A stretch of DNA of 64,000 nt from assembly GCA_944381115.1 (NCBI GenBank), contig CALWJV010000015.1, forward strand, positions 139,894 through 203,893. Direction: 5' to 3'. Source of the DNA: an uncultured Clostridia bacterium (GTDB lineage: Bacteria > Bacillota > Clostridia > Oscillospirales > CAG-272). This document shows positions 1 to 64,000 of the stretch, piece after piece. How positions within the stretch are numbered: position 1 is the first letter of the stretch; every line of letters begins with the position of its first letter. The translations under genes and the position numbers were made by a program. The notes beneath the pieces were generated by a model. It saw nothing but the letters and a program-made list of their open reading frames with translations. It was not told where the DNA came from and made no database searches.

Positions 1-131
1 TTCACATTTTGAATTTAAGCGGGCAGTTTTTAATATACGGAGATATACTGTACGATATTTTGATAAAATTTAGACTTTTGGGGTTTATAATTTTGCATTT
101 AAAAGCGGTTTTAATAATACCTGAGAAATAA

Positions 132-722
132 TTAAGAAAGGACTATATAAATGACATTTGAAGGATTTTTTTCAAAAAAATATTTTTTCAGTATAAAAAA
201 ATAATCAGGTCTTATTGCAAGTAGATTTAGTGAATACCATTTTACAGACAAAAACGGATCAGAACATAAAACAATTACCGGATGATCATATTCTGAAGCC
301 TCAGCACCTGCAAATCGCATAAAGAGAGGAGAAGGATCACTGAAAATTCTTTCAGATGACAGATAAACGGTTATTTTGTTTGCGTCTTTGAGCCAAACGG
401 TAACGGTTTTTTTCCATAGGAAATATTTTACAACACATGTAACTGCGAAAAAAGCCGCAAAAGAAATAAAAACGGGTAAAAGCAGAAGAATAAAAGAGGC
501 AAAAAGCAGTAACAGTGCACTTTTTTCAAGTAGCGAAATTGTAATGGCAGTTGTTCGGATAATAACCGAAATAAGAGTATATTTACGAATTTTTTTGTAA
601 ATAGCCAAAATAGATGTGAAAAGGTCACCTTTTTTTATTTTACTGAAGATGTAACCAAGATAACTTTTTGAAGAAAAGTAATCATTTGTTTTTTTTAGAT
701 TCAATTTTTTCTCCTTTCGCAT
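132..722 (-). CDS. hypothetical membrane protein
   Basis: 196-aa ORF from the track. It has a long hydrophobic block, LLLLFASFILLLLPVFISFAAFFAVTCVV. No family motif recognised. Confidence 0.45.
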   Translation of the reverse strand: MRKEKKLNLKKTNDYFSSKSYLGYIFSKIKKGDLFTSILAIYKKIRKYTLISVIIRTTAITISLLEKSALLLLFASFILLLLPVFISFAAFFAVTCVVKYFLWKKTVTVWLKDANKITVYLSSERIFSDPSPLFMRFAGAEASEYDHPVIVLCSDPFLSVKWYSLNLLAIRPDYFFILKKYFFEKNPSNVIYIVLS

Positions 723-802
723 ATGGTTTTAAAGCAATAAATTGTAAAAATCACAAAAGCGGGGTGAAATTATGGACAAGTTATTAAATTACGGCTTTAT
801 TA

Positions 803-831
803 TTGACAAAATGAGGAAAAAGGTATAAAAT
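803..831 (+). promoter_or_regulatory. sigma-A type promoter (TTGACA-17-TAAAAT)
   Basis: TTGACA at 803-808, 17-nt spacer, TAAAAT at 826-831. It lies about 48 nt upstream of the topoisomerase ORF. Confidence 0.45.
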
Positions 832-878
832 TAAATAATGTAATGTATAATCCATTAAAATAGGAAGGTTGGGTTTAA

Positions 879-2927
879 ATGCAGAAAACAGAATTAACGG
901 AATACGGCGACAACAGTATAAGCAGCCTCCGGGGAGCGGCCAGAGTACGTGAAAAACCTGAAGTAATATTCGGTTCACGTGACCTTGAGGGCTGTATACA
1001 CGCTTTTTTTGAAATACTTTCAAACTCTGTTGACGAAGCGAGAGCCGGATTCGGAACAAATATAAATGTAACGGCATTCAACGACCGTTCCATAATGGTA
1101 GAAGATTTCGGCAGGGGAGTTCCGCTAGGCTATAATGAAAAAGAGGGTAGATATAACTGGGATCTTATATTTTGCGAGATGTATGCAGGAGGTAAATATA
1201 AACACGCAAAGGATGGCTCATCCTATGAATACTCTCTCGGAACAAATGGACTTGGTGCCTGTGCGACGCAATATGCCTCTGAATTTATGAAGGTCATTTC
1301 ATATAACGGAAAAACAAAATCAGAAATAGACTTTGAACGTGGAGAGCCTGTTTCAGAACTTAGAGTTACTGAACTTAAAAAGAGTGAAATAAGAACCGGA
1401 ACGGTTATACATTGGAAACCGGATAACACAATATTTACTTCCATTAAAATAAAAAAAGAGCGATTTTCAGATATTTTAAAAAGGCAGGCTGTTGTAAACA
1501 GCGGAATAAAATTTACTTTTAAGTGGCAAGAAGAAGATGGAAATTTTACTGTCGAGGAATATCTTTACAATGATGGTATTACCGATTATGTAAAGGAATT
1601 AGCCAAAAATAAAAGTCTGACAGCGCCTGTATATTGGGAAGAGACTGTTTCCGGAGTAATAAACAACGGAAATGACGGAGACGGAGAGGAAGATGATGAC
1701 GGAATACCAGTCGGGGAGTCATCAAACTATAAACTCAAAATGTCAGTTGCGTTTTGCGTAACAGCGGTTGAAAATCATATAGAGTATTACCACAATTCAA
1801 GTTATCTTGAGCATGGAGGTTCTCCGGATAAAGCGGTCCAGACAGCATTTGTTTACGCACTGGATAAGTATTGCCGGGATAACGGAAAATATGCAAAAAA
1901 CGAGTCAAAACTTACTGTACGGGATGTTTTGGACTCGCTTATACTTGTAACGAACTGTTTTTCAAATATAATTTCTTATGAAAACCAAACAAAAAAAGCA
2001 ATATCAAATAAATTCATAAGAGATGAAATGACAGCATTTTTCAAAAAAAATCTGGAAATTTATTTTACGGAAAATCCAATAGAGGCAGAAAAATTTGTAA
2101 ACCAAGTTTTGATAAATAAAAGGAGCCGTGAAAAAGCCGAAAGCGAAAGAATAAATATAAAGAAGAAACTTACCGGGACGATAGATATTTCAAACAGAGT
2201 TGAAAAATTTGTTGGATGCCGATCAAAAGATCCTGATAAGCGAGAACTTTATATTGTTGAGGGAGACTCAGCAATGTCGTCATGCAAGCAGGCGAGAAAC
2301 GGAGAATTTCAGGCAATAATTCCCGTAAGAGGTAAAACTTTAAATTGCCTGAAAAGTTCGTATGATAAAATTTTTTCAAGTGAGATAATAACGGATTTGA
2401 TAAGAGTAATAGGCTGTGGAGTGGAGGTGGATAAAAAGATAAAGGGTGACATTCCGAAATTTAATCCGGGAATGCTAAAATGGAATAAGATAATAATATG
2501 TACAGATGCAGATGAAGACGGTTTTCAGATAAGGACACTTATACTTACAATGATATACAGACTTCTCCCTTCGCTTATTACAATGGGCAAAATATTTATA
2601 GCCGAATCTCCGCTTTTTGAAATAACTACGAAACCGGACGGAAAGATATATTTTGCCTATGATGAAAGGGAAAAAATAAAAATATTAAAAGATATTGGTG
2701 AAAAAAAATATACGCTTCAACGTTCAAAAGGACTCGGTGAAAACGAAGCGGACATGATGAAATTGACAACTATGGATCCGGCGACTCGGCGTCTAATAAA
2801 AATAACAGAGGCAGACGCTGAAGAAACTGCGGAAATATTTGATACTCTTCTTGGTGATAATTTGACGGCGCGTAAGATTTATATTGCAAACAACGGAAGC
2901 AAATATATTGCTGATGCTGACATCTGA
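879..2927 (+). CDS. type IIA DNA topoisomerase B subunit (GyrB/ParE family, divergent)
   Basis: GHKL ATPase boxes are present: EILSNSVDEA, DFGRGVP, GTNGLGA. Toprim motifs are present: LYIVEGDSA, PVRGKTLN, ICTDADEDG. The C-terminal KGLGEN...TTMDPATR is also present. Confidence 0.85.
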   Translation: MQKTELTEYGDNSISSLRGAARVREKPEVIFGSRDLEGCIHAFFEILSNSVDEARAGFGTNINVTAFNDRSIMVEDFGRGVPLGYNEKEGRYNWDLIFCEMYAGGKYKHAKDGSSYEYSLGTNGLGACATQYASEFMKVISYNGKTKSEIDFERGEPVSELRVTELKKSEIRTGTVIHWKPDNTIFTSIKIKKERFSDILKRQAVVNSGIKFTFKWQEEDGNFTVEEYLYNDGITDYVKELAKNKSLTAPVYWEETVSGVINNGNDGDGEEDDDGIPVGESSNYKLKMSVAFCVTAVENHIEYYHNSSYLEHGGSPDKAVQTAFVYALDKYCRDNGKYAKNESKLTVRDVLDSLILVTNCFSNIISYENQTKKAISNKFIRDEMTAFFKKNLEIYFTENPIEAEKFVNQVLINKRSREKAESERINIKKKLTGTIDISNRVEKFVGCRSKDPDKRELYIVEGDSAMSSCKQARNGEFQAIIPVRGKTLNCLKSSYDKIFSSEIITDLIRVIGCGVEVDKKIKGDIPKFNPGMLKWNKIIICTDADEDGFQIRTLILTMIYRLLPSLITMGKIFIAESPLFEITTKPDGKIYFAYDEREKIKILKDIGEKKYTLQRSKGLGENEADMMKLTTMDPATRRLIKITEADAEETAEIFDTLLGDNLTARKIYIANNGSKYIADADI

Positions 2928-3016
2928 TTAAATTCAACATAATATGAATTTTACGTACAACCCGTATTAAGTTAAATGAAGTATCATGTGAAATATTGAT
3001 GTTTAATTAAATAATA

Positions 3017-3060
3017 AAAAGGACTGAATGCAGATTTAATGCATGACTCAGTCCTTTTGT
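3017..3060 (+). terminator. rho-independent terminator
   Basis: Stem GGACTGA(ATGCA)...(TGCAT)GACTCAGTCC followed by TTTTGT, about 90 nt after the topoisomerase stop. Confidence 0.6.
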
Positions 3061-3445
3061 CTTATAAAAATTAACAATATATAAATTCAAAATTTTCTGA
3101 AATATATTTGAACCAATAATTTTTTCAATAAGTTCAGATTAAGAAATCTAATATAATATTTATCAATAAAACATTTATATAACTTTATTTGCTTAAAATA
3201 ACGCATAAATAGTTAATTATTGATATATTTTGTTTTTAATCAATAACGGATATAAAAATATATAATATAAATTGGATACTTTTACATGTAAACATAAAAA
3301 ATAAAGTGTATTTTTTTATGTTAATTAATAAAAATATAATTGATTTTATATTTAAAATATGTTATAATTATATTAAGTTTAATTTTTTTATTTATTATAT
3401 GGCTAATAAAATATATAGCTTATAAAAAATAAATATGGGTATTAT

Positions 3446-5575
3446 ATGAAAAAGAAAAACAAAAAAATTTTAATGAAAAAAAAATACCGTAAATATAGTA
3501 ATAAAAAAGCGGAAAAACTCAAAGTAAAAAAAAGTTTCGGCTCATTGAAGCATGAAAAAAAGAGTCAAGGTATAAAAAAAGGTGCGGAAATGAAGGGGCG
3601 ATTTTTTGCCACGTTTTCCGGCGGGATATTTTTTGAATTTAAATCAGACGGTAAACTTTATGATGAAAAATATTATATCGACGCAGAAGATACTCTCGGC
3701 GCTATGAACGGAGATACAGTTACGGTTTGCACAGTCGGACGCAGAAACGATGTCGTTGTTACAGATATAGAGGAAAGAGCAGTAAAAAAGGTAATAGGAA
3801 CTATATATTCAGATGAACACAGCGGACAAATGTACCTTGATCCCGAGGACTCAAAGATAAAATTTAATTTTATTGTAAAGGAAGCGGAATGTGAAGAAAA
3901 AGCAAATGACGGCGATAAAGCAGAGATCAGAATAAGCGTCTACCCGACAGATATAACTGAAGAAGGAGAAGGAGTTCTCACAGCGGTTTTCGGAGACAGT
4001 TGTACGAGAGAAGCAAATTACAGTGCGATTCTCAGCTCTTCCGAAATAATAACATCTTTTGGAAAAAACGCAAGCGAAGAAGCTGCATCGCATGAACACG
4101 ATGTACTTAATCCGGAAGGAAGAGAGGATTTACGTTCTGACAACGTATTTACAATAGACGGAGCAGGAGCGAAGGATCTTGATGACGCCATCTCAATAAA
4201 AAAAGAAGGAGATAATTACATTCTCGGAGTTCATATAGCAGATGTTTCGAATTATGTAAAAGAGGGTACCGAACTTGACAATGAGGCAATGCAACGCGGA
4301 ACAAGTGTATATTTTGCGGATAAAGTAGTGCCAATGCTTCCTGTGACACTTTCAAACGGAATATGCTCTCTTAACGCCGGAGTGGATCGTTATACCCTTT
4401 CCGCATTAATTACTCTTGATAAATTTGCTGAGATAAAGGGCGTTACACTTAAAAAGAGCATAATAAACTCAAAAGTAAGGGGAGTATATTCAGAAATAAA
4501 TGAGATTATCGATGGAACAGCAAATGAAGAATTAAAGAAGAAATATTCAAGTATTCTTGACGGTACATTGGATACAATGTTGGAACTTTATGAACAATTA
4601 AAGCTAAAATTCCAAAAAAGAGGAGCGCTTGAACTTGAAACAGAGGAAGCAGAAATAATTCTCGGTCCGGATGGTAATCCTGTAGACATAATAAGAAGGG
4701 ATCGTGGGATCGGTGAAAAATTGATAGAGCAATTCATGCTTTGCGCAAATGAAGCGGTAGCAATTTTTCTTACTGAGAGAAACTTACCGTGTGTATACCG
4801 TGTTCATGAAAAGCCCGAAATGGATAAAGTTTCCGAATTTATTAATTTTGCTTATAACCTCGGAATAAAAACTGATTATATAAATAAGGACAATATATCT
4901 GCAGAATATTTGGGTAAAATATTAAAAAGAGCCGGCGAAAAAGAAGGACTTATGCTCCCTGTTTCTTATATGTTGCTCAGGACGATGAAAAAAGCATTTT
5001 ACAGCAATATAAACATGGGACATTTCGGACTATCAAGCAAATGTTATTGCCATTTTACCTCTCCTATAAGACGTTACCCGGACCTTGCTGTACACCGCAT
5101 AATAAGTGCTGTGATTTCAGGTAACGAAACAGAAAATGTAAAAAAGAAATACTCCGCATTTGCGGATAAAGCAGCAAAAAAATCGTCAGAATGTGAGATA
5201 AAAGCACTTAATGCCGAAAGAGAAATTTCCGCTCTTTACAAAACTATTTATATGAGTGGACATATCGAGGAGGAGTACTGCGGAGTAATAAGTTCGGTAA
5301 CATCATTCGGGATGTTCTGCATACTTGAAAATACCTGTGAAGGACTTATTCCGATTAATTCATTGAAAAATAAGTATTTTTACAATTCCGAATCGATGAC
5401 ACTTACCGCAGCAGGCGGTATTAAATATAAAATAGGAGATAAGGTAAAGATAAAAGTAAAAAATGCCGTGATTTCGCTCAGACAGGTAGATTTTGAACTT
5501 TTGGATGAACCGGACTGTTTTTCAGAAAAAACGCAGCGGTATATTTTAAGACGCAGTGGTAAAAGGATCAGGTAA
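3446..5575 (+). CDS. rnr: ribonuclease R (RNB family 3'-5' exoribonuclease)
   Basis: RNB motifs DGAGAKDLDDAISI and HFGLSSKCYCHFTSPIRRYPDL, plus a C-terminal S1-like segment (YCGVISSVTSFGMFCIL). The first 48 codons are Lys-rich. An alternative start at ATG 3590 has a better SD (AAAGGTG). Confidence 0.9.
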   Translation: MKKKNKKILMKKKYRKYSNKKAEKLKVKKSFGSLKHEKKSQGIKKGAEMKGRFFATFSGGIFFEFKSDGKLYDEKYYIDAEDTLGAMNGDTVTVCTVGRRNDVVVTDIEERAVKKVIGTIYSDEHSGQMYLDPEDSKIKFNFIVKEAECEEKANDGDKAEIRISVYPTDITEEGEGVLTAVFGDSCTREANYSAILSSSEIITSFGKNASEEAASHEHDVLNPEGREDLRSDNVFTIDGAGAKDLDDAISIKKEGDNYILGVHIADVSNYVKEGTELDNEAMQRGTSVYFADKVVPMLPVTLSNGICSLNAGVDRYTLSALITLDKFAEIKGVTLKKSIINSKVRGVYSEINEIIDGTANEELKKKYSSILDGTLDTMLELYEQLKLKFQKRGALELETEEAEIILGPDGNPVDIIRRDRGIGEKLIEQFMLCANEAVAIFLTERNLPCVYRVHEKPEMDKVSEFINFAYNLGIKTDYINKDNISAEYLGKILKRAGEKEGLMLPVSYMLLRTMKKAFYSNINMGHFGLSSKCYCHFTSPIRRYPDLAVHRIISAVISGNETENVKKKYSAFADKAAKKSSECEIKALNAEREISALYKTIYMSGHIEEEYCGVISSVTSFGMFCILENTCEGLIPINSLKNKYFYNSESMTLTAAGGIKYKIGDKVKIKVKNAVISLRQVDFELLDEPDCFSEKTQRYILRRSGKRIR

Positions 5576-5741
5576 TTATATCGTTTCTCCAAGATAATGA
5601 GTCAAACGCATATCCTGAAGCGCCGAGTTTTTTACGGCTTTGTCCGGTCGGAGTAAGAAATTTATAAATACTCATAACACCGAGCATTACAGTGGCACAT
5701 ACCAGAGTCATGCAAATTATTGATAAAAAATCTCTTTTCAT
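5568..5741 (-). CDS. small (57 aa) predicted membrane/secreted peptide, not in the ORF track
   Basis: My own translation gives MKRDFLSIICMTLVCATVMLGVMSIYKFLTPTGQSRKKLGASGYAFDSLSWRNDIIT. An AGGAAAGGA SD lies 5 nt upstream of the ATG at 5741. There is one hydrophobic helix. The ORF overlaps the rnr stop by 8 nt. Confidence 0.35.
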   Translation of the reverse strand: MKRDFLSIICMTLVCATVMLGVMSIYKFLTPTGQSRKKLGASGYAFDSLSWRNDIIT

Positions 5742-5915
5742 ATTATTTCCTTTCCTGATAGATTTTTAAAAAAGATTTTGGCTTTATTAAAGTCTTGATA
5801 TAAGTATTTCCAAACGCGATCGAGTTATAACATAATATAACGATATTTAACAAAATAATTTACAAAAAAAGTATTGAAAAGAAACGGCCGAGTTTGCGGC
5901 GGAAACGAGAAATTT

Positions 5916-6437
5916 ATGGCAATAAAACCCGTAAAAGTAAAAATTGTAACAATGACCAATTACCTAATTAATAAAAATGATAATCTTGATTACACCGATA
6001 ATGTGAATTTTGACGATGAAATTTTTTCATATGAAACTGAAATGACCGATGATGAAAAACCGATTGTATTTGAAACTGAAGGAATAATGGTGTCGCAAAA
6101 AGGATTGATCAAAGTAATATATGACGAATCAGGAATTATCGGAGTAAATAATGCAGAGACGGTTTTCGCATTTAACGAAGATACCCCTACAACAGTTTCT
6201 ATGTTTAAAAACGGAAGTTTAAGCGCGGCACTGGTATTTGACTCAGAAAAAAAACGGCAGGTTTGTCTTTATAATAACGGACCTTTTTTATTTGAGATCA
6301 CAGTGAGGACCGATATTCTCGTAAATGAGATAACATATGATCACGGCGGTAAGATGAGTGCAGAGTATACGATTGAAATAAAAGGGATACCGACTGAGTA
6401 TAACCGAATTTCAGTAAAAATAACCCCAATAGATTAA
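5916..6437 (+). CDS. DUF1934 (YwiB-like beta-barrel) family protein, putative
   Basis: The pattern VKVKIVT...FETEGIM...VIYDES...VSMFKNGSLS...EYTIEIKG...ISVKI resembles YwiB/DUF1934 from memory. The internal ATG at 5916 is preferred over the TTG at 5874. Confidence 0.5.
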   Translation: MAIKPVKVKIVTMTNYLINKNDNLDYTDNVNFDDEIFSYETEMTDDEKPIVFETEGIMVSQKGLIKVIYDESGIIGVNNAETVFAFNEDTPTTVSMFKNGSLSAALVFDSEKKRQVCLYNNGPFLFEITVRTDILVNEITYDHGGKMSAEYTIEIKGIPTEYNRISVKITPID

Positions 6438-6508
6438 ATTGCAAAAATTTGTTAAACAGTGTACGGGGCAAGAAAAAATATATAAAAAGCGGCAGAAAGG
6501 AGGACTCA

Positions 6509-7558
6509 ATGAAACGAATACTAAATACTATGGAATTTAGAGATAAACTTAAAAGCGGATTATCGGGCGGATATATTTTTTTTGGTGAAGAGGAGTATTT
6601 AAAGCATTGTTACATAAAAGAAGTAAGAAAAAGCATTCTTGGGGAAGAGGATAACAGCGTATTTCGTCACAGGCGCGTGAGCGCTCTTGAATTTAACTCA
6701 GGTAAAATAAATGAGATTTTGATAACAAGTTCACTCGGTTTTTTTTCCGAGGGAAAAACGCTGTGTGAAATACATGAACTTGATTTTAAGGAGCGAACCG
6801 AGTCCGAAATTAAAGCGCTTTGCAATACGTTTTCAAACGCTGATCCAAACATAGTTTATATAATTTATACTACTCCGTATGAGTTTGATCCAGGTATTCT
6901 GCCGAAGTCGCCTTCAAAACTTTTACAACGGCTTTCAGAATATCTTACTCCGGTTAATTTTCAGAAAGAAAGCGACATAAAACTTGTAAAATGGGCGGCA
7001 AGACATTTTGCGGCGGAGAAACTTTCATATGAAAACGGAGTTTGTGAACTGCTGGTGGACCGTTCCGGAAGAGATATGTTTGTACTTTTAAATGAGATAG
7101 AAAAACTTTCTGCTTACGTTAAATTTTACGGAGAAGGGATTGTAAAAAAAGAACATGTAGAAACAGTTTCGAGCAGTAATCTTGAAATAAACGCATTTGA
7201 TTTTTCAAATGCAATAATTGGAGCGGACGCAGACAAAGCATGTCTGATCCTTTCGGATATGGAAAGAAGAAAGGAAAAGCCTATTAATATATTCGGAGCG
7301 GTTTCAAAGGTTATATCTGATCTTTATTCGGTCAAGATTCTTGTGGACAGCGGTGCAAATGATAAAGAGATAGCCGGGAAACTTAAAATTCACGAATATA
7401 AGGTGGGCATTTATAGAAAAAGCGCTGTAAAAAGAAGCCGTGAAAGATTAAAAAAACTTTTATCTCTTTGTGCACAGACAGATATTAAAATGAAAAGCAC
7501 ATCGCTCGGTGATTATACGGCTCTTGATAAACTTGTAATAATGGCATCTGTAAAATAA
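6509..7558 (+). CDS. holA: DNA polymerase III delta subunit
   Basis: AAAGGAGG SD before ATG 6509. The N-terminus ...GGYIFFGEEEYLK... is typical of HolA, and the size is about 349 aa. Confidence 0.75.
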   Translation: MKRILNTMEFRDKLKSGLSGGYIFFGEEEYLKHCYIKEVRKSILGEEDNSVFRHRRVSALEFNSGKINEILITSSLGFFSEGKTLCEIHELDFKERTESEIKALCNTFSNADPNIVYIIYTTPYEFDPGILPKSPSKLLQRLSEYLTPVNFQKESDIKLVKWAARHFAAEKLSYENGVCELLVDRSGRDMFVLLNEIEKLSAYVKFYGEGIVKKEHVETVSSSNLEINAFDFSNAIIGADADKACLILSDMERRKEKPINIFGAVSKVISDLYSVKILVDSGANDKEIAGKLKIHEYKVGIYRKSAVKRSRERLKKLLSLCAQTDIKMKSTSLGDYTALDKLVIMASVK

Positions 7559-7608
7559 CAAGAATATAGAAATTTTATAGCCGTAAAGGAAATAAAACGG
7601 AGACAAAA

Positions 7609-8364
7609 ATGAAACAATTTAAATTTAAATTCACAGTTGCGTCAAGTATTTTTTTTATAATGAGAAATGTCAAAAAGGCGAGGAAATATATTGCCGATAC
7701 CGAAAATTATTCTGATATTGACAGGTATAATTTTGCATGTAAAATCATCGAACATATGAGAAAAAGAAGCCGAACAACTACACTTGTTTTCGGAAAGAAA
7801 AATCTTCCGGAAAACGGCGGGTATATACTTTATTCAAATCATCAGGGGAAATATGATGCACTGGGAATACTTTTAAATCATCCCGGACCGTGCAGAGTTT
7901 TGTGGGAAAGAAAAGCTGCGAGTAAATATCTTGCAAAGGAATGTTGCGGTCTTGTTGGTGGACAAACTATTGATTTTGAGGATATAAAAGACTCAATACT
8001 GGTACTTAAGAAGATAGCTGAAGATGTACAGGAAGGCAAGAGGTATCTTATATTTCCGGAAGGCCGGTATGAGGGAAATAAAAATGAGATGCTGGATTTC
8101 AGGACGGGGTGTTTTTATTGTTCGCTTAAATCAAAGGCACCTATAATTCCGGTTGCAATTTATGATTCTTACAAAGCAATGGATATAAATAATATATTTA
8201 AAAAGGCAATAACCGAGGTTCATTACCTTTCACCTATATATTTTGAGGAATACGGAAAATTTTCAAAATCCGAAATTGCGGACCTTGTAAAGACAAGGAT
8301 AGCAGAAAAGATGAAGGAAATAAAATCAAGGCGTGAACCGTTACGTATTGAAAGCGGAAAGTAA
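7609..8364 (+). CDS. lysophospholipid (1-acyl-sn-glycerol-3-phosphate) acyltransferase family protein
   Basis: HX4D box (NHQGKYD) and FPEGRY box, as in PlsC-type acyltransferases. Confidence 0.75.
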   Translation: MKQFKFKFTVASSIFFIMRNVKKARKYIADTENYSDIDRYNFACKIIEHMRKRSRTTTLVFGKKNLPENGGYILYSNHQGKYDALGILLNHPGPCRVLWERKAASKYLAKECCGLVGGQTIDFEDIKDSILVLKKIAEDVQEGKRYLIFPEGRYEGNKNEMLDFRTGCFYCSLKSKAPIIPVAIYDSYKAMDINNIFKKAITEVHYLSPIYFEEYGKFSKSEIADLVKTRIAEKMKEIKSRREPLRIESGK

Positions 8365-8373
8365 AATCAAAAT

Positions 8374-8402
8374 AAAAAGGACTGAGTACTCAGTCCTTTT
8401 TA
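8374..8402. terminator. bidirectional rho-independent terminator
   Basis: Perfect hairpin AAAAAGGACTGAGT/ACTCAGTCCTTTTT with an A-run and a T-run, between convergent genes. Confidence 0.65.
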
Positions 8403-8456
8403 TTTATCCGGGAGAATAATATCAGATGATTATCGTGTGTTTGAGCTTTTTAAAAT

Positions 8457-8879
8457 TTACGTGTGTTGATCAACTGAAGTTTCTTTTTGAAAATTGTTTT
8501 CCGGTGTTTTTCCTTTTTGGATTACCGTTTCTTTTATTGCTTTTTGCTGTTTTAGAGTTATTTGTCCGTCGTCAAAGAGCCCGATTACATTATCAACCGG
8601 AAGAGAGAAAGCGATTCCCTGACCGGCTGTTTTAAGTCCGACCGCTTTATAAAGTGCATGGAGAATGTCATCTCTTATTATTTTTGGCACAAGAATCAAT
8701 ACAAGTTCTTTTTCCGGCTGGATCAAAATCTGAAAAAATTTTTCTGCTTCTTTGTTAGCGGTACCTCTGGCATGGATTACAGTGCCGCCTTTTGCTCCGA
8801 ATTCCTTAGCAGCATCCATTACGGTATCACTGAATCCTGCATTTACAATACATATGATAAGTTCATGAGAGTATTCCAT
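8457..8879 (-). CDS. P-II-like (GlnB-fold) signal transduction protein
   Basis: Ferredoxin-like beta-alpha-beta pattern: ELIICIVNAGFSDTVMDAAKEFGAKGGTVIHARGT...LVLILVPK...GQGIAFSLPV. There is a C-terminal extension of about 35 aa. Confidence 0.6.
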   Translation of the reverse strand: MEYSHELIICIVNAGFSDTVMDAAKEFGAKGGTVIHARGTANKEAEKFFQILIQPEKELVLILVPKIIRDDILHALYKAVGLKTAGQGIAFSLPVDNVIGLFDDGQITLKQQKAIKETVIQKGKTPENNFQKETSVDQHT

Positions 8880-8894
8880 AATTTCAATCCTTTC

Positions 8895-9326
8895 TTATTT
8901 ATTTTCAAGAGTCATCCTATTATTACTCAGAAATTGGTAAATGGCGACACCGACGGTACCGGTCAATGGAACTGTATATGCAATTCCTTTGCCGTTTTTT
9001 ATGGTACTAAATTTTTTTTCTAAGACCGATAATGCTTCGTTAACCTTATTTTCCTGTATAACGCTTAATATAACAGCCTTATCAGAATCTGAAAGTCCGA
9101 GAACTCGAAGAGTTTCAGTATTTGCCGTACCGTTACCGTATACATAAAGTTGCATATTAACATCAAAGTTTTGAAGCAGGTCGATATAGAATTCCGCCTT
9201 GCTCCTATTAACTATGGTAAATAAAAGTTTTAATTTTTGAGGAGCGGTTTTTGGAATACTTCGGGAATTTTTCGGTAAAGTTTTTTTATCAGTTGCTTTT
9301 CGCAAAATTTTTTTATTTTCATTCAT
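8895..9326 (-). CDS. P-II-like protein, second paralogue with a basic N-terminal tail
   Basis: Core LLFTIVNRSKAEFYIDLLQNF...YVYGNGTA...AVILSVIQ...GKGIAYTVPL. It is preceded by about 35 Lys/Arg/Pro-rich residues. Confidence 0.5.
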   Translation of the reverse strand: MNENKKILRKATDKKTLPKNSRSIPKTAPQKLKLLFTIVNRSKAEFYIDLLQNFDVNMQLYVYGNGTANTETLRVLGLSDSDKAVILSVIQENKVNEALSVLEKKFSTIKNGKGIAYTVPLTGTVGVAIYQFLSNNRMTLENK

Positions 9327-9364
9327 ATATATTTTTCCTCTTAAAAATAACGAATATCTGAATA

Positions 9365-10885
9365 TTACATAAAGTTAATAATTTGCTCATCATCTGCACC
9401 AAGAATACGTTTAATGGCTATATTTTCTCTTACTTTTTTAGTTATAATTCCTTTAAAACCCAAGATTTGAATTGTGATAAGAGGAGTCATTGCGACCATT
9501 GCAACTATACCGAATGCATCACCCATTATTTTGCTTTCTCCGTGAAGCGTGTAACAAACACCAATAGCAAGGGGAAGAATGAACGTTGAGGTAAGAGGAC
9601 CGCTGGCAACACCACCGGAGTCAAATGCAATTGCGGTATAAAGTTTAGGAACAAAAAAAGAAAGACCTAGAGAAATAAAGTAGCCTGGGATAAGGTAATA
9701 AAGTATGCTGAAATCAAGGATTATGCGGAGCATTGAAATTCCGATTGAAATTCCGACGCCGATTGAAAGCGCAAAAAGCATTGAGCGTTTTGTAACGGTG
9801 CCGTTTGTTATTTCCTCAACCTGTTTATTTAATACATGAATGGCAGGTTCAGCCAGAACAACAACTGCGCCTATTACAAAACCAAAAATAACAACACTTA
9901 CCGGACTGTTTTTTGCAAGTATTTCACCTATTTTGTAGCCAACAGGCATAAAACCTATGTTTACTGCGGTTAAAAAAACAACAAGTCCGATAAAGGTATA
10001 AACGATTCCAACAGTTATCTGATAAAGTTTCTTTTTAGGAAGTTTTAAAAATATCATTTGAAGAACAGTAAAGAAGACTATAATAAGACTTAGTGCGATT
10101 GCAACTTCCTTTGTTTTTTCAAATAAAGTTTTAAATATGGTCAACGGAGAGGTATCTACGGGGTAATTGGGTGTACCGTAATCAATATTACCGTTTGCTC
10201 CTATACCGAGTAACATAACAGCCAGGATAGGACCTACCGAACACATGGATACAAGGCCGAAACTGTTTTCACTGGCATTTTTTCCGCCGATAGTTGTAGC
10301 AATACCGACACCGAGAGCCATTATAAACGGGACGGTTATCGGACCGGTTGTAACTCCGCCTGAATCAAATGCGAGAGGGAGGAAACCCGAATTTCCGTTT
10401 ATAACTGTAAGAGATGTCAGAGCAAAAAGAATCATGTAGAAGAACATTAAAAGAGAAGACAGATTTACTTTAAATATAATTTTAAATACTACCAAGACAA
10501 GGAAAAGGCCTACTCCAGCACCGACTGCAAATATAAGCAGAGTAGAATTCATTATTGAAGATACCTGTTCAGCCAAAACGGTAAGATCGGGTTCCGCAAT
10601 AGTTATGAGAAGTCCCATGAGAAAGCAGACAGATAAAAGGAGTTTTAGACTTTTTGATTTTGCAAGTCCTGACCCTACATGTTCTCCCATAGGTGTCATT
10701 GCGAGATCGGCGCCGAGGTTGAAAAGTCCGATTCCAAATATCAAGAATACAGCGGAAATTAAAAATAAGAAAATATCATTTCCGAGCGAGATCAGAGGAG
10801 TTAAGTTAAGAATAAAAACTATAAGTGTTATCGGAAAAACCGAAACAAAGGCCTCTGTAATTTTTTTAAATAGAATATTTTTCAA
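9365..10885 (-). CDS. DUF1538 family integral membrane protein (two fused DUF1538 repeats)
   Basis: The signature AFDSGGVTTGPITVPFIMALGVG appears in the first half and AFDSGGVASGPLTSTFILPLAIG in the second. The protein is polytopic and hydrophobic throughout. Confidence 0.6.
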   Translation of the reverse strand: MKNILFKKITEAFVSVFPITLIVFILNLTPLISLGNDIFLFLISAVFLIFGIGLFNLGADLAMTPMGEHVGSGLAKSKSLKLLLSVCFLMGLLITIAEPDLTVLAEQVSSIMNSTLLIFAVGAGVGLFLVLVVFKIIFKVNLSSLLMFFYMILFALTSLTVINGNSGFLPLAFDSGGVTTGPITVPFIMALGVGIATTIGGKNASENSFGLVSMCSVGPILAVMLLGIGANGNIDYGTPNYPVDTSPLTIFKTLFEKTKEVAIALSLIIVFFTVLQMIFLKLPKKKLYQITVGIVYTFIGLVVFLTAVNIGFMPVGYKIGEILAKNSPVSVVIFGFVIGAVVVLAEPAIHVLNKQVEEITNGTVTKRSMLFALSIGVGISIGISMLRIILDFSILYYLIPGYFISLGLSFFVPKLYTAIAFDSGGVASGPLTSTFILPLAIGVCYTLHGESKIMGDAFGIVAMVAMTPLITIQILGFKGIITKKVRENIAIKRILGADDEQIINFM

Positions 10886-10914
10886 ATTTTGACTCCTTTT
10901 ACAGAATATAAAAA

Positions 10915-11523
10915 TTATTTTTCCAATATTTCAAATAAATAATCTTTAAGTGCTTGTGTATTTCCGTCAAAAAGATATGTATTTATACCGTAATTTTTTG
11001 CACCGGCGATATTTTTCGGATTATCATCAATAAAAATACTTTCTTCTTTTTTTATTTTACACTCACTGCAAAGTATGTCAAATATTTCTTTATTTGGTTT
11101 AACGACGCCGTAGTCGGCGGACATTATACATTTGTCAAAAAAAGAGAGTATGGGTATCTCGTTTCTATGCTGGCTAAAAGATTTTGAAATATTTGATAAA
11201 AGAAAAAGTTTAACGCCAAATTTTTTTTTGATACCGGTTATTAATTCACGGATCCCATCTGTTTCGGGCAGATTATATAACCAATTTTTATAGATTTTTT
11301 CTGCGACGGGGTGGAGTCTTTCGGGAAGACGTGAGCAGACTTCTTTTATAAGTTCTTCGTCCGAAATGGTACCAAGATCCAGTTTGTCCCAATAAATACG
11401 GTCAAAAACCGTTTTTTGCAAAAGTTTAGAGTCTGAAAAGTCCGTGACATATTTTTCTGTCATATATTCGGGGTCAAATTTAACCAGGACCTGGCCAAAA
11501 TCAAAAATAATATTTTTTATCAT
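10915..11523 (-). CDS. HAD superfamily hydrolase (subfamily IA-like phosphatase)
   Basis: Motif I IIFDFGQVL, motif II LLSN, motif IV FIDDNPKNIAGA. Confidence 0.75.
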   Translation of the reverse strand: MIKNIIFDFGQVLVKFDPEYMTEKYVTDFSDSKLLQKTVFDRIYWDKLDLGTISDEELIKEVCSRLPERLHPVAEKIYKNWLYNLPETDGIRELITGIKKKFGVKLFLLSNISKSFSQHRNEIPILSFFDKCIMSADYGVVKPNKEIFDILCSECKIKKEESIFIDDNPKNIAGAKNYGINTYLFDGNTQALKDYLFEILEK

Positions 11524-11631
11524 ATAAACACCATACTGTACTAAAATTATTTAAAAAGTATCAGTTAAAATACCGTTGGGTATATTAACGGAATTTCAAT
11601 TAAAAATCAAACAAATTTGTATTTTATACTT

Positions 11632-11660
11632 ATTGTATCATATAAAAATATATTTTGCAA
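11632..11660 (-). promoter_or_regulatory. sigma-A type promoter (TTGCAA-17-TACAAT) for the HAD/DUF1538/P-II genes
   Basis: Read on the minus strand: TTGCAA at 11660-11655, 17-nt spacer, TACAAT at 11637-11632. Confidence 0.4.
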
Positions 11661-11667
11661 TAAAAAA

Positions 11668-11705
11668 ATAAAAAAACATCACAAAAAATAAAAATTTTGT
11701 GATGT
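11668..11705 (-). terminator. rho-independent terminator of the CofE-like/guaA-like operon
   Basis: Minus-strand stem ACATCACAAAA/TTTTGTGATGT followed by a T-run. It lies about 40 nt downstream of the stop at 11746. Confidence 0.6.
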
Positions 11706-11745
11706 CTAAGATTTTATTTGTTTAATTTTTAAAAAGCAGATATTT

Positions 11746-12732
11746 TTATTCCCACTCTATGGTTCCGACCGGTTTTGGAGTAAGATCAAAAAGAACACGG
11801 TTTATTCCTTTGACTTCTGCTGTTATCCTGTCTGTAATGGTGTGTAAAACGGAGTATGGAATTTCTTCTATTGTTGCACTCATTGCATCAGTAGTATTGA
11901 TTGCACGTATAATAGCCGGCCAACCTTCATAACGGTTGCCGTCTTTTACGCCGACGCTTCTTAGATCAGGAACGACGATAAAGTATTGCCATACTTTTTC
12001 GGCAAGACCGCATTTATCAAATTCCTCGCGGAGTATTGCATCAGCTTCGCGAAGTGCGTGGAGGCGGTCGCGGGTTATTGCGCCGAGACAGCGGACTCCG
12101 AGACCAGGTCCCGGGAACGGCTGACGGTATACCATTGTATGTGGAAGACCAAGCGCCTCTCCGACAACTCTGACTTCATCTTTAAAAAGAAGCGCCAAAG
12201 GTTCAACAAGTTCAAAATTCAAGTTTTCGGGAAGTCCTCCGACATTGTGATGAGCCTTTACGCCTTTACTTTCAAGTATGTCAGGGTAAATTGTTCCCTG
12301 TGCAAGGAAAGAAATACCGTCAAGTTTTCCGGCTTGTTCTGCAAATACGTTTATAAATTCACTTCCGATTATTTTGCGTTTTTTCTCAGGATCGCTTACA
12401 TTTTCGAGTTTAATCAAGAAGCGCTCAGTTGCGTCGATGTAGATAAGGTTTGCATTAAGTGTGTTTCCGAAAACTTTTATTACCTGCTCGCTTTCACCTT
12501 TACGCATAAGTCCGTGGTTTACATGAACGCAGACAAGTTGTTTTCCGATCGCTTTTATAAGAAGAGCGGCAACGACAGAGGAGTCGACACCTCCGGAAAG
12601 TGCAAGCAGAACCTTTTTGTCACCTACCTGATTTCTTATTGACGTTATCTGATCATTTATAAATTTATTTGCAAGAGCGGAAGTAGTTATTCTTTGCATT
12701 GAATCGGGACGTACCATTATTTCCATAAACAT
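11746..12732 (-). CDS. guaA: GMP synthase ATP-pyrophosphatase/dimerisation domain only (no glutamine amidotransferase domain)
   Basis: PP-loop LALSGGVDSSV near the N-terminus and the canonical GuaA C-terminus ...KPVGTIEWE. At 328 aa it covers only the C-terminal two thirds of bacterial GuaA. Confidence 0.85.
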   Translation of the reverse strand: MFMEIMVRPDSMQRITTSALANKFINDQITSIRNQVGDKKVLLALSGGVDSSVVAALLIKAIGKQLVCVHVNHGLMRKGESEQVIKVFGNTLNANLIYIDATERFLIKLENVSDPEKKRKIIGSEFINVFAEQAGKLDGISFLAQGTIYPDILESKGVKAHHNVGGLPENLNFELVEPLALLFKDEVRVVGEALGLPHTMVYRQPFPGPGLGVRCLGAITRDRLHALREADAILREEFDKCGLAEKVWQYFIVVPDLRSVGVKDGNRYEGWPAIIRAINTTDAMSATIEEIPYSVLHTITDRITAEVKGINRVLFDLTPKPVGTIEWE

Positions 12733-12746
12733 AACCTCACTTTAAA

Positions 12747-13946
12747 TCAATTTGTGTAATTGTCAAAATAACCTTGAACAAGTACAATGGGAGTTCCTTT
12801 GTCACCGGAACCGCTTGTAAGGTCACACAAAGATCCGATAAGGTCTGTGAGTTGACGTGGAGTTGTTCCTTGAGCAGCCATATTACCTACAAGACTTCCG
12901 TCCTTTGCTTTTATGCTGTTGGAAATTGCTTCTTTAAGGGCATCACCGGATAAATTTTTAAAATCGTTATCTGCAAGGTATTTAAGTTTCAGTTCATTAG
13001 GCGTGCCGATGAGACCGTCTGTAAATGCTGGAGAAACGACCGGGTCGGCAAGTTCCCATATTTTACCTTTTGGATCTTTAAATGCCCCGTCTCCATATAT
13101 CATTACCTCAACGTGTTTTCCGGTTGCATTCATTATACGTTCCTGTACATCAAGAACAAAAGGACGGCAGTCGCGGGGAAAAAGTTTTACAGATGTTTCT
13201 GTAGATTTATTGGAGCCGAGAAGTCCGTATTTTTCGTTGTATCCGCTTCCATTTACCGGAGATGTAAGTATATCATCAAGCCCCAAGACCATTTTTGCAC
13301 CGCCTTCTTTTAGTAAACGTTTTGAACGGGCTCTTGTATGTATATCGCAGGTAAGAACGGAATCGGTGTAATCAAGAATTGCTTTTGCGTTATTTGCAAA
13401 AATAATTTCTACATCGGCACCGCATTCGCGGATGAGGTCTGCGTAGTACTGAACATAGTCAACACCTGTAAACTCAAGTTTCTGGATACCGAAGATTTCA
13501 CGGTAACGCTCAAGAGTAAGTACATCGGAGTAAGGATTTATCCCTGCGGCATCTATCAGATCCCAGGTGGCAAGGTGGTTTCCAACTTCGTCAGAAGGAT
13601 AACTCAGCATCAAAACGATTTTTTTAGCACCCATTGCAATACCTTTAAGGCAGATGGCAAATCTGTTACGCGAAAGTATCGGGAAGATAACTCCGATGGT
13701 TTGTCCACCGAATTTTGTCTTTACATCTGCTGCGATATCATCTACCGAAGCGTAATTTCCCTGTGAACGGGCAACGATAGATTCCGTTACGGAAATTACA
13801 TCACGGTCTCGAATTGTAAAGCCCTCGCTTTCGGCTGCTTCGAGCACACTGTCTGTAACGATCTTTGCAAGATCGTCTCCTTTTCTGATTATGGGACAAC
13901 GAATTCCTCTTGAGACTGTTCCTACTTTTCTGGTGTTTTGGTTCAT
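12747..13946 (-). CDS. CofE-like (F420-0:gamma-glutamyl ligase family) protein with a large insertion
   Basis: N-terminal IIRKGDDLAKIV...DRDVISVTESIVARSQG, central YGLLGSN...HVEVMIYGDG, and C-terminal GSGDKGTPIVLVQG. These parallel the CofE core motifs from memory. Confidence 0.55.
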   Translation of the reverse strand: MNQNTRKVGTVSRGIRCPIIRKGDDLAKIVTDSVLEAAESEGFTIRDRDVISVTESIVARSQGNYASVDDIAADVKTKFGGQTIGVIFPILSRNRFAICLKGIAMGAKKIVLMLSYPSDEVGNHLATWDLIDAAGINPYSDVLTLERYREIFGIQKLEFTGVDYVQYYADLIRECGADVEIIFANNAKAILDYTDSVLTCDIHTRARSKRLLKEGGAKMVLGLDDILTSPVNGSGYNEKYGLLGSNKSTETSVKLFPRDCRPFVLDVQERIMNATGKHVEVMIYGDGAFKDPKGKIWELADPVVSPAFTDGLIGTPNELKLKYLADNDFKNLSGDALKEAISNSIKAKDGSLVGNMAAQGTTPRQLTDLIGSLCDLTSGSGDKGTPIVLVQGYFDNYTN

Positions 13947-14017
13947 TTTACACTGACCTTCTTTTTTAGAATTTAATTGAATATTGAACGATCTGCTGTC
14001 TTTTCAATAACATTGTA

Positions 14018-14046
14018 ATTATATCATAAATAAGAAAAATTGTAAA
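14018..14046 (-). promoter_or_regulatory. sigma-A type promoter (TTTACA-17-TATAAT) for the CofE-like/guaA-like operon
   Basis: Minus strand: TTTACA at 14046-14041, 17-nt spacer, TATAAT at 14023-14018. Confidence 0.5.
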
Positions 14047-14173
14047 GAGTTTTTTGAAAAAAGTGAAGAGAATTTTAAAATTTTAATATTAATAAAAATA
14101 ATACGGCTTTATAATAAAAACTTTTAATATAATATTTATAAATGAAAGAGAAAGAATAAATTTAAAAAAATGC

Positions 14174-14202
14174 TTGTAAATGTTTCCTGAATATGGTATA
14201 AT
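14174..14202 (+). promoter_or_regulatory. sigma-A type promoter with extended -10 (TTGTAA-17-TGgTATAAT)
   Basis: TTGTAA at 14174-14179 and TATAAT at 14197-14202, preceded by TGG. Confidence 0.5.
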
Positions 14203-14252
14203 ATTTAAGTATTTAAGTATAAGATTGAATTTTTTTGAAAGGAGGACTTTTT

Positions 14253-14759
14253 TTGAAGGAATTTGAAGAAATATACAAAACCTATTATAATGATGTTTAC
14301 AGATTTATGTTTAAAACATCAGGAGGGAATCATGACCTTGCCGAAGAATTGACACAGGACACATTTTATGAAGCATACCGTTCATTTCATAGGTATAACG
14401 GAAGTTGCAGTATTTTGACATGGTTATGTGCAATAGGTAAAAATCTTTGGTTTCATTACCTTCGTAAGCATAAAAATACAACACTTCGACTTGAAGCATT
14501 GGAAGAAACGATTTGCGATGATTATGAAAAGACACCTGATGCATGTGCGGAACGTTCGGAAAAAAGTTCTCAGATACGCAAGGCAATCGCTAAACTGAAG
14601 CCTAAACAAAGGGAAATAGTATTGCTTAGAGCAAACGGAGATATTTCGTTTGCTGAGATAGCAAGAATAATGAATATTACAGAGAACTCAGCAAAAGTTA
14701 TTTTTTTCCGTGCAAAAAATCAAATTAAGGAAAGGCTAGAAAATGAAGGATTTTTTTGA
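14253..14759 (+). CDS. ECF-type RNA polymerase sigma-70 family factor
   Basis: Region 2 (DLAEELTQDTFYEAYRSF...TWLCAIGKNLWFHYLRK) and region 4 (REIVLLRANGDISFAEIARIMNITENSAKVIFFRAK). The TTG start at 14253 sits 6 nt after AAAGGAGGA. Confidence 0.85.
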   Translation: MKEFEEIYKTYYNDVYRFMFKTSGGNHDLAEELTQDTFYEAYRSFHRYNGSCSILTWLCAIGKNLWFHYLRKHKNTTLRLEALEETICDDYEKTPDACAERSEKSSQIRKAIAKLKPKQREIVLLRANGDISFAEIARIMNITENSAKVIFFRAKNQIKERLENEGFF

Positions 14760-15063
14760 AAATAACTGCGACGTTGCAGAAGATCTTCTGCCGCTTTATG
14801 CAGACGGAGGCTGCTCCGAAAATACAGCAAAACTTTTACGTAAACATCTTGACGTTTGTCCGGAGTGCCGTAAATATTTAAAATCAGTAAAGAGAATGAA
14901 AAGCAAATTACTTGAGGATGACATTCCGGATTCTGCGCCTGATTATAAAACGCTCAGTAAGAAAATAAAGCGGCGTCGTAAGATATATACATCGATCATT
15001 ACTTCGGCTCTTATTCTCCTTACTGCAGGTGATATAATTTATTTTATAACCAATGACAGATGA
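14743..15063 (+). CDS. zinc-finger (HxxxCxxC) anti-sigma factor, single-pass membrane
   Basis: HLDVCPEC motif and a C-terminal TM helix (IYTSIITSALILLTAGDIIYFI). It overlaps the sigma gene by 17 nt. Confidence 0.65.
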   Translation: MKDFFENNCDVAEDLLPLYADGGCSENTAKLLRKHLDVCPECRKYLKSVKRMKSKLLEDDIPDSAPDYKTLSKKIKRRRKIYTSIITSALILLTAGDIIYFITNDR

Positions 15064-15964
15064 ATTATATAAATCGTGTCGGTTATGTCCGTTTGAATGC
15101 GGAATAGACAGAACGGTAAGCAAAGGAAGATGCGGGCAAAGCGCCGAAGTAAAGGTGGCGTTGGCATACCCGCATCTTTGGGAAGAGCCTACTCTTTCGG
15201 GACAAGGAATAGAGAACGACGTAAAAGGCTCCGGCACAGTGTTTTTTGTTGGCTGCAACCTGCACTGCGTGTTTTGTCAAAATGCCGAGATAAGCGGAAA
15301 AAATGCCGATGTTGGATCAATATTTACTGCGGGATCACTTGCGGATGAATTTATAAGACTCGAATCTATAGGGGGACATAACATCAACCTTGTAACTGCT
15401 ACACACTATGTTCCGACAGTTATAAAGGCAATAGAAAAAGCAAGGAAAACCGGGCTCAAACTGCCGATAATATATAACAGTAGCGGATATGAAAGTGAAA
15501 AAACGGTTAAAATGTTAAACGGTTATATTGATATATATATGCCCGATTTTAAATATTTTTCAAAAAGACTTGCATCACTTTATTCACATGTACCGGATTA
15601 CAGAAATATTTGCAGAAAAGCGATAAAAGCAATGTATGAACAAAGAGGAGATCCAAAGTTTGATGAGAAAGGTTTTATGATTTCGGGTGTAATTGTTAGG
15701 CACCTTGTTTTACCGGGATCGGATATGGATTCAAGGAAGATAATTTCGATATTATATGAAGATTTCGGGGATGACGGGATAGTTCTTTCGATTATGAATC
15801 AATATACACCAATGCCAGGAATGCCTTACCCCGAACTTACAGAAAAATTGCCGGAAAGTGCGTATTTAAGAGTAGTTTCACATGCAGATAAACTGGGATT
15901 CAGGTACCTTTATACTCAAAGCGGGGAGACTGCAAGCGAAAGTTTTATACCAAAGTTCAAATAG
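15053..15964 (+). CDS. PflX-type radical SAM protein (pyruvate formate-lyase activase-related)
   Basis: N-terminal Cys cluster CRLCPFECG...GRCG, radical SAM box GCNLHCVFCQN, and HLWEEP. It overlaps the anti-sigma ORF by 11 nt. Confidence 0.8.
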   Translation: MTDELYKSCRLCPFECGIDRTVSKGRCGQSAEVKVALAYPHLWEEPTLSGQGIENDVKGSGTVFFVGCNLHCVFCQNAEISGKNADVGSIFTAGSLADEFIRLESIGGHNINLVTATHYVPTVIKAIEKARKTGLKLPIIYNSSGYESEKTVKMLNGYIDIYMPDFKYFSKRLASLYSHVPDYRNICRKAIKAMYEQRGDPKFDEKGFMISGVIVRHLVLPGSDMDSRKIISILYEDFGDDGIVLSIMNQYTPMPGMPYPELTEKLPESAYLRVVSHADKLGFRYLYTQSGETASESFIPKFK

Positions 15965-16058
15965 ATAAATTTTTGATAAAAATTGTGTATAAAGGTGAAA
16001 AATAATGCTGAAAAGCAATTTTATGTTGGAAATTTAATTTAAAATTATGATTTAGATA

Positions 16059-16087
16059 TTGACAAATAAAAATAAATATGGTAAAAT
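16059..16087 (+). promoter_or_regulatory. strong sigma-A promoter (TTGACA-17-TGgTAAAAT)
   Basis: TTGACA at 16059-16064, 17-nt spacer, TAAAAT at 16082-16087 with an upstream TG. Confidence 0.6.
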
Positions 16088-16090
16088 TTA

Positions 16091-16242
16091 CTTTATCATA
16101 GGGGAGTAGATGACACTTATATGTGTGGATGTCCGTCATCTCGGCATGTAGCCCGGATATCCTTAATTATTGAGACTTATGTAAAGCAGTGCTATGCTTT
16201 TTTTCCTGTTTTGCGTAGCGTGGCTACGCTTTTTGTTTATTT
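16091..16242 (+). promoter_or_regulatory. yybP-ykoY (Mn2+) type riboswitch with terminator/antiterminator platform
   Basis: Hallmark GGGGAGUAG at 16101-16109 and 3' UGAGAC at 16171-16176. A closing helix pairs CUUUA-U-CAUA (16091-16100) with UAUGUAAAG (16178-16186). An internal stem pairs AGAUGAC with GUCAUCU. A downstream hairpin GCGUAGC-GUG-GCUACGC is followed by a U-run (16213-16242). Confidence 0.6.
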
Positions 16243-16327
16243 CAAACGGGGAAAATTAAAATAACGTTGAAAAACGGTTTTATATCATTTAAAACAGCCG
16301 TATAAAGCGGCAGAATGGAGGTTTGCC

Positions 16328-19006
16328 ATGAAATTTTATTCGGCAGACAAAGATACCGTATTGAAGCATGTCGGATCTGCTCCAAACGGGCTTACATCCG
16401 AAGAAGCAGAAAAAAGACTTGCGGAAAACGGGAAAAACAAACTTGCGGAAGGCAAGAAAAAAACATTGCTCCAGAGATTTGTGGCTCAACTTATCGATCC
16501 TATGATAATAGTTCTGCTCGGAGCAGCGGCACTTTCTTTTATTACGGAAGTGGTCGTTGAGAAATCATTTCCGACGGATGTTTTCATTATACTTTTCGTT
16601 GTAATACTCAATGCGGTTTTAGGAGTTATTCAGGAAAGCAAGGCAGAAGAAGCGATCGCAGCACTGAGTGAAATGACAGCCGCCCAAAGTAAGGTAATGC
16701 GAAACGGAATTATTACTCATGTTAAAAGTGAAGACCTTGTAATTGGAGACGTGATAATCCTTGAAGCCGGCGACTCTGTTCCTGCCGATGCAAGAATACT
16801 TGAATGTGCGTCTCTTCAAATCGAGGAAGCGGCACTGACCGGAGAATCAGTACCGGTAAACAAAAATGAAGAAATTCTTTCAGATACCGATGATGTACCG
16901 CTTGGCGACCGTAAAAACATGGTATACATGGGAAGTACCGTAGTTTACGGAAGAGGGGTGGCAGTTATATGTGCTTGCGGCATGGATACTGAAATGGGTA
17001 AGATCGCATCTGCCCTTACGAATGCAAAAGAAGAGGCGACGCCGCTTCAAATAAAACTTAATCAATTAAGTAAAATATTAACGTTTTTAGTTCTTGGGAT
17101 CTGTGTTTTGGTTTTTGTTGTCGGATTGATAACGGCAAACGAACTTTCTGCAACAGCGCTTCTTGATACATTTATGTTGGCTATCTCGCTCGCAGTCGCC
17201 GCTATTCCAGAAGGGCTTGCGGCTGTCGTAACAATCGTACTTTCGATCGGCGTCACAAAAATGTCAAAGAGAAATGCCGTTATAAGAAAACTTACTGCAG
17301 TTGAAACTCTTGGTTGCACACAAATAATTTGTTCAGATAAGACCGGTACTCTTACTCAGAATAAGATGACCGTTGTTGACGATTATACACCCGATAAAAA
17401 ACTTCTTGCAACTGCAATGTCTCTTTGTACGGATGCTGAAGTTGACACAGAAGGTAAGGTGATTGGTGAGCCTACGGAGGCTGCTCTTGTACAGTTTGCG
17501 TTTAAAAACGGACTTCCGAAATATGAACTTAAAGAAGCACAGCCGAGGATTAATGAAGCCCCGTTCGATTCCATGAGAAAAATGATGTCCACTGTTCATC
17601 AAACCGGTAAAGGGATAATCCAGTATACAAAGGGTGCACCTGATGAAATATTGAAAAAATGCACATATATACTTACAGAAAGCGGTGTTCGCCCTATAAC
17701 CGATGAAGACAAAGAAAAAATACTTGCAGAAAATAAACGAATGGCGGGTAAAGCGCTTCGCGTTCTTGCAGCAGCATACCGGGAATACGATGATAATCCG
17801 AACGATTCTTCTCCGGAAAATCTTGAGAAAGAACTTATATTCATAGGTATCGTAGGTATGATCGATCCTGTACGCCCGGAAGTTAAAGATGCAATAGAAC
17901 AGTGCAAAACTGCCGGTATACGTGCAATTATGATTACGGGCGACCATAGAGATACGGCCGTAGCAATTGCGGAGGAACTCGGAATACTTACCGATCCGTC
18001 TCAGGCAATAACCGGTTCCGATTTAAATAATATGTCCGACGAAGAACTTGCCGCAAAAATTGAAAATTATTCAGTATACGCAAGAGTTCAGCCGGAACAC
18101 AAAGTAAGGATAGTAAAGGCATGGAAATCTCTTGGTAAGATAGTTGCCATGACCGGAGACGGAGTTAACGATGCCCCGAGTATAAAGTCTGCCGATATCG
18201 GTATCGGAATGGGTATTACAGGAACAGACGTTACAAAGAATGTAGCTGATATGATACTGGGTGATGACAACTTTGCGACCATAGTTTCTGCTGTTGAAGA
18301 AGGCAGAAAGATTTACTCAAACATAAGAAAATCCATTCAGTTCCTGCTTTCGTCAAACCTTAGCGAAGTCGTGGCGATATTTATTGCAACAATATTCAAT
18401 TTCACAATATTGAAACCGGCACATATACTTTGGATCAATCTTATAACTGACAGTCTTCCGGCACTAGCGCTTGGCGTGGAGTCAAATGAAAAAGATGCCA
18501 TGAAACAGCCGCCAAGAAGTTCTACGGACGGCATATTTGCGGGGGGCGTTGCTTATGATGTACTATATCAAGGTTTCGTTGTTGCAATCCTGACATTAAC
18601 TGCGTATTTGTTGGGTTGCTGTTTGGAAGACGGTGTGTGGGCATGGAATTCTGCCAAAGAATTTTTTGAATGGCTGAAGGCACCTGACGGCGGACATCAA
18701 CAGGGTATAACAATGGCATTTTTATCACTTTCAATGTGTGAAATTTTCCAATCTTTTAACATGCGTTCAAGACGCGGGTCGATATTTACTATGAAAAAGC
18801 AGAATGTTGTACTTTGGGGTGCAGCGGCAGCCGCACTTGCACTTACTACTGCGGTAATATATATTCCGTTCTTTGCAAAAATTTTTGATTTTGCTCATAT
18901 CAATGCAATAGAGTACTTTACCGCTCTTGGTCTTTCTATTCTTGTTATTCCGATAGTTGAATGTGTAAAGTTTATACAAAGATTTGTAGCGAAAAAAAAG
19001 TCCTGA
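16328..19006 (+). CDS. P-type (P2, Ca2+/Mn2+-type) cation-transporting ATPase
   Basis: ICSDKTGTLTQNKM phosphorylation site, TGES, MITGDH and MTGDGVNDAPSIK motifs, with about 10 TM segments. Confidence 0.9.
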   Translation: MKFYSADKDTVLKHVGSAPNGLTSEEAEKRLAENGKNKLAEGKKKTLLQRFVAQLIDPMIIVLLGAAALSFITEVVVEKSFPTDVFIILFVVILNAVLGVIQESKAEEAIAALSEMTAAQSKVMRNGIITHVKSEDLVIGDVIILEAGDSVPADARILECASLQIEEAALTGESVPVNKNEEILSDTDDVPLGDRKNMVYMGSTVVYGRGVAVICACGMDTEMGKIASALTNAKEEATPLQIKLNQLSKILTFLVLGICVLVFVVGLITANELSATALLDTFMLAISLAVAAIPEGLAAVVTIVLSIGVTKMSKRNAVIRKLTAVETLGCTQIICSDKTGTLTQNKMTVVDDYTPDKKLLATAMSLCTDAEVDTEGKVIGEPTEAALVQFAFKNGLPKYELKEAQPRINEAPFDSMRKMMSTVHQTGKGIIQYTKGAPDEILKKCTYILTESGVRPITDEDKEKILAENKRMAGKALRVLAAAYREYDDNPNDSSPENLEKELIFIGIVGMIDPVRPEVKDAIEQCKTAGIRAIMITGDHRDTAVAIAEELGILTDPSQAITGSDLNNMSDEELAAKIENYSVYARVQPEHKVRIVKAWKSLGKIVAMTGDGVNDAPSIKSADIGIGMGITGTDVTKNVADMILGDDNFATIVSAVEEGRKIYSNIRKSIQFLLSSNLSEVVAIFIATIFNFTILKPAHILWINLITDSLPALALGVESNEKDAMKQPPRSSTDGIFAGGVAYDVLYQGFVVAILTLTAYLLGCCLEDGVWAWNSAKEFFEWLKAPDGGHQQGITMAFLSLSMCEIFQSFNMRSRRGSIFTMKKQNVVLWGAAAAALALTTAVIYIPFFAKIFDFAHINAIEYFTALGLSILVIPIVECVKFIQRFVAKKKS

Positions 19007-19054
19007 ACAGCGTAATAAAATAATAGACGCATATATAAATAAAAATCCATCGAA

Positions 19055-19098
19055 TAAAAAATACGGGTTGAGTTTTAAACACAACCCGTATTTTATTT
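19055..19098. terminator. bidirectional rho-independent terminator
   Basis: Stem AATACGGGTTG/CAACCCGTATT flanked by an A-run and a T-run, between the convergent ATPase and mannosidase genes. Confidence 0.65.
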
Positions 19099-19106
19099 TT
19101 AATAAG

Positions 19107-22100
19107 TTAAACTCTTACACGCAATGTAATGATCTCGAAATTAGAAACAGAAAGTTTTATGGAATTATTTTCAATTGGAAGATCTGAGATCTTGTTTTCC
19201 ATAAGGTCACATATTTCTGCTTGCTTTATGTCAAATCCGAATTTAACATTGGTTTTTAATTTTCCGTTAAGCGATTCATATCCCCTTACAATGATTCCGT
19301 CTCCGTTTTCGGCGCGTTTGACAGTTTCGATTACAAATTCCGGATTAGAGGAAGAAACAATGCTGAAAGTATCCGGAATTGCACCGTTTTGTTTTCCGAC
19401 CGGTATTGCAATTAACGGCTGATTAAGCTGATATCCTTCGCTTATCGTATTACCTTCCGCAAGTGTACCTTTATGAGGATAAAGGGAATAAGTAAATTCA
19501 TTTACACCTCTGTCAGCAGAAGGATTTGGGTATGTAGCACATTTCAAAAGGGAGATACGCATTACATTTTCTTCAACGCTGTGACCGTATTTGCAGTTAT
19601 TTAGAATGCTGACGCCGTATCCGTTTTCTGAAATATCAATCCATTTATGCGCACAGATCTCAAATTTAGCCTCGTCCCAGGGAGTATTTCTGTGTGTTGG
19701 GCGAGCAAGATGACCGAACTGAATTTCACAGTTTACTTCTGGAGCAAGTATATCGACCGGAAATGCTGCTTTAAGAAGGACGTGATCTTCACGCCAATCA
19801 ACATAATTTTTAAAATCAATTCTTTTAGATTTTTCGGTAAGAGAAATTGTTTGTATAAATGTAGACATACAGTATTTTCTTGTAATTTTTATAGCGGCGT
19901 AATTTCCTTCGTTGATGATCTCAATATTGGAAACATCGTCTGCAATCCACTTTTTCTGCTTATGATACTCTGTGATCTCCCATGCATCGTATCCTCTTGG
20001 GTAATCTTCGTAAATTTCAAAAACATTGGCTTCCTGACCGGCACTTATAACTTCACGGTCGTTGATTTTGTCGTAAACACTGACTATATGGTATTTGTCA
20101 TTGAACTCAACTTTTAAAAATTTATTTTCCAGAGAATTTTTATTTGCCTTGACAGAATCTATGGGTTTTATATCTTTTATAACCTTCCAGCCATGTGCCG
20201 GGATGGTTTCGTTAACTGTTATTTTTCCGATTTCGGTATCGATTACCGTTCCGTTTACATCAAAAGGACAACTGTTGTATACAAAATAACCGCCGTCGGT
20301 TTTTATATTTGAGACAATGTTACTGAGTTTTTCATCAAAAATTTTCTGTCCGTCTCCGATAAGTCCTGCATATTCAATGTCGGAGTCATCGTATACCTCT
20401 TTTATTGAAGACCCGGGTATAATGTCATGGAATTGAAGTTTAAGTATATTATGCCAATTTTTATCTATAATGTCATAAGGATATACTGAATTTTTGTTAA
20501 AAATTAAGTCTGCAACAGAAACCGTTTCAAGGGACTGATAGAGGAGTTCGCTTTTTCTGTTGTTTTTCTTATTTTTTGCAATTGATGTATATGTTCCTCT
20601 GTGCATTTCTAGATAAAGTTCGCCTTTCCATTCAGGAGTAAATCTGAGTTGTTCGGCGTTTTTGAAGAACTGTGCCTTGACATCTTTGATAATGTCCATT
20701 CCTGATTTCATCTCAACCTTAGGGAATCCGGGAATACCGTATTTCAGACGATCATAAGTTTCTAGCATGTCAGGAGTTGTTCCGCCTCCGCCGTCTCCGT
20801 ATCCGAGTTCGAGAATCTGAGTATCGGAATAGTTTTTGTTTATATGATCTTTCCAGCGTTTATACACCACCTTCGGTTCTGCAGTATTGACATAACAGGG
20901 GGAAAGCATAGTAAATACTGCACTTCCGTCAATACCTTTCCATACGAAGTTGTCATACGGAAATTTATTTGTCTCGCTCCAGAAGATCTTTGCGGTAAAG
21001 AAATGATCGATACCGCTTTTTTTGAGGATTTGCGGAAGAGCAGCTGTGTACCCGAATACATCCGGGAGCCAGAGTACATAATTTTCTTTATTAAATTCTT
21101 CACGCATAAAACGTTTGCCGAGAAGTATCTGACGTACGAGGCTTTCTCCGCTTATTATGTTTGTGTCTGCTTCCAGCCACATTGCTCCCTCTGCTTCCCA
21201 ACGGCCTTCTTTAACTCTGGCCTTTATTTTTTCGAAAAGTTTTGGGTCATTTTCTTTTACATATTGATAAAGTTGAGGTTGGCTGGATATGAAAATATAA
21301 TCAGGGTACTGTTCCATAAGACGTATGGCAGTTGAGAAGGAGCGCTGTGCCTTTTCTTTTGTCTGCGCAAGGGTCCAGAGCCATGCAACGTCTATATGAG
21401 TGTGACCGAGAAGAGCAACACATCCGTTGTTTTTACCGCAAATCTTGTTATAAAATTCGTCGTTCATAAATTTACGCGTTGCCGCAACGCTGTCAGAGTA
21501 TTCTTTAGACGGAAAGTGACGCAGATCAAGAAGCAACGTTGCCCTGTCAAGAATATTGAGTATCTGGCTGTATTCAATAGAGTCTCTGGGTAAGCAGAGC
21601 ATTGCATTGAAAGGAACTGTCAGATCATACCAGAGGCCTTCAGAATCAAGATCCACTTCTTTTAAGGTAAAATTAATATGGAATCTGCTGTCAGCATTCA
21701 TACCGTTATAAAGATATACCCAGACATCATGATGACCTTCTGTTAAAACAGCGTGAAGGTGGTTGACGTCAAAAGCCTGAACAGCGGTATCCTGTCCGTC
21801 AAGAAAGAGGGTACACTGCGGGTTCAAAGCATCCCAACCGCCCTTGCCTGTTTCGGCATAAAGACGGTACGCTTTTTTATTTCCTGCTTTAGGAACGTCA
21901 ACGGAAAATTTGACCCACCAATGGCTGTCTTTGGGAGCCACAAGGTCTTGACCATTATATTCCTCCCAATCCGCGTTATCATCCGGAGGCGTATTGCTGC
22001 TTTTATATCCGCAAGGGATAATTTTAATAGGGCCTATATTTTTTGAATTTACAATGATACGGCCTTGAATAACTTTTGCAAGTTCTCTTATTTTTTCGGG

Positions 22101-22112
22101 AATAAAAGTCAT
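19107..22112 (-). CDS. GH38 family alpha-mannosidase
   Basis: The GH38 N-terminal catalytic motif LLGHTHIDVAWLW is present. The size (1001 aa) and overall layout are typical of bacterial GH38 enzymes. Confidence 0.85.
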   Translation of the reverse strand: MTFIPEKIRELAKVIQGRIIVNSKNIGPIKIIPCGYKSSNTPPDDNADWEEYNGQDLVAPKDSHWWVKFSVDVPKAGNKKAYRLYAETGKGGWDALNPQCTLFLDGQDTAVQAFDVNHLHAVLTEGHHDVWVYLYNGMNADSRFHINFTLKEVDLDSEGLWYDLTVPFNAMLCLPRDSIEYSQILNILDRATLLLDLRHFPSKEYSDSVAATRKFMNDEFYNKICGKNNGCVALLGHTHIDVAWLWTLAQTKEKAQRSFSTAIRLMEQYPDYIFISSQPQLYQYVKENDPKLFEKIKARVKEGRWEAEGAMWLEADTNIISGESLVRQILLGKRFMREEFNKENYVLWLPDVFGYTAALPQILKKSGIDHFFTAKIFWSETNKFPYDNFVWKGIDGSAVFTMLSPCYVNTAEPKVVYKRWKDHINKNYSDTQILELGYGDGGGGTTPDMLETYDRLKYGIPGFPKVEMKSGMDIIKDVKAQFFKNAEQLRFTPEWKGELYLEMHRGTYTSIAKNKKNNRKSELLYQSLETVSVADLIFNKNSVYPYDIIDKNWHNILKLQFHDIIPGSSIKEVYDDSDIEYAGLIGDGQKIFDEKLSNIVSNIKTDGGYFVYNSCPFDVNGTVIDTEIGKITVNETIPAHGWKVIKDIKPIDSVKANKNSLENKFLKVEFNDKYHIVSVYDKINDREVISAGQEANVFEIYEDYPRGYDAWEITEYHKQKKWIADDVSNIEIINEGNYAAIKITRKYCMSTFIQTISLTEKSKRIDFKNYVDWREDHVLLKAAFPVDILAPEVNCEIQFGHLARPTHRNTPWDEAKFEICAHKWIDISENGYGVSILNNCKYGHSVEENVMRISLLKCATYPNPSADRGVNEFTYSLYPHKGTLAEGNTISEGYQLNQPLIAIPVGKQNGAIPDTFSIVSSSNPEFVIETVKRAENGDGIIVRGYESLNGKLKTNVKFGFDIKQAEICDLMENKISDLPIENNSIKLSVSNFEIITLRVRV

Positions 22113-22272
22113 TGTTAAATACTTCCTTTCGTGTGTATTTATTTTCTAAATACATAATACATTAATCTTATTTACAATTCATCTGTTGAAATGATTTAAA
22201 AATTATGGTAATATGATATTATGAAAAATAAATAAAGGTGTTTTGAACAGTATACGAACGGAGTTTTGAAAT

Positions 22273-23142
22273 ATGAATTTGGAAATGAAACCTAAAAAAT
22301 TGCTCGCGGCGTATCATGTTGACAGTGAATCGGAGTGTTTGTTGCGGCATGTAAGATGCGAGACGGAATATTTTCGTCCGCACAGTCACGATTATTTCGA
22401 GATATTTTTGACGCTAAAGGGAAGTGCAGAGCATATGGTAAACGGTACTTCTTTTTCAGTTGGCAGAGGGTATCTGATCTTTGTTAGAGACAAAGATGTG
22501 CATGATTATCTCAGCAGGAGTCAAGGATTTGAATTTGTAAATCTTGCATTTACAAAAAATACTCTTGAGGCGCTTTTTGGGTATCTTGGGAACGGTATAG
22601 ATTCAGGCCTTTTACTGAAATGTGAATATCCTCCGTCGATAAGACTTACCGAATCGGAGACGGATCGTCTTTATATGAAACTTACTGAACTCAATGCATT
22701 GAATTTCAATGATAAAAAAAGACTGAAACTCAGGATGAGAGCATTGCTCGTCGAAATTTTTACAAATTACTTTTGCGATATCCGTCCGCTTGACAGTAAG
22801 ATTCCCCTATGGCTTGAAAACGCATATGAAAAAATGAAACTTCCGAAAAATTTTATAGCAGGTAAGGAACGTTTTTTCGAACTGTGCGGAAGGACACGTG
22901 AACATGCTACAAGAACTCTTGCAAAGCATTATTCTGTTTCTCCTTCAAACTATATAAATGAACTCAGGCTTTGTTATGCTGCAAATTTACTTCGTTCAAG
23001 TAATCTTAGTGTTACTGATATTTGTTACGAAAGCGGGTTCGGCAATCTTTCTTGGTTTTACAGTGAGTTTGAAAAAAAGTTTAAAATTTCACCGAAGGCA
23101 TACCGAAATCAAAAAAATCAATTATTTAAAACTAAAATATAG
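22273..23142 (+). CDS. AraC family transcriptional regulator (cupin + HTH)
   Basis: N-terminal cupin HSHDYFEIFLTLKG and a C-terminal double HTH (...SVTDICYESGFGNLSWFYSEFEKKFKISPKAYR). Confidence 0.8.
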   Translation: MNLEMKPKKLLAAYHVDSESECLLRHVRCETEYFRPHSHDYFEIFLTLKGSAEHMVNGTSFSVGRGYLIFVRDKDVHDYLSRSQGFEFVNLAFTKNTLEALFGYLGNGIDSGLLLKCEYPPSIRLTESETDRLYMKLTELNALNFNDKKRLKLRMRALLVEIFTNYFCDIRPLDSKIPLWLENAYEKMKLPKNFIAGKERFFELCGRTREHATRTLAKHYSVSPSNYINELRLCYAANLLRSSNLSVTDICYESGFGNLSWFYSEFEKKFKISPKAYRNQKNQLFKTKI

Positions 23143-23278
23143 TTAATGTTTTATTTTTTAGGAAAAAATGTCGGATTTCGTAAATTTTTTTTGATATTTT
23201 TATTATTTCTATTGTTTTTTTCTTTTTTTTAATTTATAATTATACTGTAAGTATATTTTGAAAGCAGGAGGAAAGAGT

Positions 23279-23671
23279 ATGGGAAAATTTATTATTAAAA
23301 AGACTCCCACGGGATTCAATTTCAGTTTGCTTGCCACAAATAAAGAAAAGATAGCAGTTGCATCGCAGGTATACTCAACAAAAGCGGCATGTAAAACCGG
23401 TATAACAAGTGTTGCGAAGAACGCAGTCAAGTGTGTAGAAGAAAACAGGATCGAGGATCAAACACTTAAGGAACCTGAAAAGAAAACAAATCCGAAATTT
23501 GAGATCTACTCTGACAAAGCAGGGCTTTACCGTTACCGTCTTATTGCTTCAAATGGCGAAAGTATTGCAATGAGTGAAGACGGATACAAAACAAAAGGCG
23601 GTTGCAAAACCGGGATCGCGTCAGTTGCAAAAAACGCAACATGTGCAGAGATAGTTGATGAAACAGTTTAA
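23279..23671 (+). CDS. YegP/DUF1508 family protein (two repeats)
   Basis: Two copies of the F.l.A.Ng..ia.S..Y.tk..c..GI.SV.kNA pattern. AGGAGG SD before ATG 23279. Confidence 0.8.
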   Translation: MGKFIIKKTPTGFNFSLLATNKEKIAVASQVYSTKAACKTGITSVAKNAVKCVEENRIEDQTLKEPEKKTNPKFEIYSDKAGLYRYRLIASNGESIAMSEDGYKTKGGCKTGIASVAKNATCAEIVDETV

Positions 23672-23731
23672 CTAAAAACATTGGGCAGGTACATAAGAGT
23701 TTTATTATATTGCAATTATTCTGTATTAACG

Positions 23732-23772
23732 AAAAATCAGTCTCAAATGTCAATAAAGAGACTGATTTTTTG
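23732..23772. terminator. bidirectional rho-independent terminator
   Basis: Stem AAAAATCAGTCTC/GAGACTGATTTTT. Confidence 0.6.
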
Positions 23773-23834
23773 TATGCAACCGAAAAATGTTTATATTGAT
23801 TGATATCAAACAAATTTTAGTAACAAATGAAATT

Positions 23835-24689
23835 TCAAAGGTTTTTGAATGCTGCCGGAGTCGTTATATATATTTCTTTAAAATGACGGTAAAATAATTT
23901 TTTGTCATTATAACCTACAAGAGACATAATTTCATCAACAGGCTTGTCTGTGGTTTTAAGAAGTTCTGCTGCTTTTGAAATACGTTTTTCCTTTATGTAA
24001 GTGGAAAAACTTTTTCCGAAATTTTTTTTAAGAAGATTTCCAAAGTATATCGGATTGTAAAAACTCTTTGCGGCAATTTCAGAAAGAGTGATCTTTTTGT
24101 TGAAATTTTCATCAATGTAGTTTTTAATTTCAGTTAACAGGTAATTTTCATCTGATACAGAAGGTGTGTTAGGTATCTGCATAGAGCGCAGGACTTTTGA
24201 AAAAAGTATACGTATACCGCCGTGCATGATGGATTTATATCCGATTTTTTTCTCATTGTATTCCCGTAAAAGCAGATCAATGATCGTGTCAGTTTCTGCT
24301 GTTTCATTTCCGGAAAAGTGGGCACATTGACTGAAAAGACCGTTAATGTTTTCAAATTCTTCAAACATACTGTGACTGAAAAGAGTAATAAGACTTTCGG
24401 TGTTCACAAGTTCTTTACCAATAAATTCGGGATTTATAAGTATATTTACAAGTTCAAACCCTTCATCTGCCTCATAACTGTGTGTTTGATTTCGGTTTAT
24501 AAACAAAAGGTCCCCGTGTTTTACACTGTACTTTACTCCGTCAATGTAATGGGCTGCCGTACCTTTTTTCATATATACAAATTCAAAAAAATCGTGCGTG
24601 TGTTTATCGCAGAAAGGACCGGTTTTGACTGACTGTACAGTAATGTTTTCCTGATCATCGATCCAATGTTCTTTTTCATAAATTTCCAA
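23835..24689 (-). CDS. AraC family transcriptional regulator (cupin + HTH)
   Basis: HTHDFFEFVYMKKG cupin motif and a C-terminal AraC HTH (...PVDEIMSLVGYNDKKLFYRHFKE). Confidence 0.8.
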   Translation of the reverse strand: MEIYEKEHWIDDQENITVQSVKTGPFCDKHTHDFFEFVYMKKGTAAHYIDGVKYSVKHGDLLFINRNQTHSYEADEGFELVNILINPEFIGKELVNTESLITLFSHSMFEEFENINGLFSQCAHFSGNETAETDTIIDLLLREYNEKKIGYKSIMHGGIRILFSKVLRSMQIPNTPSVSDENYLLTEIKNYIDENFNKKITLSEIAAKSFYNPIYFGNLLKKNFGKSFSTYIKEKRISKAAELLKTTDKPVDEIMSLVGYNDKKLFYRHFKEIYITTPAAFKNL

Positions 24690-24931
24690 AAAAACACCCC
24701 ACCTATGTGCATAAAGATTATGTATTTGTTAAGGTAACGCCAAAGTTATTTTTAATAAAACTCCGTTATATTCGGATAAATGGAGGTACCTTTAAAATTA
24801 AATCTGATCTATACAAATATTATAGCACAGAGGCGGGTGTTTTGTCAATGTATTAAATATACGGTCATGAATATTTTATTTACGCGGGACATGGTGTTAA
24901 TACGGGAATATAAAACTGTATTTTAACCGTA

Positions 24932-26383
24932 TCAGCCTAAAAGTGTTACGGGTATTGTCAAAGTTACAAAGTGGCCTTCACATGTTATTATGGCGTAAAG
25001 ATTATTTTTTGCTGATATCTTTTCCGGAGCGGTTATTATGTATTCGTTTACTGCGGGGATTTTATGTCCGGACCTGTACATAGCGTTAAAATTCAATTTT
25101 CCGGTTACACTGAATCCTTCCGGTGTGACCCAAAGAATATCAAATATTTTTTGAGATTCCAGAAGCGGAATAATAGAAATTTTCACCTTGATTTGATCGC
25201 CGGGCGAAATTTCCGGAGCCTTATCATATTCAATTACGGCATTTGCAAGTATTGAGTTATAAACGGAGTGGTACTTGCTTCTTTTTTCAAGAGACATTGC
25301 AAAATTTCTGCCCATGTAGTTTTTAATATCCGCGCCGTTAAAATCTGTCTTTGAGTCGGATACAGTATAACCTTTACGGAGAGGATAACGTATCTGATTA
25401 AGGGTTATAGAGTGCATATCCATAACATCGTTTGTGAGTTCAGTACATGTCTTCGGAACGTATGTGGCGCCTTTGTTTACAGAAACAGTTATTATAGAAT
25501 CACCTATGTAAGCCTTCCAATCAGATGGTATAATTTTTGTGCCGTTAATTATACCGAGAACAGAACCTGCAGTAGCACAGGTACAGTCTGTATCATCACC
25601 GCAGTTACAGGCTATGAGTATGGTTTCTTTAAAATCACCTTTGCCGTAGAGAAGACCTATTATTGCGTAACTTACATTTGCAGGTGCCTGGAACCAGCCG
25701 AGTTCCGGATCCGATGTTGTCATATCGGTTATGATATTTCTTGTTTCAAGCCAGGTTTTTCCGCCGTCATAGCATTCAAGAACTTTGGTAATATATTGAT
25801 ACATTTTGCTTGTTTCGGGTATTTTGGAAAGTCCGAGATTTATAAGCGCCCGCAGATCGCTGAATATAAATGCAGCGGCTTCTATTGCCGCAACGAAAAT
25901 AGCGGCATAAGTACCTTCGCCGCTTCCGTGGTCAACCGCGGCATCTTGATAAGCGTAGTATATTGCATTTTCAACATCACCAGGATATAGGCATGCCCAG
26001 ATTTCCGTTCTTATCCAAGCGCCGTTTGAATGTTTCCAGTGATTGTTGAGTTGACCGGAAATCGGAGGTGCTATACCTCTTCTCATATTTGCTTTTCCAA
26101 TACCGTATTCGTTCCAGAAAGGGGTTATGAATTCAAGCCAGTATTCGCCGAGTATTCTTGCATTAAGATTTAAAGGACCTACTTCGCGGATGGCTTTAAG
26201 CCATATAAGTTGAAGGTCGAGGTCGTCATTTGGTAAAGGTTCGCCTTTTTTCGAAGTAAAACCGGTGCAGTTGTTGATTTGTTGCTTTCCTTCAAACGGA
26301 GCACCGATAGTTCCTCCTATGTTTTTGCCGAGCCAACATGCATAAATTTTGTCACGCAGTTCTTTTTTGTTGAAATTGATCAT
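24932..26383 (-). CDS. ADP-ribosylglycohydrolase-fold protein with extra C-terminal domain
   Basis: WLGKNIGGTIGAPFEG near the N-terminus and CGDDTDCTCATAGSVLG late in the catalytic domain. About 150 extra C-terminal residues follow. The start at 26383 (AGGAGG SD) is preferred over the track start at 26512. Confidence 0.65.
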   Translation of the reverse strand: MINFNKKELRDKIYACWLGKNIGGTIGAPFEGKQQINNCTGFTSKKGEPLPNDDLDLQLIWLKAIREVGPLNLNARILGEYWLEFITPFWNEYGIGKANMRRGIAPPISGQLNNHWKHSNGAWIRTEIWACLYPGDVENAIYYAYQDAAVDHGSGEGTYAAIFVAAIEAAAFIFSDLRALINLGLSKIPETSKMYQYITKVLECYDGGKTWLETRNIITDMTTSDPELGWFQAPANVSYAIIGLLYGKGDFKETILIACNCGDDTDCTCATAGSVLGIINGTKIIPSDWKAYIGDSIITVSVNKGATYVPKTCTELTNDVMDMHSITLNQIRYPLRKGYTVSDSKTDFNGADIKNYMGRNFAMSLEKRSKYHSVYNSILANAVIEYDKAPEISPGDQIKVKISIIPLLESQKIFDILWVTPEGFSVTGKLNFNAMYRSGHKIPAVNEYIITAPEKISAKNNLYAIITCEGHFVTLTIPVTLLG

Positions 26384-26629
26384 ATAAAACCTCCTATTTT
26401 TGAGCATTTGCTCTTTTGTAACCCGATTATAACAAAATAAATATTGTATATCAATAGGTGATTTAAAGAATTTAAGTGGGGTATTTACAGAAACAGCAGG
26501 AAGAATTTGCAAAAGATATTAATATTAATAATTTTGCGAATATTTTTTAATAAAAAAAATATACACTTAAATATATGAGAGACTAATTACTAAAAATAAA
26601 GAGTAATATTAAATTAAGGATGCAAAATA

Positions 26630-27451
26630 ATGAAACTTTCATTCAGTACTCTCGGTTGCCCGGATTGGAGTTATATTAAAATACTCGAAAACGCAAAAAA
26701 AATGGGATACGATGCAATTTCGGTAAGATGCATAGAACGTAAAACAGATCTTGCACTTATTCCGGAGTTCATGCCGGAAAACAGAAAAATGACTTTGAGC
26801 CGTGCTGCGGAATACGGAATAAAACTGCTTTGCCTTTGTACAGGATGTTTTTTTCACAGTGAAGACATTGCGGAAAAAGGTATAAAAGAGGGAATTGCCG
26901 CTGTCGAAACAGCATCTGAAATGGGAATACCGTTTATAAGAGTATTCGGAGATACTGTACCGGAAGATAAAAACGAGAAAAAAATTTTAAATATGATAGC
27001 AGACGGAATAGGCAAAGTCTGTAAAAGTGCCGAAGGAACAGATGTAAAAGTGCTTTTGGAGACACACGGTAACATAAATACATCAGAAAGGATTCTTTAC
27101 ATAGCAGATAAAATAAACATAAAAAATTTCAGTATAATATGGGATATAGCACACAGTGACAGAGCATATAAAGACGATATACAGCCTTTTTATGAGGCAG
27201 TAAAACACCTTATTTGCCATACTCATATAAAAGACCATATCAGGGGAGGAAAGCCTGAACTTTGCAGGGTTGGAGACGGCGATATACCGATAACGAAAAT
27301 ATTAAATATGCTTGAAAAAGACGGATACAAAGGATATTATGAATTCGAGTGGGAAAAGATGTGGCATCCGGAACTTGCTGAGCCGGAGATTTCGTTTAAG
27401 CAGTACGTTGAATACATGAAAAAATGTAATAAAAATTCAAATATACAATAA
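26630..27451 (+). CDS. sugar phosphate isomerase/epimerase (xylose isomerase-like TIM barrel)
   Basis: MKLSFSTLGCPDWS..., ...LLETHG..., ...HTHIKD... are typical of AP endonuclease 2/xylose-isomerase-like barrels. Confidence 0.7.
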   Translation: MKLSFSTLGCPDWSYIKILENAKKMGYDAISVRCIERKTDLALIPEFMPENRKMTLSRAAEYGIKLLCLCTGCFFHSEDIAEKGIKEGIAAVETASEMGIPFIRVFGDTVPEDKNEKKILNMIADGIGKVCKSAEGTDVKVLLETHGNINTSERILYIADKINIKNFSIIWDIAHSDRAYKDDIQPFYEAVKHLICHTHIKDHIRGGKPELCRVGDGDIPITKILNMLEKDGYKGYYEFEWEKMWHPELAEPEISFKQYVEYMKKCNKNSNIQ

Positions 27452-27469
27452 AACGATGGGAGAAAAAAT

Positions 27470-28786
27470 ATGACAAACAAAACCTATGAACTTTACGGAT
27501 CGGTGCTTAAAGGCACAAAATTTGCAGAAGAACACGGGAACGAGGCATACATACCGTATTCCGATGATTGCACAGCACTTAAACAGCCGATAAAAATAGG
27601 CAAATATACTGCGGCAAACAGAATTGAGTATCAGCCTATGGAAGGACAGGATTCAGACCTTGAAGGTACACCTACCGAGCAAACATTCAAAAGATATACC
27701 GAACTTGCAAAAGGCGGTGCCGCACTTCTTTGGTTTGAGGCGGTTTCTGTTTGTCAGGACGGGAAAAGCAATCCCTATCAACTTTGTATAACTGATGAGA
27801 ATGTTTCCGAATTCAAGCGTCTCGTAAAGACTATGAAGGATGCCTGTAAAGAGGCAAACGGATTTGAGCCAATAATAATAATTCAACTTAATCATTCAGG
27901 AAGATATTCAAAGCCAAACGGTATTCCGGAGCCCATAACGGCATATTTCAACCCGGATATTGATGATAACCCTAAAAAAATTGCAACAGATGAATTTATA
28001 AAGTCACTTACACCTTTATTTGTAAAGTCTGCGCTTCTTGCAGCGGAGGCGGGATTTGACGGTGTTGATATCAAGGCTTGCCACAGTTACCTTATGTCTG
28101 AACTTTTTTCTGCGTTTGACAGAAAAGGAATTTACGGAGGTTCTTTTGAGAACCGCACAAGATTTTTTTCTGATGTGACCAAGGCAGTATTTGATGCACT
28201 TCCGGAAAACATTATCCGTGCGGCAAGAGTAAATGTATATGATGGTTTTGGAGGAAAATACAGTTACGGGGAATCGAAAGACGGGAAGATGTTTGACCTT
28301 ACCGAGGCAAATGAACTTGTAGATATTTTTGAAAAGCACGGTGGTCAACTTTTAAATGTAACAATGGGAAGTCCTTACAGAAATCCCGATGTTTCACGTC
28401 CATACAGACCGGGACTTGACAAGCCAAAAAGCGATGCGCTTTACGGTCTTTACAGACTTTGGAGGGGTGCAGAAGAGATAAAGAAGGCTCATCCGGGACT
28501 TGTAATAGTAAATACAGGAATATCCTGCCTTGGAGAGAATGTTTCTTTTGCAGCCATGGGTGCGGCCAAAGAAGGGATTACAGATTTTGTTGGATTCGGA
28601 CGTATGTCTCTTGCGTATCCCTGCATTGCAAAAGATATACTTAACGGAAACTTTGATCCAAAGAAGGTCTGCGTCGCCTGCGGAGGTTGTTCGACCCTTA
28701 AAAAGAATGTTCTTCGCTCGGGATGTATAGTGCGTAATCCTTATTACAAGGAAATTTTCAAAGATTTTCGCAAAAAAGAAAAATAA
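27470..28786 (+). CDS. Old Yellow Enzyme-like NADH:flavin oxidoreductase family protein
   Basis: NRIEYQPMEG, QLNHSGRYSKP and KACHSYLMSELFS...YGGSFENRTRF motifs. There is a C-terminal Cys pair, CVACGGC. Confidence 0.65.
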   Translation: MTNKTYELYGSVLKGTKFAEEHGNEAYIPYSDDCTALKQPIKIGKYTAANRIEYQPMEGQDSDLEGTPTEQTFKRYTELAKGGAALLWFEAVSVCQDGKSNPYQLCITDENVSEFKRLVKTMKDACKEANGFEPIIIIQLNHSGRYSKPNGIPEPITAYFNPDIDDNPKKIATDEFIKSLTPLFVKSALLAAEAGFDGVDIKACHSYLMSELFSAFDRKGIYGGSFENRTRFFSDVTKAVFDALPENIIRAARVNVYDGFGGKYSYGESKDGKMFDLTEANELVDIFEKHGGQLLNVTMGSPYRNPDVSRPYRPGLDKPKSDALYGLYRLWRGAEEIKKAHPGLVIVNTGISCLGENVSFAAMGAAKEGITDFVGFGRMSLAYPCIAKDILNGNFDPKKVCVACGGCSTLKKNVLRSGCIVRNPYYKEIFKDFRKKEK

Positions 28787-28810
28787 AATATAAGTAATAA
28801 TTATAATCGC

Positions 28811-28844
28811 GGCGTGAGTAAAATTTTACTTACGCCTTTGATTT
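28811..28844 (+). terminator. rho-independent terminator
   Basis: Stem GGCGTGAGTA/TACTTACGCC (one G-U pair) followed by TTTGATTT. Confidence 0.5.
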
Positions 28845-28876
28845 AAATAAAACGAATTTGTTAAATGGAGAAAGCA

Positions 28877-29809
28877 ATGAGCAAAATATATAAATCAGTA
28901 GATGAATTTATAGGTGGTACACCTCTGCTCGAACTTGTAAATGTTGAAAAAAAATACGGTTTAAAAGCACACCTTTTGGCAAAACTTGAATATCTGAATC
29001 CAGCGGGCTCTGTCAAGGACAGAGTGGCAAAAGAGATGATAGAGGACGCGGAAAAAAGAGGGCTTTTAAATGAAAGATCAGTGATAATTGAACCTACAAG
29101 CGGGAATACGGGTATAGGACTTGCTGCTGTCAGTGCGGCAAAAGGATATCGTACCGTAATAGTCATGCCGGATAATATGTCGGCAGAAAGATGCAGGCTT
29201 ATGTCGGCATATGGTGCGGACGTCGTACTTTCGGACGGGAAAAAAGGCATGGCGGGAGCCATTGAAAAAGCAGAAGAACTCGCAAAAAGTATTCCGGGAT
29301 CCTTTATTCCTGACCAATTCTGCAATCCTGCAAATTCCGAAGCACACCGTAAAACCACCGGTCCCGAAATATGGAGCGATACAGATGGAAAAGTAGATAT
29401 TTTTGTTTGTGGGGTCGGAACCGGAGGAACTGTTACCGGGGTAGGGGAATACCTTAAATCCAAAAACCCTGATGTAAAGATAATAGCCGTCGAACCTTTG
29501 GACTCTGCGTTTCTTTCGACAGGAAAAGGCGGTGCGCATAAAATTCAAGGTATAGGTGCAGGGTTTGTTCCTAAAATACTTAATACCGATATATATGATG
29601 AGATAATAACTGTAAGTAACGAAGATGCATATGAAGCAGGAAGAATGATCGGAAAGACAGAAGGGGTGCTTGTCGGTATTTCATCAGGAGCCGCTATTTT
29701 TGCGGCAATAAAGTGTGCAAAACGGACGGAAAACAAAGGTAAAACTATAGTGGCTATGTTACCTGATACCGGAGACAGGTATCTTTCCGTTGAAGGATAT
29801 TTGGGTTGA
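28877..29809 (+). CDS. cysK: cysteine synthase A (O-acetylserine sulfhydrylase)
   Basis: PLP-lysine motif NPAGSVKDR, plus TSGNTGIGLA and GISSGAA. GGAG SD before ATG 28877. Confidence 0.9.
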   Translation: MSKIYKSVDEFIGGTPLLELVNVEKKYGLKAHLLAKLEYLNPAGSVKDRVAKEMIEDAEKRGLLNERSVIIEPTSGNTGIGLAAVSAAKGYRTVIVMPDNMSAERCRLMSAYGADVVLSDGKKGMAGAIEKAEELAKSIPGSFIPDQFCNPANSEAHRKTTGPEIWSDTDGKVDIFVCGVGTGGTVTGVGEYLKSKNPDVKIIAVEPLDSAFLSTGKGGAHKIQGIGAGFVPKILNTDIYDEIITVSNEDAYEAGRMIGKTEGVLVGISSGAAIFAAIKCAKRTENKGKTIVAMLPDTGDRYLSVEGYLG

Positions 29810-29926
29810 TAAATTTTTCTGTGCCGGATTATGTATCGGATTATTAAACAGCGAAAAATAAACATGCTTTAAAATTTAAAATAAAGAACTGAAACGGTTA
29901 CAAAAATTTTTTATATGGAGAAAAAT

Positions 29927-30469
29927 ATGAAAATAATGATCGCATCCGATATACACGGATCTGACTTTTACTGTGAAAAGATGATATACGCTTTTTATAA
30001 CGAATGTGCGGAAAAATTGCTTATTCTCGGCGATATATTGTATCACGGACCGAGAAATGATCTGCCTGAAGGTTATGCCCCGAAGTCTGTCATTTCGCGT
30101 CTTAACGGTATAAAAGACAGTATTATTGCGGTCAGAGGAAACTGTGATGCGGAAGTTGACCAAATGGTTTTGGATTTTCCGATTTCAGCAGATTATAGTA
30201 TACTTTACGTTGGGAAGAAAATGATTTTTGCAACGCACGGTCATATCTATAACTGTGAAAATCTTCCTCCGATCCAAAAAGACGATATTCTTCTTCACGG
30301 ACACACGCATGTCCCGAAATGTGAAAATATGGGTGAATTTATTTTCATGAATCCGGGCTCTGTTTCCATTCCGAAAGAAAATTCTCCTCACGGGTACATG
30401 GTTATTAACGATAAAAAAGCCGTTTGGAAGAATTTAGACGGAGAAGAGTATATGGAGTACTTATTTTAA
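29927..30469 (+). CDS. yfcE: YfcE-type metallophosphoesterase (MJ0936 family)
   Basis: ASDIHGS, GDILYHGPRNDLPEGYAP, VRGNCD, THGH and LHGHTH, collinear with E. coli YfcE from memory. Confidence 0.85.
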   Translation: MKIMIASDIHGSDFYCEKMIYAFYNECAEKLLILGDILYHGPRNDLPEGYAPKSVISRLNGIKDSIIAVRGNCDAEVDQMVLDFPISADYSILYVGKKMIFATHGHIYNCENLPPIQKDDILLHGHTHVPKCENMGEFIFMNPGSVSIPKENSPHGYMVINDKKAVWKNLDGEEYMEYLF

Positions 30470-30474
30470 AATAA

Positions 30475-30512
30475 GAAAAAAAGATATGCTTTAATGCATA
30501 TCTTTTTTATTT
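30475..30512. terminator. rho-independent terminator
   Basis: Stem AAGATATGC/GCATATCTT with a preceding A-run and a following T-run. Confidence 0.55.
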
Positions 30513-30670
30513 TATTTCATTTAAATAATCTTATAATAATCTTATATAAAATTTATTAAAACTTGAACCTCCATTGGCACTGAAAAATAAATAATCAGAC
30601 CAAGGGGGGAATTATAAGTTAAAATACTTAAAAGTTATATCAATCAATACCATGGCTTTAAATGTGAAAA

Positions 30671-33307
30671 TCAGAATTGCTTCAGCGCGTTTTCTGTGGC
30701 GGAAAGCATATCGCTGTATTTTTTCAATTTTTCTCTCTCACCTTCGATAACAGTAGCAGGAGCCTTTGCAACAAATCCTTCATTTGAAAGTTTCTTTTCT
30801 ATTCTTTCGATTTCGGAGAGAAGTTTTTCTTTTTCTTTTGTAAGACGTGCAGTTTCTTTTTCAATGTCCACAACATCTGAAAGGGGAATATAAAGTGTTG
30901 CATTTGACGTAACTATCTTAATGTCGCTGTTACTGTCGTAAGAAGAAGTTATCCGTACTTCAGATGCGGATGAAAGTTTTTCAAAAAATGATCCGCATCT
31001 ATTGTCAAATGTATCATTATCGGTTGTAACAATGGTAAGTTTTGCTTTTCTTGACGGAGGAACATTCATTTCAGCACGTCTGTTACGAATTGATTTTATA
31101 CAGAAAATTATACATTCGATTTTAGATTCGTCCCGTGAAAAGTCAAGATCAGGTCTGTAAACCGGCCATTCACTGATAACAATGCTTTCACCTTTATGAG
31201 GAAGTGACTGCCAGACTTCTTCAGTAATAAAAGGCATATAAGGGTGAAGAAGTTTCATGGTTTCACTGAATACATAAGCGATAACACGCATTGCGATTTT
31301 GTCACCGGCGCTGAGCCTTTGTTTTACAAGTTCGATATACCAATCGCAGAATACCTCCCAAACAAAATCGTAAAGTTTTGCAAGAGCGATACCAAGTTCG
31401 TATTTATCCAGATTTTCAGTTACATCTTTGGTCAAACGGTTAAATTTTGAAATTATCCATTTGTCTTCGGTCGCAAGGAATGAGATTTCCGGTAGACCAA
31501 ATGGAGTATCTTCGTCAAGTTTCATTAGTACGAATCTTGCCGCGTTCCAAATTTTATTGTTAAAGTTTCTCGCTGATTCGATTTTTTCATCTAAAAAGCG
31601 CATGTCATTTCCCGGGGAATTACCGGTTGCAAGAGAAAAACGAAGAGCATCCGCGCCGTATTTATCAATGATCTCTAACGGATCAATGCCGTTTCCAAGT
31701 GATTTAGACATTTTTCTGCCTTTTGCATCTCTAACAAGTCCGTGCATGAATACGGTAGAAAAAGGTACTTCTTTCATTTGTTCAAGCCCGGAAAATATCA
31801 TCCTTGCGACCCAGAAGAAAATGATATCATATGCGGTTACGAGTACACTTGTTGGGTAGTAATAAGAAAGGTCTTCAGTTTTTTCCGGCCATCCGAGTGT
31901 GGAAAAAGGCCAAAGGGCAGAAGAAAACCAAGTATCAAGGACATCGCTGTCTTGTGTGACTTTTCCGCCGCACTCCGGACAGGTCGTAATGTCTGTTTTG
32001 GAAACTGTCATTTTTCCGCATTTTTCGCAGTAAAATGCAGGAATACGGTGTCCCCACCAAAGTTGACGGGATATACACCAGTCGAGAACATTTTCCATCC
32101 AGTTAATATATATTTTGGAAAATCTGTCAGGTTCAAATTTAACTGTTCCGTTTTTGACAACTTCAAGAGCCGGTTCCGCAAGAGGTTTCATTTTGACGAA
32201 CCACTGATCAGATGTTATCGGTTCGACTGTCGTTTTACAGCGGTAGCAGGTACCGACATTGTGTGTATGTGCCTCTGTTTTTACGAGAAATCCACCTTCT
32301 TCAAGATCTTTAATTATTTCTTTTCTTGCTTCATAACGGTCAAGTCCGTAATATTTTCCTTTGTAACTTATTGTTGCATCGTCTGCAAGGACTCTTATCT
32401 GAGGTAGTCCGTGGCGTTTTCCGACTTCGAAGTCATTTGGATCGTGAGCGGGGGTGATTTTAACGCAACCCGTTCCGAAGTCCTTTTCAACATATTCATC
32501 GGCGATAACCGGAATTTCCCTGTTTGCAAGAGGGAGTATAAGAGTTTTACCGATTACATTTTTGTATCTTTCATCGTCAGGATGAACAGCAACCGCAGTG
32601 TCTCCGAGCATGGTTTCGGGACGTGTAGTTGCAACAGTGAGGTAACCGCTTCCGTCTTTAAAAGGATATCTTATGTGCCAAAAAAAGCCGGCTTGTTCCT
32701 CATATTCGATCTCAGCATCGGAAAGGGCAGTTATACAGTGAGGACACCAGTTTATTATTCTGTTTCCGCGGTATATAAGTCCCTTTTCGTAAAGGTTAAC
32801 GAAAACCTCACGGACCGCCTTTGAGCACCCCTCATCCATTGTAAAACGTTCACGTGACCAATCGCAGGATGCACCGAGTTTTTTAAGTTGGCTAACGATT
32901 CTGGAGCCATATTTGTTTTTCCAATCCCAAACACGATCAAGAAATTTTTCGCGTCCGAGATCGTATCTTGTAACACCCTCGTTAACGCGAAGGTTTTCTT
33001 CGACTTTTATCTGTGTGGCGATACCGGCGTGGTCTGTACCCGGAATCCAAAGTGCGGAGAATCCCTGCATTCTTTTATAACGTATAATAATGTCCTGAAG
33101 AGTTTCGTCAAGTGCATGTCCCATGTGAAGTTGACCGGTAACGTTCGGAGGCGGTATAACTATTGTAAACGGTTTTTTTCCTTTTTTGATATCATTTGCT
33201 GTATCCGGGGTAAAATAACCTTTTTCGCACCAAAGTGAGTAAAGTTTATCTTCAGTAGCAGAAGGATCATAGGTTTTTTCAAGTTCTTTTTTCAATGTGT
33301 TCTCCAT
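30671..33307 (-). CDS. valS: valine--tRNA ligase
   Basis: HIGH-type motif ([10 protein letters not shown]), KMSKS, a CP1 editing domain and a C-terminal coiled coil. Size 878 aa. Confidence 0.95.
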
Positions 33308-33471
33308 TCTTTTGACGTATTCAGATCAGTATTTTCGGTTGTTTTAAATTTTTATTAAATGGTTATGAGATAGCCGTAATTAAACTTTCAAAAATTTTGT
33401 GTTTTAAAAAAGTAATTAAATTATAACAGTTAAAAAAGTGATTCAATTTGTCTGATAAAGGGCTCAAAGAT

Positions 33472-33729
33472 AAAAAAAGTCCGTCTCGAAAAATAACGGG
33501 ACGGACAAAAATGTTCGTGGTACCACCCGAATTCATCACATTGTGATGCGCTCGATTCTTTAACGCAGAAATACGTATATTCTCCCGAATATAAACTCCT
33601 CGGCGACTTTCCGAAACAAAGTATCTGCGAAAATTCCACCAAACGGACAAATAATCATCCGGTTTTCGCTCTCTGTAAGGCTTATGCTTCGTACTTTTCC
33701 GAATCAAAGTTTTTATAATAAATTGATAA
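33472..33729 (-). promoter_or_regulatory. T-box leader, valine specifier (GUC)
   Basis: Read on the minus strand. AGAGA bulge next to helix GCGAAAA/UUUUCGC. Specifier loop has AAAAGUA on the 5' side and GAAAGUCG on the 3' side, with GUC at 33607-33605. T-box sequence AAUUCGGGUGGUACCACG at 33535-33514. Terminator GUCCGUC...GACGGAC plus a U-run at 33506-33472. Confidence 0.8.
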
Positions 33730-33736
33730 TAAATAT

Positions 33737-33765
33737 ATTATACATGATAAAATAAGATTTGTCAA
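33737..33765 (-). promoter_or_regulatory. consensus sigma-A promoter (TTGACA-17-TATAAT) of the valS T-box leader
   Basis: Minus strand: TTGACA at 33765-33760 and TATAAT at 33742-33737. Confidence 0.55.
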
Positions 33766-33913
33766 GTGAATTTGGAAAAATTATGTATAATAGTATTTGA
33801 ACTTTAACAATATTTTTATTTTAATAAAGATACGTTTAATTAAAGGATAATTAGGTTTTAAAATGAGATAAAAAAACGTTGTACCGGAGGTAAATAAAAT
33901 TTTTATTTAATAG

Positions 33914-33942
33914 TTGACAATATGATGAAAAGATGATATTAT
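33914..33942 (+). promoter_or_regulatory. sigma-A type promoter (TTGACA-17-TATTAT)
   Basis: TTGACA at 33914-33919, 17-nt spacer, TATTAT at 33937-33942. It lies about 50 nt upstream of the HAD ORF. Confidence 0.5.
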
Positions 33943-33992
33943 TGTGACATTAGCAAAGACAAAATGTAAGAATTACAAAAGAGGAAATTTGT

Positions 33993-34799
33993 ATGGTTGA
34001 TTTACAAGAAAAACCTAAATTAAATAAAATAAGAGTTGCTGTGCTTGATTTTGACGGAACCCTCTCGACTCTTCGATGTGGATGGGAAGGAGTCATGAGA
34101 CCTATGATGGTTGAATTTATATCGGGAGGAAATGCTGATGTACAGACCCTAAAGAAAATTGAAGAAGAGGTTTCAGGATATATTGATGAATCTACCGGTA
34201 TACAGACGGCAACACAAATGAAGTGGCTGTATGAGACCGTAATAAAGTACGGATTGAATAAGGACGCGCCGTCCGATATATGGAAATATAAAGCGGAATA
34301 CAACCGAAGACTTATGGAAAATGTAATGTGTCGGAGAAATGATGTTGAAAGAGGTAAAACGGCGCGTGAAAATTACATGGTAGCAGGTGCCGAAGAATTT
34401 TTAAAACTTCTGAAAAAACACGGACTTGAGATTTATGTGGCATCGGGTACCGATACGACAGATGTTAAAGATGAAGCAAAGATACTCGGTCTTGACAATT
34501 ATTTTACAGCGATCGAAGGAGCGGAACCTAAATCGGAAATTTGTTCAAAAGAGGCTGTCATATCATCGCTTCTTGAACGTAACAAAGGCGAGAGCGGGAT
34601 GTTAGTCTGCGGGGACGGAAAAGTGGAGATAAGACTCGGTCGTGGAGCGGGTGCATTGACGCTTGGAGTGGCAAGTAATGAAGAGAGCGGATACGGCATA
34701 AATATGGCTAAGTTTGAGCGTTTAAAAAAAGCCGGAGCACACGCAGTTGTAAGTGATTTCAAGAATATAAAAGAAATAGAACAATGGATTTTCGGCTGA
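33993..34799 (+). CDS. HAD superfamily hydrolase
   Basis: Motif I VLDFDGTLS, motif II ASGT, motif IV VCGDGKVE. Confidence 0.7.
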   Translation: MVDLQEKPKLNKIRVAVLDFDGTLSTLRCGWEGVMRPMMVEFISGGNADVQTLKKIEEEVSGYIDESTGIQTATQMKWLYETVIKYGLNKDAPSDIWKYKAEYNRRLMENVMCRRNDVERGKTARENYMVAGAEEFLKLLKKHGLEIYVASGTDTTDVKDEAKILGLDNYFTAIEGAEPKSEICSKEAVISSLLERNKGESGMLVCGDGKVEIRLGRGAGALTLGVASNEESGYGINMAKFERLKKAGAHAVVSDFKNIKEIEQWIFG

Positions 34800-34947
34800 T
34801 TGAAAAGGTTTATAATGCAGACGGAAAAGTAAGAGCATAATAATGCGTTATCAGGAAAAAGGCATTGTTTTGGATTTTTGGGATAAAATGTTACGTAAAA
34901 ATTTTATCGGGGAAAAATAATAACTTAAAAAATCAGGGAGAATTATT

Positions 34948-35922
34948 ATGGCAGAGATGAGAAGAAGAAGAACACTAGATTTTTCAGGAATAAAAACATA
35001 CAGTGCAAAAGACAGAACCAATCTTGTTCGTATAGATAATTTAAAAATACCTGGTGTGACCGGTCATAAAGTTTTTGAACAAGAGAGTTTTGATGAACTT
35101 GTTGAAAGAATAAAACTTGCAAGAGAGAACGACAGACCTGTAATTTTAAGTTACGGTGCGCATGTTATAAAATGCGGACTTTCAAGATATCTTATTGAAC
35201 TTATCAAAAATAATATAGTTACTCACCTTATGACAAACGGTGCAGGAAGTATACATGATTTTGAACTTGCGTACCTTGGAGGTACCAGCGAGGACGTTCC
35301 GACAGCAATTGAAGATGGGTCTTTCGGTATGTGGGAAGAAACGGGGGCATGGATGAATGAAGCAATAGCGCTCGGAGCATCAAAGGGAATCGGGTACGGT
35401 GAGGCGATCGGTGAATATATAGAAAACAACAAAGAGCGTTTTCCTTATAAAAATGATTGTGTTTGCTATACAGCATATGAAAATGATGTACCGTTTACCT
35501 GTCATATAGCACTCGGAACCGATATTATTCATCAACATCCCTGCTGTGATATGTCCAAGATCGGTTTTTGTTCCGGAGTGGACTTTAAAAAGATCTGCTA
35601 TTCAATTACACAACTTGACGGTGGAGTATTTCTTAATTTTGGCTCTGCAGTGATAGGTGCAGAGGTATTTTTAAAGGCACTTTCAATAGCCCGTAACCTT
35701 GGGAATCCTACATTTAACATAACTACGGCAAATTTTGATCTGAAGCCGCTTGGTGACTTTCGCAGCAAAATCGGATACAGCGATCCGGACTATTACTACC
35801 GACCACGTAAAAATATAGTCAACCGACCGACAAGCAGAGGCGGTAAAGGATGGCATTTTTGCGGCGATCATTCGGATACGCTTACAACCCTTTGTGACAG
35901 ACTTTTAAGAGAAGATAAGTAA
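34948..35922 (+). CDS. deoxyhypusine-synthase-like (DHS-like NAD-binding fold) protein, function unknown
   Basis: The segment PVILSYGAHVIKCGLSRYLIELIKNNIVTHLMTNGAGSIHD parallels, from memory, the DHS core ...IFLGYTSNLISSGIRE.I.YLV.HNMVDVLVTTAGGVEED. Confidence 0.4.
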   Translation: MAEMRRRRTLDFSGIKTYSAKDRTNLVRIDNLKIPGVTGHKVFEQESFDELVERIKLARENDRPVILSYGAHVIKCGLSRYLIELIKNNIVTHLMTNGAGSIHDFELAYLGGTSEDVPTAIEDGSFGMWEETGAWMNEAIALGASKGIGYGEAIGEYIENNKERFPYKNDCVCYTAYENDVPFTCHIALGTDIIHQHPCCDMSKIGFCSGVDFKKICYSITQLDGGVFLNFGSAVIGAEVFLKALSIARNLGNPTFNITTANFDLKPLGDFRSKIGYSDPDYYYRPRKNIVNRPTSRGGKGWHFCGDHSDTLTTLCDRLLREDK

Positions 35923-35973
35923 TTGTCTGCTGTAATAAACAAAGAAATCTGATTTTGAACGGAGATTAACAGA

Positions 35974-36957
35974 ATGATGCTTGATTGTATAGATAACGCA
36001 CGCATTGGTGTAATCGGGGATTTTTGTGCGGATGTTTATTGGGATGTTGACATGAAAAAAAGCGAGCTGTCACTTGAAACTCCCCGGTTTCCGTATCCGG
36101 TTATTGCAGAAAGAATTTACCCGGGTGCCGCTGGAAATGTTGCCGTAAACATAGCGAAACTTAAGCCGTTAAAATTAAAGGTTTGCGGGGTGATCAGTAA
36201 AGACTGGCGAGCCGTAGCACTTAAAAGCGCTCTTGAAAAAGAGGGGATTTATACAGGCGATTTTGTACAAGACGATACGGTTATGACAAATGCATATTGT
36301 AAACCTATGTTACATGGTATTTCCGCTGTTATATATGAAGGATCAAGGATAGATTTTGAAAATTTTAACCATATTTCAAAAAAGACAGAGGAAAAGATAT
36401 TAAATTGGATAGACAGGGTGTCGGAAGAAATTGATGTTCTATGTGTTTGTGACCAATTCAGAGTAGGAATAGTAACGGAAAAAATAAGAGAGAAAATTAA
36501 TCTTTTGACAAAAAAAGGGATAAATGTAATTGTTGACAGCCGTTACAGGGCAGGTCTATACAAAGGAGTTATATTAAAACCGAATGAAAAGGAATGTTAT
36601 CTTGCGGTAAATGAAAAAACTGCCAATGAAAATATATCAAAAGATGAGGCTGTAAAAACTGCAAAAAAACTTTCTGAAATGACAGGTAGCAAAGTACTTC
36701 TTACTCTTGGCAAAGAGGGAAGTGCTTATATAAGCCGCGAAGATATTATATATTGCAGCGCGGTACAGGTTGACGGGGAACTTGATGTATGCGGATGCGG
36801 AGATGCATATCTTGGTGCATTTTCTTCAATGCTTGCCGGCGGCGCTGAAATTTCAGACGCAATGAAAGCAGGTAGTGCAGCAGCGGCATTTGCAATAAAG
36901 TGTATCGGCGTTACTGGAAATGCGTGCAGGGAAGACATAAAGAAAAGATTATCCTGA
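35974..36957 (+). CDS. PfkB family carbohydrate kinase (RfaE/HldE kinase-domain-like)
   Basis: N-terminal IGVIGDFCADVYW...ETP and C-terminal DVCGCGDAYLGAF (the GAGD-type anion hole). Confidence 0.7.
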   Translation: MMLDCIDNARIGVIGDFCADVYWDVDMKKSELSLETPRFPYPVIAERIYPGAAGNVAVNIAKLKPLKLKVCGVISKDWRAVALKSALEKEGIYTGDFVQDDTVMTNAYCKPMLHGISAVIYEGSRIDFENFNHISKKTEEKILNWIDRVSEEIDVLCVCDQFRVGIVTEKIREKINLLTKKGINVIVDSRYRAGLYKGVILKPNEKECYLAVNEKTANENISKDEAVKTAKKLSEMTGSKVLLTLGKEGSAYISREDIIYCSAVQVDGELDVCGCGDAYLGAFSSMLAGGAEISDAMKAGSAAAAFAIKCIGVTGNACREDIKKRLS

Positions 36958-37000
36958 ATATTATGTAACAACATAATTTTAAATTCAAAAAATTACAAAT

Positions 37001-37045
37001 AAAAACCGCATCGGTAAGTATAAAATTACTGATGCGGTTTTTATT
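37001..37045. terminator. bidirectional rho-independent terminator
   Basis: Stem AAAAACCGCATC.GTA/TACTGATGCGGTTTTT. Confidence 0.6.
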
Positions 37046-37251
37046 TGACTTTGACATTAAAAATCGAAATTTGCACTTTTATAACGTCTATAATTGTTAT
37101 TTAAAGTCGATAATTGTCTATATTTGTATTATTTTAATTATTAAAACGTTGTTACATTGTTTTTTTAAGATATAGTTAAACTAATTATTTTAATATGAGT
37201 CAAAAAAATCGGCAAATTAGTATATAGTCAAATTTTGACGATTTCTATTAA

Positions 37252-38649
37252 TTAAAACTCGATTTTTGCCAATATATAATTTTTAAGATCAGATATCGGA
37301 AGTCTTGTTTGTTCCATGGAATCTCTGTCTCTTACAGTTACACATCCGTCTGTCTCTGATTCAAAATCATATGTTATGCAGAAAGGTGTTCCAATCTCAT
37401 CCTGGCGGCGGTAACGTTTACCTATTGAGCCGGATTCGTCAAAATCAACATTAAAATATTTGGAAAGGTTTTCAAAAATCTTTTCGGCGGGTTCGGAAAG
37501 TTTTTTTGAAAGAGGAAGAACAGCCGCTTTAAAAGGTGCAAGAGCAGGATGAAAATGCAGAACTGTGCGTATATCGTTCTTTTCTGCATCCAATACTTCT
37601 TCATCATATGCATCTACCAGAAATGCAAGCGCAACGCGGTCGGCGCCGAGTGAAGGTTCAACGACATAAGGAGTATAATGTTCATTTGTTTCGGGATCAA
37701 AATATGTTAAATCTTTTCCGCTGTGTTTGGAATGTTGTGTAAGGTCATAGTCAGTACGATCGGCAATTCCCCAAAGTTCGCCCCAACCGAAAGGGAAGAG
37801 ATATTCAAAATCAGTTGTTGCTTTTGAATAAAAAGAAAGCTCATCCGGATCATGATCTCGGAGTTTAAGATTTTCGCTTTTCATACCTAAAGAGAGAAGG
37901 AAGTTTTTGCAGTAATCTTTCCAATAGGTAAACCATTCAAGGTCAGTGCCCGGTTTACAGAAGAACTCAAGTTCCATCTGTTCGAATTCGCGGATACGGA
38001 AAATAAAGTTGCCGGGAGTGATCTCGTTACGGAAACTTTTACCGATCTGACATACTCCGAAAGGAAGTTTTTTTCTCATGGAACGTGTAACGGACGGAAA
38101 ATTAACAAAAATACCCTGAGCGGTCTCCGGACGGAGATAGGCAGTAGAAGAAGAGTCTTCAGTGACACCTATAAATGTTTTGAACATCAAATTGAATTTT
38201 TTTATTTCGGTAAAATCTGTTTTTCCGCAACCGGGACATGAAATTCCTTTTTCCTTAATAAACTCGGACATTTTTTCAAATGTCCAACCGGCAGGATTAT
38301 CATTTGTATTGTTTTTAAAGGCGTAATCTTCAATAAGTTTGTCGGCGCGGTGACGCATTTTACAGTTTTTACAATCCATAAGAGGATCCGAAAATCCACC
38401 CACATGACCGGATGCTACCCAAACTTCGGGATTCATTATGATAGCACTGTCAAGCCCGACGTTATATTTTGACTCCTGTACAAATTTTTTCCACCAAGCC
38501 TTTTTAATGTTGTTTTTATATTCCACTCCGAGAGGTCCGAAGTCCCAACTGTTTGCAAGACCTCCGTAAATTTCAGAACCTGGGAAAACAAAACCCCTTG
38601 TTTTGCAAAGAGCGACTATTTTCTCCATTGTTTTTTCGCTGTTATTCAT
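37252..38649 (-). CDS. glyQS: glycine--tRNA ligase (dimeric class II, GlyQS type)
   Basis: [34 protein letters not shown] is the characteristic N-terminus. The start at 38649 (GGAGG SD) is preferred over 38661. Confidence 0.9.
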
Positions 38650-38800
38650 ATTTGCCTCCATTCTGCCGCGGCGGCGGTCGTATTAAATGTAAATTGGATG
38701 TGCCGGATTTCCGTTTTGCAAAATTTACTTTTTATCATAAAATTAACATTAACGGCTGAAAAGCAAGGAGTAAAAAAAGTAATTAGACTGATATTAATAC

Positions 38801-38829
38801 ATTATACACCGTTTTTTTCAAATTTTCAA
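38801..38829 (-). promoter_or_regulatory. sigma-A type promoter (TTGAAA-17-TATAAT) for glyQS
   Basis: Minus strand: TTGAAA at 38829-38824 and TATAAT at 38806-38801. Confidence 0.45.
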
Positions 38830-38962
38830 GAGCAAAATGTTAAAATGTTAAAAAAATGAAATATCGGCTTAAATTTTTAAAAAGGTATTGCAAAATTTGA
38901 AAAAATAGTGTAAAATATAAAAATGGGTATAATTTCAATAAAAGATTTTGGAGGAAAATAAA

Positions 38963-39529
38963 ATGGCAGGAGCGATAACAGCGGGAGATTTCAGAAATGG
39001 TGTTACATTTGAAATGGACGGAAAAGTATATCAAATTATAGAATTCCAGCATGTAAAACCCGGAAAAGGAGCCGCGTTTGTCAGAACAAAATGTAAAGAT
39101 GTTATAAATGGAGGTGTAATTGAAAGATCATTTAACCCTTCAGATAAATTTGAAACAGCATACGTTGAAAGAAAAGATATGCAGTATCTTTATAACGATG
39201 GTGAACTTTACTATTTCATGGATATTGAAACATATGAGCAACTTCCTCTGAATGCGGATGTGCTTAATGACGGCTTTAAATTTGTAAAAGAAGAAATGAT
39301 GTGTAAAGTTGTTTCATATAAAGGCAAGGTGTTTGCGGTCGAGGCGCCGACATTTGTCGAACTTGAAGTAACGGATACGGAACCCGGATTTAAAGGGGAT
39401 ACAGCAACAGGCGCAAGCAAACCTGCAACTCTTGAAACAGGTGCGACAATTAAAGTACCGCTCTTTATTAACATAGGAGATGTGCTTAAAATAGACACCA
39501 GAACAGGTGAATATCTCGAGAGAGCATGA
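38963..39529 (+). CDS. efp: translation elongation factor P
   Basis: [36 protein letters not shown], with the modified-Lys loop KPGKG. GGAGG SD before ATG 38963. Confidence 0.95.
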
Positions 39530-39638
39530 CCTTTGTAATATTTAAAATCTGCCAAAAACCGATTCACTGTTTTGTGCCGGATAATGTACAGAAAAAAGTC
39601 GGTATAGTTAATTCTTAAGCATAAAGAATAAATAGCGT

Positions 39639-39676
39639 AAAAATCTCCGCCGGATGATACGGCGGAGATTTTTATT
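39639..39676 (+). terminator. rho-independent terminator of efp
   Basis: Stem AAAAATCTCCGCC/GGCGGAGATTTTT. Confidence 0.75.
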
Positions 39677-39870
39677 GTGAAAATCAACAAAAAAACGTCG
39701 ATAAAATTGTTATTTGTGTGTGTTTGTAAACAAACAGGCAAAAGTTTGTAAATACTTTAATATACCACTTGCTTTTAATATAAAAAAGTAGTAAAATGTA
39801 ATTACCAAAAGTTTACTTATGCTTTTGGATATTTTATGTTTTATTATTTTCACTCAAAAGGAGAAAAAAA

Positions 39871-42800
39871 ATGAAAGCAAAAACCAGAATTTTGGCAATA
39901 TTGCTTACCGTGTTGATGGTCGGTGGACTTCTTCCGCTGTCTATTTTTGCAGCTGGTGGCGAAAAGGCAGGAACGTCATCTCCGAACGTTCCGAAAATTG
40001 AGCCTGATGAAATGACATTGGAGGATATTAATAAAGAGTTTGCCGAATCAAATCTTAGCCTTGCTGTTTATCAAGACTTTGATAAATGGCAGATGGATGA
40101 AGGTAGCACAGAATATGTGTTGCCTGCTGAAAGTTTTGTAGCGATAGGTACAAATGCTGATGTAGGAGGCAGTCTAATAAATGTAAAGAATGTCAAGCAA
40201 GTTTTTTCTATTAGAAAAGAAGCAGACGGCAATAAAGCCCTTTATATGGGAACTGCATCAAAAGGTGCAAATAATAACGACAACTTTATTGATATAGGGT
40301 TCGGTCTTCCTCATACATTTTCAAGTCAACAGGGAAACGGAACACATGATTTATACATAAGCGCCGATTTTAAAATGGACGGCAAAAATATAATAGCGCC
40401 AAATGACGGTATTTTCGGACTGCTTTACAGAATAAATAACGGAACACCTTCCATTATTAATACCGTAAGTGTGTCCGAAGTCGGAGGACTTTATATAGGT
40501 GGGTCTCAGAGTCCGGATAATCTTATAGGATTTCTTTCTTCTGAAGAATATACAAGATTGGCTGTTTCAATTGATAGGTTATCAAATAAATATTATGTAT
40601 ATGTAAACGGCGTTCTTGCTAATCCTGAAGGAACCGTACTTTTTTCAAATAAAGTTATCAATGATATGAATAGCAATAATCAAACAGGTAACGGAGTAAC
40701 ATATACTGCGCAGAATTTACCTATTTGTAATATCAGGATGTATACCGTTGAAAACAATATAAATTCTGATGAACATAAGGGATTATACATAGATAACATT
40801 CTTGCAGGTGCACGTCTTGCAGTCAGTGCAAGAGATAACGCATTCCGGGATGTATATACATCCTCTTTCCCGGCTAACCTTGTAGGTACAAATGTAAGCG
40901 TTCCGCTTCCCGGAACAACTTCAAATACAATAGGAGTCATTTGGCCGGGAGCAATAACTTATATTCAGGATGAAGAGGGCGATGTCGCGATGCAGTGGCA
41001 CTATATGCCCAGAGATACTACAACAGATAAAGACCAAGCATATTTCCAGATAGGAAACAATGCCGCACGGGGAGCAAATCTGAGGTTGAGTATGGATTTA
41101 AAACTTGGCGCAGATGGAGTTCTAGGTAGCAGTGATTTTATATTTTACCGTTCAAGTGTAAAAGGAAATACTCAGGAAATTACCGTAAAACTTGAATCAA
41201 ACGGAAATATAGTTTGTGACAATAATGTACTTGGTACAATCACGAAGGAAAAATACAGCAACTTAAGAATTGATATAATATGTAATGCTATCAGCGGGAA
41301 TTCTGTATTTGCACTTATGTTTTTCGATGATATATTGGTATATACAAAATCATTTACTTTAAGTTATGCTGGTACTAACGGTTACGGAAGTACAGATTTC
41401 CATCCGGCTCTCATTCGTATATATTCAATATATGACAACGGAGTTGAACAACTTAAACCAAATGACTTAATATTGAAAAATCTGTCTTTGGTTGAAACAG
41501 AAGATTACAACGATTCCGGATTAATAAGTATATTTGAAAAGAACCCGGAAGGATTTGCCGAAAATGCTGGAATTACCCGTTATTACGGTGAAGAGGGAGT
41601 ATATGTATCTGATTTTGAATATAACGGCGAAAAATACATTGTTGGATACAACGGAATAATAATCGGAAAAGAGTCTGACGGTATAGAGTTTGCACCTTAT
41701 GCACCTTACACCGATTGGGATCACACCGGAACAATGATTTATTCCGGACCAAACGGGGAATTTTTTACAGATTCAATTAATGGAGTCGGGCATACAATTT
41801 TTTCAAACAGAGATGGGTTTAGGAAAAAGGTTACGATGGATAATGGAGATGGAGCAGTACTTTACACATCGTACTATGATGCAGACCCGGGAACAAGTCC
41901 TTTGGACCACGCGTCATACTTGGCCCTTGATTTCCAAAACGGACTTAAAAATACATCTGTGGTAATAGACTTCGATGTAATGATGGGAGAATTTTTTGTA
42001 GAGCGACCCAATTCTAATCAGGCATTTATTTATTTAAAAGGACAGGAAACGGTCAATAACGGTGGCGGCAGAAAGGACTATGATTTCCCGATTTTCCTTA
42101 ACGGAGACGGATGGATTACCTATAACGGAGAAAAGGTATACAAGATAGGAAAAAGAGAGTTTACAAGATTTTCTATAGTAGTACACGGACCTCAGCTCGA
42201 TGGAGATAATCTTACAAAAGCATCCTGTATAGATATTTACGCAAACGGCGTACTTCTTGTTGAAGGACTTACGAATCCAAGTGGCGCAAAGTATCTACAG
42301 CAGATAAGAATGCTTAAGATATACGATGCGGATGCTGCAATGTACTACAAGGATATGTATATGTATTCGGGAGAGAAGCCGCAGCAGTTTATTTCTATGG
42401 TTAACGGTGTTCCGACTCTTACAGAAGATAATTCGCTTACACCTGCAGTTGCAAAAGACATTAAGTCTGGATTTGTATCGGAAAACGGCGTATTAAGATA
42501 TTACAGAGAAAACGGACTTCCGGTAATCGCGACGGAAAATAAAATTTCCTTTACTGACCAGAGCGGAAGAAATTTCAAGGCAGATGTAAACGGTGTCGTT
42601 TATAATGACGTCAATATCGAAGCACTTATAGATCCCGGACATTTCTCACTTGACTTTTCCGTTGATTTTGCCGGAATAGAGAGCGGTGATTACGTATATT
42701 CACCCGATGAGCCCAGAAATGCAAACAGTGTTTTCGGACTCATATTCAATCAACTTTATTTTAATGCAGGCGAATACGACGCAATAAAATTTGATGTGTA

Positions 42801-44829
42801 CATTCCGGAAAATACTATAAATGAAAACAGTGAGGCAACGTATAATTTTGAATTTGGCGAATCTCAGCGTTTTTATAAAGTAAAATGGCTTGGCGGAACA
42901 ACATATGAATTTGGAGACGGAACATATTTTATTGATGATGTAGATGTTCCTGAAGGAGCGATTGAGGTTGAAGCAACAGGAAGCGGATATACCCTTATAA
43001 ATGACCGTGGAGGAAAAAGAAATATCGTCTGCTTTGATACGGATGATGTAGAAGGTGTAAGTTATAATGATACATTTTATGTACGAACAAGAAATTACGT
43101 CAAAGTACTTGAAGGCAGTGCTTTCGGCGAATTGCAAGCCGGATGGAACACAATTGAGATACCGATCATAGAAAATGGAGAATACGATATAGATTACCTT
43201 TCATTTGTAGTAACACCGGCAATAGATGCTTCCGGAATCAAGATCGCTGCAGTAAAAATAGTAAAGAGTACGAGATTCGTAAAGAACGATGAAGCAGGTG
43301 ACGGAATCGGCTCCGACGGATGTTATTATAAATCCGGTATAGCCCAGACAGGTTGGATCGACGTAAACGACAACGGAGAAAATGATGCAGGTGATTACTA
43401 TGCAAGTCCGGATACAACTAAAATAGTAACCGGAATATATTCAATTGATGGAATTTGGTATAAATTCGACAATGACGGCAAACTTATCGGAAAAGCAAAC
43501 GGTATAGAATTTGCAAAGAACGGTGTTGATAAAGACGGAAACGTATATTATGCGTATAAGTCATTTGTTGACGGAGTTATCCAGACAGGACTTATTTCCG
43601 AAGGAGTAACCAACGGCTCAGGCGAAGCGGCAGTTATCTATACAACAGAAAAGGGCGTATCATTGCAAAATGTAGTAGAAAAGATAGGCGATGCAACATA
43701 CGACTTTGATAAAGATGGTTACGGAAAATTGCTTTGTGCAAACGAAGATGCTCACATTTACGGCGAACCTAAGGTTATCAAACTTGCAACATGTCAGGAA
43801 ACCGGATTAAGGGTATACGTATGTAATGTCTGCGGAAACGAAAAAACAGAAGACATACCGATTGATCCCAATAATCATGCCGAGTATGATGAGTCCGGAA
43901 TTGCAACATGCTGTGAGGGAGACGTTAAAGCAGACGGTGTAACATCTGTTTACGGGCACAGTCTTGTAATAGGTGAAAATATATCAATAGTATTTTATCT
44001 TGATATAACAGGAACGGAAGGTCAGATTGAAGTAGGTCGCAGAAGCGAGTTTATAAATGAAACAACGACAAAGGTTAACATTTCTGAACTTGAGGATGTG
44101 ACGATAGACGAAAAAACATATAAAAAGATATCTGTTTCAGTAGCACCTAATGCGGTCAATGCAGTTGTAACTGTACGTTACATAAGACCCGACGGAACGG
44201 AAGGATCATCTTACAACTACCAAACTCAAAAGTACATAGATGAGGTAATAAAAGACGGAGTTACAGGAGAGTTCAGTCAAGAAGTAATTGATCTTGTAAA
44301 AGCATTTGATGCATACGCAAAGAATGTAAATAAGGTTATATATAACGATGGCGAACCTGATGATATATCCGGTGTGGACGAAATAACCTTTGAGAGTAAT
44401 TATTCCGTAAAATACAGTTATAACCAAAAGAACGCAGAGACAAATTACATAAGGCTTGAAAAAACATACGAGAATATATACTTTAATTTTACCGATGCAA
44501 TGGTACTCAAAGTTAACTTTACTCTTACAGGTGTTTCCTCAGACTTTAAGTTTTATGTAAATGGCGAAGAAGTGAAAGGTGTACTGACCGCTGCCGGATA
44601 TCACTGCGTAGAAGTTGTCGTAAAAGCATCGGATATAGATGAACTCATAGAGATCAAGGTAGTCCATGCAGGTGGGTCAGAATTTACACTTTCTACAAGT
44701 GCTCTTGCTTTTGCAAAGCGTAAGTTTATGTCTTCCTCTGCTACAGATGCGGAAAAGAACCTGATGAAAGCAATTTATATGTATAATAAAGCAATTGTCT
44801 CTTTTTTGGCAGAGGATGCAGCAGAGTAA
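39871..44829 (+). CDS. 1,652-aa secreted multi-module surface/adhesin-like protein
   Basis: Signal peptide MKAKTRILAILLTVLMVGGLLPLSIFAAGG. At least three paralogous modules of about 200 aa. Cell-wall-binding-like aromatic/Gly repeats (e.g. GWIDVN...GIWYKFDNDGKLIG). Cys cluster CQETGLRVYVCNVCG...H...CC. No LPXTG motif and no C-terminal TM helix. Confidence 0.8.
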   Translation: MKAKTRILAILLTVLMVGGLLPLSIFAAGGEKAGTSSPNVPKIEPDEMTLEDINKEFAESNLSLAVYQDFDKWQMDEGSTEYVLPAESFVAIGTNADVGGSLINVKNVKQVFSIRKEADGNKALYMGTASKGANNNDNFIDIGFGLPHTFSSQQGNGTHDLYISADFKMDGKNIIAPNDGIFGLLYRINNGTPSIINTVSVSEVGGLYIGGSQSPDNLIGFLSSEEYTRLAVSIDRLSNKYYVYVNGVLANPEGTVLFSNKVINDMNSNNQTGNGVTYTAQNLPICNIRMYTVENNINSDEHKGLYIDNILAGARLAVSARDNAFRDVYTSSFPANLVGTNVSVPLPGTTSNTIGVIWPGAITYIQDEEGDVAMQWHYMPRDTTTDKDQAYFQIGNNAARGANLRLSMDLKLGADGVLGSSDFIFYRSSVKGNTQEITVKLESNGNIVCDNNVLGTITKEKYSNLRIDIICNAISGNSVFALMFFDDILVYTKSFTLSYAGTNGYGSTDFHPALIRIYSIYDNGVEQLKPNDLILKNLSLVETEDYNDSGLISIFEKNPEGFAENAGITRYYGEEGVYVSDFEYNGEKYIVGYNGIIIGKESDGIEFAPYAPYTDWDHTGTMIYSGPNGEFFTDSINGVGHTIFSNRDGFRKKVTMDNGDGAVLYTSYYDADPGTSPLDHASYLALDFQNGLKNTSVVIDFDVMMGEFFVERPNSNQAFIYLKGQETVNNGGGRKDYDFPIFLNGDGWITYNGEKVYKIGKREFTRFSIVVHGPQLDGDNLTKASCIDIYANGVLLVEGLTNPSGAKYLQQIRMLKIYDADAAMYYKDMYMYSGEKPQQFISMVNGVPTLTEDNSLTPAVAKDIKSGFVSENGVLRYYRENGLPVIATENKISFTDQSGRNFKADVNGVVYNDVNIEALIDPGHFSLDFSVDFAGIESGDYVYSPDEPRNANSVFGLIFNQLYFNAGEYDAIKFDVYIPENTINENSEATYNFEFGESQRFYKVKWLGGTTYEFGDGTYFIDDVDVPEGAIEVEATGSGYTLINDRGGKRNIVCFDTDDVEGVSYNDTFYVRTRNYVKVLEGSAFGELQAGWNTIEIPIIENGEYDIDYLSFVVTPAIDASGIKIAAVKIVKSTRFVKNDEAGDGIGSDGCYYKSGIAQTGWIDVNDNGENDAGDYYASPDTTKIVTGIYSIDGIWYKFDNDGKLIGKANGIEFAKNGVDKDGNVYYAYKSFVDGVIQTGLISEGVTNGSGEAAVIYTTEKGVSLQNVVEKIGDATYDFDKDGYGKLLCANEDAHIYGEPKVIKLATCQETGLRVYVCNVCGNEKTEDIPIDPNNHAEYDESGIATCCEGDVKADGVTSVYGHSLVIGENISIVFYLDITGTEGQIEVGRRSEFINETTTKVNISELEDVTIDEKTYKKISVSVAPNAVNAVVTVRYIRPDGTEGSSYNYQTQKYIDEVIKDGVTGEFSQEVIDLVKAFDAYAKNVNKVIYNDGEPDDISGVDEITFESNYSVKYSYNQKNAETNYIRLEKTYENIYFNFTDAMVLKVNFTLTGVSSDFKFYVNGEEVKGVLTAAGYHCVEVVVKASDIDELIEIKVVHAGGSEFTLSTSALAFAKRKFMSSSATDAEKNLMKAIYMYNKAIVSFLAEDAAE

Positions 44830-44903
44830 ATTTGTAAACACAATATTTTGATTGTGGAGTTGTTTTGAATGTAACTTTCTTTGCAAAGAAACAGGAAAAC
44901 AAT

Positions 44904-44947
44904 ATTCGGGGTGCAATTTAAAATGAATTGCACCCCGAATTTCTTTT
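44904..44947 (+). terminator. strong rho-independent terminator
   Basis: 15-bp perfect stem ATTCGGGGTGCAATT/AATTGCACCCCGAAT followed by TTCTTTT. Confidence 0.75.
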
Positions 44948-45006
44948 AAATAAACAGTAAAAGAAAAGTTTAAAAGCCGACATAAATAAAAGTTTACAAA
45001 ATAATC

Positions 45007-45035
45007 TTGAGTTAAAATATTTTATGCTATATAAT
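45007..45035 (+). promoter_or_regulatory. sigma-A type promoter (TTGAGT-17-TATAAT)
   Basis: TTGAGT at 45007-45012, 17-nt spacer, TATAAT at 45030-45035. Confidence 0.5.
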
Positions 45036-45072
45036 TAATTTAAATTATTAAATTTTTACGGAGGGGAAAACT

Positions 45073-45777
45073 ATGTTTTTGTTAAAAATGGCAGAACAGA
45101 CATTTTTAATAAATAATAAGTTTGAATATGTAAAAAAACTTTGTAAAAATTATATTGTCAACGAAAATAATGATGAAAACGTGCCTGCCATAGAAGTGAC
45201 GAAGCAAGAAATAATAAAAGAAGACCCGGATGGTCAAGGGCTTTCTTTGGCATACCTTGAAAGCCTTGCAATATACAGAAAAATATGTGAGCTTGTTTCC
45301 AAAAACGAAACCTTTCTTTTCCACTGCTCAGCAATAGCATTTGACGGAGCGGGGGTACTTTTTACTGCACCGAGCGGTACGGGGAAATCAACACATGCAA
45401 GATTATGGACAGAGTATTTTAAAGAACGTGTTAAAGTTGTAAATGATGATAAGCCGCTTATTCGTTTAAAAGATGACGGTGTTTATGTTTATGGTACACC
45501 ATGGTGCGGAAAGCACGGTATAGAAACAAATATGAGTGTTAAAATAAAAGCGGTGGTGGTTATTGAGCGTGGAAAAGAAAACAGCATTGAAAAACTTGAT
45601 TTTGAAGAGGGATACCCTGTGTTATTTGCACAAACATATCGCCCGGTAAGTGAATCAGGGATGCAAGCATTTCTCAGATTTTTGAATCGTTTTTCAGAAA
45701 GTGTGGATATGTACAGACTTAAATGTAACATATCGAAAGAAGCGGTAACTGTGGCACATGGTGCGATATTCAATTAA
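45073..45777 (+). CDS. HPr kinase/phosphorylase-like P-loop protein (HprK-related/ScmC-like)
   Basis: HCSAIAFDGAGVLFTAPSGTGKSTHARLW followed by VVNDD mimics the catalytic core of the HprK C-terminal domain. Confidence 0.5.
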   Translation: MFLLKMAEQTFLINNKFEYVKKLCKNYIVNENNDENVPAIEVTKQEIIKEDPDGQGLSLAYLESLAIYRKICELVSKNETFLFHCSAIAFDGAGVLFTAPSGTGKSTHARLWTEYFKERVKVVNDDKPLIRLKDDGVYVYGTPWCGKHGIETNMSVKIKAVVVIERGKENSIEKLDFEEGYPVLFAQTYRPVSESGMQAFLRFLNRFSESVDMYRLKCNISKEAVTVAHGAIFN

Positions 45778-45800
45778 AAAATAGTACGGAGAAAAATATT

Positions 45801-46067
45801 ATGAAACTTAAAAGCGGAGTTATAATGGAAAAAGCGGGTGACGGATATATAGCGGTTGCTACCGGAGAAGCAAGCAAGACATTTAACGGATTTATCCGAA
45901 ATAATAAGACAGCGGATTTTATATTCCGTCAACTTACAGATGAAAAGACTGAAAAGGAAATAGTACAGGCAGTGCTTGAAAAATACGATGTTTCTGAAGA
46001 AGTGGCCGAAAGAGATGTCAAAATGGTCGTTGAAAAAATAAGAAGAGCCGGTCTGCTTGATGAATAA
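45801..46067 (+). CDS. PqqD-family peptide-binding protein (RiPP recognition element-like)
   Basis: 88 aa, with N-terminal beta strands and then a helical bundle ...TADFIFRQL...EKEIVQAVLEKYDVSEEVAERDVKMVVEKIRRAGLL. Confidence 0.65.
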   Translation: MKLKSGVIMEKAGDGYIAVATGEASKTFNGFIRNNKTADFIFRQLTDEKTEKEIVQAVLEKYDVSEEVAERDVKMVVEKIRRAGLLDE

Positions 46068-46488
46068 GAGTATAGAAGAAATATTGGAAAAAAGCGGGAA
46101 GCATTGGCAGACAACTGTCGGTGACAGTATGCAGCCGATGCTCAGGGACAGAAAGAATATCGTAGAGATAGTAAAGCCTCAGCGCGCGCTGAAACGTTAT
46201 GACCTTCCGCTTTATAGGCGGCCTAACGGAAAATATGTTTTACATAGAATATTAAAGGTAAAAAAAGATTATTACATAACCTGCGGAGATAACAGATATC
46301 ACCGTGAAAAAGTTCCAAAAGAATGGATTGTCGGTGTTGCGTCGGGATACTATAAGAACGGAAAATTTATACCGGAAAAAAATTTTAAATACCGTTTATA
46401 CGTTCATATCTGGTGTGATTTTTTTTATATACGTGCCGGATTGCTTTTTATAAAAAACAGAATAAAAAGGTTGATAACAAAAAATTAA
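46060..46488 (+). CDS. S24/S26-fold serine peptidase, SipW/Sec11-like Ser-His variant, no N-terminal TM helix
   Basis: GDSMQPML (nucleophile box), VLHRIL (His where bacterial SPase I/LexA have Lys) and CGDN. There is a hydrophobic C-terminal segment. ATG 46060 overlaps the upstream stop by 8 nt. Confidence 0.55.
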   Translation: MNKSIEEILEKSGKHWQTTVGDSMQPMLRDRKNIVEIVKPQRALKRYDLPLYRRPNGKYVLHRILKVKKDYYITCGDNRYHREKVPKEWIVGVASGYYKNGKFIPEKNFKYRLYVHIWCDFFYIRAGLLFIKNRIKRLITKN

Positions 46489-46517
46489 AATAAAGTTGTT
46501 AATTTTTTTTGAATCTA

Positions 46518-46546
46518 TTGATTTTTGAAATATTTTATGATAAAAT
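46518..46546 (+). promoter_or_regulatory. sigma-A type promoter (TTGATT-17-TAAAAT) of rpmE
   Basis: TTGATT at 46518-46523 and TAAAAT at 46541-46546. This leaves a leader of about 140 nt. Confidence 0.45.
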
Positions 46547-46694
46547 AAAAACGTTAAGCCGTTTTAGAATATTGAAGAAGTTTTAAAAACGGTTAAAGAG
46601 ATAATTGTTTGAAAGGAGGACGTACAATCGTTAAAAACAGTTAAACGGGCAAAATCCCGTGAATCATTTTTAAACGTTTTGTACTAAAGGAATA

Positions 46695-46904
46695 ATGAAG
46701 GAAGCAATTCATCCCAATTATGTAGAGGCAAAAGTAATATGTGCTTGCGGAGAAACCTTTATGACACGTTCTACAAAAGGCTCCGAGATTCGTGTAGATA
46801 TCTGCTCAAAGTGCCATCCGTTTTTTACCGGAAAGCAGAAGTTTGTTGATGCAGGCGGACGCGTTGATAAGTTCAGACGCCGTCTTGAAGCAGCAGGCAA
46901 ATAA
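46695..46904 (+). CDS. rpmE: 50S ribosomal protein L31 (Cys-containing, zinc-ribbon form)
   Basis: MKEAIHPNY...CACGE...[13 protein letters not shown]...GRVDKF. Confidence 0.95.
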
Positions 46905-46919
46905 AAAAACGCTGTCTTA
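46903..46919 (+). repeat. left arm of a 15-nt perfect inverted repeat (split terminator arm)
   Basis: AAAAACGCTGTCTTA at 46905-46919 is the exact reverse complement of 48272-48286. Confidence 0.7.
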
Positions 46920-46958
46920 ATGGGCGGTGTCCGTAAAACAGCAATATGCGAATTTCTT

Positions 46959-46996
46959 AAAACAGGCATGATTTCGGTCATGCCTGTTTCACTTTT
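46959..46996. terminator. rho-independent terminator (currently serving rpmE)
   Basis: Stem AAAACAGGCATGA/TCATGCCTGTTT followed by CACTTTT. Confidence 0.6.
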
Positions 46997-47001
46997 ATCA
47001 G

Positions 47002-47230
47002 TTAATCCACGGGGATGTAGCCAACAAGGTCATATTCAATATGTACCTTCTGTTTGCGCTTGCCGCTGGACACCACTTGTCGGTGCCTCTACATAAACCG
47101 CCTTTACAAGCTCTCTGAGGGCGTATGGCGTGAGTTTTGAGAGGTCGGTGTATCTTTGCGTGCCCTTTGAATAAATTGTTCAAGGTACATTTTCATTTTT
47201 CCGTCGTGGCTGAGAAAAACATTTTTCATA
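47002..47230 (-). pseudogene. relic of the C-terminus of a large serine recombinase (DUF4368-type tail), frameshifted
   Basis: Three reading frames together read ...LEQFIQRARK / YTDLSKLTPYALRELVKAVYVEAP / SSGKRKQKVHIEYDLVGYIPVD*. This matches the conserved tail of clostridial TndX/TnpX-like recombinases from memory. The roughly 450 N-terminal codons are absent. Confidence 0.5.
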
Positions 47231-47245
47231 TAGCAATCGTCTCCT

Positions 47246-47677
47246 TTACCATTCTCCGATACTGAATTCGTCTTCGGTGAATTTGCTCATCACTCCTTCA
47301 AAGAAGGATATATCTATATCGGAGTAAATAGTAATATACATCTCCGTGCCATAATGGGTGCTGCAAATATCGCAAAGATCATTTTTGACATTGATGGTAA
47401 AATACTTTGTCATTTTGTTATAAAGTTCTTTGTATTTGGGATTTTCGTCCATCAGTTCTGCAACAAGCTCGTCTGTAACGATGGCTGATATAGAAACCTC
47501 GTTGCCTGTGTATCGGTGGCTTTTTTCGTAATGCTTGGCGTGAGAAATATCTTCAATTTCTTCTTTCCAACAGCGTATTTCAACTCTGTCTCCGACTTTG
47601 ACAAAATGAGCAATAATTGCTTTCCACCATTCCGAAGAAACGTGAGAGTCTATCATTTGAATTGAATAGTTTTTCAT
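47246..47677 (-). CDS. hypothetical protein (143 aa)
   Basis: GAGGAAATATA SD before the ATG at 47677. The protein is soluble and acidic. No motif recognised. Confidence 0.45.
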   Translation of the reverse strand: MKNYSIQMIDSHVSSEWWKAIIAHFVKVGDRVEIRCWKEEIEDISHAKHYEKSHRYTGNEVSISAIVTDELVAELMDENPKYKELYNKMTKYFTINVKNDLCDICSTHYGTEMYITIYSDIDISFFEGVMSKFTEDEFSIGEW

Positions 47678-47850
47678 TATATTTCCTCGTTTGCTTGAAA
47701 TATTTGAATAAAGCAGGTTTATTTTGATATATAAGAATAAACCAAATTCCAATTTGGAGAACACTATCAATGTGTGTCCACACATATTATATGCGGTTTT
47801 TGCATTATTTTCAAGATGGTATGCTGGGATTTATCGCATTAAAGTGTAAC

Positions 47851-47888
47851 ATTTTTGAAAACACGCCCCAAGATTGCCTTGGAGCGTG
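47851..47888 (-). terminator. rho-independent terminator (minus strand)
   Basis: Minus-strand stem CACGCTCCAAG/CTTGGGGCGTG (one G-U pair) followed by TTTTCAAAAAT. Confidence 0.5.
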
Positions 47889-47925
47889 CGAAAATCAATC
47901 GAGTGGATTGTTTCTGTTACTGCCT

Positions 47926-48116
47926 TTAGATAGCGTTAAGTATCAAAGCGGCGTATGCAATCGGGTCATTGTAGATAAGATAGTCAAATGATACATATTG
48001 TCTGCGACCTCGTTTTTGACGGCAATGGTATCAATGGCAACCATGCTGCCATACGAGAACTTAAGCTCCACACGGACGGTATCCATGTTAAACTCACAAG
48101 ATAAAAGACGCTTCAT
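47926..48116 (-). pseudogene. small ORF, probably frameshifted (element-borne)
   Basis: A 57-codon ORF, MKRLLSCEFNMDTVRVELKFSYGSMVAIDTIAVKNEVADNMY..., ends prematurely. A more protein-like continuation, DYLIYNDPIAYAALILNAI*, lies in the adjacent frame. Confidence 0.3.
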
Positions 48117-48271
48117 AGTAAAACCTCTGTAATTTCAATGTTTTGGTAGTAAAAAAGAACGATGCCGGTCTTTTGACTCGACATCGTTCTTTTCGTTGTT
48201 GTTTCCAACCCTGTCAGATATATGCCGTAAAATAGTAACTTTTTAGAATTACTGTCTTACGAACACCCGTC

Positions 48272-48286
48272 TAAGACAGCGTTTTT
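48272..48286 (+). repeat. right arm of the 15-nt inverted repeat, also forming a local hairpin with 48252-48259
   Basis: TAAGACAGCGTTTTT. It pairs locally with CTGTCTTA (8 bp). It also pairs perfectly over 15 nt with 46905-46919. Confidence 0.7.
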
Positions 48287-48290
48287 CTTG

Positions 48291-51059
48291 TTATTGTTTA
48301 ACTATATTAAAATTTTTTACCGAAGAGTATTTTTTTTCTATAGAAACAATTTTTTGCGTATTACATCCGATTTTCATTAAAAGTTCCAGAATCCTTCCAG
48401 CCGGAATTACAGTAAATGCAAGCAAAATTACCGTTACAAGTTGTTTTAATGTGAGCGGAGAACAGCGGAACATTTCGCCGCCGTAATATATAAAAGCCAT
48501 TTGAACGGAAAAAACAATGGAAATTATAATTATGAAAACAGGGTTTTCAGGTAGTCCTGAAAATAAATTTAGGCGAGACGCACGCGCATTGAATGCACCG
48601 AAAATACCACAGAAAACAAACAGTGCAAAGAACCCGGAAAGAAAAACTGTTTCGTTTTGGGCACTGCTGAAAAGTTCTTTTATATATTGGCTTTGATGGT
48701 AGAAAAGACAGAGCAGTACCGTGAATGTACCCATTACAAAAATTTTTGTTATCATGTCAGAATTTAATACCGGTTCATTTTTGGGAATAGGTCTTTCTTT
48801 CATAAAGAACGTTCTCGGTGCTTCGCCTGCAAATGCAAGAGCCGCCAAAGTATCCATTATTATGTTTATCCATAGCATTTGCATAACCGTTACGGGGTTT
48901 TCGCAGTTTATAAAAGGACCAATAATGCTTATACCGACTGCCGACAGGTTCATGGTGAGTTGAAAAACTATGAACTTACGAATAGAACGGAATATTGTTC
49001 TTCCGTAAAGGACAGCCTTGACAATAGACGCAATATTATTGTCAGTTATAATGATGTCTGACGCTTCTTTTGCCACCTCGGTACCGCTACCCATAGCGAA
49101 ACCTACATCAGACTGTTTTAAAGCAGGCGCATCGTTTATCCCGTCACCTGTCATTCCTGTTATGAGACCAAGACTCTTTGCAATTCTGACAAGTCTGCTT
49201 TTGTCTGTAGGGAGCGCTCTTGCGACAACTTTGAGTCTTGGAAGGATACTGCTGATTTCTTCATCGGACATTTTATTAAGTTCAGAACTTTCTAATATAA
49301 GGTCTTTTTCTGGCGAAATAAAAATTCCGGCTTCTTTGGCAATGGAAGTTGCAGTTGATACGCTGTCACCGGTTATCATTACCACCTGAATACCCGCATT
49401 TGAAAGTGTTTTAATGGAATTTGGGGCTTCGCGACGCAGTTCATCCTTGATGGCAACGAAACATATGAAATTTGTATTTAAAAAAAGAGGATCAACATTA
49501 GGGTAATTGTCTGTTTTTGCCGACTTTGAAACAGCTTCAACGGTTTCGGGAGCGCATTCAGAGGTAACGACCGCTATAACTCTTGTTCCTTTGGCAGTTA
49601 TTCTGTCGAGTTCCGATTTTAAGTATGCAGCATTAAGTTTTTTAACGCTTCCGTCAGGCGCATAAAATCCGGTGCATTTTTTTAAAAGTATTTCAGGAGC
49701 ACCTTTTATGAAAGTAAGTTGTTTTGGAAATTGTGTTGCGGTATCCGGCACTCCCGAAAAGTTTACAGAAGCGGCGGATATTTTTATTTTACTGTCGAAT
49801 GGAAGTTTACAGATCAAGGACGGACCTTTTGGATATTCTCCGGAGGAGAAATATCCCTCCAGCACTGCGCGGTCAGTGGCATTTCCGCCGATTAAACGGC
49901 GTTTTTCCGGAAAAAGCGGATTTTCTATAATACAGTCAGACGTCAGTACCGCGGCAGTGCCGAATAAAAAGCGAATGCTTTTAGAAAGGTCCGAGCAGCG
50001 GCCGGATTTAGTAGAATCCCCGGTTATATATCCCGCCGCCGAGGGTTTACCGTATGTAAGAGTGCCGGTTTTATCAGTAAACAGAATGTTGATACCGCCG
50101 GCGGTTTCAATACCGACCGGTTTCCGGACCTGAATGTGTTCCTTTTGCATGCGGATCATGTTAGAAGAGAGAACAACTGTTATCATCATAGGCAATCCTT
50201 CCGGGACAGCAACAACAACGACTGAAACAGCAAGAGTAACAGCACGAACAACTTCTGTAAGAATATTTGTAAAAGTAAAAGAGAACGGATCTCCAAGGAA
50301 AAAAGCGTTGATAAGGTAAGCAGCGGCAACGCATATTGCGCAGAAGTAACCAAATTTACTGAGAGTTTTTGCCAAGCCGGAAAGTTTTTCTTTAAGAGGA
50401 CTTTTACCGCTGTCACATTGAACTTCCTGAGCCATGTTTCCGTAATAAGTTTTGTCACCAACGGAACTAACAGTCATAATAGCCTCTCCGGCGGTAACAG
50501 TACTGCCTCTGAAAAGAGAAGAAGGATCTGAAAGATTTCCGGTATTCGAGTTATTAAAAACTTTTTTTTCAAGTTCTTTGCTTTCGCCGCTTAAAGCAGA
50601 TTGATCACAGAGAATATTACCATCCACAATAAATCCATCTGCAGGGACTTTTACACCTGGGAAAAGACATACTGTATCACCCACGACCACGTCTTCAATA
50701 GATAAAATTTCGTGTCGTCCGTTACGTATTACTGTACATTTCTGAATTTTGGCTTCATCCTGCATTTTTCTGAAAGCCTTTTCGCTTCCGTGTTCGCTGA
50801 GTGTGGAAACAAAAGTGGAAATTAGTATGGCGGCGGCAATACCTACGGATTCAAAAATTCCTCCTTCACCGCCCGGAAGCAGTATTGTTATTAAAAGCGC
50901 GATTAAAAGAATTTTAATTATAGGATCTCCAAAGTTATTTAAAAGTTTTTTTGAAAAAGATGTTCCTTTTGCAACTGTCAGTTTGTTATGACCGGATTTT
51001 TCTCTTGAAAGTCTTGCCTCTTCTTCTGTAAGGCCCTTAAAATTTTTTTGCATTCGCAT
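48291..51059 (-). CDS. P-type (P2, Ca2+-type) cation-transporting ATPase, second paralogue
   Basis: LFTDKTGTLTYGK, SGES, MITGDSVSTA and MTGDGINDAPALK motifs. Size 922 aa. Confidence 0.9.
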   Translation of the reverse strand: MRMQKNFKGLTEEEARLSREKSGHNKLTVAKGTSFSKKLLNNFGDPIIKILLIALLITILLPGGEGGIFESVGIAAAILISTFVSTLSEHGSEKAFRKMQDEAKIQKCTVIRNGRHEILSIEDVVVGDTVCLFPGVKVPADGFIVDGNILCDQSALSGESKELEKKVFNNSNTGNLSDPSSLFRGSTVTAGEAIMTVSSVGDKTYYGNMAQEVQCDSGKSPLKEKLSGLAKTLSKFGYFCAICVAAAYLINAFFLGDPFSFTFTNILTEVVRAVTLAVSVVVVAVPEGLPMMITVVLSSNMIRMQKEHIQVRKPVGIETAGGINILFTDKTGTLTYGKPSAAGYITGDSTKSGRCSDLSKSIRFLFGTAAVLTSDCIIENPLFPEKRRLIGGNATDRAVLEGYFSSGEYPKGPSLICKLPFDSKIKISAASVNFSGVPDTATQFPKQLTFIKGAPEILLKKCTGFYAPDGSVKKLNAAYLKSELDRITAKGTRVIAVVTSECAPETVEAVSKSAKTDNYPNVDPLFLNTNFICFVAIKDELRREAPNSIKTLSNAGIQVVMITGDSVSTATSIAKEAGIFISPEKDLILESSELNKMSDEEISSILPRLKVVARALPTDKSRLVRIAKSLGLITGMTGDGINDAPALKQSDVGFAMGSGTEVAKEASDIIITDNNIASIVKAVLYGRTIFRSIRKFIVFQLTMNLSAVGISIIGPFINCENPVTVMQMLWINIIMDTLAALAFAGEAPRTFFMKERPIPKNEPVLNSDMITKIFVMGTFTVLLCLFYHQSQYIKELFSSAQNETVFLSGFFALFVFCGIFGAFNARASRLNLFSGLPENPVFIIIISIVFSVQMAFIYYGGEMFRCSPLTLKQLVTVILLAFTVIPAGRILELLMKIGCNTQKIVSIEKKYSSVKNFNIVKQ

Positions 51060-51278
51060 ATTCCTTTCGTTTTTGTATAATAAATTTTATGCTTTACATT
51101 TTTAGAGAAAAGTATATTTCAAAATATTCAAAAAAAACCATATTATGTAAAAAAAATAAAAAATTAATAAACTTTTTAAAAAAATATAATAATAATATTG
51201 CTTTTTAAAAAAAAAGTGATATAATTAATGTAATGTACGTTTTTGTACTCAAATTAAATAATGAGGAAGTGAATTTTC

Positions 51279-51992
51279 ATGTATTTAGCGGATGTTCATT
51301 CTCATATTCTTTACGGAGTTGACGACGGAGCTGAAAAAGAATCCGTAATGTTTAAAATGCTAGACGAAGCATATTTATGCGGTGTGAGAGTACTATGCGC
51401 AACGCCGCATTATAATCCTGAATTTTTTAAAAATGACCCAGAGATAGAAAACAGAATTTATGAAATTTTAAAAGGGTATGCTAAAAAAAAGTATCCCGAT
51501 CTTGAACTACACAAAGGTAACGAAGTTTTTGTTTTTACTGGGATTCCGAGTTTCATTAGTGAAAAAAACGGAGGAATTATATCTGACAGTAATGGAGTTT
51601 TAATTGAGTTTTCTGAAGATATAACGTACAGAGATGCAGCGGAAACTATTTGCGGAGTTATGTCCCTTGGGTATAAAGTAATTTTGGCACATGTAGAGAG
51701 ATATAAGAATATAAGTAAAGATAAAATAAACGACATGAAGCGAAATGGAGCGATAATAACGGTCAATGCAGAAAGCGTAATTGGAAAAAACGGATGGAAA
51801 ATCAAACGTTTTGTGAGAAAACTTATAAAACAAAGTCTTGTTGATATTGTATCATCAGATGCACATATTCCCGGTGCGTATGAAAATTTATTGAGATCAT
51901 ACAGATATATTCAAAAAAAATGCGGAGACACAGTTGCTGAGCAATTATTTTGGACAAATGCAAACAGTATATTAAAAAAGGAGACTGGATAA
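51279..51992 (+). CDS. CpsB/YwqE-type PHP-family protein-tyrosine phosphatase
   Basis: DVHSHILYGVDDGA, ATPHYN, LAHVERY and SSDAH metal-binding boxes. Confidence 0.8.
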   Translation: MYLADVHSHILYGVDDGAEKESVMFKMLDEAYLCGVRVLCATPHYNPEFFKNDPEIENRIYEILKGYAKKKYPDLELHKGNEVFVFTGIPSFISEKNGGIISDSNGVLIEFSEDITYRDAAETICGVMSLGYKVILAHVERYKNISKDKINDMKRNGAIITVNAESVIGKNGWKIKRFVRKLIKQSLVDIVSSDAHIPGAYENLLRSYRYIQKKCGDTVAEQLFWTNANSILKKETG

Positions 51993-52745
51993 ATGAACAA
52001 TGCAGATTTAAAAAACGAAGAAAAAGAAGTAGAAATAAATATTCCGGAAATAATGATGGCAATATTGAAAAAAATATGGATAGTCATTTTTGTAGGTATT
52101 TTGTTGGGAGCAGGTACGTTTCTGTATTTTACAAAAACATATGTTCCGGTATATGAAACCCAAGTAGGAATATATATGGTAGGACACAACTCTGAAAACA
52201 CATCAAACGGAACAGCGGTACAGGTGGCAACAAATGTTGCAAAGGACTATGAGCAACTTATAACAGATTCTGTCGTTCTTGATAAAGTTATTACAGATCT
52301 TAAGGAAAATTACGGAATAACAATAAACGCAAAAGAACTTAAAAAAAATATTTCCGTAAAATCACCGGAAAACACACGGGTAATATGGATAACAGTTACC
52401 GGGAGCAGTTCTGAAGGAGTCAAAAATATAGCCAATACTGTTCGTGATAATGCAAGAGAAGAACTTGAAAGAATTACAACGATTCCATCGAGTAATATTT
52501 CAGATGCAAAAGACGGACAGTTAGTAGATTCAAATATTGTCAGAAATACAGTAATAATTGCATTTATAGGAGTGCTGGTTACTGCTTTTGTTATTGCAAT
52601 GATATATATATTTCAAGATAAAATATCCACAAGAAAAGATATCGAAGAACGTCTTGGTCTTACAGTTCTTGGTGTGATTCCGAATTACACCAAACACAAA
52701 AAAGATTTTGGTTATGGCGAATATGTCATGTACGGAAAAAAATAA
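51993..52745 (+). CDS. Wzz/CpsC/YwqC-type tyrosine-kinase modulator (chain-length determinant family)
   Basis: N-terminal TM (IWIVIFVGILLGAGTFLYF), a periplasmic-type middle region and a C-terminal TM. The start abuts the cpsB-like stop. Confidence 0.75.
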   Translation: MNNADLKNEEKEVEINIPEIMMAILKKIWIVIFVGILLGAGTFLYFTKTYVPVYETQVGIYMVGHNSENTSNGTAVQVATNVAKDYEQLITDSVVLDKVITDLKENYGITINAKELKKNISVKSPENTRVIWITVTGSSSEGVKNIANTVRDNAREELERITTIPSSNISDAKDGQLVDSNIVRNTVIIAFIGVLVTAFVIAMIYIFQDKISTRKDIEERLGLTVLGVIPNYTKHKKDFGYGEYVMYGKK

Positions 52746-52756
52746 AAAGATCTTAA

Positions 52757-53539
52757 ATGGAGATTATTATGAATAGAATGGAAATCATTTCCGTAGCAGC
52801 GGAATCATATAGAACAAGCGAAGCATTTAAATCGCTAAGAACAAATATACAGTTCAGCGGAACAGATATAAAATGTATACTGGTAACAAGTTGTATGCAA
52901 GACGAGGGAAAAAGTTTTATTTCGATTGAACTTGCGAAGTCTTTATCTGAAATAGGAAAAAAAGTAATAGTGGTAGATGCAGATATGAGAAATTCGGAAA
53001 CAATAAAAAGATATAAAATAGAATCTCAAAATCCGGTAGGTCTCAGCCAGTATCTTACGAATCAGGCAAGTTTTGAAAATGTATTATTTAAGACTCAGTA
53101 TGAAAATTTGCATATAGTTCTTTCGGGAATATTTCCTCCGAATCCTGTTGAACTTCTCTGCACAGAAAAGTTCAAGGAATTTTTGGTAAAATGTAGACAA
53201 GAATATGATTATGTTATAGTTGATACTCCACCGCTTGGTGTAGTTATTGATGCTGCAGTTATTGCTCAAAACTGCGATGGAGCAGTTTTGGTTATTGCGG
53301 CAGAAAAGATAAAATACAGACTTGCCTTGTCCGTAAAAAAACAGCTTGCAAAATCAAACTGCAAAATTATCGGTGCAATAATGAATTATACCGATTCAAA
53401 AGGATTTATAAAGAAAAAATATGAATACGGGTATTATCGACATCATTCCGGTGATGGACGGGGTTCAGTATTTTCAATTTTTAGACGAAAGAAACCCGAA
53501 AATACAGATAACATAAAAACCGAAGAAGACAAAGTATAA
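52757..53539 (+). CDS. CpsD/YwqD-type bacterial tyrosine (BY) kinase
   Basis: Walker A VTSCMQDEGKS, Walker A' VVDADMR, Walker B VIVDTPPLG, and a C-terminal Tyr cluster YEYGYY. The likely true start is ATG 52769, after a GGAG SD. Confidence 0.85.
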   Translation: MEIIMNRMEIISVAAESYRTSEAFKSLRTNIQFSGTDIKCILVTSCMQDEGKSFISIELAKSLSEIGKKVIVVDADMRNSETIKRYKIESQNPVGLSQYLTNQASFENVLFKTQYENLHIVLSGIFPPNPVELLCTEKFKEFLVKCRQEYDYVIVDTPPLGVVIDAAVIAQNCDGAVLVIAAEKIKYRLALSVKKQLAKSNCKIIGAIMNYTDSKGFIKKKYEYGYYRHHSGDGRGSVFSIFRRKKPENTDNIKTEEDKV

Positions 53540-53580
53540 TGCCTGTATAATCTTAAAATAGGTTTTAAAGCATTTAGAGC

Positions 53581-53637
53581 AACGCTTGAAAAAATTGTGT
53601 TTATTTGAAAAGTAAGCAAATTTTTCAGGCGTTTTTA
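53581..53637 (+). terminator. possible long-loop terminator
   Basis: Stem AACGCTTGAAAAA/TTTTTCAGGCGTT (one G-U pair, 27-nt loop) followed by TTTATAATTTT. Confidence 0.35.
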
Positions 53638-53795
53638 TAATTTTGAAAAATATTTCATTAACGTCCGGTAAAACATTTTAAAAATAAAAAAACGGAATTA
53701 AAAAATTAACATTAATATATTGAATTTTAAGGTAGAAAATGATACAATAAAATAGGTAAAATATTATATAGATTATAATGATATAAAGGTAAAAA

Positions 53796-55232
53796 ATGAT
53801 AAATGAAGTATCACTTTCAAAAGAAGAAATAAAGAGGCAGTTTGATTATATGTCTGATATTTCAAAAATAATCGGACATGGGAAAAAAATTTTTGTGCAG
53901 ACATTCGGATGTCAACAAAATGAAGCCGACAGTGAAAAACTTCTCGGTATGGCGGAAAAAATGGGATATGAAAAGACAAATGATCCTAATGAGGCTTCGC
54001 TTATACTTATAAATACCTGTGCAGTACGTGAGCATGCTGAACTAAAGGCTCTTTCAATAGCAGGCGGATATAAACACTGTAAGGAAAAAAATCCCGGATT
54101 AATAATAGGTATCTGCGGTTGTATGGTCTCACAGGAGCACAGAAAAAGCGATATAAAAAACAAATATCCTTACATAGATTTTTTGATCGGCACGACGCTT
54201 ATTCACCGGTTTCCAGAAATACTTTATAAAACCATTACGGAAAAAAAGAGAAATTTTGTAATAGACAACAGTGCGGCAATTATCGCGGAAGGACTTCCGG
54301 TGAGCCGTGACCTTTCCTCAGGTTCGGCCTATGTTTCAATTATGTACGGGTGCAACAATTTTTGCACTTACTGTATAGTGCCATATGTAAGAGGAAGGGA
54401 GAGGAGCCGTGATCCGGAAGCCGTACTTGGCGAGATAAAGGAACTTTTGAACAGCGGTGTAAAAGAAATAACGTTGCTCGGTCAAAACGTCAACTCATAC
54501 AGGCCGCTTTCAAAAGCGCAATACGGTTTTAAAGACCTTTTAACAGATATTTGCAAACTTCCAGGTGAGGCAATAATTCATTTTATGACAAGCCACCCGA
54601 AAGATGCAAGTAAAGAACTTATAGATGTTATGGCAAAAAATCCGCCGGAAAAAGGAAAAATCGGTATTTCGAGCCGGTTTCATTTACCGCTCCAATCAGG
54701 AAGCGACAGAGTGCTTAAAGCAATGAACAGACATTATGATACTGCTCACTATAAAGAACTTATATACTATATGAGAGAGAGAATTCCGGATATAACGATA
54801 ACAACTGATATAATAGTAGGATTTCCAGGAGAGAGTGAGAAAGATTTTAATGAAACTCTGGATATGCTGAAAGAAATAAGATACGATAATATATATTCAT
54901 TTATTTATTCAAAGAGAAGCGGAACGCCGGCGGCAGTAATGGAAAACCAAATTCCAGACGAAATCAAAGGAGCCCGTTTTCAGAAAATGGTTGCTCTGCA
55001 AACTGAGATTTCAAAAGAAAAAAATTTTGAATTCGTAGGAAAAACCGTCAGGGCATTAGTGGAAGGTATAAGCAAAACGGATGATAAAAAACTTACAGCA
55101 AGAACTGCAAGCAACAGAGTTATCCATTTTGAAGGAGACAGATCGCTTATCGGAGAATACGTAAATATCCTTATTGAAAATGCAGAGCCACATGTAATGT
55201 ACGGACGGCAGGTTTATGGAAAATATATTTGA
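53796..55232 (+). CDS. miaB: tRNA-2-methylthio-N6-dimethylallyladenosine synthase
   Basis: UPF0004 domain FVQTFGCQQNEADSE, radical SAM box GCNNFCTYCIVPYVRGRERS, and a TRAM domain at the C-terminus. Confidence 0.9.
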   Translation: MINEVSLSKEEIKRQFDYMSDISKIIGHGKKIFVQTFGCQQNEADSEKLLGMAEKMGYEKTNDPNEASLILINTCAVREHAELKALSIAGGYKHCKEKNPGLIIGICGCMVSQEHRKSDIKNKYPYIDFLIGTTLIHRFPEILYKTITEKKRNFVIDNSAAIIAEGLPVSRDLSSGSAYVSIMYGCNNFCTYCIVPYVRGRERSRDPEAVLGEIKELLNSGVKEITLLGQNVNSYRPLSKAQYGFKDLLTDICKLPGEAIIHFMTSHPKDASKELIDVMAKNPPEKGKIGISSRFHLPLQSGSDRVLKAMNRHYDTAHYKELIYYMRERIPDITITTDIIVGFPGESEKDFNETLDMLKEIRYDNIYSFIYSKRSGTPAAVMENQIPDEIKGARFQKMVALQTEISKEKNFEFVGKTVRALVEGISKTDDKKLTARTASNRVIHFEGDRSLIGEYVNILIENAEPHVMYGRQVYGKYI

Positions 55233-55355
55233 TAATATGTTTGGATAAATCTATAATGATTGAATTAAATACGGTTTATCACTATTTGATCAGGCAAAAG
55301 AAGTGCCGATAAAAAAGAAAAAAACATAATTTACCGAAAGGGAAGGTAAAATTTT

Positions 55356-57938
55356 ATGACACCAATGATGCTCCAGTATCTTGAAGTAAAAAAACAGTAT
55401 GAAGACGCCTTTTTATTTTACAGACTCGGCGATTTTTACGAAATGTTTTTTGACGACGCAGTAAAGGCTTCAAAAATACTTGAGTTAACGCTTACCGGAC
55501 GTGACTGCGGAGAAGAAGAAAGAGCCCCAATGTGTGGAGTCCCATACCATGCGGCCGATGCATATATATCAAAACTTGTCGCCAAAGGGTATAAAGTTGT
55601 AATCTGCGAGCAGGTAGAAGATCCTAAGGAATCAAAGGGGCTTGTAAAAAGAGAGATCGTCCGGATAATTACTCCCGGAACGGTAACCGACAATACTATG
55701 CTGGACGACAGGCAGAATAACTACCTTGCTTCAATATATATTCATAAAGATGAGGGATGTATATCTTTTGCTGACGCATCTACCGGGGAGATGTATTCTA
55801 CTGTTTTGAAAGGTGAAAATCTCCCTGAGAGAATGGTAACAGTAGCCGAGGCGTACCATCCGAAAGAACTTCTTGTAAACGTATCTATTGATGAATACCC
55901 TGTGTTAAGAAATTATTTTAAAGAAAAACTTAAAGCAATAGTTAACAGTAAAATATATTCTGATTACAGTATTTCAGACGCAACAGTGACTGTAAAAAAA
56001 CAGTTTGAAAAAATTTCAGACAAAAAAATATTAGAGAACGAATGTGCAATTATGTCAGTCGGTGCTCTTTTAAAGTACATATCAGATACGCAAAAAACCG
56101 AGGTATCATATATAAAAAATATAAATCTGTTTACAGACGGCCAATTTCTTGAAATGGATCCGAATACCAGAAGAAATCTCGAACTTACCGAAACCATGAG
56201 GACAAAAGAAAAGCGCGGGACGCTCCTGTGGGTATTGGATCATACGGTAACATCAATGGGAGCACGCCTTCTTCGGAAATGGATAGAACTTCCTATTGTA
56301 AATACAGTTCAGATAATCAGACGGCAAGAAGCAATAGAAGAATTGAAAGACAGTTATATGCTTCGAGAAGAACTTGTACAAACAATGCGTTCCGTACTGG
56401 ATATAGAACGTCTTATGACGAAGATAATTTACGGAAGCGCAAATGCAAGAGATTTAAGAGCAATAGCGGATACCGTGTCAATAATCAATCCGGTTATTGA
56501 ACTTATGAGTGAAGTGAAGTGTGATGAACTTAAGTATATAAGGAATAAACTTGATCCATTGACTGAATTAATAAACGAAGTATCTTTTTCGATAGTTGAA
56601 CAACCTCCGTTTACTGTAAGGGAAGGCGGGATGATTGCAAACGGAGTAAATGAAGAACTTGACAGGCTTCGGGGACTTTTGACAAATAGCCGTGGATATC
56701 TTGAAGAACTGATAGAAGAGGAAAGAAAAGTTACCGGCATATCAAAACTCAAGTATGGATATAACCGTGTTTTCGGTTATTACATAGAGGTGACGAATGC
56801 AAATAAAGGAGAACTTCCGGATTATTATATAAGAAAGCAGACACTTTCGGGAGCAGAAAGGTACATAACCCCGAAACTAAAGGAACTTGAATCAGAGATA
56901 CTGGGGGCATCAGAAAAGATATCCGGGCTTGAATATGATATATTCTGCGAGTTAAGAGATAAGGTTGCATCTTTTTCCGAGCCAATTCAAAATAATGCTT
57001 CAATTTTAGCACTTCTTGACGTTTATCTCAGTTTGGGAGAGGTAGCGTCGAGAAATAATTTTGTTCGTCCGGATATCACATATGACGATAAGATAATAAT
57101 TAAGGACGGACGTCACCCTGTTGTAGAACAGTTTGTGCGTGACAGTTATTTTGTACCGAATGACACGGAACTTGATACAGTACATAACAGGCTGATGCTA
57201 ATAACAGGACCGAATATGGCAGGAAAATCCACGTATATGAGACAGGTTGCGATAATAACGATCATGGCGCAGATGGGGTCGTTTGTACCTGCCACTGAGG
57301 CTGAGATCGGAATAGTAGACAAACTGTTCACGAGAGTAGGAGCGTCTGACGATCTGGCATCCGGTCAGTCAACTTTTATGCTTGAGATGAGCGAGGTTGC
57401 CTATATACTTAAGAACGCAACAAAGCGATCGCTGATAATATACGATGAGATCGGAAGAGGGACAAGTACCTTTGACGGAATGAGTATTGCACGTGCAGTT
57501 GCAGAATACACTGCAAGTAAAAAAATCGGTTCCAAAACGTTATTTGCCACACATTATCACGAATTAACATCACTTGAAAATGAAATTGAAGGAGTAGTTA
57601 ATTATAATATTGTGGCAAAGAAAAAGGGCGATGATATAATTTTTTTGCGTAAAATAGTAAAAGGGAGCGCAGATGACAGTTACGGAATAGAGGTTGCAAA
57701 ACTTGCCGGTATTCCATCCGAAATTATCAAAAAAGCAAAAGAGATACTTAAAAAAATTGAAAGCGAAAGTGCTGTTTTACCCAAAGAAGAAAAAGTATCG
57801 GAAAATTCATCAAATAATATGTCATTTGACGATATGATAAATTCAAAAATTGCAGACAGAGTTAAATCGGTGGATATAAATACCATTACTCCAATTGAGG
57901 CGCTCAATTTTATTTTCGAGTTAAAAAAAATGCTGTAA
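55356..57938 (+). CDS. mutS: DNA mismatch repair protein MutS
   Basis: TPMMLQYLEVKKQY..FYRLGDFYEMFFDDA and Walker A TGPNMAGKSTYMRQ. Confidence 0.95.
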   Translation: MTPMMLQYLEVKKQYEDAFLFYRLGDFYEMFFDDAVKASKILELTLTGRDCGEEERAPMCGVPYHAADAYISKLVAKGYKVVICEQVEDPKESKGLVKREIVRIITPGTVTDNTMLDDRQNNYLASIYIHKDEGCISFADASTGEMYSTVLKGENLPERMVTVAEAYHPKELLVNVSIDEYPVLRNYFKEKLKAIVNSKIYSDYSISDATVTVKKQFEKISDKKILENECAIMSVGALLKYISDTQKTEVSYIKNINLFTDGQFLEMDPNTRRNLELTETMRTKEKRGTLLWVLDHTVTSMGARLLRKWIELPIVNTVQIIRRQEAIEELKDSYMLREELVQTMRSVLDIERLMTKIIYGSANARDLRAIADTVSIINPVIELMSEVKCDELKYIRNKLDPLTELINEVSFSIVEQPPFTVREGGMIANGVNEELDRLRGLLTNSRGYLEELIEEERKVTGISKLKYGYNRVFGYYIEVTNANKGELPDYYIRKQTLSGAERYITPKLKELESEILGASEKISGLEYDIFCELRDKVASFSEPIQNNASILALLDVYLSLGEVASRNNFVRPDITYDDKIIIKDGRHPVVEQFVRDSYFVPNDTELDTVHNRLMLITGPNMAGKSTYMRQVAIITIMAQMGSFVPATEAEIGIVDKLFTRVGASDDLASGQSTFMLEMSEVAYILKNATKRSLIIYDEIGRGTSTFDGMSIARAVAEYTASKKIGSKTLFATHYHELTSLENEIEGVVNYNIVAKKKGDDIIFLRKIVKGSADDSYGIEVAKLAGIPSEIIKKAKEILKKIESESAVLPKEEKVSENSSNNMSFDDMINSKIADRVKSVDINTITPIEALNFIFELKKML

Positions 57939-58036
57939 AGTACTTTGAAACAATGTTTAAGTGAAGCAAAAAATTTATCAGAAAATATGAGTAAAAAAAC
58001 ATTTGAAAAATAAAAAGACATAAAAATAAAGGAGAT

Positions 58037-60220
58037 ATGCAAAAGGTGGGAATAATAAATGTATTGTCCCCTCAGGTTGCAAATTTGATTGCTGCAGGAG
58101 AGGTAGTTGACAGGCCGGCATCGGTTATAAAAGAACTAATGGAAAATGCAATAGACGCAAAAGCCACTGATGTTACTGTGGAAATAAAGCACGGCGGTAT
58201 AACCTTTATGCGTGTTTCCGATAACGGTTGCGGAATGAGCAAAGAAGATGTTCCGATATGCATAAAAAGGCATGCGACAAGTAAGATAATGGATGAAAGC
58301 GATCTTGACGCAATATCGACGCTTGGTTTCAGAGGAGAGGCACTTGCAGCAATTGGTTCTGTATCAACACTTAAGATATTCACAAAGCCGCGTGATGAAT
58401 TAATGGGAACACAACTTTTAAGTGAGGGCGGTGAGATAAAAGAGGTAACCGAAGCAGGGTGCCGCAACGGTACGACGGTAATCGTTGAAGAACTTTTTGC
58501 AAACGTTCCTGCAAGAAGGAAGTTTTTGAAAAAAGATACATCGGAGTCGCTTGCTGTTTTAGCTGTAGTTGAAAAAATTGCGCTTTCAAGGGCGGATCTT
58601 GCAATTAAATTCATATCAGACGGGGTATTAAAATTCAGTACTGCAGGAGATGGAAATCTCCGTAACTGTATATACGCGGTGCTTGGGCGCGAATTTGCAA
58701 AATCTTTAACAGCGGTCCATGGTATGACCGGCGGAATAGAGGTCGAAGGCTTCGTAGGAACTCCGACAAATATAAGGGTAAACAGGAATTATCAAAACTT
58801 TTTCATTAACGGCAGATACGTAAAAAGCCGTACGGCAATGGCGGCTCTTGAGCAGGCATTTACGTCCTATATACCTTCTGATAAATTTCCGGTTTGCGTA
58901 ATAAAAATAACTATACACCCTTCCCTTGTAGATGTAAATGTACACCCGACAAAACTTGAGGTAAAATTTTCAAACGAGCAGGCAGTTTTTGATGCGATAT
59001 ATTCCGCCGTACGTTCAGCGCTTCAAAAAAACCTTGCTCTACCGGTTTTAAATTTAAAAACAACAGAGGAAGCAAAAAAACAGGCAAGACTTTTAAACGG
59101 ATTTACTCCGATCAGAGATAGGGGAGAAACGCAAAGCGAAAAAATCACATATCAATCGGTTGAAAAAAGAATGCAGGCTGTTTCGGATATGCATCTTTAT
59201 TCTACGCATGCAGCAATAACCGATCCTTTGAGGACACGTCCGGAAGATGATGGTAAAACCACATTGCCACTTTCGTTTGACAGTGAGGAAAATGCAGATA
59301 TAACCGAACCTTCCGTAACAGAAAAAACAACTGTTTTTTCGGGGTTCGATAAATTTGTAAAAGAAATACCGATAAGTACTGAAAAAGTTTTCGGGAGCAC
59401 GGAAAACAAGAAAAAAGATGAAGGTGCGGATACGGCAAAAGCCGACGGAGGAGATGACTTAATTGATGACAGTGCGTTCAGTATAGGAAATAACTATAAA
59501 GAAAAAGAACTGTTGCATAAAAAAAGACAGGAAGAAAAATATTCAAAAGAAAATGCAAATGCAGTTACCGAAAAGGTAATACCGGAGTATTCTGTAAGCA
59601 ATATAAACAGAGAATCGGCAGGTGCTCAGGCGGAATCTGAAATTCCGGAATATGAAATACTGGGTGAGGCATTCAACTCATACATAATAGTAGAGACAGA
59701 AGGAAAACTTCTGATGATAGATAAACATGCTGCACATGAAAGGATCCTTTTTGAGGATATGAAAAGGAATATATCAAGCGGTGCAAACAGTCAGATTTTA
59801 ATGCTTCCGCTTGAAATTATGCTTTCTCCAGCAGAAACAGACGCCGCTTTGAACTACAAAGAAGAGATCAATGCAACAGGATTTGATTTTTCAATTAAAG
59901 ACGGCGGAGTAACGGTAACTGCAATACCGTCAGGTCTTTCTGCAAACGAAGCGGAAACATTTTTTGTCAGTGTTGTAGGTAAGATATCATCAGGTACGGG
60001 AAATCTTGAAAGTACGAGGCGAGATTTTTATGAGCAGGCTCTTTATCAAGCCTCATGTAAGGCAGCAATAAAAGCAGGAAGAATATATGACGAAGGCGAT
60101 ACTGATTGGGTATGTAAGCAGGTTTTATCAAATCCTGCGGTACGTTTTTGTCCTCACGGAAGACCAGTTGCTTTTGAACTGTCAAAAGAAGAGATCGAGC
60201 ATATGTTCAAAAGAAAGTGA
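58037..60220 (+). CDS. mutL: DNA mismatch repair protein MutL
   Basis: LSPQVANLIAAGEVVDRPASVIKELMENAIDA, LGFRGEAL, and a C-terminal endonuclease-type domain (DKHAAHERILFE). Confidence 0.95.
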   Translation: MQKVGIINVLSPQVANLIAAGEVVDRPASVIKELMENAIDAKATDVTVEIKHGGITFMRVSDNGCGMSKEDVPICIKRHATSKIMDESDLDAISTLGFRGEALAAIGSVSTLKIFTKPRDELMGTQLLSEGGEIKEVTEAGCRNGTTVIVEELFANVPARRKFLKKDTSESLAVLAVVEKIALSRADLAIKFISDGVLKFSTAGDGNLRNCIYAVLGREFAKSLTAVHGMTGGIEVEGFVGTPTNIRVNRNYQNFFINGRYVKSRTAMAALEQAFTSYIPSDKFPVCVIKITIHPSLVDVNVHPTKLEVKFSNEQAVFDAIYSAVRSALQKNLALPVLNLKTTEEAKKQARLLNGFTPIRDRGETQSEKITYQSVEKRMQAVSDMHLYSTHAAITDPLRTRPEDDGKTTLPLSFDSEENADITEPSVTEKTTVFSGFDKFVKEIPISTEKVFGSTENKKKDEGADTAKADGGDDLIDDSAFSIGNNYKEKELLHKKRQEEKYSKENANAVTEKVIPEYSVSNINRESAGAQAESEIPEYEILGEAFNSYIIVETEGKLLMIDKHAAHERILFEDMKRNISSGANSQILMLPLEIMLSPAETDAALNYKEEINATGFDFSIKDGGVTVTAIPSGLSANEAETFFVSVVGKISSGTGNLESTRRDFYEQALYQASCKAAIKAGRIYDEGDTDWVCKQVLSNPAVRFCPHGRPVAFELSKEEIEHMFKRK

Positions 60221-60302
60221 TATGACGAGGTATATTATAAATGTTTCAAAAATTGTTGTGAAGAAAAAAAGGATTTGAATAATACAGAATTTACATAAAT
60301 AA

Positions 60303-61475
<1,173 letters not shown>

Positions 61476-61493
61476 CTATATGGAGTAGATTAT

Positions 61494-62204
61494 ATGAAAA
61501 GAAAAATACGCTTTTTAACAGCAGTTTTTGCCTTTTTAAGTGTTTTGACTTCAATGCCGTTTTCGGTAAATGCCGCACAAGCAGAAAGCGGAGTAGAGTA
61601 TAGAATAAGCGATGACGGAACATATGTTATTATTACCGGGATCACAGAAGAATTTCCATCGGTTAAAATCGAATCGGAAATAGAAGGACTTCCGGTAAAG
61701 GAGATTGCCGCATCAGCATTTCAAAATAAATACTCCCTTTATACAATAGAAATACCGGACAGTGTAACGGTTATAGGTGAGGCGGCGTTCCGAAACTGCC
61801 GAAGCCTTGTATCTGTCCGACTTCCGGCAGGCCTTAAAGAACTTAAAATGGATACGTTCAGGGACTGTTCCGTATTAAGCAGTATAACGCTTCCCAGTAC
61901 ACTTGAAACCATAGGAGATTTTTGTTTTCAGGGTTGCATAAAACTCGGAAAACTGACAATTCCAGCGTTGGTAAATGAGATAGGGTACGACGCCTTTATG
62001 GAGTGTGAGAGCATCATGCTTAATGTCAAAGAGAACGCATATGCCGCCGAATATGCCGCGGCAAACAACGTAAACACCGAATTTTCCGGAACCGGCACAT
62101 ATTTCTTTCTTATGATGACACTTGGAACGGTCGTCCTTTTTGCGGCGGTATTTTTTGTTATCTTTATAGCAAAAAAGATCATAAAAAAGTCTTCCGGTAA
62201 ATAA
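61494..62204 (+). CDS. BspA-type leucine-rich-repeat surface protein, membrane anchored
   Basis: Signal peptide ending in VNA|AQ. Repeats of the form IPDSVTVIGEAAFRNCRSL / LPAGLKELKMDTFRDCSVL / LPSTLETIGDFCFQGCIKL. C-terminal TM plus a KKIIKK stop-transfer sequence. Confidence 0.7.
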   Translation: MKRKIRFLTAVFAFLSVLTSMPFSVNAAQAESGVEYRISDDGTYVIITGITEEFPSVKIESEIEGLPVKEIAASAFQNKYSLYTIEIPDSVTVIGEAAFRNCRSLVSVRLPAGLKELKMDTFRDCSVLSSITLPSTLETIGDFCFQGCIKLGKLTIPALVNEIGYDAFMECESIMLNVKENAYAAEYAAANNVNTEFSGTGTYFFLMMTLGTVVLFAAVFFVIFIAKKIIKKSSGK

Positions 62205-62323
62205 GCACTTATGCGTATAACGATGTGTAAGGAAGCCGTTTGTTTTAAAAATAAGATAACGGGGTAAAAATAAGAACGCAAGACATTGATAAACAAAAAT
62301 AAAAAATAAAATTTAAAAAACTC

Positions 62324-62352
62324 TTGACAAACGTCTAAAATTGTGATATCAT
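62324..62352 (+). promoter_or_regulatory. sigma-A type promoter (TTGACA-17-TATCAT) of the tRNA gene
   Basis: TTGACA at 62324-62329 and TATCAT at 62347-62352. Confidence 0.45.
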
Positions 62353-62369
62353 AATTAAGTGCAAAAAGT

Positions 62370-62446
<77 letters not shown>

Positions 62447-62474
62447 CAATCGGGTGCTTTCGGCTACCCAGACA

Positions 62475-62506
62475 AAAGCTCTTACGCATGTAAGGGCTTT
62501 TTGTGT
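62475..62506 (+). terminator. rho-independent terminator after the tRNA
   Basis: Stem AAAGCTCTTAC/GTAAGGGCTTT followed by TTGTGTTTT. Confidence 0.55.
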
Positions 62507-62958
62507 TTTCGGGGTAAAAGAAAATTTTTACGAAAGGTGGCGATCTGTATCAAAAATATTATACAAAGTTTTTCGGTTGCACTGACAGTTATATATGTGC
62601 CTTGCTTACTTATTGTTACCGCATTTGTCGAAGACGGCGTGTTGATCGAACTACCTTATATATTCCTACTTTTTTTAATATTTTGTATTCGTTCCCCGTT
62701 TTTATTGCGCTTATTCAGTTATTAAATACAGTGGGGCTTGTTGCAGGAAAAGAACGGGTCGGAGTATATGAAAAAGGTATCAATATTGCTGTTTCTCTAA
62801 TCTATGCCCCAATAATCATTCTGTCGTTTTCAGCCGAAAAAACACTGTACTTTATGTTCGCATTGGCGGTGCTTTTATTGCTTATGAACATTAATACGGC
62901 AATACTGTTAAAGAAAAAGATCTCCGTTGATCTTTTAAAGCGAAGAATTACATGGTGA
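62501..62958 (+). pseudogene. small polytopic membrane protein split between two frames at a T7 run
   Basis: Frame 1 (62501-62725) gives a natural TM N-terminus. Frame 2 (62602-62958) gives a natural TM C-terminus, but its N-terminal part is Arg-rich and implausible. The frames swap at TTTTTTT, 62670-62676. Confidence 0.3.
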
Positions 62959-63127
62959 TTACGGTCATTATCATCATAGCGGTGACAACCGTTACTTTAT
63001 TGACTGTCGGTATAAGTAAAAGCAAGAACCGAAGGGAAGATCCTTCAAAAACACGTCAGACCGAATTTATATGAATAAAAAATTAATACAGGAGACTGAT
63101 TAAATTTGAAAAAACGGAGATGTGGTC

Positions 63128-64000
63128 ATGAAGCATCCTGAAAGAAAAAAAGCAAAAATATTTGATACTCCAGGCAGATGCTGTGCATTTACCGAGATCG
63201 TCTACGGAGGAAAAAACGGCCGTACCTATGCAGATCTTTCTAAGACGGCAGCGGCTTTTTTCCCTCCTGCACCTGAATATAATATCTATTTCGGCGATGT
63301 TCACGGACATACCGACCTTTCCGACGGCAGGATTGATGTTGACGGTTATTACAAAAATTTGCGTGATACCGTAAAACTTGATTTTGCTGCGCTTACAGAC
63401 CATGATCACGGAGGCGTTGGCAAAGATGAACTCTGGGCAGGAAGCCCGTCAAAATGGGATATAATAAAATCAAAGGCAAAGGAGTATTATAAGCCCGGAA
63501 AATTCACGACTCTCCTTGCATATGAGCGAGACTCTTATCCTTACTATGATAATCTTATAGTTTATTACAATAATCATGACGGAGAAATGATTCGCGGGGA
63601 AAAGGATGGTGAGTTTACTGAAAAGGAACTGCGTGCAGCACTTGAACGCGATGACATTATTCTTATTCCGCATGATACATATTATCTACCGGCAGGTGCG
63701 GCGCTCTCAAAACTTGGTGTTTCGTTACTAACACCACTTATAGAGGTGTATTCAAACGGCGACTGTGCCGAATATTTCGGTAACCCGCTTATGACGGAAA
63801 CATATATCCGCGGCGGCTTCTGGCAGGACGCACTTATAAGAGGTGCAAGAATGGGATGTGTAGGCGGAAGCGATAACCACGCCGGAAAAGGCGGCAGAGT
63901 TTTGGAAGGTATGCCGTACCCGCTCAATTATCAGGGACTTACCGGCGTATGGGCAAAAGAAAATACTGTAAAAGGTATTTTTGAGGCAATAAAATCAAGA
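63128..64000 (+). CDS. PHP-domain-like / DUF3604-like metal-dependent hydrolase, 3' end outside the window (not in the ORF track)
   Basis: My own translation is open for 291 codons to the window edge: MKHPERKKAKIFDTPGRCCAFTE...YFGDVHGHTDLSDG...LTDHDHGG...GGSDNHAG. GGAG SD upstream. The minus-strand ORFs listed here are shadows. Confidence 0.55.
   Translation, partial: MKHPERKKAKIFDTPGRCCAFTEIVYGGKNGRTYADLSKTAAAFFPPAPEYNIYFGDVHGHTDLSDGRIDVDGYYKNLRDTVKLDFAALTDHDHGGVGKDELWAGSPSKWDIIKSKAKEYYKPGKFTTLLAYERDSYPYYDNLIVYYNNHDGEMIRGEKDGEFTEKELRAALERDDIILIPHDTYYLPAGAALSKLGVSLLTPLIEVYSNGDCAEYFGNPLMTETYIRGGFWQDALIRGARMGCVGGSDNHAGKGGRVLEGMPYPLNYQGLTGVWAKENTVKGIFEAIKSR

Follow-up and report, generated by a model that had tools for sequence, protein, structure and literature searches.

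GSU2086-family protein in a heptose-type sugar-phosphate operon of a Clostridia genome: a possible substitute for the epimerase HldD in diderm bacteria

A three-gene operon from an uncultured Clostridia bacterium may encode a heptose-type sugar-phosphate module, in which a protein of the GSU2086 family would act as a hydride-transfer epimerase. In diderm bacteria this epimerase would stand in for HldD, and in the lineage studied here the module would serve salvage; taken as a whole, we give this explanation an even chance of being right. The operon was found in a stretch of 64,000 nucleotides, hereafter the window, and its features are collected in Table 1.

The HAD, GSU2086-family and PfkB genes form one operon. 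A preliminary description made from the letters alone had proposed a single promoter, a Shine-Dalgarno site for each gene, no convincing terminator between the genes and a bidirectional terminator at their 3' end, and all four proposals held up. The three ORFs are co-directional on the + strand and have the Shine-Dalgarno sites AGAGGA, AGGGAG and CGGAGA; neither of the two intergenic gaps contains a terminator-like site or folds more stably than shuffled controls (z -0.98 and -0.07). The hairpin beyond the last gene, with an A-run and a T-run on either side of its stem, reaches -31.5 kcal/mol on the + strand (z -11.6) and -26.2 kcal/mol on the - strand (z -9.2). No regulator or transporter gene adjoins the operon. 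The trio is more than a chance grouping and recurs in other genomes: among 80 related genome loci, the kinase gene was present in 68, of which 60 had it next to the GSU2086-family gene in the same orientation, and the HAD gene was present in 28 and adjacent in 21.

Table 1. Features of the operon and its flanking signals, in window coordinates
Feature	Position	Strand	Basis
Promoter TTGACA-17-TATTAT, sigma-70-type	33914..33942	+	11/12 positions match; TG precedes the -10 box
HAD hydrolase ORF, 268 aa	33993..34799	+	PF00702 34.5 bits, PF13419 32.5 bits
GSU2086-family ORF (middle gene), 324 aa	34948..35922	+	NF052581 386 bits
PfkB kinase ORF, 327 aa	35974..36957	+	PF00294 89.1 bits
Bidirectional intrinsic terminator, common to the operon and convergent glyQS	~36996..37047	both strands	Folding energy

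The match of the middle protein to NF052581 ('GSU2086 family protein') lies well over the cut-off of 250 bits and spans residues 10-316 (profile positions 2-299 of 301), which by profile assigns it to a family that is named but unstudied. The one paper found to mention the namesake, GSU2086 of Geobacter sulfurreducens, counts it among hypothetical proteins and places it within a sugar-biosynthesis operon (PMC5585712). The NAD-binding core of deoxyhypusine synthase (DHS) that had been recognised in the middle protein was recovered at the level of fold. With the predicted structure (pLDDT 96.3), the best Foldseek match was the DHS 7cmc_A (TM 0.58, E 1.1e-8, 15% identity); many human DHS entries followed at TM 0.51-0.55, and the top matches comprised DHS, AgrE/ArgZ and 3c2q. 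At the level of family profiles the likeness was partial: PF01916 (DS) scored 27.3 bits (cut-off 27), but only through residues 43-106 (profile positions 11-75 of 288), the same stretch that had been aligned by eye and that includes the first dinucleotide-binding motif, and the C-terminal two thirds of the profile were unmatched. TIGR00321 (deoxyhypusine synthase) gave 22.8 bits (cut-off 304) and NF003052 gave 16.3 (cut-off 380), and on these scores the identification of the protein as a DHS was rejected. The catalytic lysine of human DHS, Lys329, is located in the C-terminal part of the enzyme, and sequence alignments of the middle protein with DHS stop short of this region; the Foldseek match pairs the two proteins as whole folds, not residue by residue.

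By profile, the middle protein is nearer to the cyclodeaminase domains of LOR/SDH type in AgrE and ArgZ (E 4e-7 for both) than to DHS (E 1e-3). Together with PDB 3c2q (E 3e-5), these C-terminal domains of ornithine cyclodeaminases (TIGR00300) are its nearest solved relatives by profile, sharing the fold and the motif G..VI..G...NA.A.HD.E..G.TS; the similarity is nevertheless confined to about 100 N-terminal residues, and TIGR00300 itself scores the middle protein at only 10.8 bits (cut-off 411). The two groups are alike in a genome-level association with Lar genes; they differ in that the GSU2086 family keeps company with heptose genes and not with those of arginine or ornithine. The structural model and these matches point to a dinucleotide-binding fold of the DHS / ornithine-cyclodeaminase-like type.

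The resemblance to DHS, combined with an efp gene about 2 kb downstream in this one window, had led to the suggestion that the protein modifies EF-P. The surroundings were correctly read, as the encoded EF-P carries the KPGKG loop lysine (in the sequence HVKPGKG) and the ORF map places glyQS on the - strand between operon and efp. The suggestion itself did not survive. No curated model makes the middle protein a DHS, and opposite-strand glyQS and a strong terminator separate the operon from efp. EF-P is, to our knowledge, universal; the GSU2086 family has a scattered distribution (in 7 of 41 relatives and in 10 of 401 genomes of the phylum), and 175 related loci yielded no efp homologue. The missing co-occurrence with efp and the partial fit of the trio to a characterised sugar route, the heptose pathway, are both outcomes named beforehand as speaking against the EF-P link. 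We regard this function as almost certainly wrong.

The GSU2086 family is tied to heptose genes through gene order, fusions and genome co-occurrence. In Geobacter sulfurreducens, GSU2086 sits between hldE and gmhA, and a Tn-seq phenotype is common to all three genes (PMC5585712). Of 75 metagenome loci of the family, 25 had gmhA directly upstream, 14 had a bona fide rfaE_dom_I kinase (380 bits) directly downstream and 10 contained heptosyltransferases. In the diderm phylum of genome G438, a GT9 heptosyltransferase gene precedes the family gene in 17-19 of 20 loci. A scan of 24 long representatives of the family revealed fusions with SIS (4), HAD (3), PfkB (1) and cytidylyltransferase-like (5) domains and with DUF89 plus cytidylyltransferase (2). 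The proteins encoded in true LPS heptose operons are 35-48% identical to the window protein. The view that the operon specifies an uncharacterised small-molecule pathway was supported, with the three genes as one sugar-phosphate unit.

In diderm bacteria, GSU2086 appears to replace HldD, the heptose epimerase of LPS synthesis. We analysed 80 genomes of the G438 phylum, 21 GSU2086-positive and 59 GSU2086-negative. The kinase was present in 21/21 and 35/59 of them, respectively, and HldC in 20/21 of the former and in 35/35 of the kinase-positive genomes among the latter. HldD over cut-off was detected in none of the 21 GSU2086-positive genomes, in 34 of the 35 kinase-positive GSU2086-negative genomes and in none of the 24 kinase-negative ones. 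Genomes with the full ADP-heptose pathway thus comprise 20 with GSU2086 and no HldD, 34 with HldD and no GSU2086 and one with neither, which means that, of the 55 genomes in which kinase and HldC occur together, 54 have either GSU2086 or HldD and never both. This genome complementarity is described here for the first time. Among Clostridia, G071, G080, G122 and G141 combine a true HldC with GSU2086 and lack HldD, and HldD over cut-off was absent from all 36 Clostridia genomes searched (16 GSU2086-positive and 20 GSU2086-negative). HldD (RfaD; ADP-L-glycero-D-manno-heptose 6-epimerase) has an SDR fold with bound NADP+, and would share with GSU2086 its job as well as this complementary distribution; the folds are unrelated (SDR versus DHS-like), the sequences show no similarity, and the window protein would probably act on a heptose phosphate, not on ADP-heptose, with a probably different cofactor.

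Judged by complementary distribution, GSU2086 would be a functional equivalent of HldD, on what may be one to four independent events. In a tree of the kinase, the well-supported branches force only one change and give only one independent pair, and the best tree, itself unsupported, gives four; the counts for HldD, and those for LarC given below, may reflect only that many evolutionary events. A pattern resting on as few as one event would also suit a different function, in which GSU2086 performs another tailoring step on a heptose phosphate (a different epimerisation, an oxidation, a dehydration, an anomerisation or a mutase reaction) as a fifth enzyme and replaces no HldD. The heptose linkage of the family also fits this, and the HldD pattern would in that case be a coincidence of lineage, in a clade that lost HldD and uses D,D-heptose, as GSU2086 genomes might simply do. 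The single pathway-bearing genome that manages with neither protein, G500, shows that an epimerase is not obligatory. Against this stand the mutual exclusion of the two genes, which together are almost exhaustive in the pathway-bearing genomes, and six HldD genomes that sit among GSU2086 rows in the kinase tree: none of the six has GSU2086 and LarC is missing in all four that were tested. We consider the other tailoring step, with its coincidental HldD pattern, unlikely.

LarC makes the nickel-pincer cofactor, together with LarB and LarE. In the G438 phylum, LarC was found in 21/21 GSU2086 genomes versus 0/23 HldD genomes, and it was also present in 10/10 GSU2086-positive Clostridia outside the family group of the window genome; in G510 it is encoded just downstream of kdtA. 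Judged by genome co-occurrence, the GSU2086 family of diderms appears to depend on this cofactor. LarA-type nickel-pincer racemases and epimerases resemble it in this apparent dependence and in the proposed chemistry, a hydride being abstracted from a CH-OH carbon and returned to the other face; they differ in having an unrelated fold, and the known LarA substrates are alpha-hydroxy acids (PMC13524815). An ornithine cyclodeaminase of the TIGR00300 type, with a related fold, is reported to use nickel-pincer adenine dinucleotide (work cited in PMC13524815). In favour of the cofactor link, a LarA homologue is absent from three of the five genomes with LarC and GSU2086 that were checked; against it, just 1 of 195 loci has Lar genes next to the GSU2086-family gene.

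No LarC was detected in any of the six GSU2086-positive genomes of the family group of the window, the window genome included. LarB over cut-off was missing from the five such genomes searched, including the window genome, and LarE over cut-off from the window genome, the one genome searched for it. The window protein nevertheless retains all the conserved residues of the family, and the nickel-pincer link is therefore either not obligatory or not causal. As this lineage lacks Lar genes, NAD(P)+ would probably be used in the same pocket, the alternative being a scavenged cofactor. The more specific proposal, that GSU2086 represents a further structural class of nickel-pincer enzyme, a C-6 heptose epimerase of DHS / cyclodeaminase fold replacing HldD in LPS synthesis across whole bacterial lineages, and recruited for nucleotide-free salvage in the window lineage after a switch to NAD(P)+ or with cofactor made by neighbours, is put forward only tentatively.

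The kinase of the window had been likened to the heptose-7-phosphate kinase domain (domain I) of HldE/RfaE, and this comparison stood, with a reservation: rfaE_dom_I (TIGR02198) is its best NCBIfam family at 141 bits, under the cut-off of 345, the next family scoring 71 bits, and BLAST with a true HldE at E 1e-5 did not retrieve it. Kinase orthologues were found in 15 of 16 GSU2086-positive and in none of 20 GSU2086-negative Clostridia genomes, and HAD orthologues in 13 of 16 and none of 20. GmhB models gave no match to the HAD protein, and in G416, G014, G029 and G023 the HAD of the module forms the rear part of a fusion that starts with a GmhA-like SIS domain; the protein belongs to a module-specific phosphatase subfamily that is not GmhB-type.

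Other components of ADP-heptose synthesis were searched for in the window genome (completeness 95.3%). The nucleotidyltransferase rfaE_dom_II (TIGR02199) had no match at E <= 0.001, tblastn with the GmhB of G141 returned nothing, and no GT9 homologue was found. Contig C9 encodes a GmhA-like SIS protein (137 bits, cut-off 209) next to a ROK kinase; this pair is unlinked to the operon and adjoins a rhamnosidase-like glycosidase gene, and a GmhA-like gene is also present in 6 of 20 GSU2086-negative Clostridia genomes. The window genome resembles the ADP-heptose pathway in a kinase nearest to HldE domain I, a GmhA-like isomerase elsewhere and a phosphatase step, and through a family that sits within true heptose operons of diderm bacteria. 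It differs in the missing nucleotidyltransferase, GmhB-type phosphatase, GT9 transferase and HldD, in pathway look-alikes that all fall under curated cut-offs, and in being a Gram-positive-type gut Clostridia genome. With Lar genes likewise missing, the module is nucleotide-free and probably serves salvage.

The neighbours of the module vary among relatives. Two of them, like the ROK/GmhA-like pair of the window genome, speak for salvage: in G416 a single row comprises LacI, a SIS-HAD fusion, GSU2086, the kinase and an ABC transporter for sugar, and in G349 the module is found together with ROK, GmhA and ABC genes. Gfo/Idh/MocA oxidoreductases and xylose-isomerase-like TIM barrels are neighbours in G416, G399 and G023. 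Some loci look biosynthetic, not catabolic: a GT2 glycosyltransferase gene is directly upstream of the GSU2086-family gene in G029, and GT9 and GT2 genes lie beside it in G141.

These glycosyltransferase genes, together with a window promoter that looks constitutive and has no regulator or transporter at its side, would agree with a biosynthetic module in the Gram-positive lineage of the window. Its product, heptose 1-phosphate or a sugar phosphate akin to it, would be activated by an unrecognised nucleotidyltransferase encoded elsewhere and go into a surface glycan. Generic cytidylyltransferase matches are equally common in Clostridia genomes with and without the module, several relatives group it with repressors, ABC sugar transporters and oxidoreductases, and the failure to find rfaE_dom_II, GmhB and GT9 homologues in a nearly complete genome argues in the same direction; we find biosynthesis quite improbable. 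The substrate in the window lineage may not be heptose at all, as the sub-threshold scores of the kinase and the GmhA-like protein allow. The Clostridial module could then act on another sugar phosphate in glycan degradation, having only its descent in common with heptose enzymes, and the oxidoreductases and TIM barrels nearby would suit such a role. The window protein, however, passes by a wide margin the family model that it has in common with proteins of true LPS heptose operons, and rfaE_dom_I is still the best kinase family, twofold in bits; a non-heptose substrate therefore seems to us improbable.

According to the explanation that we favour, the kinase is related to, but diverged from, HldE/RfaE, which phosphorylates heptose 7-phosphate at the anomeric position (C-1), and the HAD protein is the phosphatase of the module itself. 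GSU2086 would be a redox-neutral hydride-transfer epimerase doing the classical job of HldD, inverting C-6 of glycero-manno-heptose through transient oxidation to a ketone. In the window lineage its substrate would most likely be a heptose phosphate. Given the missing nucleotidyltransferase, GmhB and GT9, and the ROK/GmhA-like pair next to a glycosidase gene, the module most likely links heptose to sedoheptulose 7-phosphate in salvage or catabolism, not in ADP-heptose synthesis. A possible source would be L-glycero-D-manno-heptose freed from the LPS of other bacteria.

Textbooks describe heptose synthesis as part of LPS core assembly, and the pathway is a drug target. Its intermediates heptose 1,7-bisphosphate and ADP-heptose serve as innate-immune signals (PMC6662969). 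If the proposed role is true, a considerable fraction of diderm bacteria (in the sampled phylum, 20 of the 55 genomes that have the pathway) would make heptose via an unrelated and unstudied enzyme, and pathway annotation, inhibitor design and the prediction of LPS structure would need correcting. The tie to LarC, if true, would provide a client enzyme for many 'orphan' producers of the nickel-pincer cofactor and would extend nickel-pincer chemistry from hydroxy acids to sugars. A nucleotide-free module in Gram-positive gut bacteria suggests that commensals may consume or interconvert heptose phosphates from their Gram-negative neighbours.

The three co-directional ORFs of the operon, each preceded by a purine-rich ribosome-binding site, lie behind a promoter-like sequence and end at a hairpin, a strong terminator on either strand, common to the operon and the convergent glyQS genes. 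No terminator was detected by pattern scan in the 148-nt and 51-nt intergenic gaps, folding of the gaps was not better than that of shuffled sequence (z -0.98 and -0.07), and Rfam searches of the leader and the gaps gave no RNA element. The preliminary description of the ORFs, promoter, SD sites and terminator was thus confirmed by ORF, promoter and folding scans. On the opposite strand, valS is preceded by a T-box leader with its own promoter, and a 114-aa ORF lying on this leader is probably not a gene. An ORF of 1652 aa follows efp directly; with its signal-like segment at the N terminus, the product is predicted to be a large secreted or surface protein, to which no family was assigned.

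Positions of the operon and of neighbouring features in the window
Feature	Position	Strand	Remarks
ORF on T-box leader, 114 aa	33363-33707	-	probably not a gene
T-box leader upstream of valS	33494-33716	-	RF00230, 123 bits, E 4e-28
Promoter before T-box leader	33765-33737	-	perfect 12/12
Promoter-like TTGACA-17-TATTAT	33914-33942	+	11/12 positions matched, TG extension
HAD ORF	33993-34799	+	first of three
GSU2086-family ORF	34948-35922	+	middle
PfkB kinase ORF	35974-36957	+	third
Bidirectional terminator hairpin	~36996-37047	both	-31.5 and -26.2 kcal/mol; z -11.6 and -9.2
ORF after efp, 1652 aa	39871-44829	+	predicted secreted or surface protein

The first protein is a HAD hydrolase (PF00702, 34.5 bits; PF13419, 32.5 bits) that gave no match to GmhB models. 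The third is a PfkB kinase whose top curated family is TIGR02198, the heptose-7-phosphate kinase domain of HldE/RfaE, at 141 bits, under the cut-off of 345; the second-best curated family reached 71 bits. The middle protein had been described as similar to deoxyhypusine synthase (DHS). Its match to the DHS Pfam model is borderline and partial (27.3 bits for a cut-off of 27, residues 43-106 only), and it matches the NCBIfam family NF052581, 'GSU2086 family protein', over its full length (386 bits, cut-off 250). An AlphaFold model using 80 homologues was confident (pLDDT 96.3) and matched, in Foldseek searches, deoxyhypusine synthases (7cmc_A, TM 0.58, 15% identity), the C-terminal cyclodeaminase domains of AgrE and ArgZ, and the LOR/SDH protein 3c2q. 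A PDB sequence search with the middle protein alone returned nothing significant; with the family profile, E values were 4e-7 for AgrE and ArgZ, 3e-5 for 3c2q and no better than 1e-3 for DHS. Judged from the model, the DHS-like fold is real, and this part of the earlier claim stands. Identity as a true DHS or a homospermidine synthase is ruled out, as every curated model was far under its cut-off, and the protein is nearer to the LOR/SDH cyclodeaminase branch.

Unusual architectures were also found in the GSU2086 family (representatives P0204, P0128, P0121 and P0153), with an N-terminal RyR domain, a C-terminal GH38 mannosidase part or tandem duplications of the GSU2086 domain. Separately, 38 genomes encode Clostridia proteins of ~400-430 aa with weak NF052581 matches (30-41 bits) restricted to profile positions 45-113 (e.g. 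G221:C36:4905-5126); these probably represent relatives of the LOR/SDH cyclodeaminase type with the HD.E motif in common.

A link to EF-P modification had been proposed from the proximity of efp and was not borne out. The GSU2086 family is an accessory gene: of the relatives' genomes sampled, 7 of 41 carry it, as do only one of the 12 other genomes of the genus and, across the phylum, 10 of 401 (over cut-off, the window's own genome being counted). In addition, tblastn with the EF-P of the window found no homologue in 175 related loci, each with at most 7 kb of flank. Modification of EF-P by the middle protein was rejected on account of this patchy distribution and the absence of efp from these loci; the closeness of the operon to efp is particular to this window.

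The genes that do accompany the family are those of heptose metabolism. According to a Geobacter sulfurreducens study (PMC5585712), GSU2086 lies between hldE (GSU2085) and gmhA (GSU2087), and one Tn-seq phenotype table lists the three genes together. Among 24 long family representatives surveyed for fusions, the partner was a HAD domain in three, a PfkB kinase in one, a GmhA-type SIS domain in four, a cytidylyltransferase-like domain in five, and a DUF89 phosphatase plus a cytidylyltransferase in two; the remainder were tandem copies, had other partners or were unassigned. Metagenome contigs were scanned with a 12-row alignment, the 80-row alignment being too diverse, and 75 of 80 fetched loci carried a clustered GSU2086 ORF. 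In these 75 environmental loci, the upstream neighbour was a co-directional gmhA in 25 and the downstream neighbour a kinase passing the rfaE_dom_I cut-off (380 bits) in 14; heptosyltransferases were present in 10, and the Kdo genes kdsA, kdsB, kdsC and kdsD in 6-7. Of 80 loci from Clostridia genomes, many truncated at contig ends, 68 contained the window-type kinase (adjacent in 60) and 28 the window-type HAD gene (adjacent in 21); in roughly a dozen, the cluster also included a GmhA-like and a ROK gene. About 32 Acutalibacteraceae loci (L009-L044 and others; e.g. L036:6194-6931) have a cluster without the HAD gene, a YhhN-family membrane protein gene co-directional upstream of GSU2086 and an adjoining divergent gene of the endonuclease/exonuclease/phosphatase family.

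Gene content was then compared between 16 GSU2086-positive and 20 GSU2086-negative Clostridia genomes of the same genus, family or order. The kinase orthologue was present in 15 of the 16 positive genomes versus none of the negative ones, the HAD orthologue in 13 versus none, and a GmhA-like gene in 15 of 16 versus 6 of 20. A true HldC nucleotidyltransferase (at least 170 bits) was found in only four of the 36 genomes (G071, G080, G122, G141), and the three positives that lack the HAD gene (G071, G122 and G141) are all among them; in G071 and G141 a GmhB-type gene sits beside gmhA. HldD, the ADP-heptose 6-epimerase, was over cut-off in none of the 36. The composition of the module varies: LacI, a SIS-HAD fusion, GSU2086, kinase, ABC sugar transporter genes, a Gfo/Idh/MocA oxidoreductase and a TIM-barrel isomerase in G416; a ROK regulator, GSU2086, kinase, HAD, ROK kinase, GmhA-like and ABC genes in G349; kinase, HAD, a GSU2086-SIS fusion and oxidoreductases in G399; a SIS-HAD fusion, an unassigned gene, GT2, GSU2086 and kinase in G029; and, in G141, hldE, gmhA and gmhB facing GSU2086, with GT9 and GT2 alongside. 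The window genome has a ROK-kinase/GmhA-like pair on another contig, next to a rhamnosidase-like gene, and no homologue of rfaE_dom_II, GmhB or GT9 was found in it. A role of GSU2086 as a replacement nucleotidyltransferase, phosphatase, isomerase or kinase was rejected, since fusions to all four occur, in different proteins, and since it co-occurs with the kinase and HldC.

The step replaced was indicated by a second phylum. One locus (L046) belongs to a genome labelled 'Bacteroidales bacterium' (G438), of a phylum other than that of the window, and carries a Clostridial-type row of HAD, GSU2086, kinase, ROK and GmhA genes (G438:C297:4901-6906) whose proteins are ~70% identical to those of the window; this contig may be mis-binned or recently acquired by horizontal transfer. 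GSU2086 was over cut-off in 21 of 201 sampled genomes of this phylum. These 21 were searched together with 59 negatives, namely the first 59 GSU2086-negative genomes by number, taken with no selection for features. The rfaE_dom_I kinase was present in all 21 positives and split the negatives into 35 with and 24 without it. HldC was found in 20 positives (all but G438), in all 35 negatives with kinase and in none of the 24 without. HldD was found in none of the 21 positives, in 34 of the 35 negatives with kinase and in none of the 24 without. Hence the 55 genomes with kinase and HldC comprise 20 with GSU2086 only, 34 with HldD only, one with neither and none with both. The lone genome with neither (G500; kinase C1:4990216-4991157, HldC C1:799183-799605) shows that the pathway is possible without either enzyme. 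In 17-19 of 20 loci of this phylum, the GSU2086 gene lies behind a GT9 heptosyltransferase gene and a DUF3108 gene. Three SDR genes beside GSU2086 in metagenome loci were considered as HldD and rejected, being generic sugar-nucleotide enzymes (94-109 bits versus a cut-off of 275). The mutually exclusive pattern is that expected where HldD has been replaced by a non-orthologous enzyme.

Relatedness of the genomes bears on the weight of these counts. When the 55 kinases were placed in a tree, a single group of 26 rows contained the GSU2086 genomes together with six HldD genomes. Parsimony on this tree gave 4 changes, of which well-supported branches force only one, and an independent-pairs test gave one supported pair, or 3-4 on the best tree, which lacks support. 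No significance can be reached with so few pairs, and the HldD and LarC patterns cannot be shown to be statistically independent. The four Clostridia with a true HldC, which all have GSU2086 and no HldD, provide a second, separate case.

NCBIfam names the related TIGR00300 family nickel-pincer-dependent cyclodeaminase, and such cyclodeaminases were reported in 2025 to use a nickel-pincer adenine dinucleotide, as cited in a paper of 2026 (PMC13524815). In the phylum of G438, the nickel-pincer gene LarC was over cut-off in all 21 GSU2086 genomes and in none of 23 HldD genomes, which include four of the six found in the GSU2086 group of the kinase tree. In Clostridia it was found in 10 of 16 GSU2086-positive and 3 of 20 GSU2086-negative genomes. 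A LarA homologue was absent from three of five LarC- and GSU2086-containing genomes checked in the phylum of G438, so LarC there has another client; LarA homologues occurred in four of five Clostridia checked. The six LarC-less positive Clostridia are the window genome, four further members of its family and a member of a neighbouring one, and LarB over cut-off was not found in the five of these that were checked. In the window genome, LarC was not found, nor were LarB and LarE over cut-off, which makes a nickel-pincer cofactor unlikely in this organism. No residue signature separates the proteins of Lar-less genomes from the rest, the conserved residues being all kept. Physical linkage was also rejected, since a Lar gene accompanied GSU2086 in only one of 195 loci (LarB in L159). 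Elsewhere, a larE-larB-larC operon occurs in G416, and in G510 (L263, G510:C3:133000-143000, 4334-6795 on the minus strand) LarC is directly downstream of, and co-directional with, the Kdo transferase gene kdtA/waaA.

Combined, these results lead us to interpret GSU2086 as an epimerase that acts on glycero-manno-heptose by hydride transfer: it has a fold that accommodates dinucleotide hydride carriers, the closest relatives perform transient-oxidation chemistry, it travels with hydride-cofactor genes, and its distribution is complementary to that of HldD, the sole heptose enzyme working by transient oxidation. The GSU2086 family is catalogued with its function undescribed; a literature search that covered few subscription journals found no link between the family, or DHS-like proteins, and heptose, LPS or a Geobacter epimerase, and the counts for HldD complementarity and LarC co-occurrence are new here.

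In the window organism the nucleotide activation step appears to be absent, and the strict partners of GSU2086 are an anomeric-type kinase and a dedicated phosphatase, the latter often fused elsewhere to a GmhA-like isomerase, as consecutive steps would be. Less probably, the module may be biosynthetic in this organism, or may act on a substrate other than heptose; the missing nucleotide step, the strict kinase and phosphatase partners and the HAD-isomerase fusions together fit a salvage route. In such a route, heptose would be converted by the ROK kinase to heptose 7-phosphate and by the PfkB kinase to the 1,7-bisphosphate, which GSU2086 would turn into its C-6 epimer; the HAD phosphatase would then yield the 7-phosphate and the GmhA-like isomerase sedoheptulose 7-phosphate. 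With the step order, substrate and direction that we infer, the operon would serve the salvage of LPS-type L,D-heptose.

Follow-up and report, generated by a model that had tools for sequence, protein, structure and literature searches.

Three tightly packed genes in the genome of an uncultured Clostridia bacterium probably encode the enzyme core of a widespread, uncharacterized system for leader-dependent maturation of peptides in Clostridia of the gut and rumen, a reading to which we assign a probability of roughly 70 per cent. The genes, referred to here as the trio, encode a ScmC-like P-loop protein (ORF1), a PqqD-type RiPP recognition element (RRE; ORF2) and a putative S26-like endopeptidase (ORF3). 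They lie in a stretch of 64,000 nucleotides that was analyzed as a whole (the window; all positions below refer to it unless otherwise indicated). In related loci, the trio heads a longer gene cassette that appears to process a large family of acidic peptides. We regard the window system as a variant of RRE-guided peptide maturation, whose chemistry and biological role we infer from these comparisons. An earlier note on this DNA had proposed a module for peptide- or protein-directed phosphorylation and cleavage, and a peptide-directed module for modification and cleavage is also the interpretation that we grade best. A literature search returned no description of the trio or of the peptide system.

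Layout of the window locus

The gene arrangement given in the earlier note (a terminator, a promoter and three ORFs with a 23-nt gap and an 8-nt overlap) was recomputed and reproduced on the + strand in every element. Upstream of the trio is the gene for a secreted protein of 1,652 aa (positions 39871–44829, + strand), and 3' of it is an intrinsic-terminator-like hairpin followed by a T-run (44904–44940, + strand; 17-bp stem, 7 GC). Three other loci (L008, L009 and L013) show equivalent hairpins. The trio is preceded by a sigma-70-like promoter, TTGAGT-17-TATAAT (45007–45035, + strand), which is the best-scoring promoter-like site on the + strand of the region and which, as a consensus match only, agrees with the consensus at 10 of 12 positions. 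ORF1 (45073–45777, + strand; 234 aa) is separated by 23 nt from ORF2 (45801–46067, + strand; 88 aa), which in turn overlaps ORF3 (46060–46488, + strand; 142 aa) by 8 nt (46060–46067). Two starts are available for ORF3, a TTG at 46057 (143 aa) and an ATG at 46060 (142 aa), with the same end at 46488; the ATG is the likely one, because a 99 per cent identical database protein (P0001) begins with MNKS.

Between the ORF3 stop codon and the rpmE ATG (46695) there are 206 nt. This spacer and the trio's own promoter support the earlier description of a self-contained operon, but a search for a strong terminator 3' of ORF3 found none, only a weak 5-bp stem at 46645–46660. Since that stem is all that follows ORF3, and since rpmE is also downstream of the trio in relatives, a self-contained operon is plausible and transcription may read through from the trio toward rpmE. 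The gene order efp, large-protein gene, trio, rpmE is kept in these relatives. When the window was scanned against Rfam, no RNA element emerged in the vicinity of the operon.

Affiliations of the three proteins

ORF2 matches the PqqD profile PF05402 with 54.0 bits (gathering threshold 23.4; E = 2.1e-14) over profile positions 4–67 of 67, which bears out its earlier assignment as a PqqD domain. Its best NCBIfam match is the lasso PqqD chaperone (2.8e-11, below the cut-off), whereas ScmD and PqqD_rel_X score only 14.7 and 13 against cut-offs of 100 and 35, respectively. Among proteins of solved structure, the lasso B1 proteins TfuB1 and TbiB1 come closest, each with a weak E-value. We consider ORF2 a putative leader-peptide docking protein.

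ORF1, which carries the motifs APSGTGKST and VVNDD, has 3,754 database relatives. A precomputed match to PF27840 ('ScmC') is present on all 120 ORF1 relatives among the matches listed and on the window protein itself (P0121). The best NCBIfam match is the ScmC equivalog TIGR04249, at 25.1 bits against a cut-off of 125 (E = 1e-5), so that ORF1 falls within the broad Pfam family and outside the SynChlorMet equivalog. Scores against the HPr kinase profiles are low: 13 bits for PF07475 (cut-off 33.3; E = 0.076, not significant), 13.4 for TIGR00679 (below its cut-off of 240) and 13.7 for HprK_rel_A (far below its cut-off of 200). A PDB sequence search with ORF1 was uninformative. At the level of structure, all 80 Foldseek matches of the ORF1 AF2 model (pLDDT 93) to the PDB at E ≤ 1e-3 are PEPCK or HprK/P proteins. 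The invariant positions of the family are H84, S86, the P-loop S101-H108, N124-D-D-K-P128 and G141-T-P-W-x-G-K147; they include the features of the HprK/P fold, namely the upstream His (H84), the P-loop G102-x-G-K-S-T107 and D125-D126, within a PEPCK-like fold. The earlier view of ORF1 as HprK-like thus stands for its fold and for the PF27840 membership of its relatives, but not for PF07475 or for the NCBIfam ScmC and HprK_rel models. From these sequence and model features, ORF1 is a putative ATP-dependent kinase acting on PqqD-bound peptide.

ORF3 contains the boxes GDSMQPML and VLHRIL and is a putative Ser/His(/Asp) endopeptidase. It has 2,046 database relatives, present in 435 species, and an exhaustive profile search recovered about 6,400 representative ORF3-like proteins. 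Among 30 aligned sequences, S24 (GDSMxP), H63 (LHRI), R64 and G77-D78 (CGDN) are invariant. ORF3 thereby has the Ser, His and Asp catalytic residues of S26B peptidases in conserved boxes and, at the general-base position, an invariant His (H63, in V-L-H-R-I) instead of the Lys of the S24 Ser-Lys enzymes. The profile searches suggested in the earlier note did not confirm a family: TIGR02228, the best NCBIfam match (23.3 against a cut-off of 51.85; E = 4.8e-5), and PF00717 (13.7 against 23.3) both remained under threshold, and the SipW model NF046067 scored 14.3 against 190. The AF2 model of ORF3 (pLDDT 86) matches lambda cI, LexA, UmuD, SpsB and SipA in Foldseek searches; repressor C-terminal domains are topmost, and S. 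pyogenes SipA (4n31) has the highest TM-score (TMq 0.49). ORF3 also matches signal peptidase I 4nv4, with E = 0.014. Hydropathy analysis detected no N-terminal anchor or signal peptide, the N-terminal 20 residues being hydrophilic. The sole hydrophobic stretch (KD19 1.0–1.8) is at the C-terminus, in a conserved amphipathic helical hairpin with the motif YVHxWCDFFxxR, and is broken by a conserved Asp and Arg. The Foldseek matches, the invariant Ser24, His63 and Gly77-Asp78 and the hydropathy profile together uphold the description of ORF3 as an S24/S26 fold with His in place of Lys and without an N-terminal anchor.

ORF3-type domains also occur fused to PqqD (P0396), to ScmC (P0409), to NTP_transf_5 (P0393, P0418 and P0504) and, at the N-terminus of the exporter, to an ABC exporter (P0384); one to three metagenomic database proteins were examined per fusion, and some could be gene-calling artifacts. 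These fusions point to a cytoplasmic leader peptidase, which is the putative role that sequence and model suggest for ORF3. A cytoplasmic location is most likely from the sequence, although the C-terminal hairpin is borderline hydrophobic and an unusual membrane topology could conceivably place the catalytic domain outside the cell. With the S26B signal peptidases (SipW, Sec11 and archaeal SPase I), ORF3 shares the fold, the GDSMxP box, the His in V-L-H-R-I and the G-D-N box. Unlike them, it has no N-terminal membrane anchor, scores below the TIGR02228 cut-off, carries the C-terminal hairpin, occurs in a cytoplasmic context (RRE, kinase, fusion to an ABC N-terminus) and has a non-Sec leader as its presumed substrate. 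PADLOC and PHROGs scans of the trio gave no match, and the trio is therefore not a known defence or phage family. The many database relatives and confident models of ORF1 and ORF3, together with the low dN/dS given below, argue against a chance occurrence.

The cassette, its acidic peptides and the large surface proteins

The comparison of gene neighbourhoods proposed in the earlier note shows the trio to be strongly syntenic: ScmC-like, PqqD and S26-like genes are found together in most of 80 loci. The cassette usually continues with an ABC exporter that has no C39 domain and with an NTP_transf_5 gene. Where the flanking sequence was sufficient (47 loci), ScmC and PqqD were each present in 41, the ABC exporter in 34 and NTP_transf_5 in 28. 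A radical-SAM gene is inserted in the cassette at two of the 80 loci (L045 and L065), where the peptide cores are Cys-rich, in keeping with a RiPP character of the system. Lasso cyclases are absent from the gene orders of all 80 loci, and the unassigned ORFs that were scanned are not cyclases. The transglutaminase-like B2 is likewise absent from the cassettes at these loci; Transglut_core is confined to the interior of some of the secreted large proteins. The window contains no lasso cyclase, and its operon has no radical-SAM gene and so lacks the ScmE/ScmF partners that characterize SynChlorMet.

The substrates of the cassette appear to be a family of acidic peptides of 30–75 aa, of which 61 were found in 49 of about 82 non-redundant loci. 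Their conserved leader, M-K-E-x-Y-x-x-P-E-M-E-V-[IV]-x-F-x-x-E-D-V-I-T-T-S, is about 24 aa long and is followed by a hypervariable tail. No Pfam or NCBIfam model matches the peptides and the family carries no name; it comprises at least 6,619 clusters in a database of 5.8 billion proteins. Searches that started from the peptide also recovered the cassette, in L095 and L096. In its N-terminal half, the leader is similar to clostridial lasso leaders (hhalign P = 1.3e-4), and 52 per cent of the leaders score beyond the 99th percentile of shuffles against the same set of lasso leaders (PMC7533575, Table 3). The cores have no conserved ring-forming pattern, and T-T-S supplies the only conserved hydroxyl residues. 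The peptides are strongly acidic, in contrast to ORF3 with its net charge of +19.

Peptide genes are closely coupled to the genes of large secreted proteins: a median of 33 nt separates the large ORF from the peptide gene that follows it, and the gap is at most 60 nt in 33 of 55 cases. The locus L020 of [Ruminococcus] torques ATCC 27756 is one example, with a large protein of 817 aa (7218–9671 of that locus), a peptide (9696–9824), an S26-like gene (10001–10429), ScmC (10561–11283) and PqqD (11341–11607). At its C-terminus, the 1,652-aa protein of the window has a domain of about 318 aa (residues 1330–1646, nt 43858–44808) that is found again in about 20 independent loci, likewise C-terminal, in large proteins whose genes immediately precede peptide and cassette. 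Across loci, the type of the C-terminal domain co-varies with that of the peptide core; the window protein carries a cluster-1 C-domain, which pairs with cores of the [DE][LTV]P type. The 1,652-aa protein as a whole has no match in Pfam or NCBIfam, and a PDB sequence search with the C-domain was uninformative. Some large proteins outside the window match Transglut_core, Big_2, F5_F8_type_C or GLUG. Many loci also encode a membrane-anchored, low-complexity 'tether' protein that gave no informative Pfam or NCBIfam match and ends in ...ELP[FIV][VI]Pxx, as the peptides do.

The earlier note had singled out the 1,652-aa protein as a candidate substrate. The protein is indeed part of the system, as the recurrence of its C-terminal domain beside the cassette shows, but the evidence favours a partner of the peptide over a cleaved substrate: the most likely location of ORF3 is the cytoplasm, and an ordinary Sec signal peptide (KD19 2.5 at residues 7–25) stands at the N-terminus of the large protein. 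The coupling of peptide and large-protein genes and the co-variation of C-domain and core suggest that the mature peptide is probably a ligand or partner of the C-domain. One tentative and rather doubtful extension is that the system, rather than being a natural-product pathway of the usual sort, equips surface proteins in a novel manner: exported peptides would have co-evolved with the C-domains, and peptide and tether tail would compete for, or complement, the C-domain to give controlled anchoring, release or activation. Transglutaminase, Ig-like or discoidin domains are present in some of the surface proteins concerned.

Proposed pathway, alternatives and the reduced window copy

In the pathway that we propose, the PqqD protein would recognize the leader by its strand YxxPx[ML]E and hand the peptide to ORF1, which would phosphorylate a hydroxyl residue, the conserved T-T-S being the candidates. 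The PqqD protein would also deliver the peptide to ORF3, which would cut off the leader on the cytoplasmic side. Cleavage is predicted after T-T-S, in agreement with the preference of S26 enzymes for small residues at −3 and −1; Thr is at −2 of the leader if the cut is placed there. Under the lasso register (YxxPxL at −17 to −12), the cut would precede T-T-S instead. NTP_transf_5, where encoded, would further decorate the peptide, and the ABC exporter would secrete it. ORF3 would thus occupy the niche of the lasso B2 protein or of the C39 domain in PCAT exporters.

The closest parallels are the lasso clusters of Firmicutes and of phosphorylated lasso peptides (paeninodin pade, pseudomycoidin psm and bsf; genes A, B1, B2, C, D, K and N), which likewise pair a PqqD-type RRE (B1) with an HprK-like kinase (K). 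An enzyme of the NTP_transf type (N) and an exporter of the ABC class (D) are further components that these clusters have in common with most loci of the trio system, and their precursors share the [YW]xxPx[LIM]E leader motif with the peptide family. Firmicute lasso precursors are tailored by HprK-like kinases and nucleotidyltransferases, and the peptidase B2 is in some cases joined with the RRE or N in one protein (PMC8498205), just as the S26-like domain is here. In the bsf cluster, the PqqD-type B1 protein aids the leader peptidase as well as the HprK-like kinase (PMC10368454), which is the double role that we propose for ORF2. There are also differences. Loci of the trio system have no cyclase C, and instead of B2 they encode a Ser/His S26-like peptidase; the leader exceeds that of lasso precursors by about five residues and finishes with the invariant D-V-I-T-T-S; the cores have neither the Gly1...Asp/Glu7-9 ring pattern nor the conserved C-terminal Ser; and the peptide genes, unlike those of lasso precursors, are coupled to large surface-protein genes.

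As in PCAT/AMS systems (C39 peptidase plus ABC exporter, double-glycine leaders), leader removal is apparently coupled to ABC export, and in P0384 the S26-like domain sits at the exporter N-terminus, where C39 sits in PCATs. The peptidase, however, belongs to the S26-like Ser/His clan and not to the Cys C39 type, the leader has no GG motif, a separate RRE and kinase are added, and the window has no exporter. The SynChlorMet (ScmC/ScmD with radical-SAM ScmE/F) and HPr-rel-A systems show the same pairing of an HprK-related P-loop protein with a PqqD-family protein, but the radical-SAM partners of SynChlorMet are missing from the trio system, except for the two inserts mentioned above. To our knowledge, neither SynChlorMet nor HPr-rel-A includes an S26-like peptidase.

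The window copy is reduced to the large protein and the trio. A regex and leader-HMM search for the peptide gene in all six frames of the 64-kb window found none (best E 0.46, against 1e-13 to 1e-17 for positive controls), and neither search detected the family in 20-kb loci of close relatives. Genes for the exporter and NTP_transf_5 are also absent from the window and from close relatives. The earlier statement that the operon has neither exporter nor precursor therefore holds for the window, but most loci elsewhere contain precursor-like peptides, and the exporter is frequent; these absences are a peculiarity of the window clade and not of the system as a whole. One alternative reading of the same facts is that the trio is a decaying, non-functional remnant of a lasso cluster, or of a more complete RiPP cluster, from which precursor, cyclase, exporter and NTP_transf_5 have disappeared, as the lasso-like character of the leader and of the PqqD protein might suggest. 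We judge this very improbable, given that the trio-only arrangement is intact and compact in at least four diverged related species, with a dN/dS of about 0.1–0.2 (synonymous sites saturated) that indicates strong purifying selection. Since none of the 80 loci has a lasso cyclase or B2, the system overall does not represent a degraded lasso cluster.

Another possibility is that the trio acts directly on the 1,652-aa protein, with ORF3 as a dedicated peptidase or chaperone (compare SipW-TasA and the SipA/LepA pilus chaperone), the PqqD protein docking a segment and ORF1 phosphorylating it before export. In the window and in at least four related species, no system-linked gene other than that of the large protein stands next to the trio. 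The family of the large protein's C-terminal domain is found together with the cassette, and SipA gives the top TM-score for ORF3. In addition, one locus (L087) has an EDVITTS module fused within a 180-aa lipoprotein, and the recognition module can therefore belong to a Sec-exported protein. Direct action is nevertheless unlikely: ORF3 has no signal peptide or N-terminal anchor, its type is fused to cytoplasmic partners, the large protein carries an ordinary Sec signal peptide, HMM searches for a leader-like segment within it or its orthologues gave noise alone, and a terminator and a separate promoter lie between its gene and the trio. We attach almost no weight to a regulatory or signalling module apart from peptide natural products, in which a self-cleaving protein of LexA type would be under the control of an HprK-like kinase/phosphorylase. 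The HprK fold of ORF1 and the LexA/lambda cI C-terminal-domain fold of ORF3, with repressor domains as top Foldseek matches, would suit such a module, but ORF3 has no DNA-binding domain, its general base is His rather than Lys, and the genes are linked to PqqD, ABC exporters, NTP_transf_5, radical-SAM enzymes and leader-bearing peptides.

Should the peptide-maturation reading prove correct, the trio would represent an uncharted system that is common among gut and rumen Clostridia and a cyclase-free relative of lasso pathways, and a Ser/His S26-like enzyme would join the known leader peptidases that are paired with a PqqD-type recognition element. Small secreted peptides would be tied to large proteins on the surface of commensals, [Ruminococcus] torques among them, providing a testable handle on the anchoring and regulation of poorly annotated giant proteins, and thousands of annotations as 'hypothetical protein' or 'S24/S26 family peptidase' would be explained.

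Because the window trio is under strong purifying selection while the peptide is absent from the window, the trio most likely works in trans, its substrates being peptides that other parts of the genome encode. Such action is plausible because modules of large protein plus peptide occur without a nearby trio (L093), and because [Ruminococcus] torques ATCC 27756 has, besides the locus with the full trio, another with the S26-like gene alone. The system was seen in gut and rumen Clostridia and also in at least one prophage.

Organization of the operon and its three proteins

From sequence and gene neighborhood, the trio of ORF1, ORF2, and ORF3 appears to belong to a peptide-maturation system guided by an RRE, in which both the leader-peptidase type and the precursor family are new; we infer the phosphorylation of the peptides, their site of cleavage, and their biological role. 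According to ORF finder, ORF1 (45073–45777; 234 aa) and ORF2 (45801–46067; 88 aa) are separated by the 23 nt that the earlier note had claimed. S26-like ORF3 (ending at 46488) likely starts at ATG 46060 rather than at the TTG 46057 chosen by ORF finder, because the 99 per cent identical database protein P0001 begins with MNKS, and with this start the proposed 8-nt overlap with ORF2 is borne out. Also recovered were the motifs APSGTGKST and VVNDD in ORF1 and GDSMQPML and VLHRIL in ORF3, a terminator-like element (17-bp hairpin and T-run at 44904–44940), and the promoter-like TTGAGT-17-TATAAT (45007–45035), which is the top plus-strand match of its kind in the region. The operon had been described as self-contained. 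The 206-nt spacer to rpmE (ATG 46695) agrees with this description, but there is no strong terminator downstream of ORF3, and transcription may therefore run on into rpmE. The gene order efp, large protein, trio, rpmE is found in the window and in at least four related species. Between rpmE and a P-type ATPase gene lies a 179-aa ORF (47246–47785, minus strand) without a Pfam match, which is absent from that position in the related loci L008 and L009.

The PqqD assignment of ORF2 is confirmed (PF05402, 54 bits vs a cut-off of 23.4). Its top NCBIfam match is the lasso-type PqqD chaperone, below cut-off, and the nearest proteins of solved structure are TfuB1 and TbiB1 (lasso B1 proteins), each a weak match. 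The HprK-like character claimed for ORF1 holds at the level of the PEPCK/HprK/P fold but not of the Hpr_kinase_C profile, which is not significant (E = 0.076). All 80 structures that the AF2 model of ORF1 (pLDDT 93) matches at E ≤ 1e-3 are PEPCK or HprK/P. ORF1 scores 25 bits (cut-off 125) against the NCBIfam ScmC equivalog, and Pfam PF27840 (named ScmC) is present on all 120 relatives listed. An upstream His, the P-loop, and an N-D-D-K-P motif are invariant.

ORF3 scores below threshold for S24 and archaeal-type signal peptidase models, and its AF2 model (pLDDT 86) structurally matches lambda cI, LexA, UmuD, SpsB, and SipA. The Ser-His arrangement of SipW/Sec11 type is upheld by the invariance of Ser24, His63, Arg64, and Gly77-Asp78 among 30 homologs, and, as predicted, there is no N-terminal anchor. 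The conserved C-terminal helical hairpin is only borderline hydrophobic; in residues 112–126 (window ~46393–46437), Y112, Y115, and R126 are invariant and H117, C120, and D121 nearly so. Given these polar residues, the hairpin is probably more than a membrane anchor and might serve in docking or metal binding. With no N-terminal anchor and a charge of +19 (net), complementary to the acidic peptides described below, ORF3 looks like a leader peptidase that is cytoplasmic and coupled to export.

The cassette and its putative precursor peptides

The genome collection contains ORF3 relatives in 435 species, and an exhaustive profile search returned 6,386 representative ORF3-like proteins. Synteny of the trio is the rule, in the order ScmC-PqqD-S26-like, across 80 fetched and 12 metagenomic loci. 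Among the 47 loci with enough flank, ScmC and PqqD are each present in 41 and NTP_transf_5 in 28. The absence of a substrate gene and an exporter, claimed in the earlier note, is true of the window but not of the system overall: ABC exporters (ABC_membrane and ABC_tran, without a C39 domain) accompany 34 of the 47 cassettes, and small ORFs of 30–75 aa encode 61 peptides beside the cassette in 49 of ~82 non-redundant loci.

These peptides have in common the leader M-K-E-x-Y-x-x-P-E-M-E-V-[IV]-x-F-x-x-E-D-V-I-T-T-S, whereas the acidic tail behind it is hypervariable. The family comprises at least 6,619 clusters in a database of 5.8 billion proteins, none with a Pfam match; among the 120 clusters listed, the sole label from any source is 'hypothetical protein'. 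NCBIfam and Pfam hold no model for it, and our literature searches found no description. In its N-terminal half, the leader is similar to published lasso leaders of clostridia (PMC7533575, Table 3; hhalign P = 1.3e-4), against which 52 per cent of the peptide leaders outscore the 99th percentile of shuffles. Cleavage would occur at T-T-S|x, which fits the preference of S26 enzymes for small residues at -3/-1.

A search begun from the peptides rather than the enzymes recovers the cassette in L095 and L096, as well as modules of large protein plus peptide with no trio nearby (L093 and L094). It also reaches a prophage (L097 and L098), where a 239-aa secreted protein, an EDVITTS peptide, and a 144-aa lipoprotein (~7267–8626) directly follow phage terminase, portal, and capsid genes; the system's cargo part thus seems to reside on a prophage.

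The assignment of ORF3 as leader peptidase is supported by fusions in which the S26-like domain is joined with each of the other parts: with PqqD (P0396), with a ScmC-like domain (P0409), with NTP_transf_5 (P0393, P0418, and P0504), and, at the exporter's N-terminus, with an ABC exporter (P0384). The RRE-then-peptidase order of P0396 is that of fused lasso B proteins, the NTP_transf_5 fusions parallel reported B2-N fusions of lasso clusters (PMC8498205), and in P0384 the domain occupies the position of the C39 peptidase in PCAT exporters. In its working, the system resembles the K-B1-B2(-N-D) part of phosphorylated Firmicute lasso pathways (kinase, PqqD-type RRE, leader peptidase, nucleotidyltransferase, and exporter); in the bsf lasso system, a PqqD-type B1 has been found experimentally to assist both the HprK-like kinase and the leader peptidase (PMC10368454). 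It does not qualify as a lasso pathway by the defining enzymes, as neither a cyclase nor a transglutaminase-type B2 was seen in the 80 fetched loci. At equivalog level it likewise falls outside SynChlorMet, HPr-rel-A, HprK/P, LexA-type S24, and signal peptidase I.

Two cassettes contain a radical-SAM gene (L045 10741–12135; L065 2591–3958) beside peptides with Cys-containing cores, such as GGDPGDGSGCVGECP and PSIGDGGCED; these loci may thus represent variants of thioether type. Some cassettes also encode a TraX-family membrane protein (L001–L004, 8723–9442; L032; L071), lying between ScmC and PqqD in L001–L004 and L032.

Large surface proteins and the reduced copy in the window

Peptide genes sit a median of 33 nt downstream of a large same-strand ORF, even where that pair is on the strand opposite the cassette. 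One BLAST cluster holds 46 of 99 upstream proteins, including the window's 1,652-aa protein, in which no domain is recognizable. Its C-terminal domain of ~318 aa is likewise C-terminal in such proteins at ~20 independent loci, and C-terminal domain type co-varies with peptide core type: the window type pairs with [DE][LTV]P-type cores (9/13), a ~590-aa type with NGG...F[DE][DE]LFPGL cores (7/11), and a ~1,100-aa type with LxNGG...[YF][ST][DE][VL]F cores. Tether proteins are encoded in many window-type loci as well. They lie between the peptide gene and ScmC and were noted in L005 (7586–7990), L012 (9420–9866), L093 (8326–8856), L095 (8179–8610), L017, L022, L026, L038, L043, L051, L078, L082, and L087. 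These are lipoproteins or TM-anchored proteins of 130–215 aa, with a low-complexity linker rich in Ser/Thr/Asp/Asn/Lys and a conserved ...[VI]ELP[FIV][VI]Pxx tail; ELP[FIV][VI]Pxx also ends many peptide cores. Judged from the recurring domain, its co-variation with the cores, the 33-nt coupling, and the common tail motif, the window's large protein is part of the peptide system. The large proteins preceding peptides are a heterogeneous set of surface proteins (L034 474–2234; L058 5410–8814; L020 7218–9671; L093 4539–7985), some with Transglut_core and others with Big_2 and F5_F8_type_C or with GLUG repeats.

Peptide, tether, exporter, and NTP_transf_5 genes are all absent from the window, which covers 64 kb of a 342-kb contig, and from the loci of four or more related species. 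The trio is nevertheless, by substitution ratios, under strong purifying selection (dN/dS ~0.11–0.13 for ORF1; pN/pS 0.08–0.20 for ORF2 and ORF3; ~0.4–0.46 for the large protein). Direct action of the trio on the large protein, its neighbor in all these genomes, is a live but unlikely alternative; the pairing of domains with cores makes it more probable that this protein partners the mature peptide than that it is the cleaved substrate. The most economical reading would have the trio act in trans on putative peptides encoded elsewhere. Such action is plausible because of the L093-type modules without a trio and the split arrangement in the cultured type strain [Ruminococcus] torques ATCC 27756, an apparent example of components shared in trans: of its two loci (L019 and L020), one reads big protein, peptide, S26-like, ScmC, PqqD and the other big protein, peptide, S26-like alone. 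This strain is a handy experimental entry point.

Directly after tgt, the window encodes a 236-aa BspA-type LRR_5 protein (61494–62204, plus strand) resembling the LRR_5 proteins encoded behind the peptide in L001 and L093 (phmmer 3.4e-8); the latter have a C-terminal TM helix, and the window gene has no adjoining peptide gene. The window also holds a T-box leader (33494–33716, minus strand; 123 bits) upstream of a valS-like gene (30671–33307) and a tRNA gene (62370–62443, plus strand; Rfam, 70 bits).
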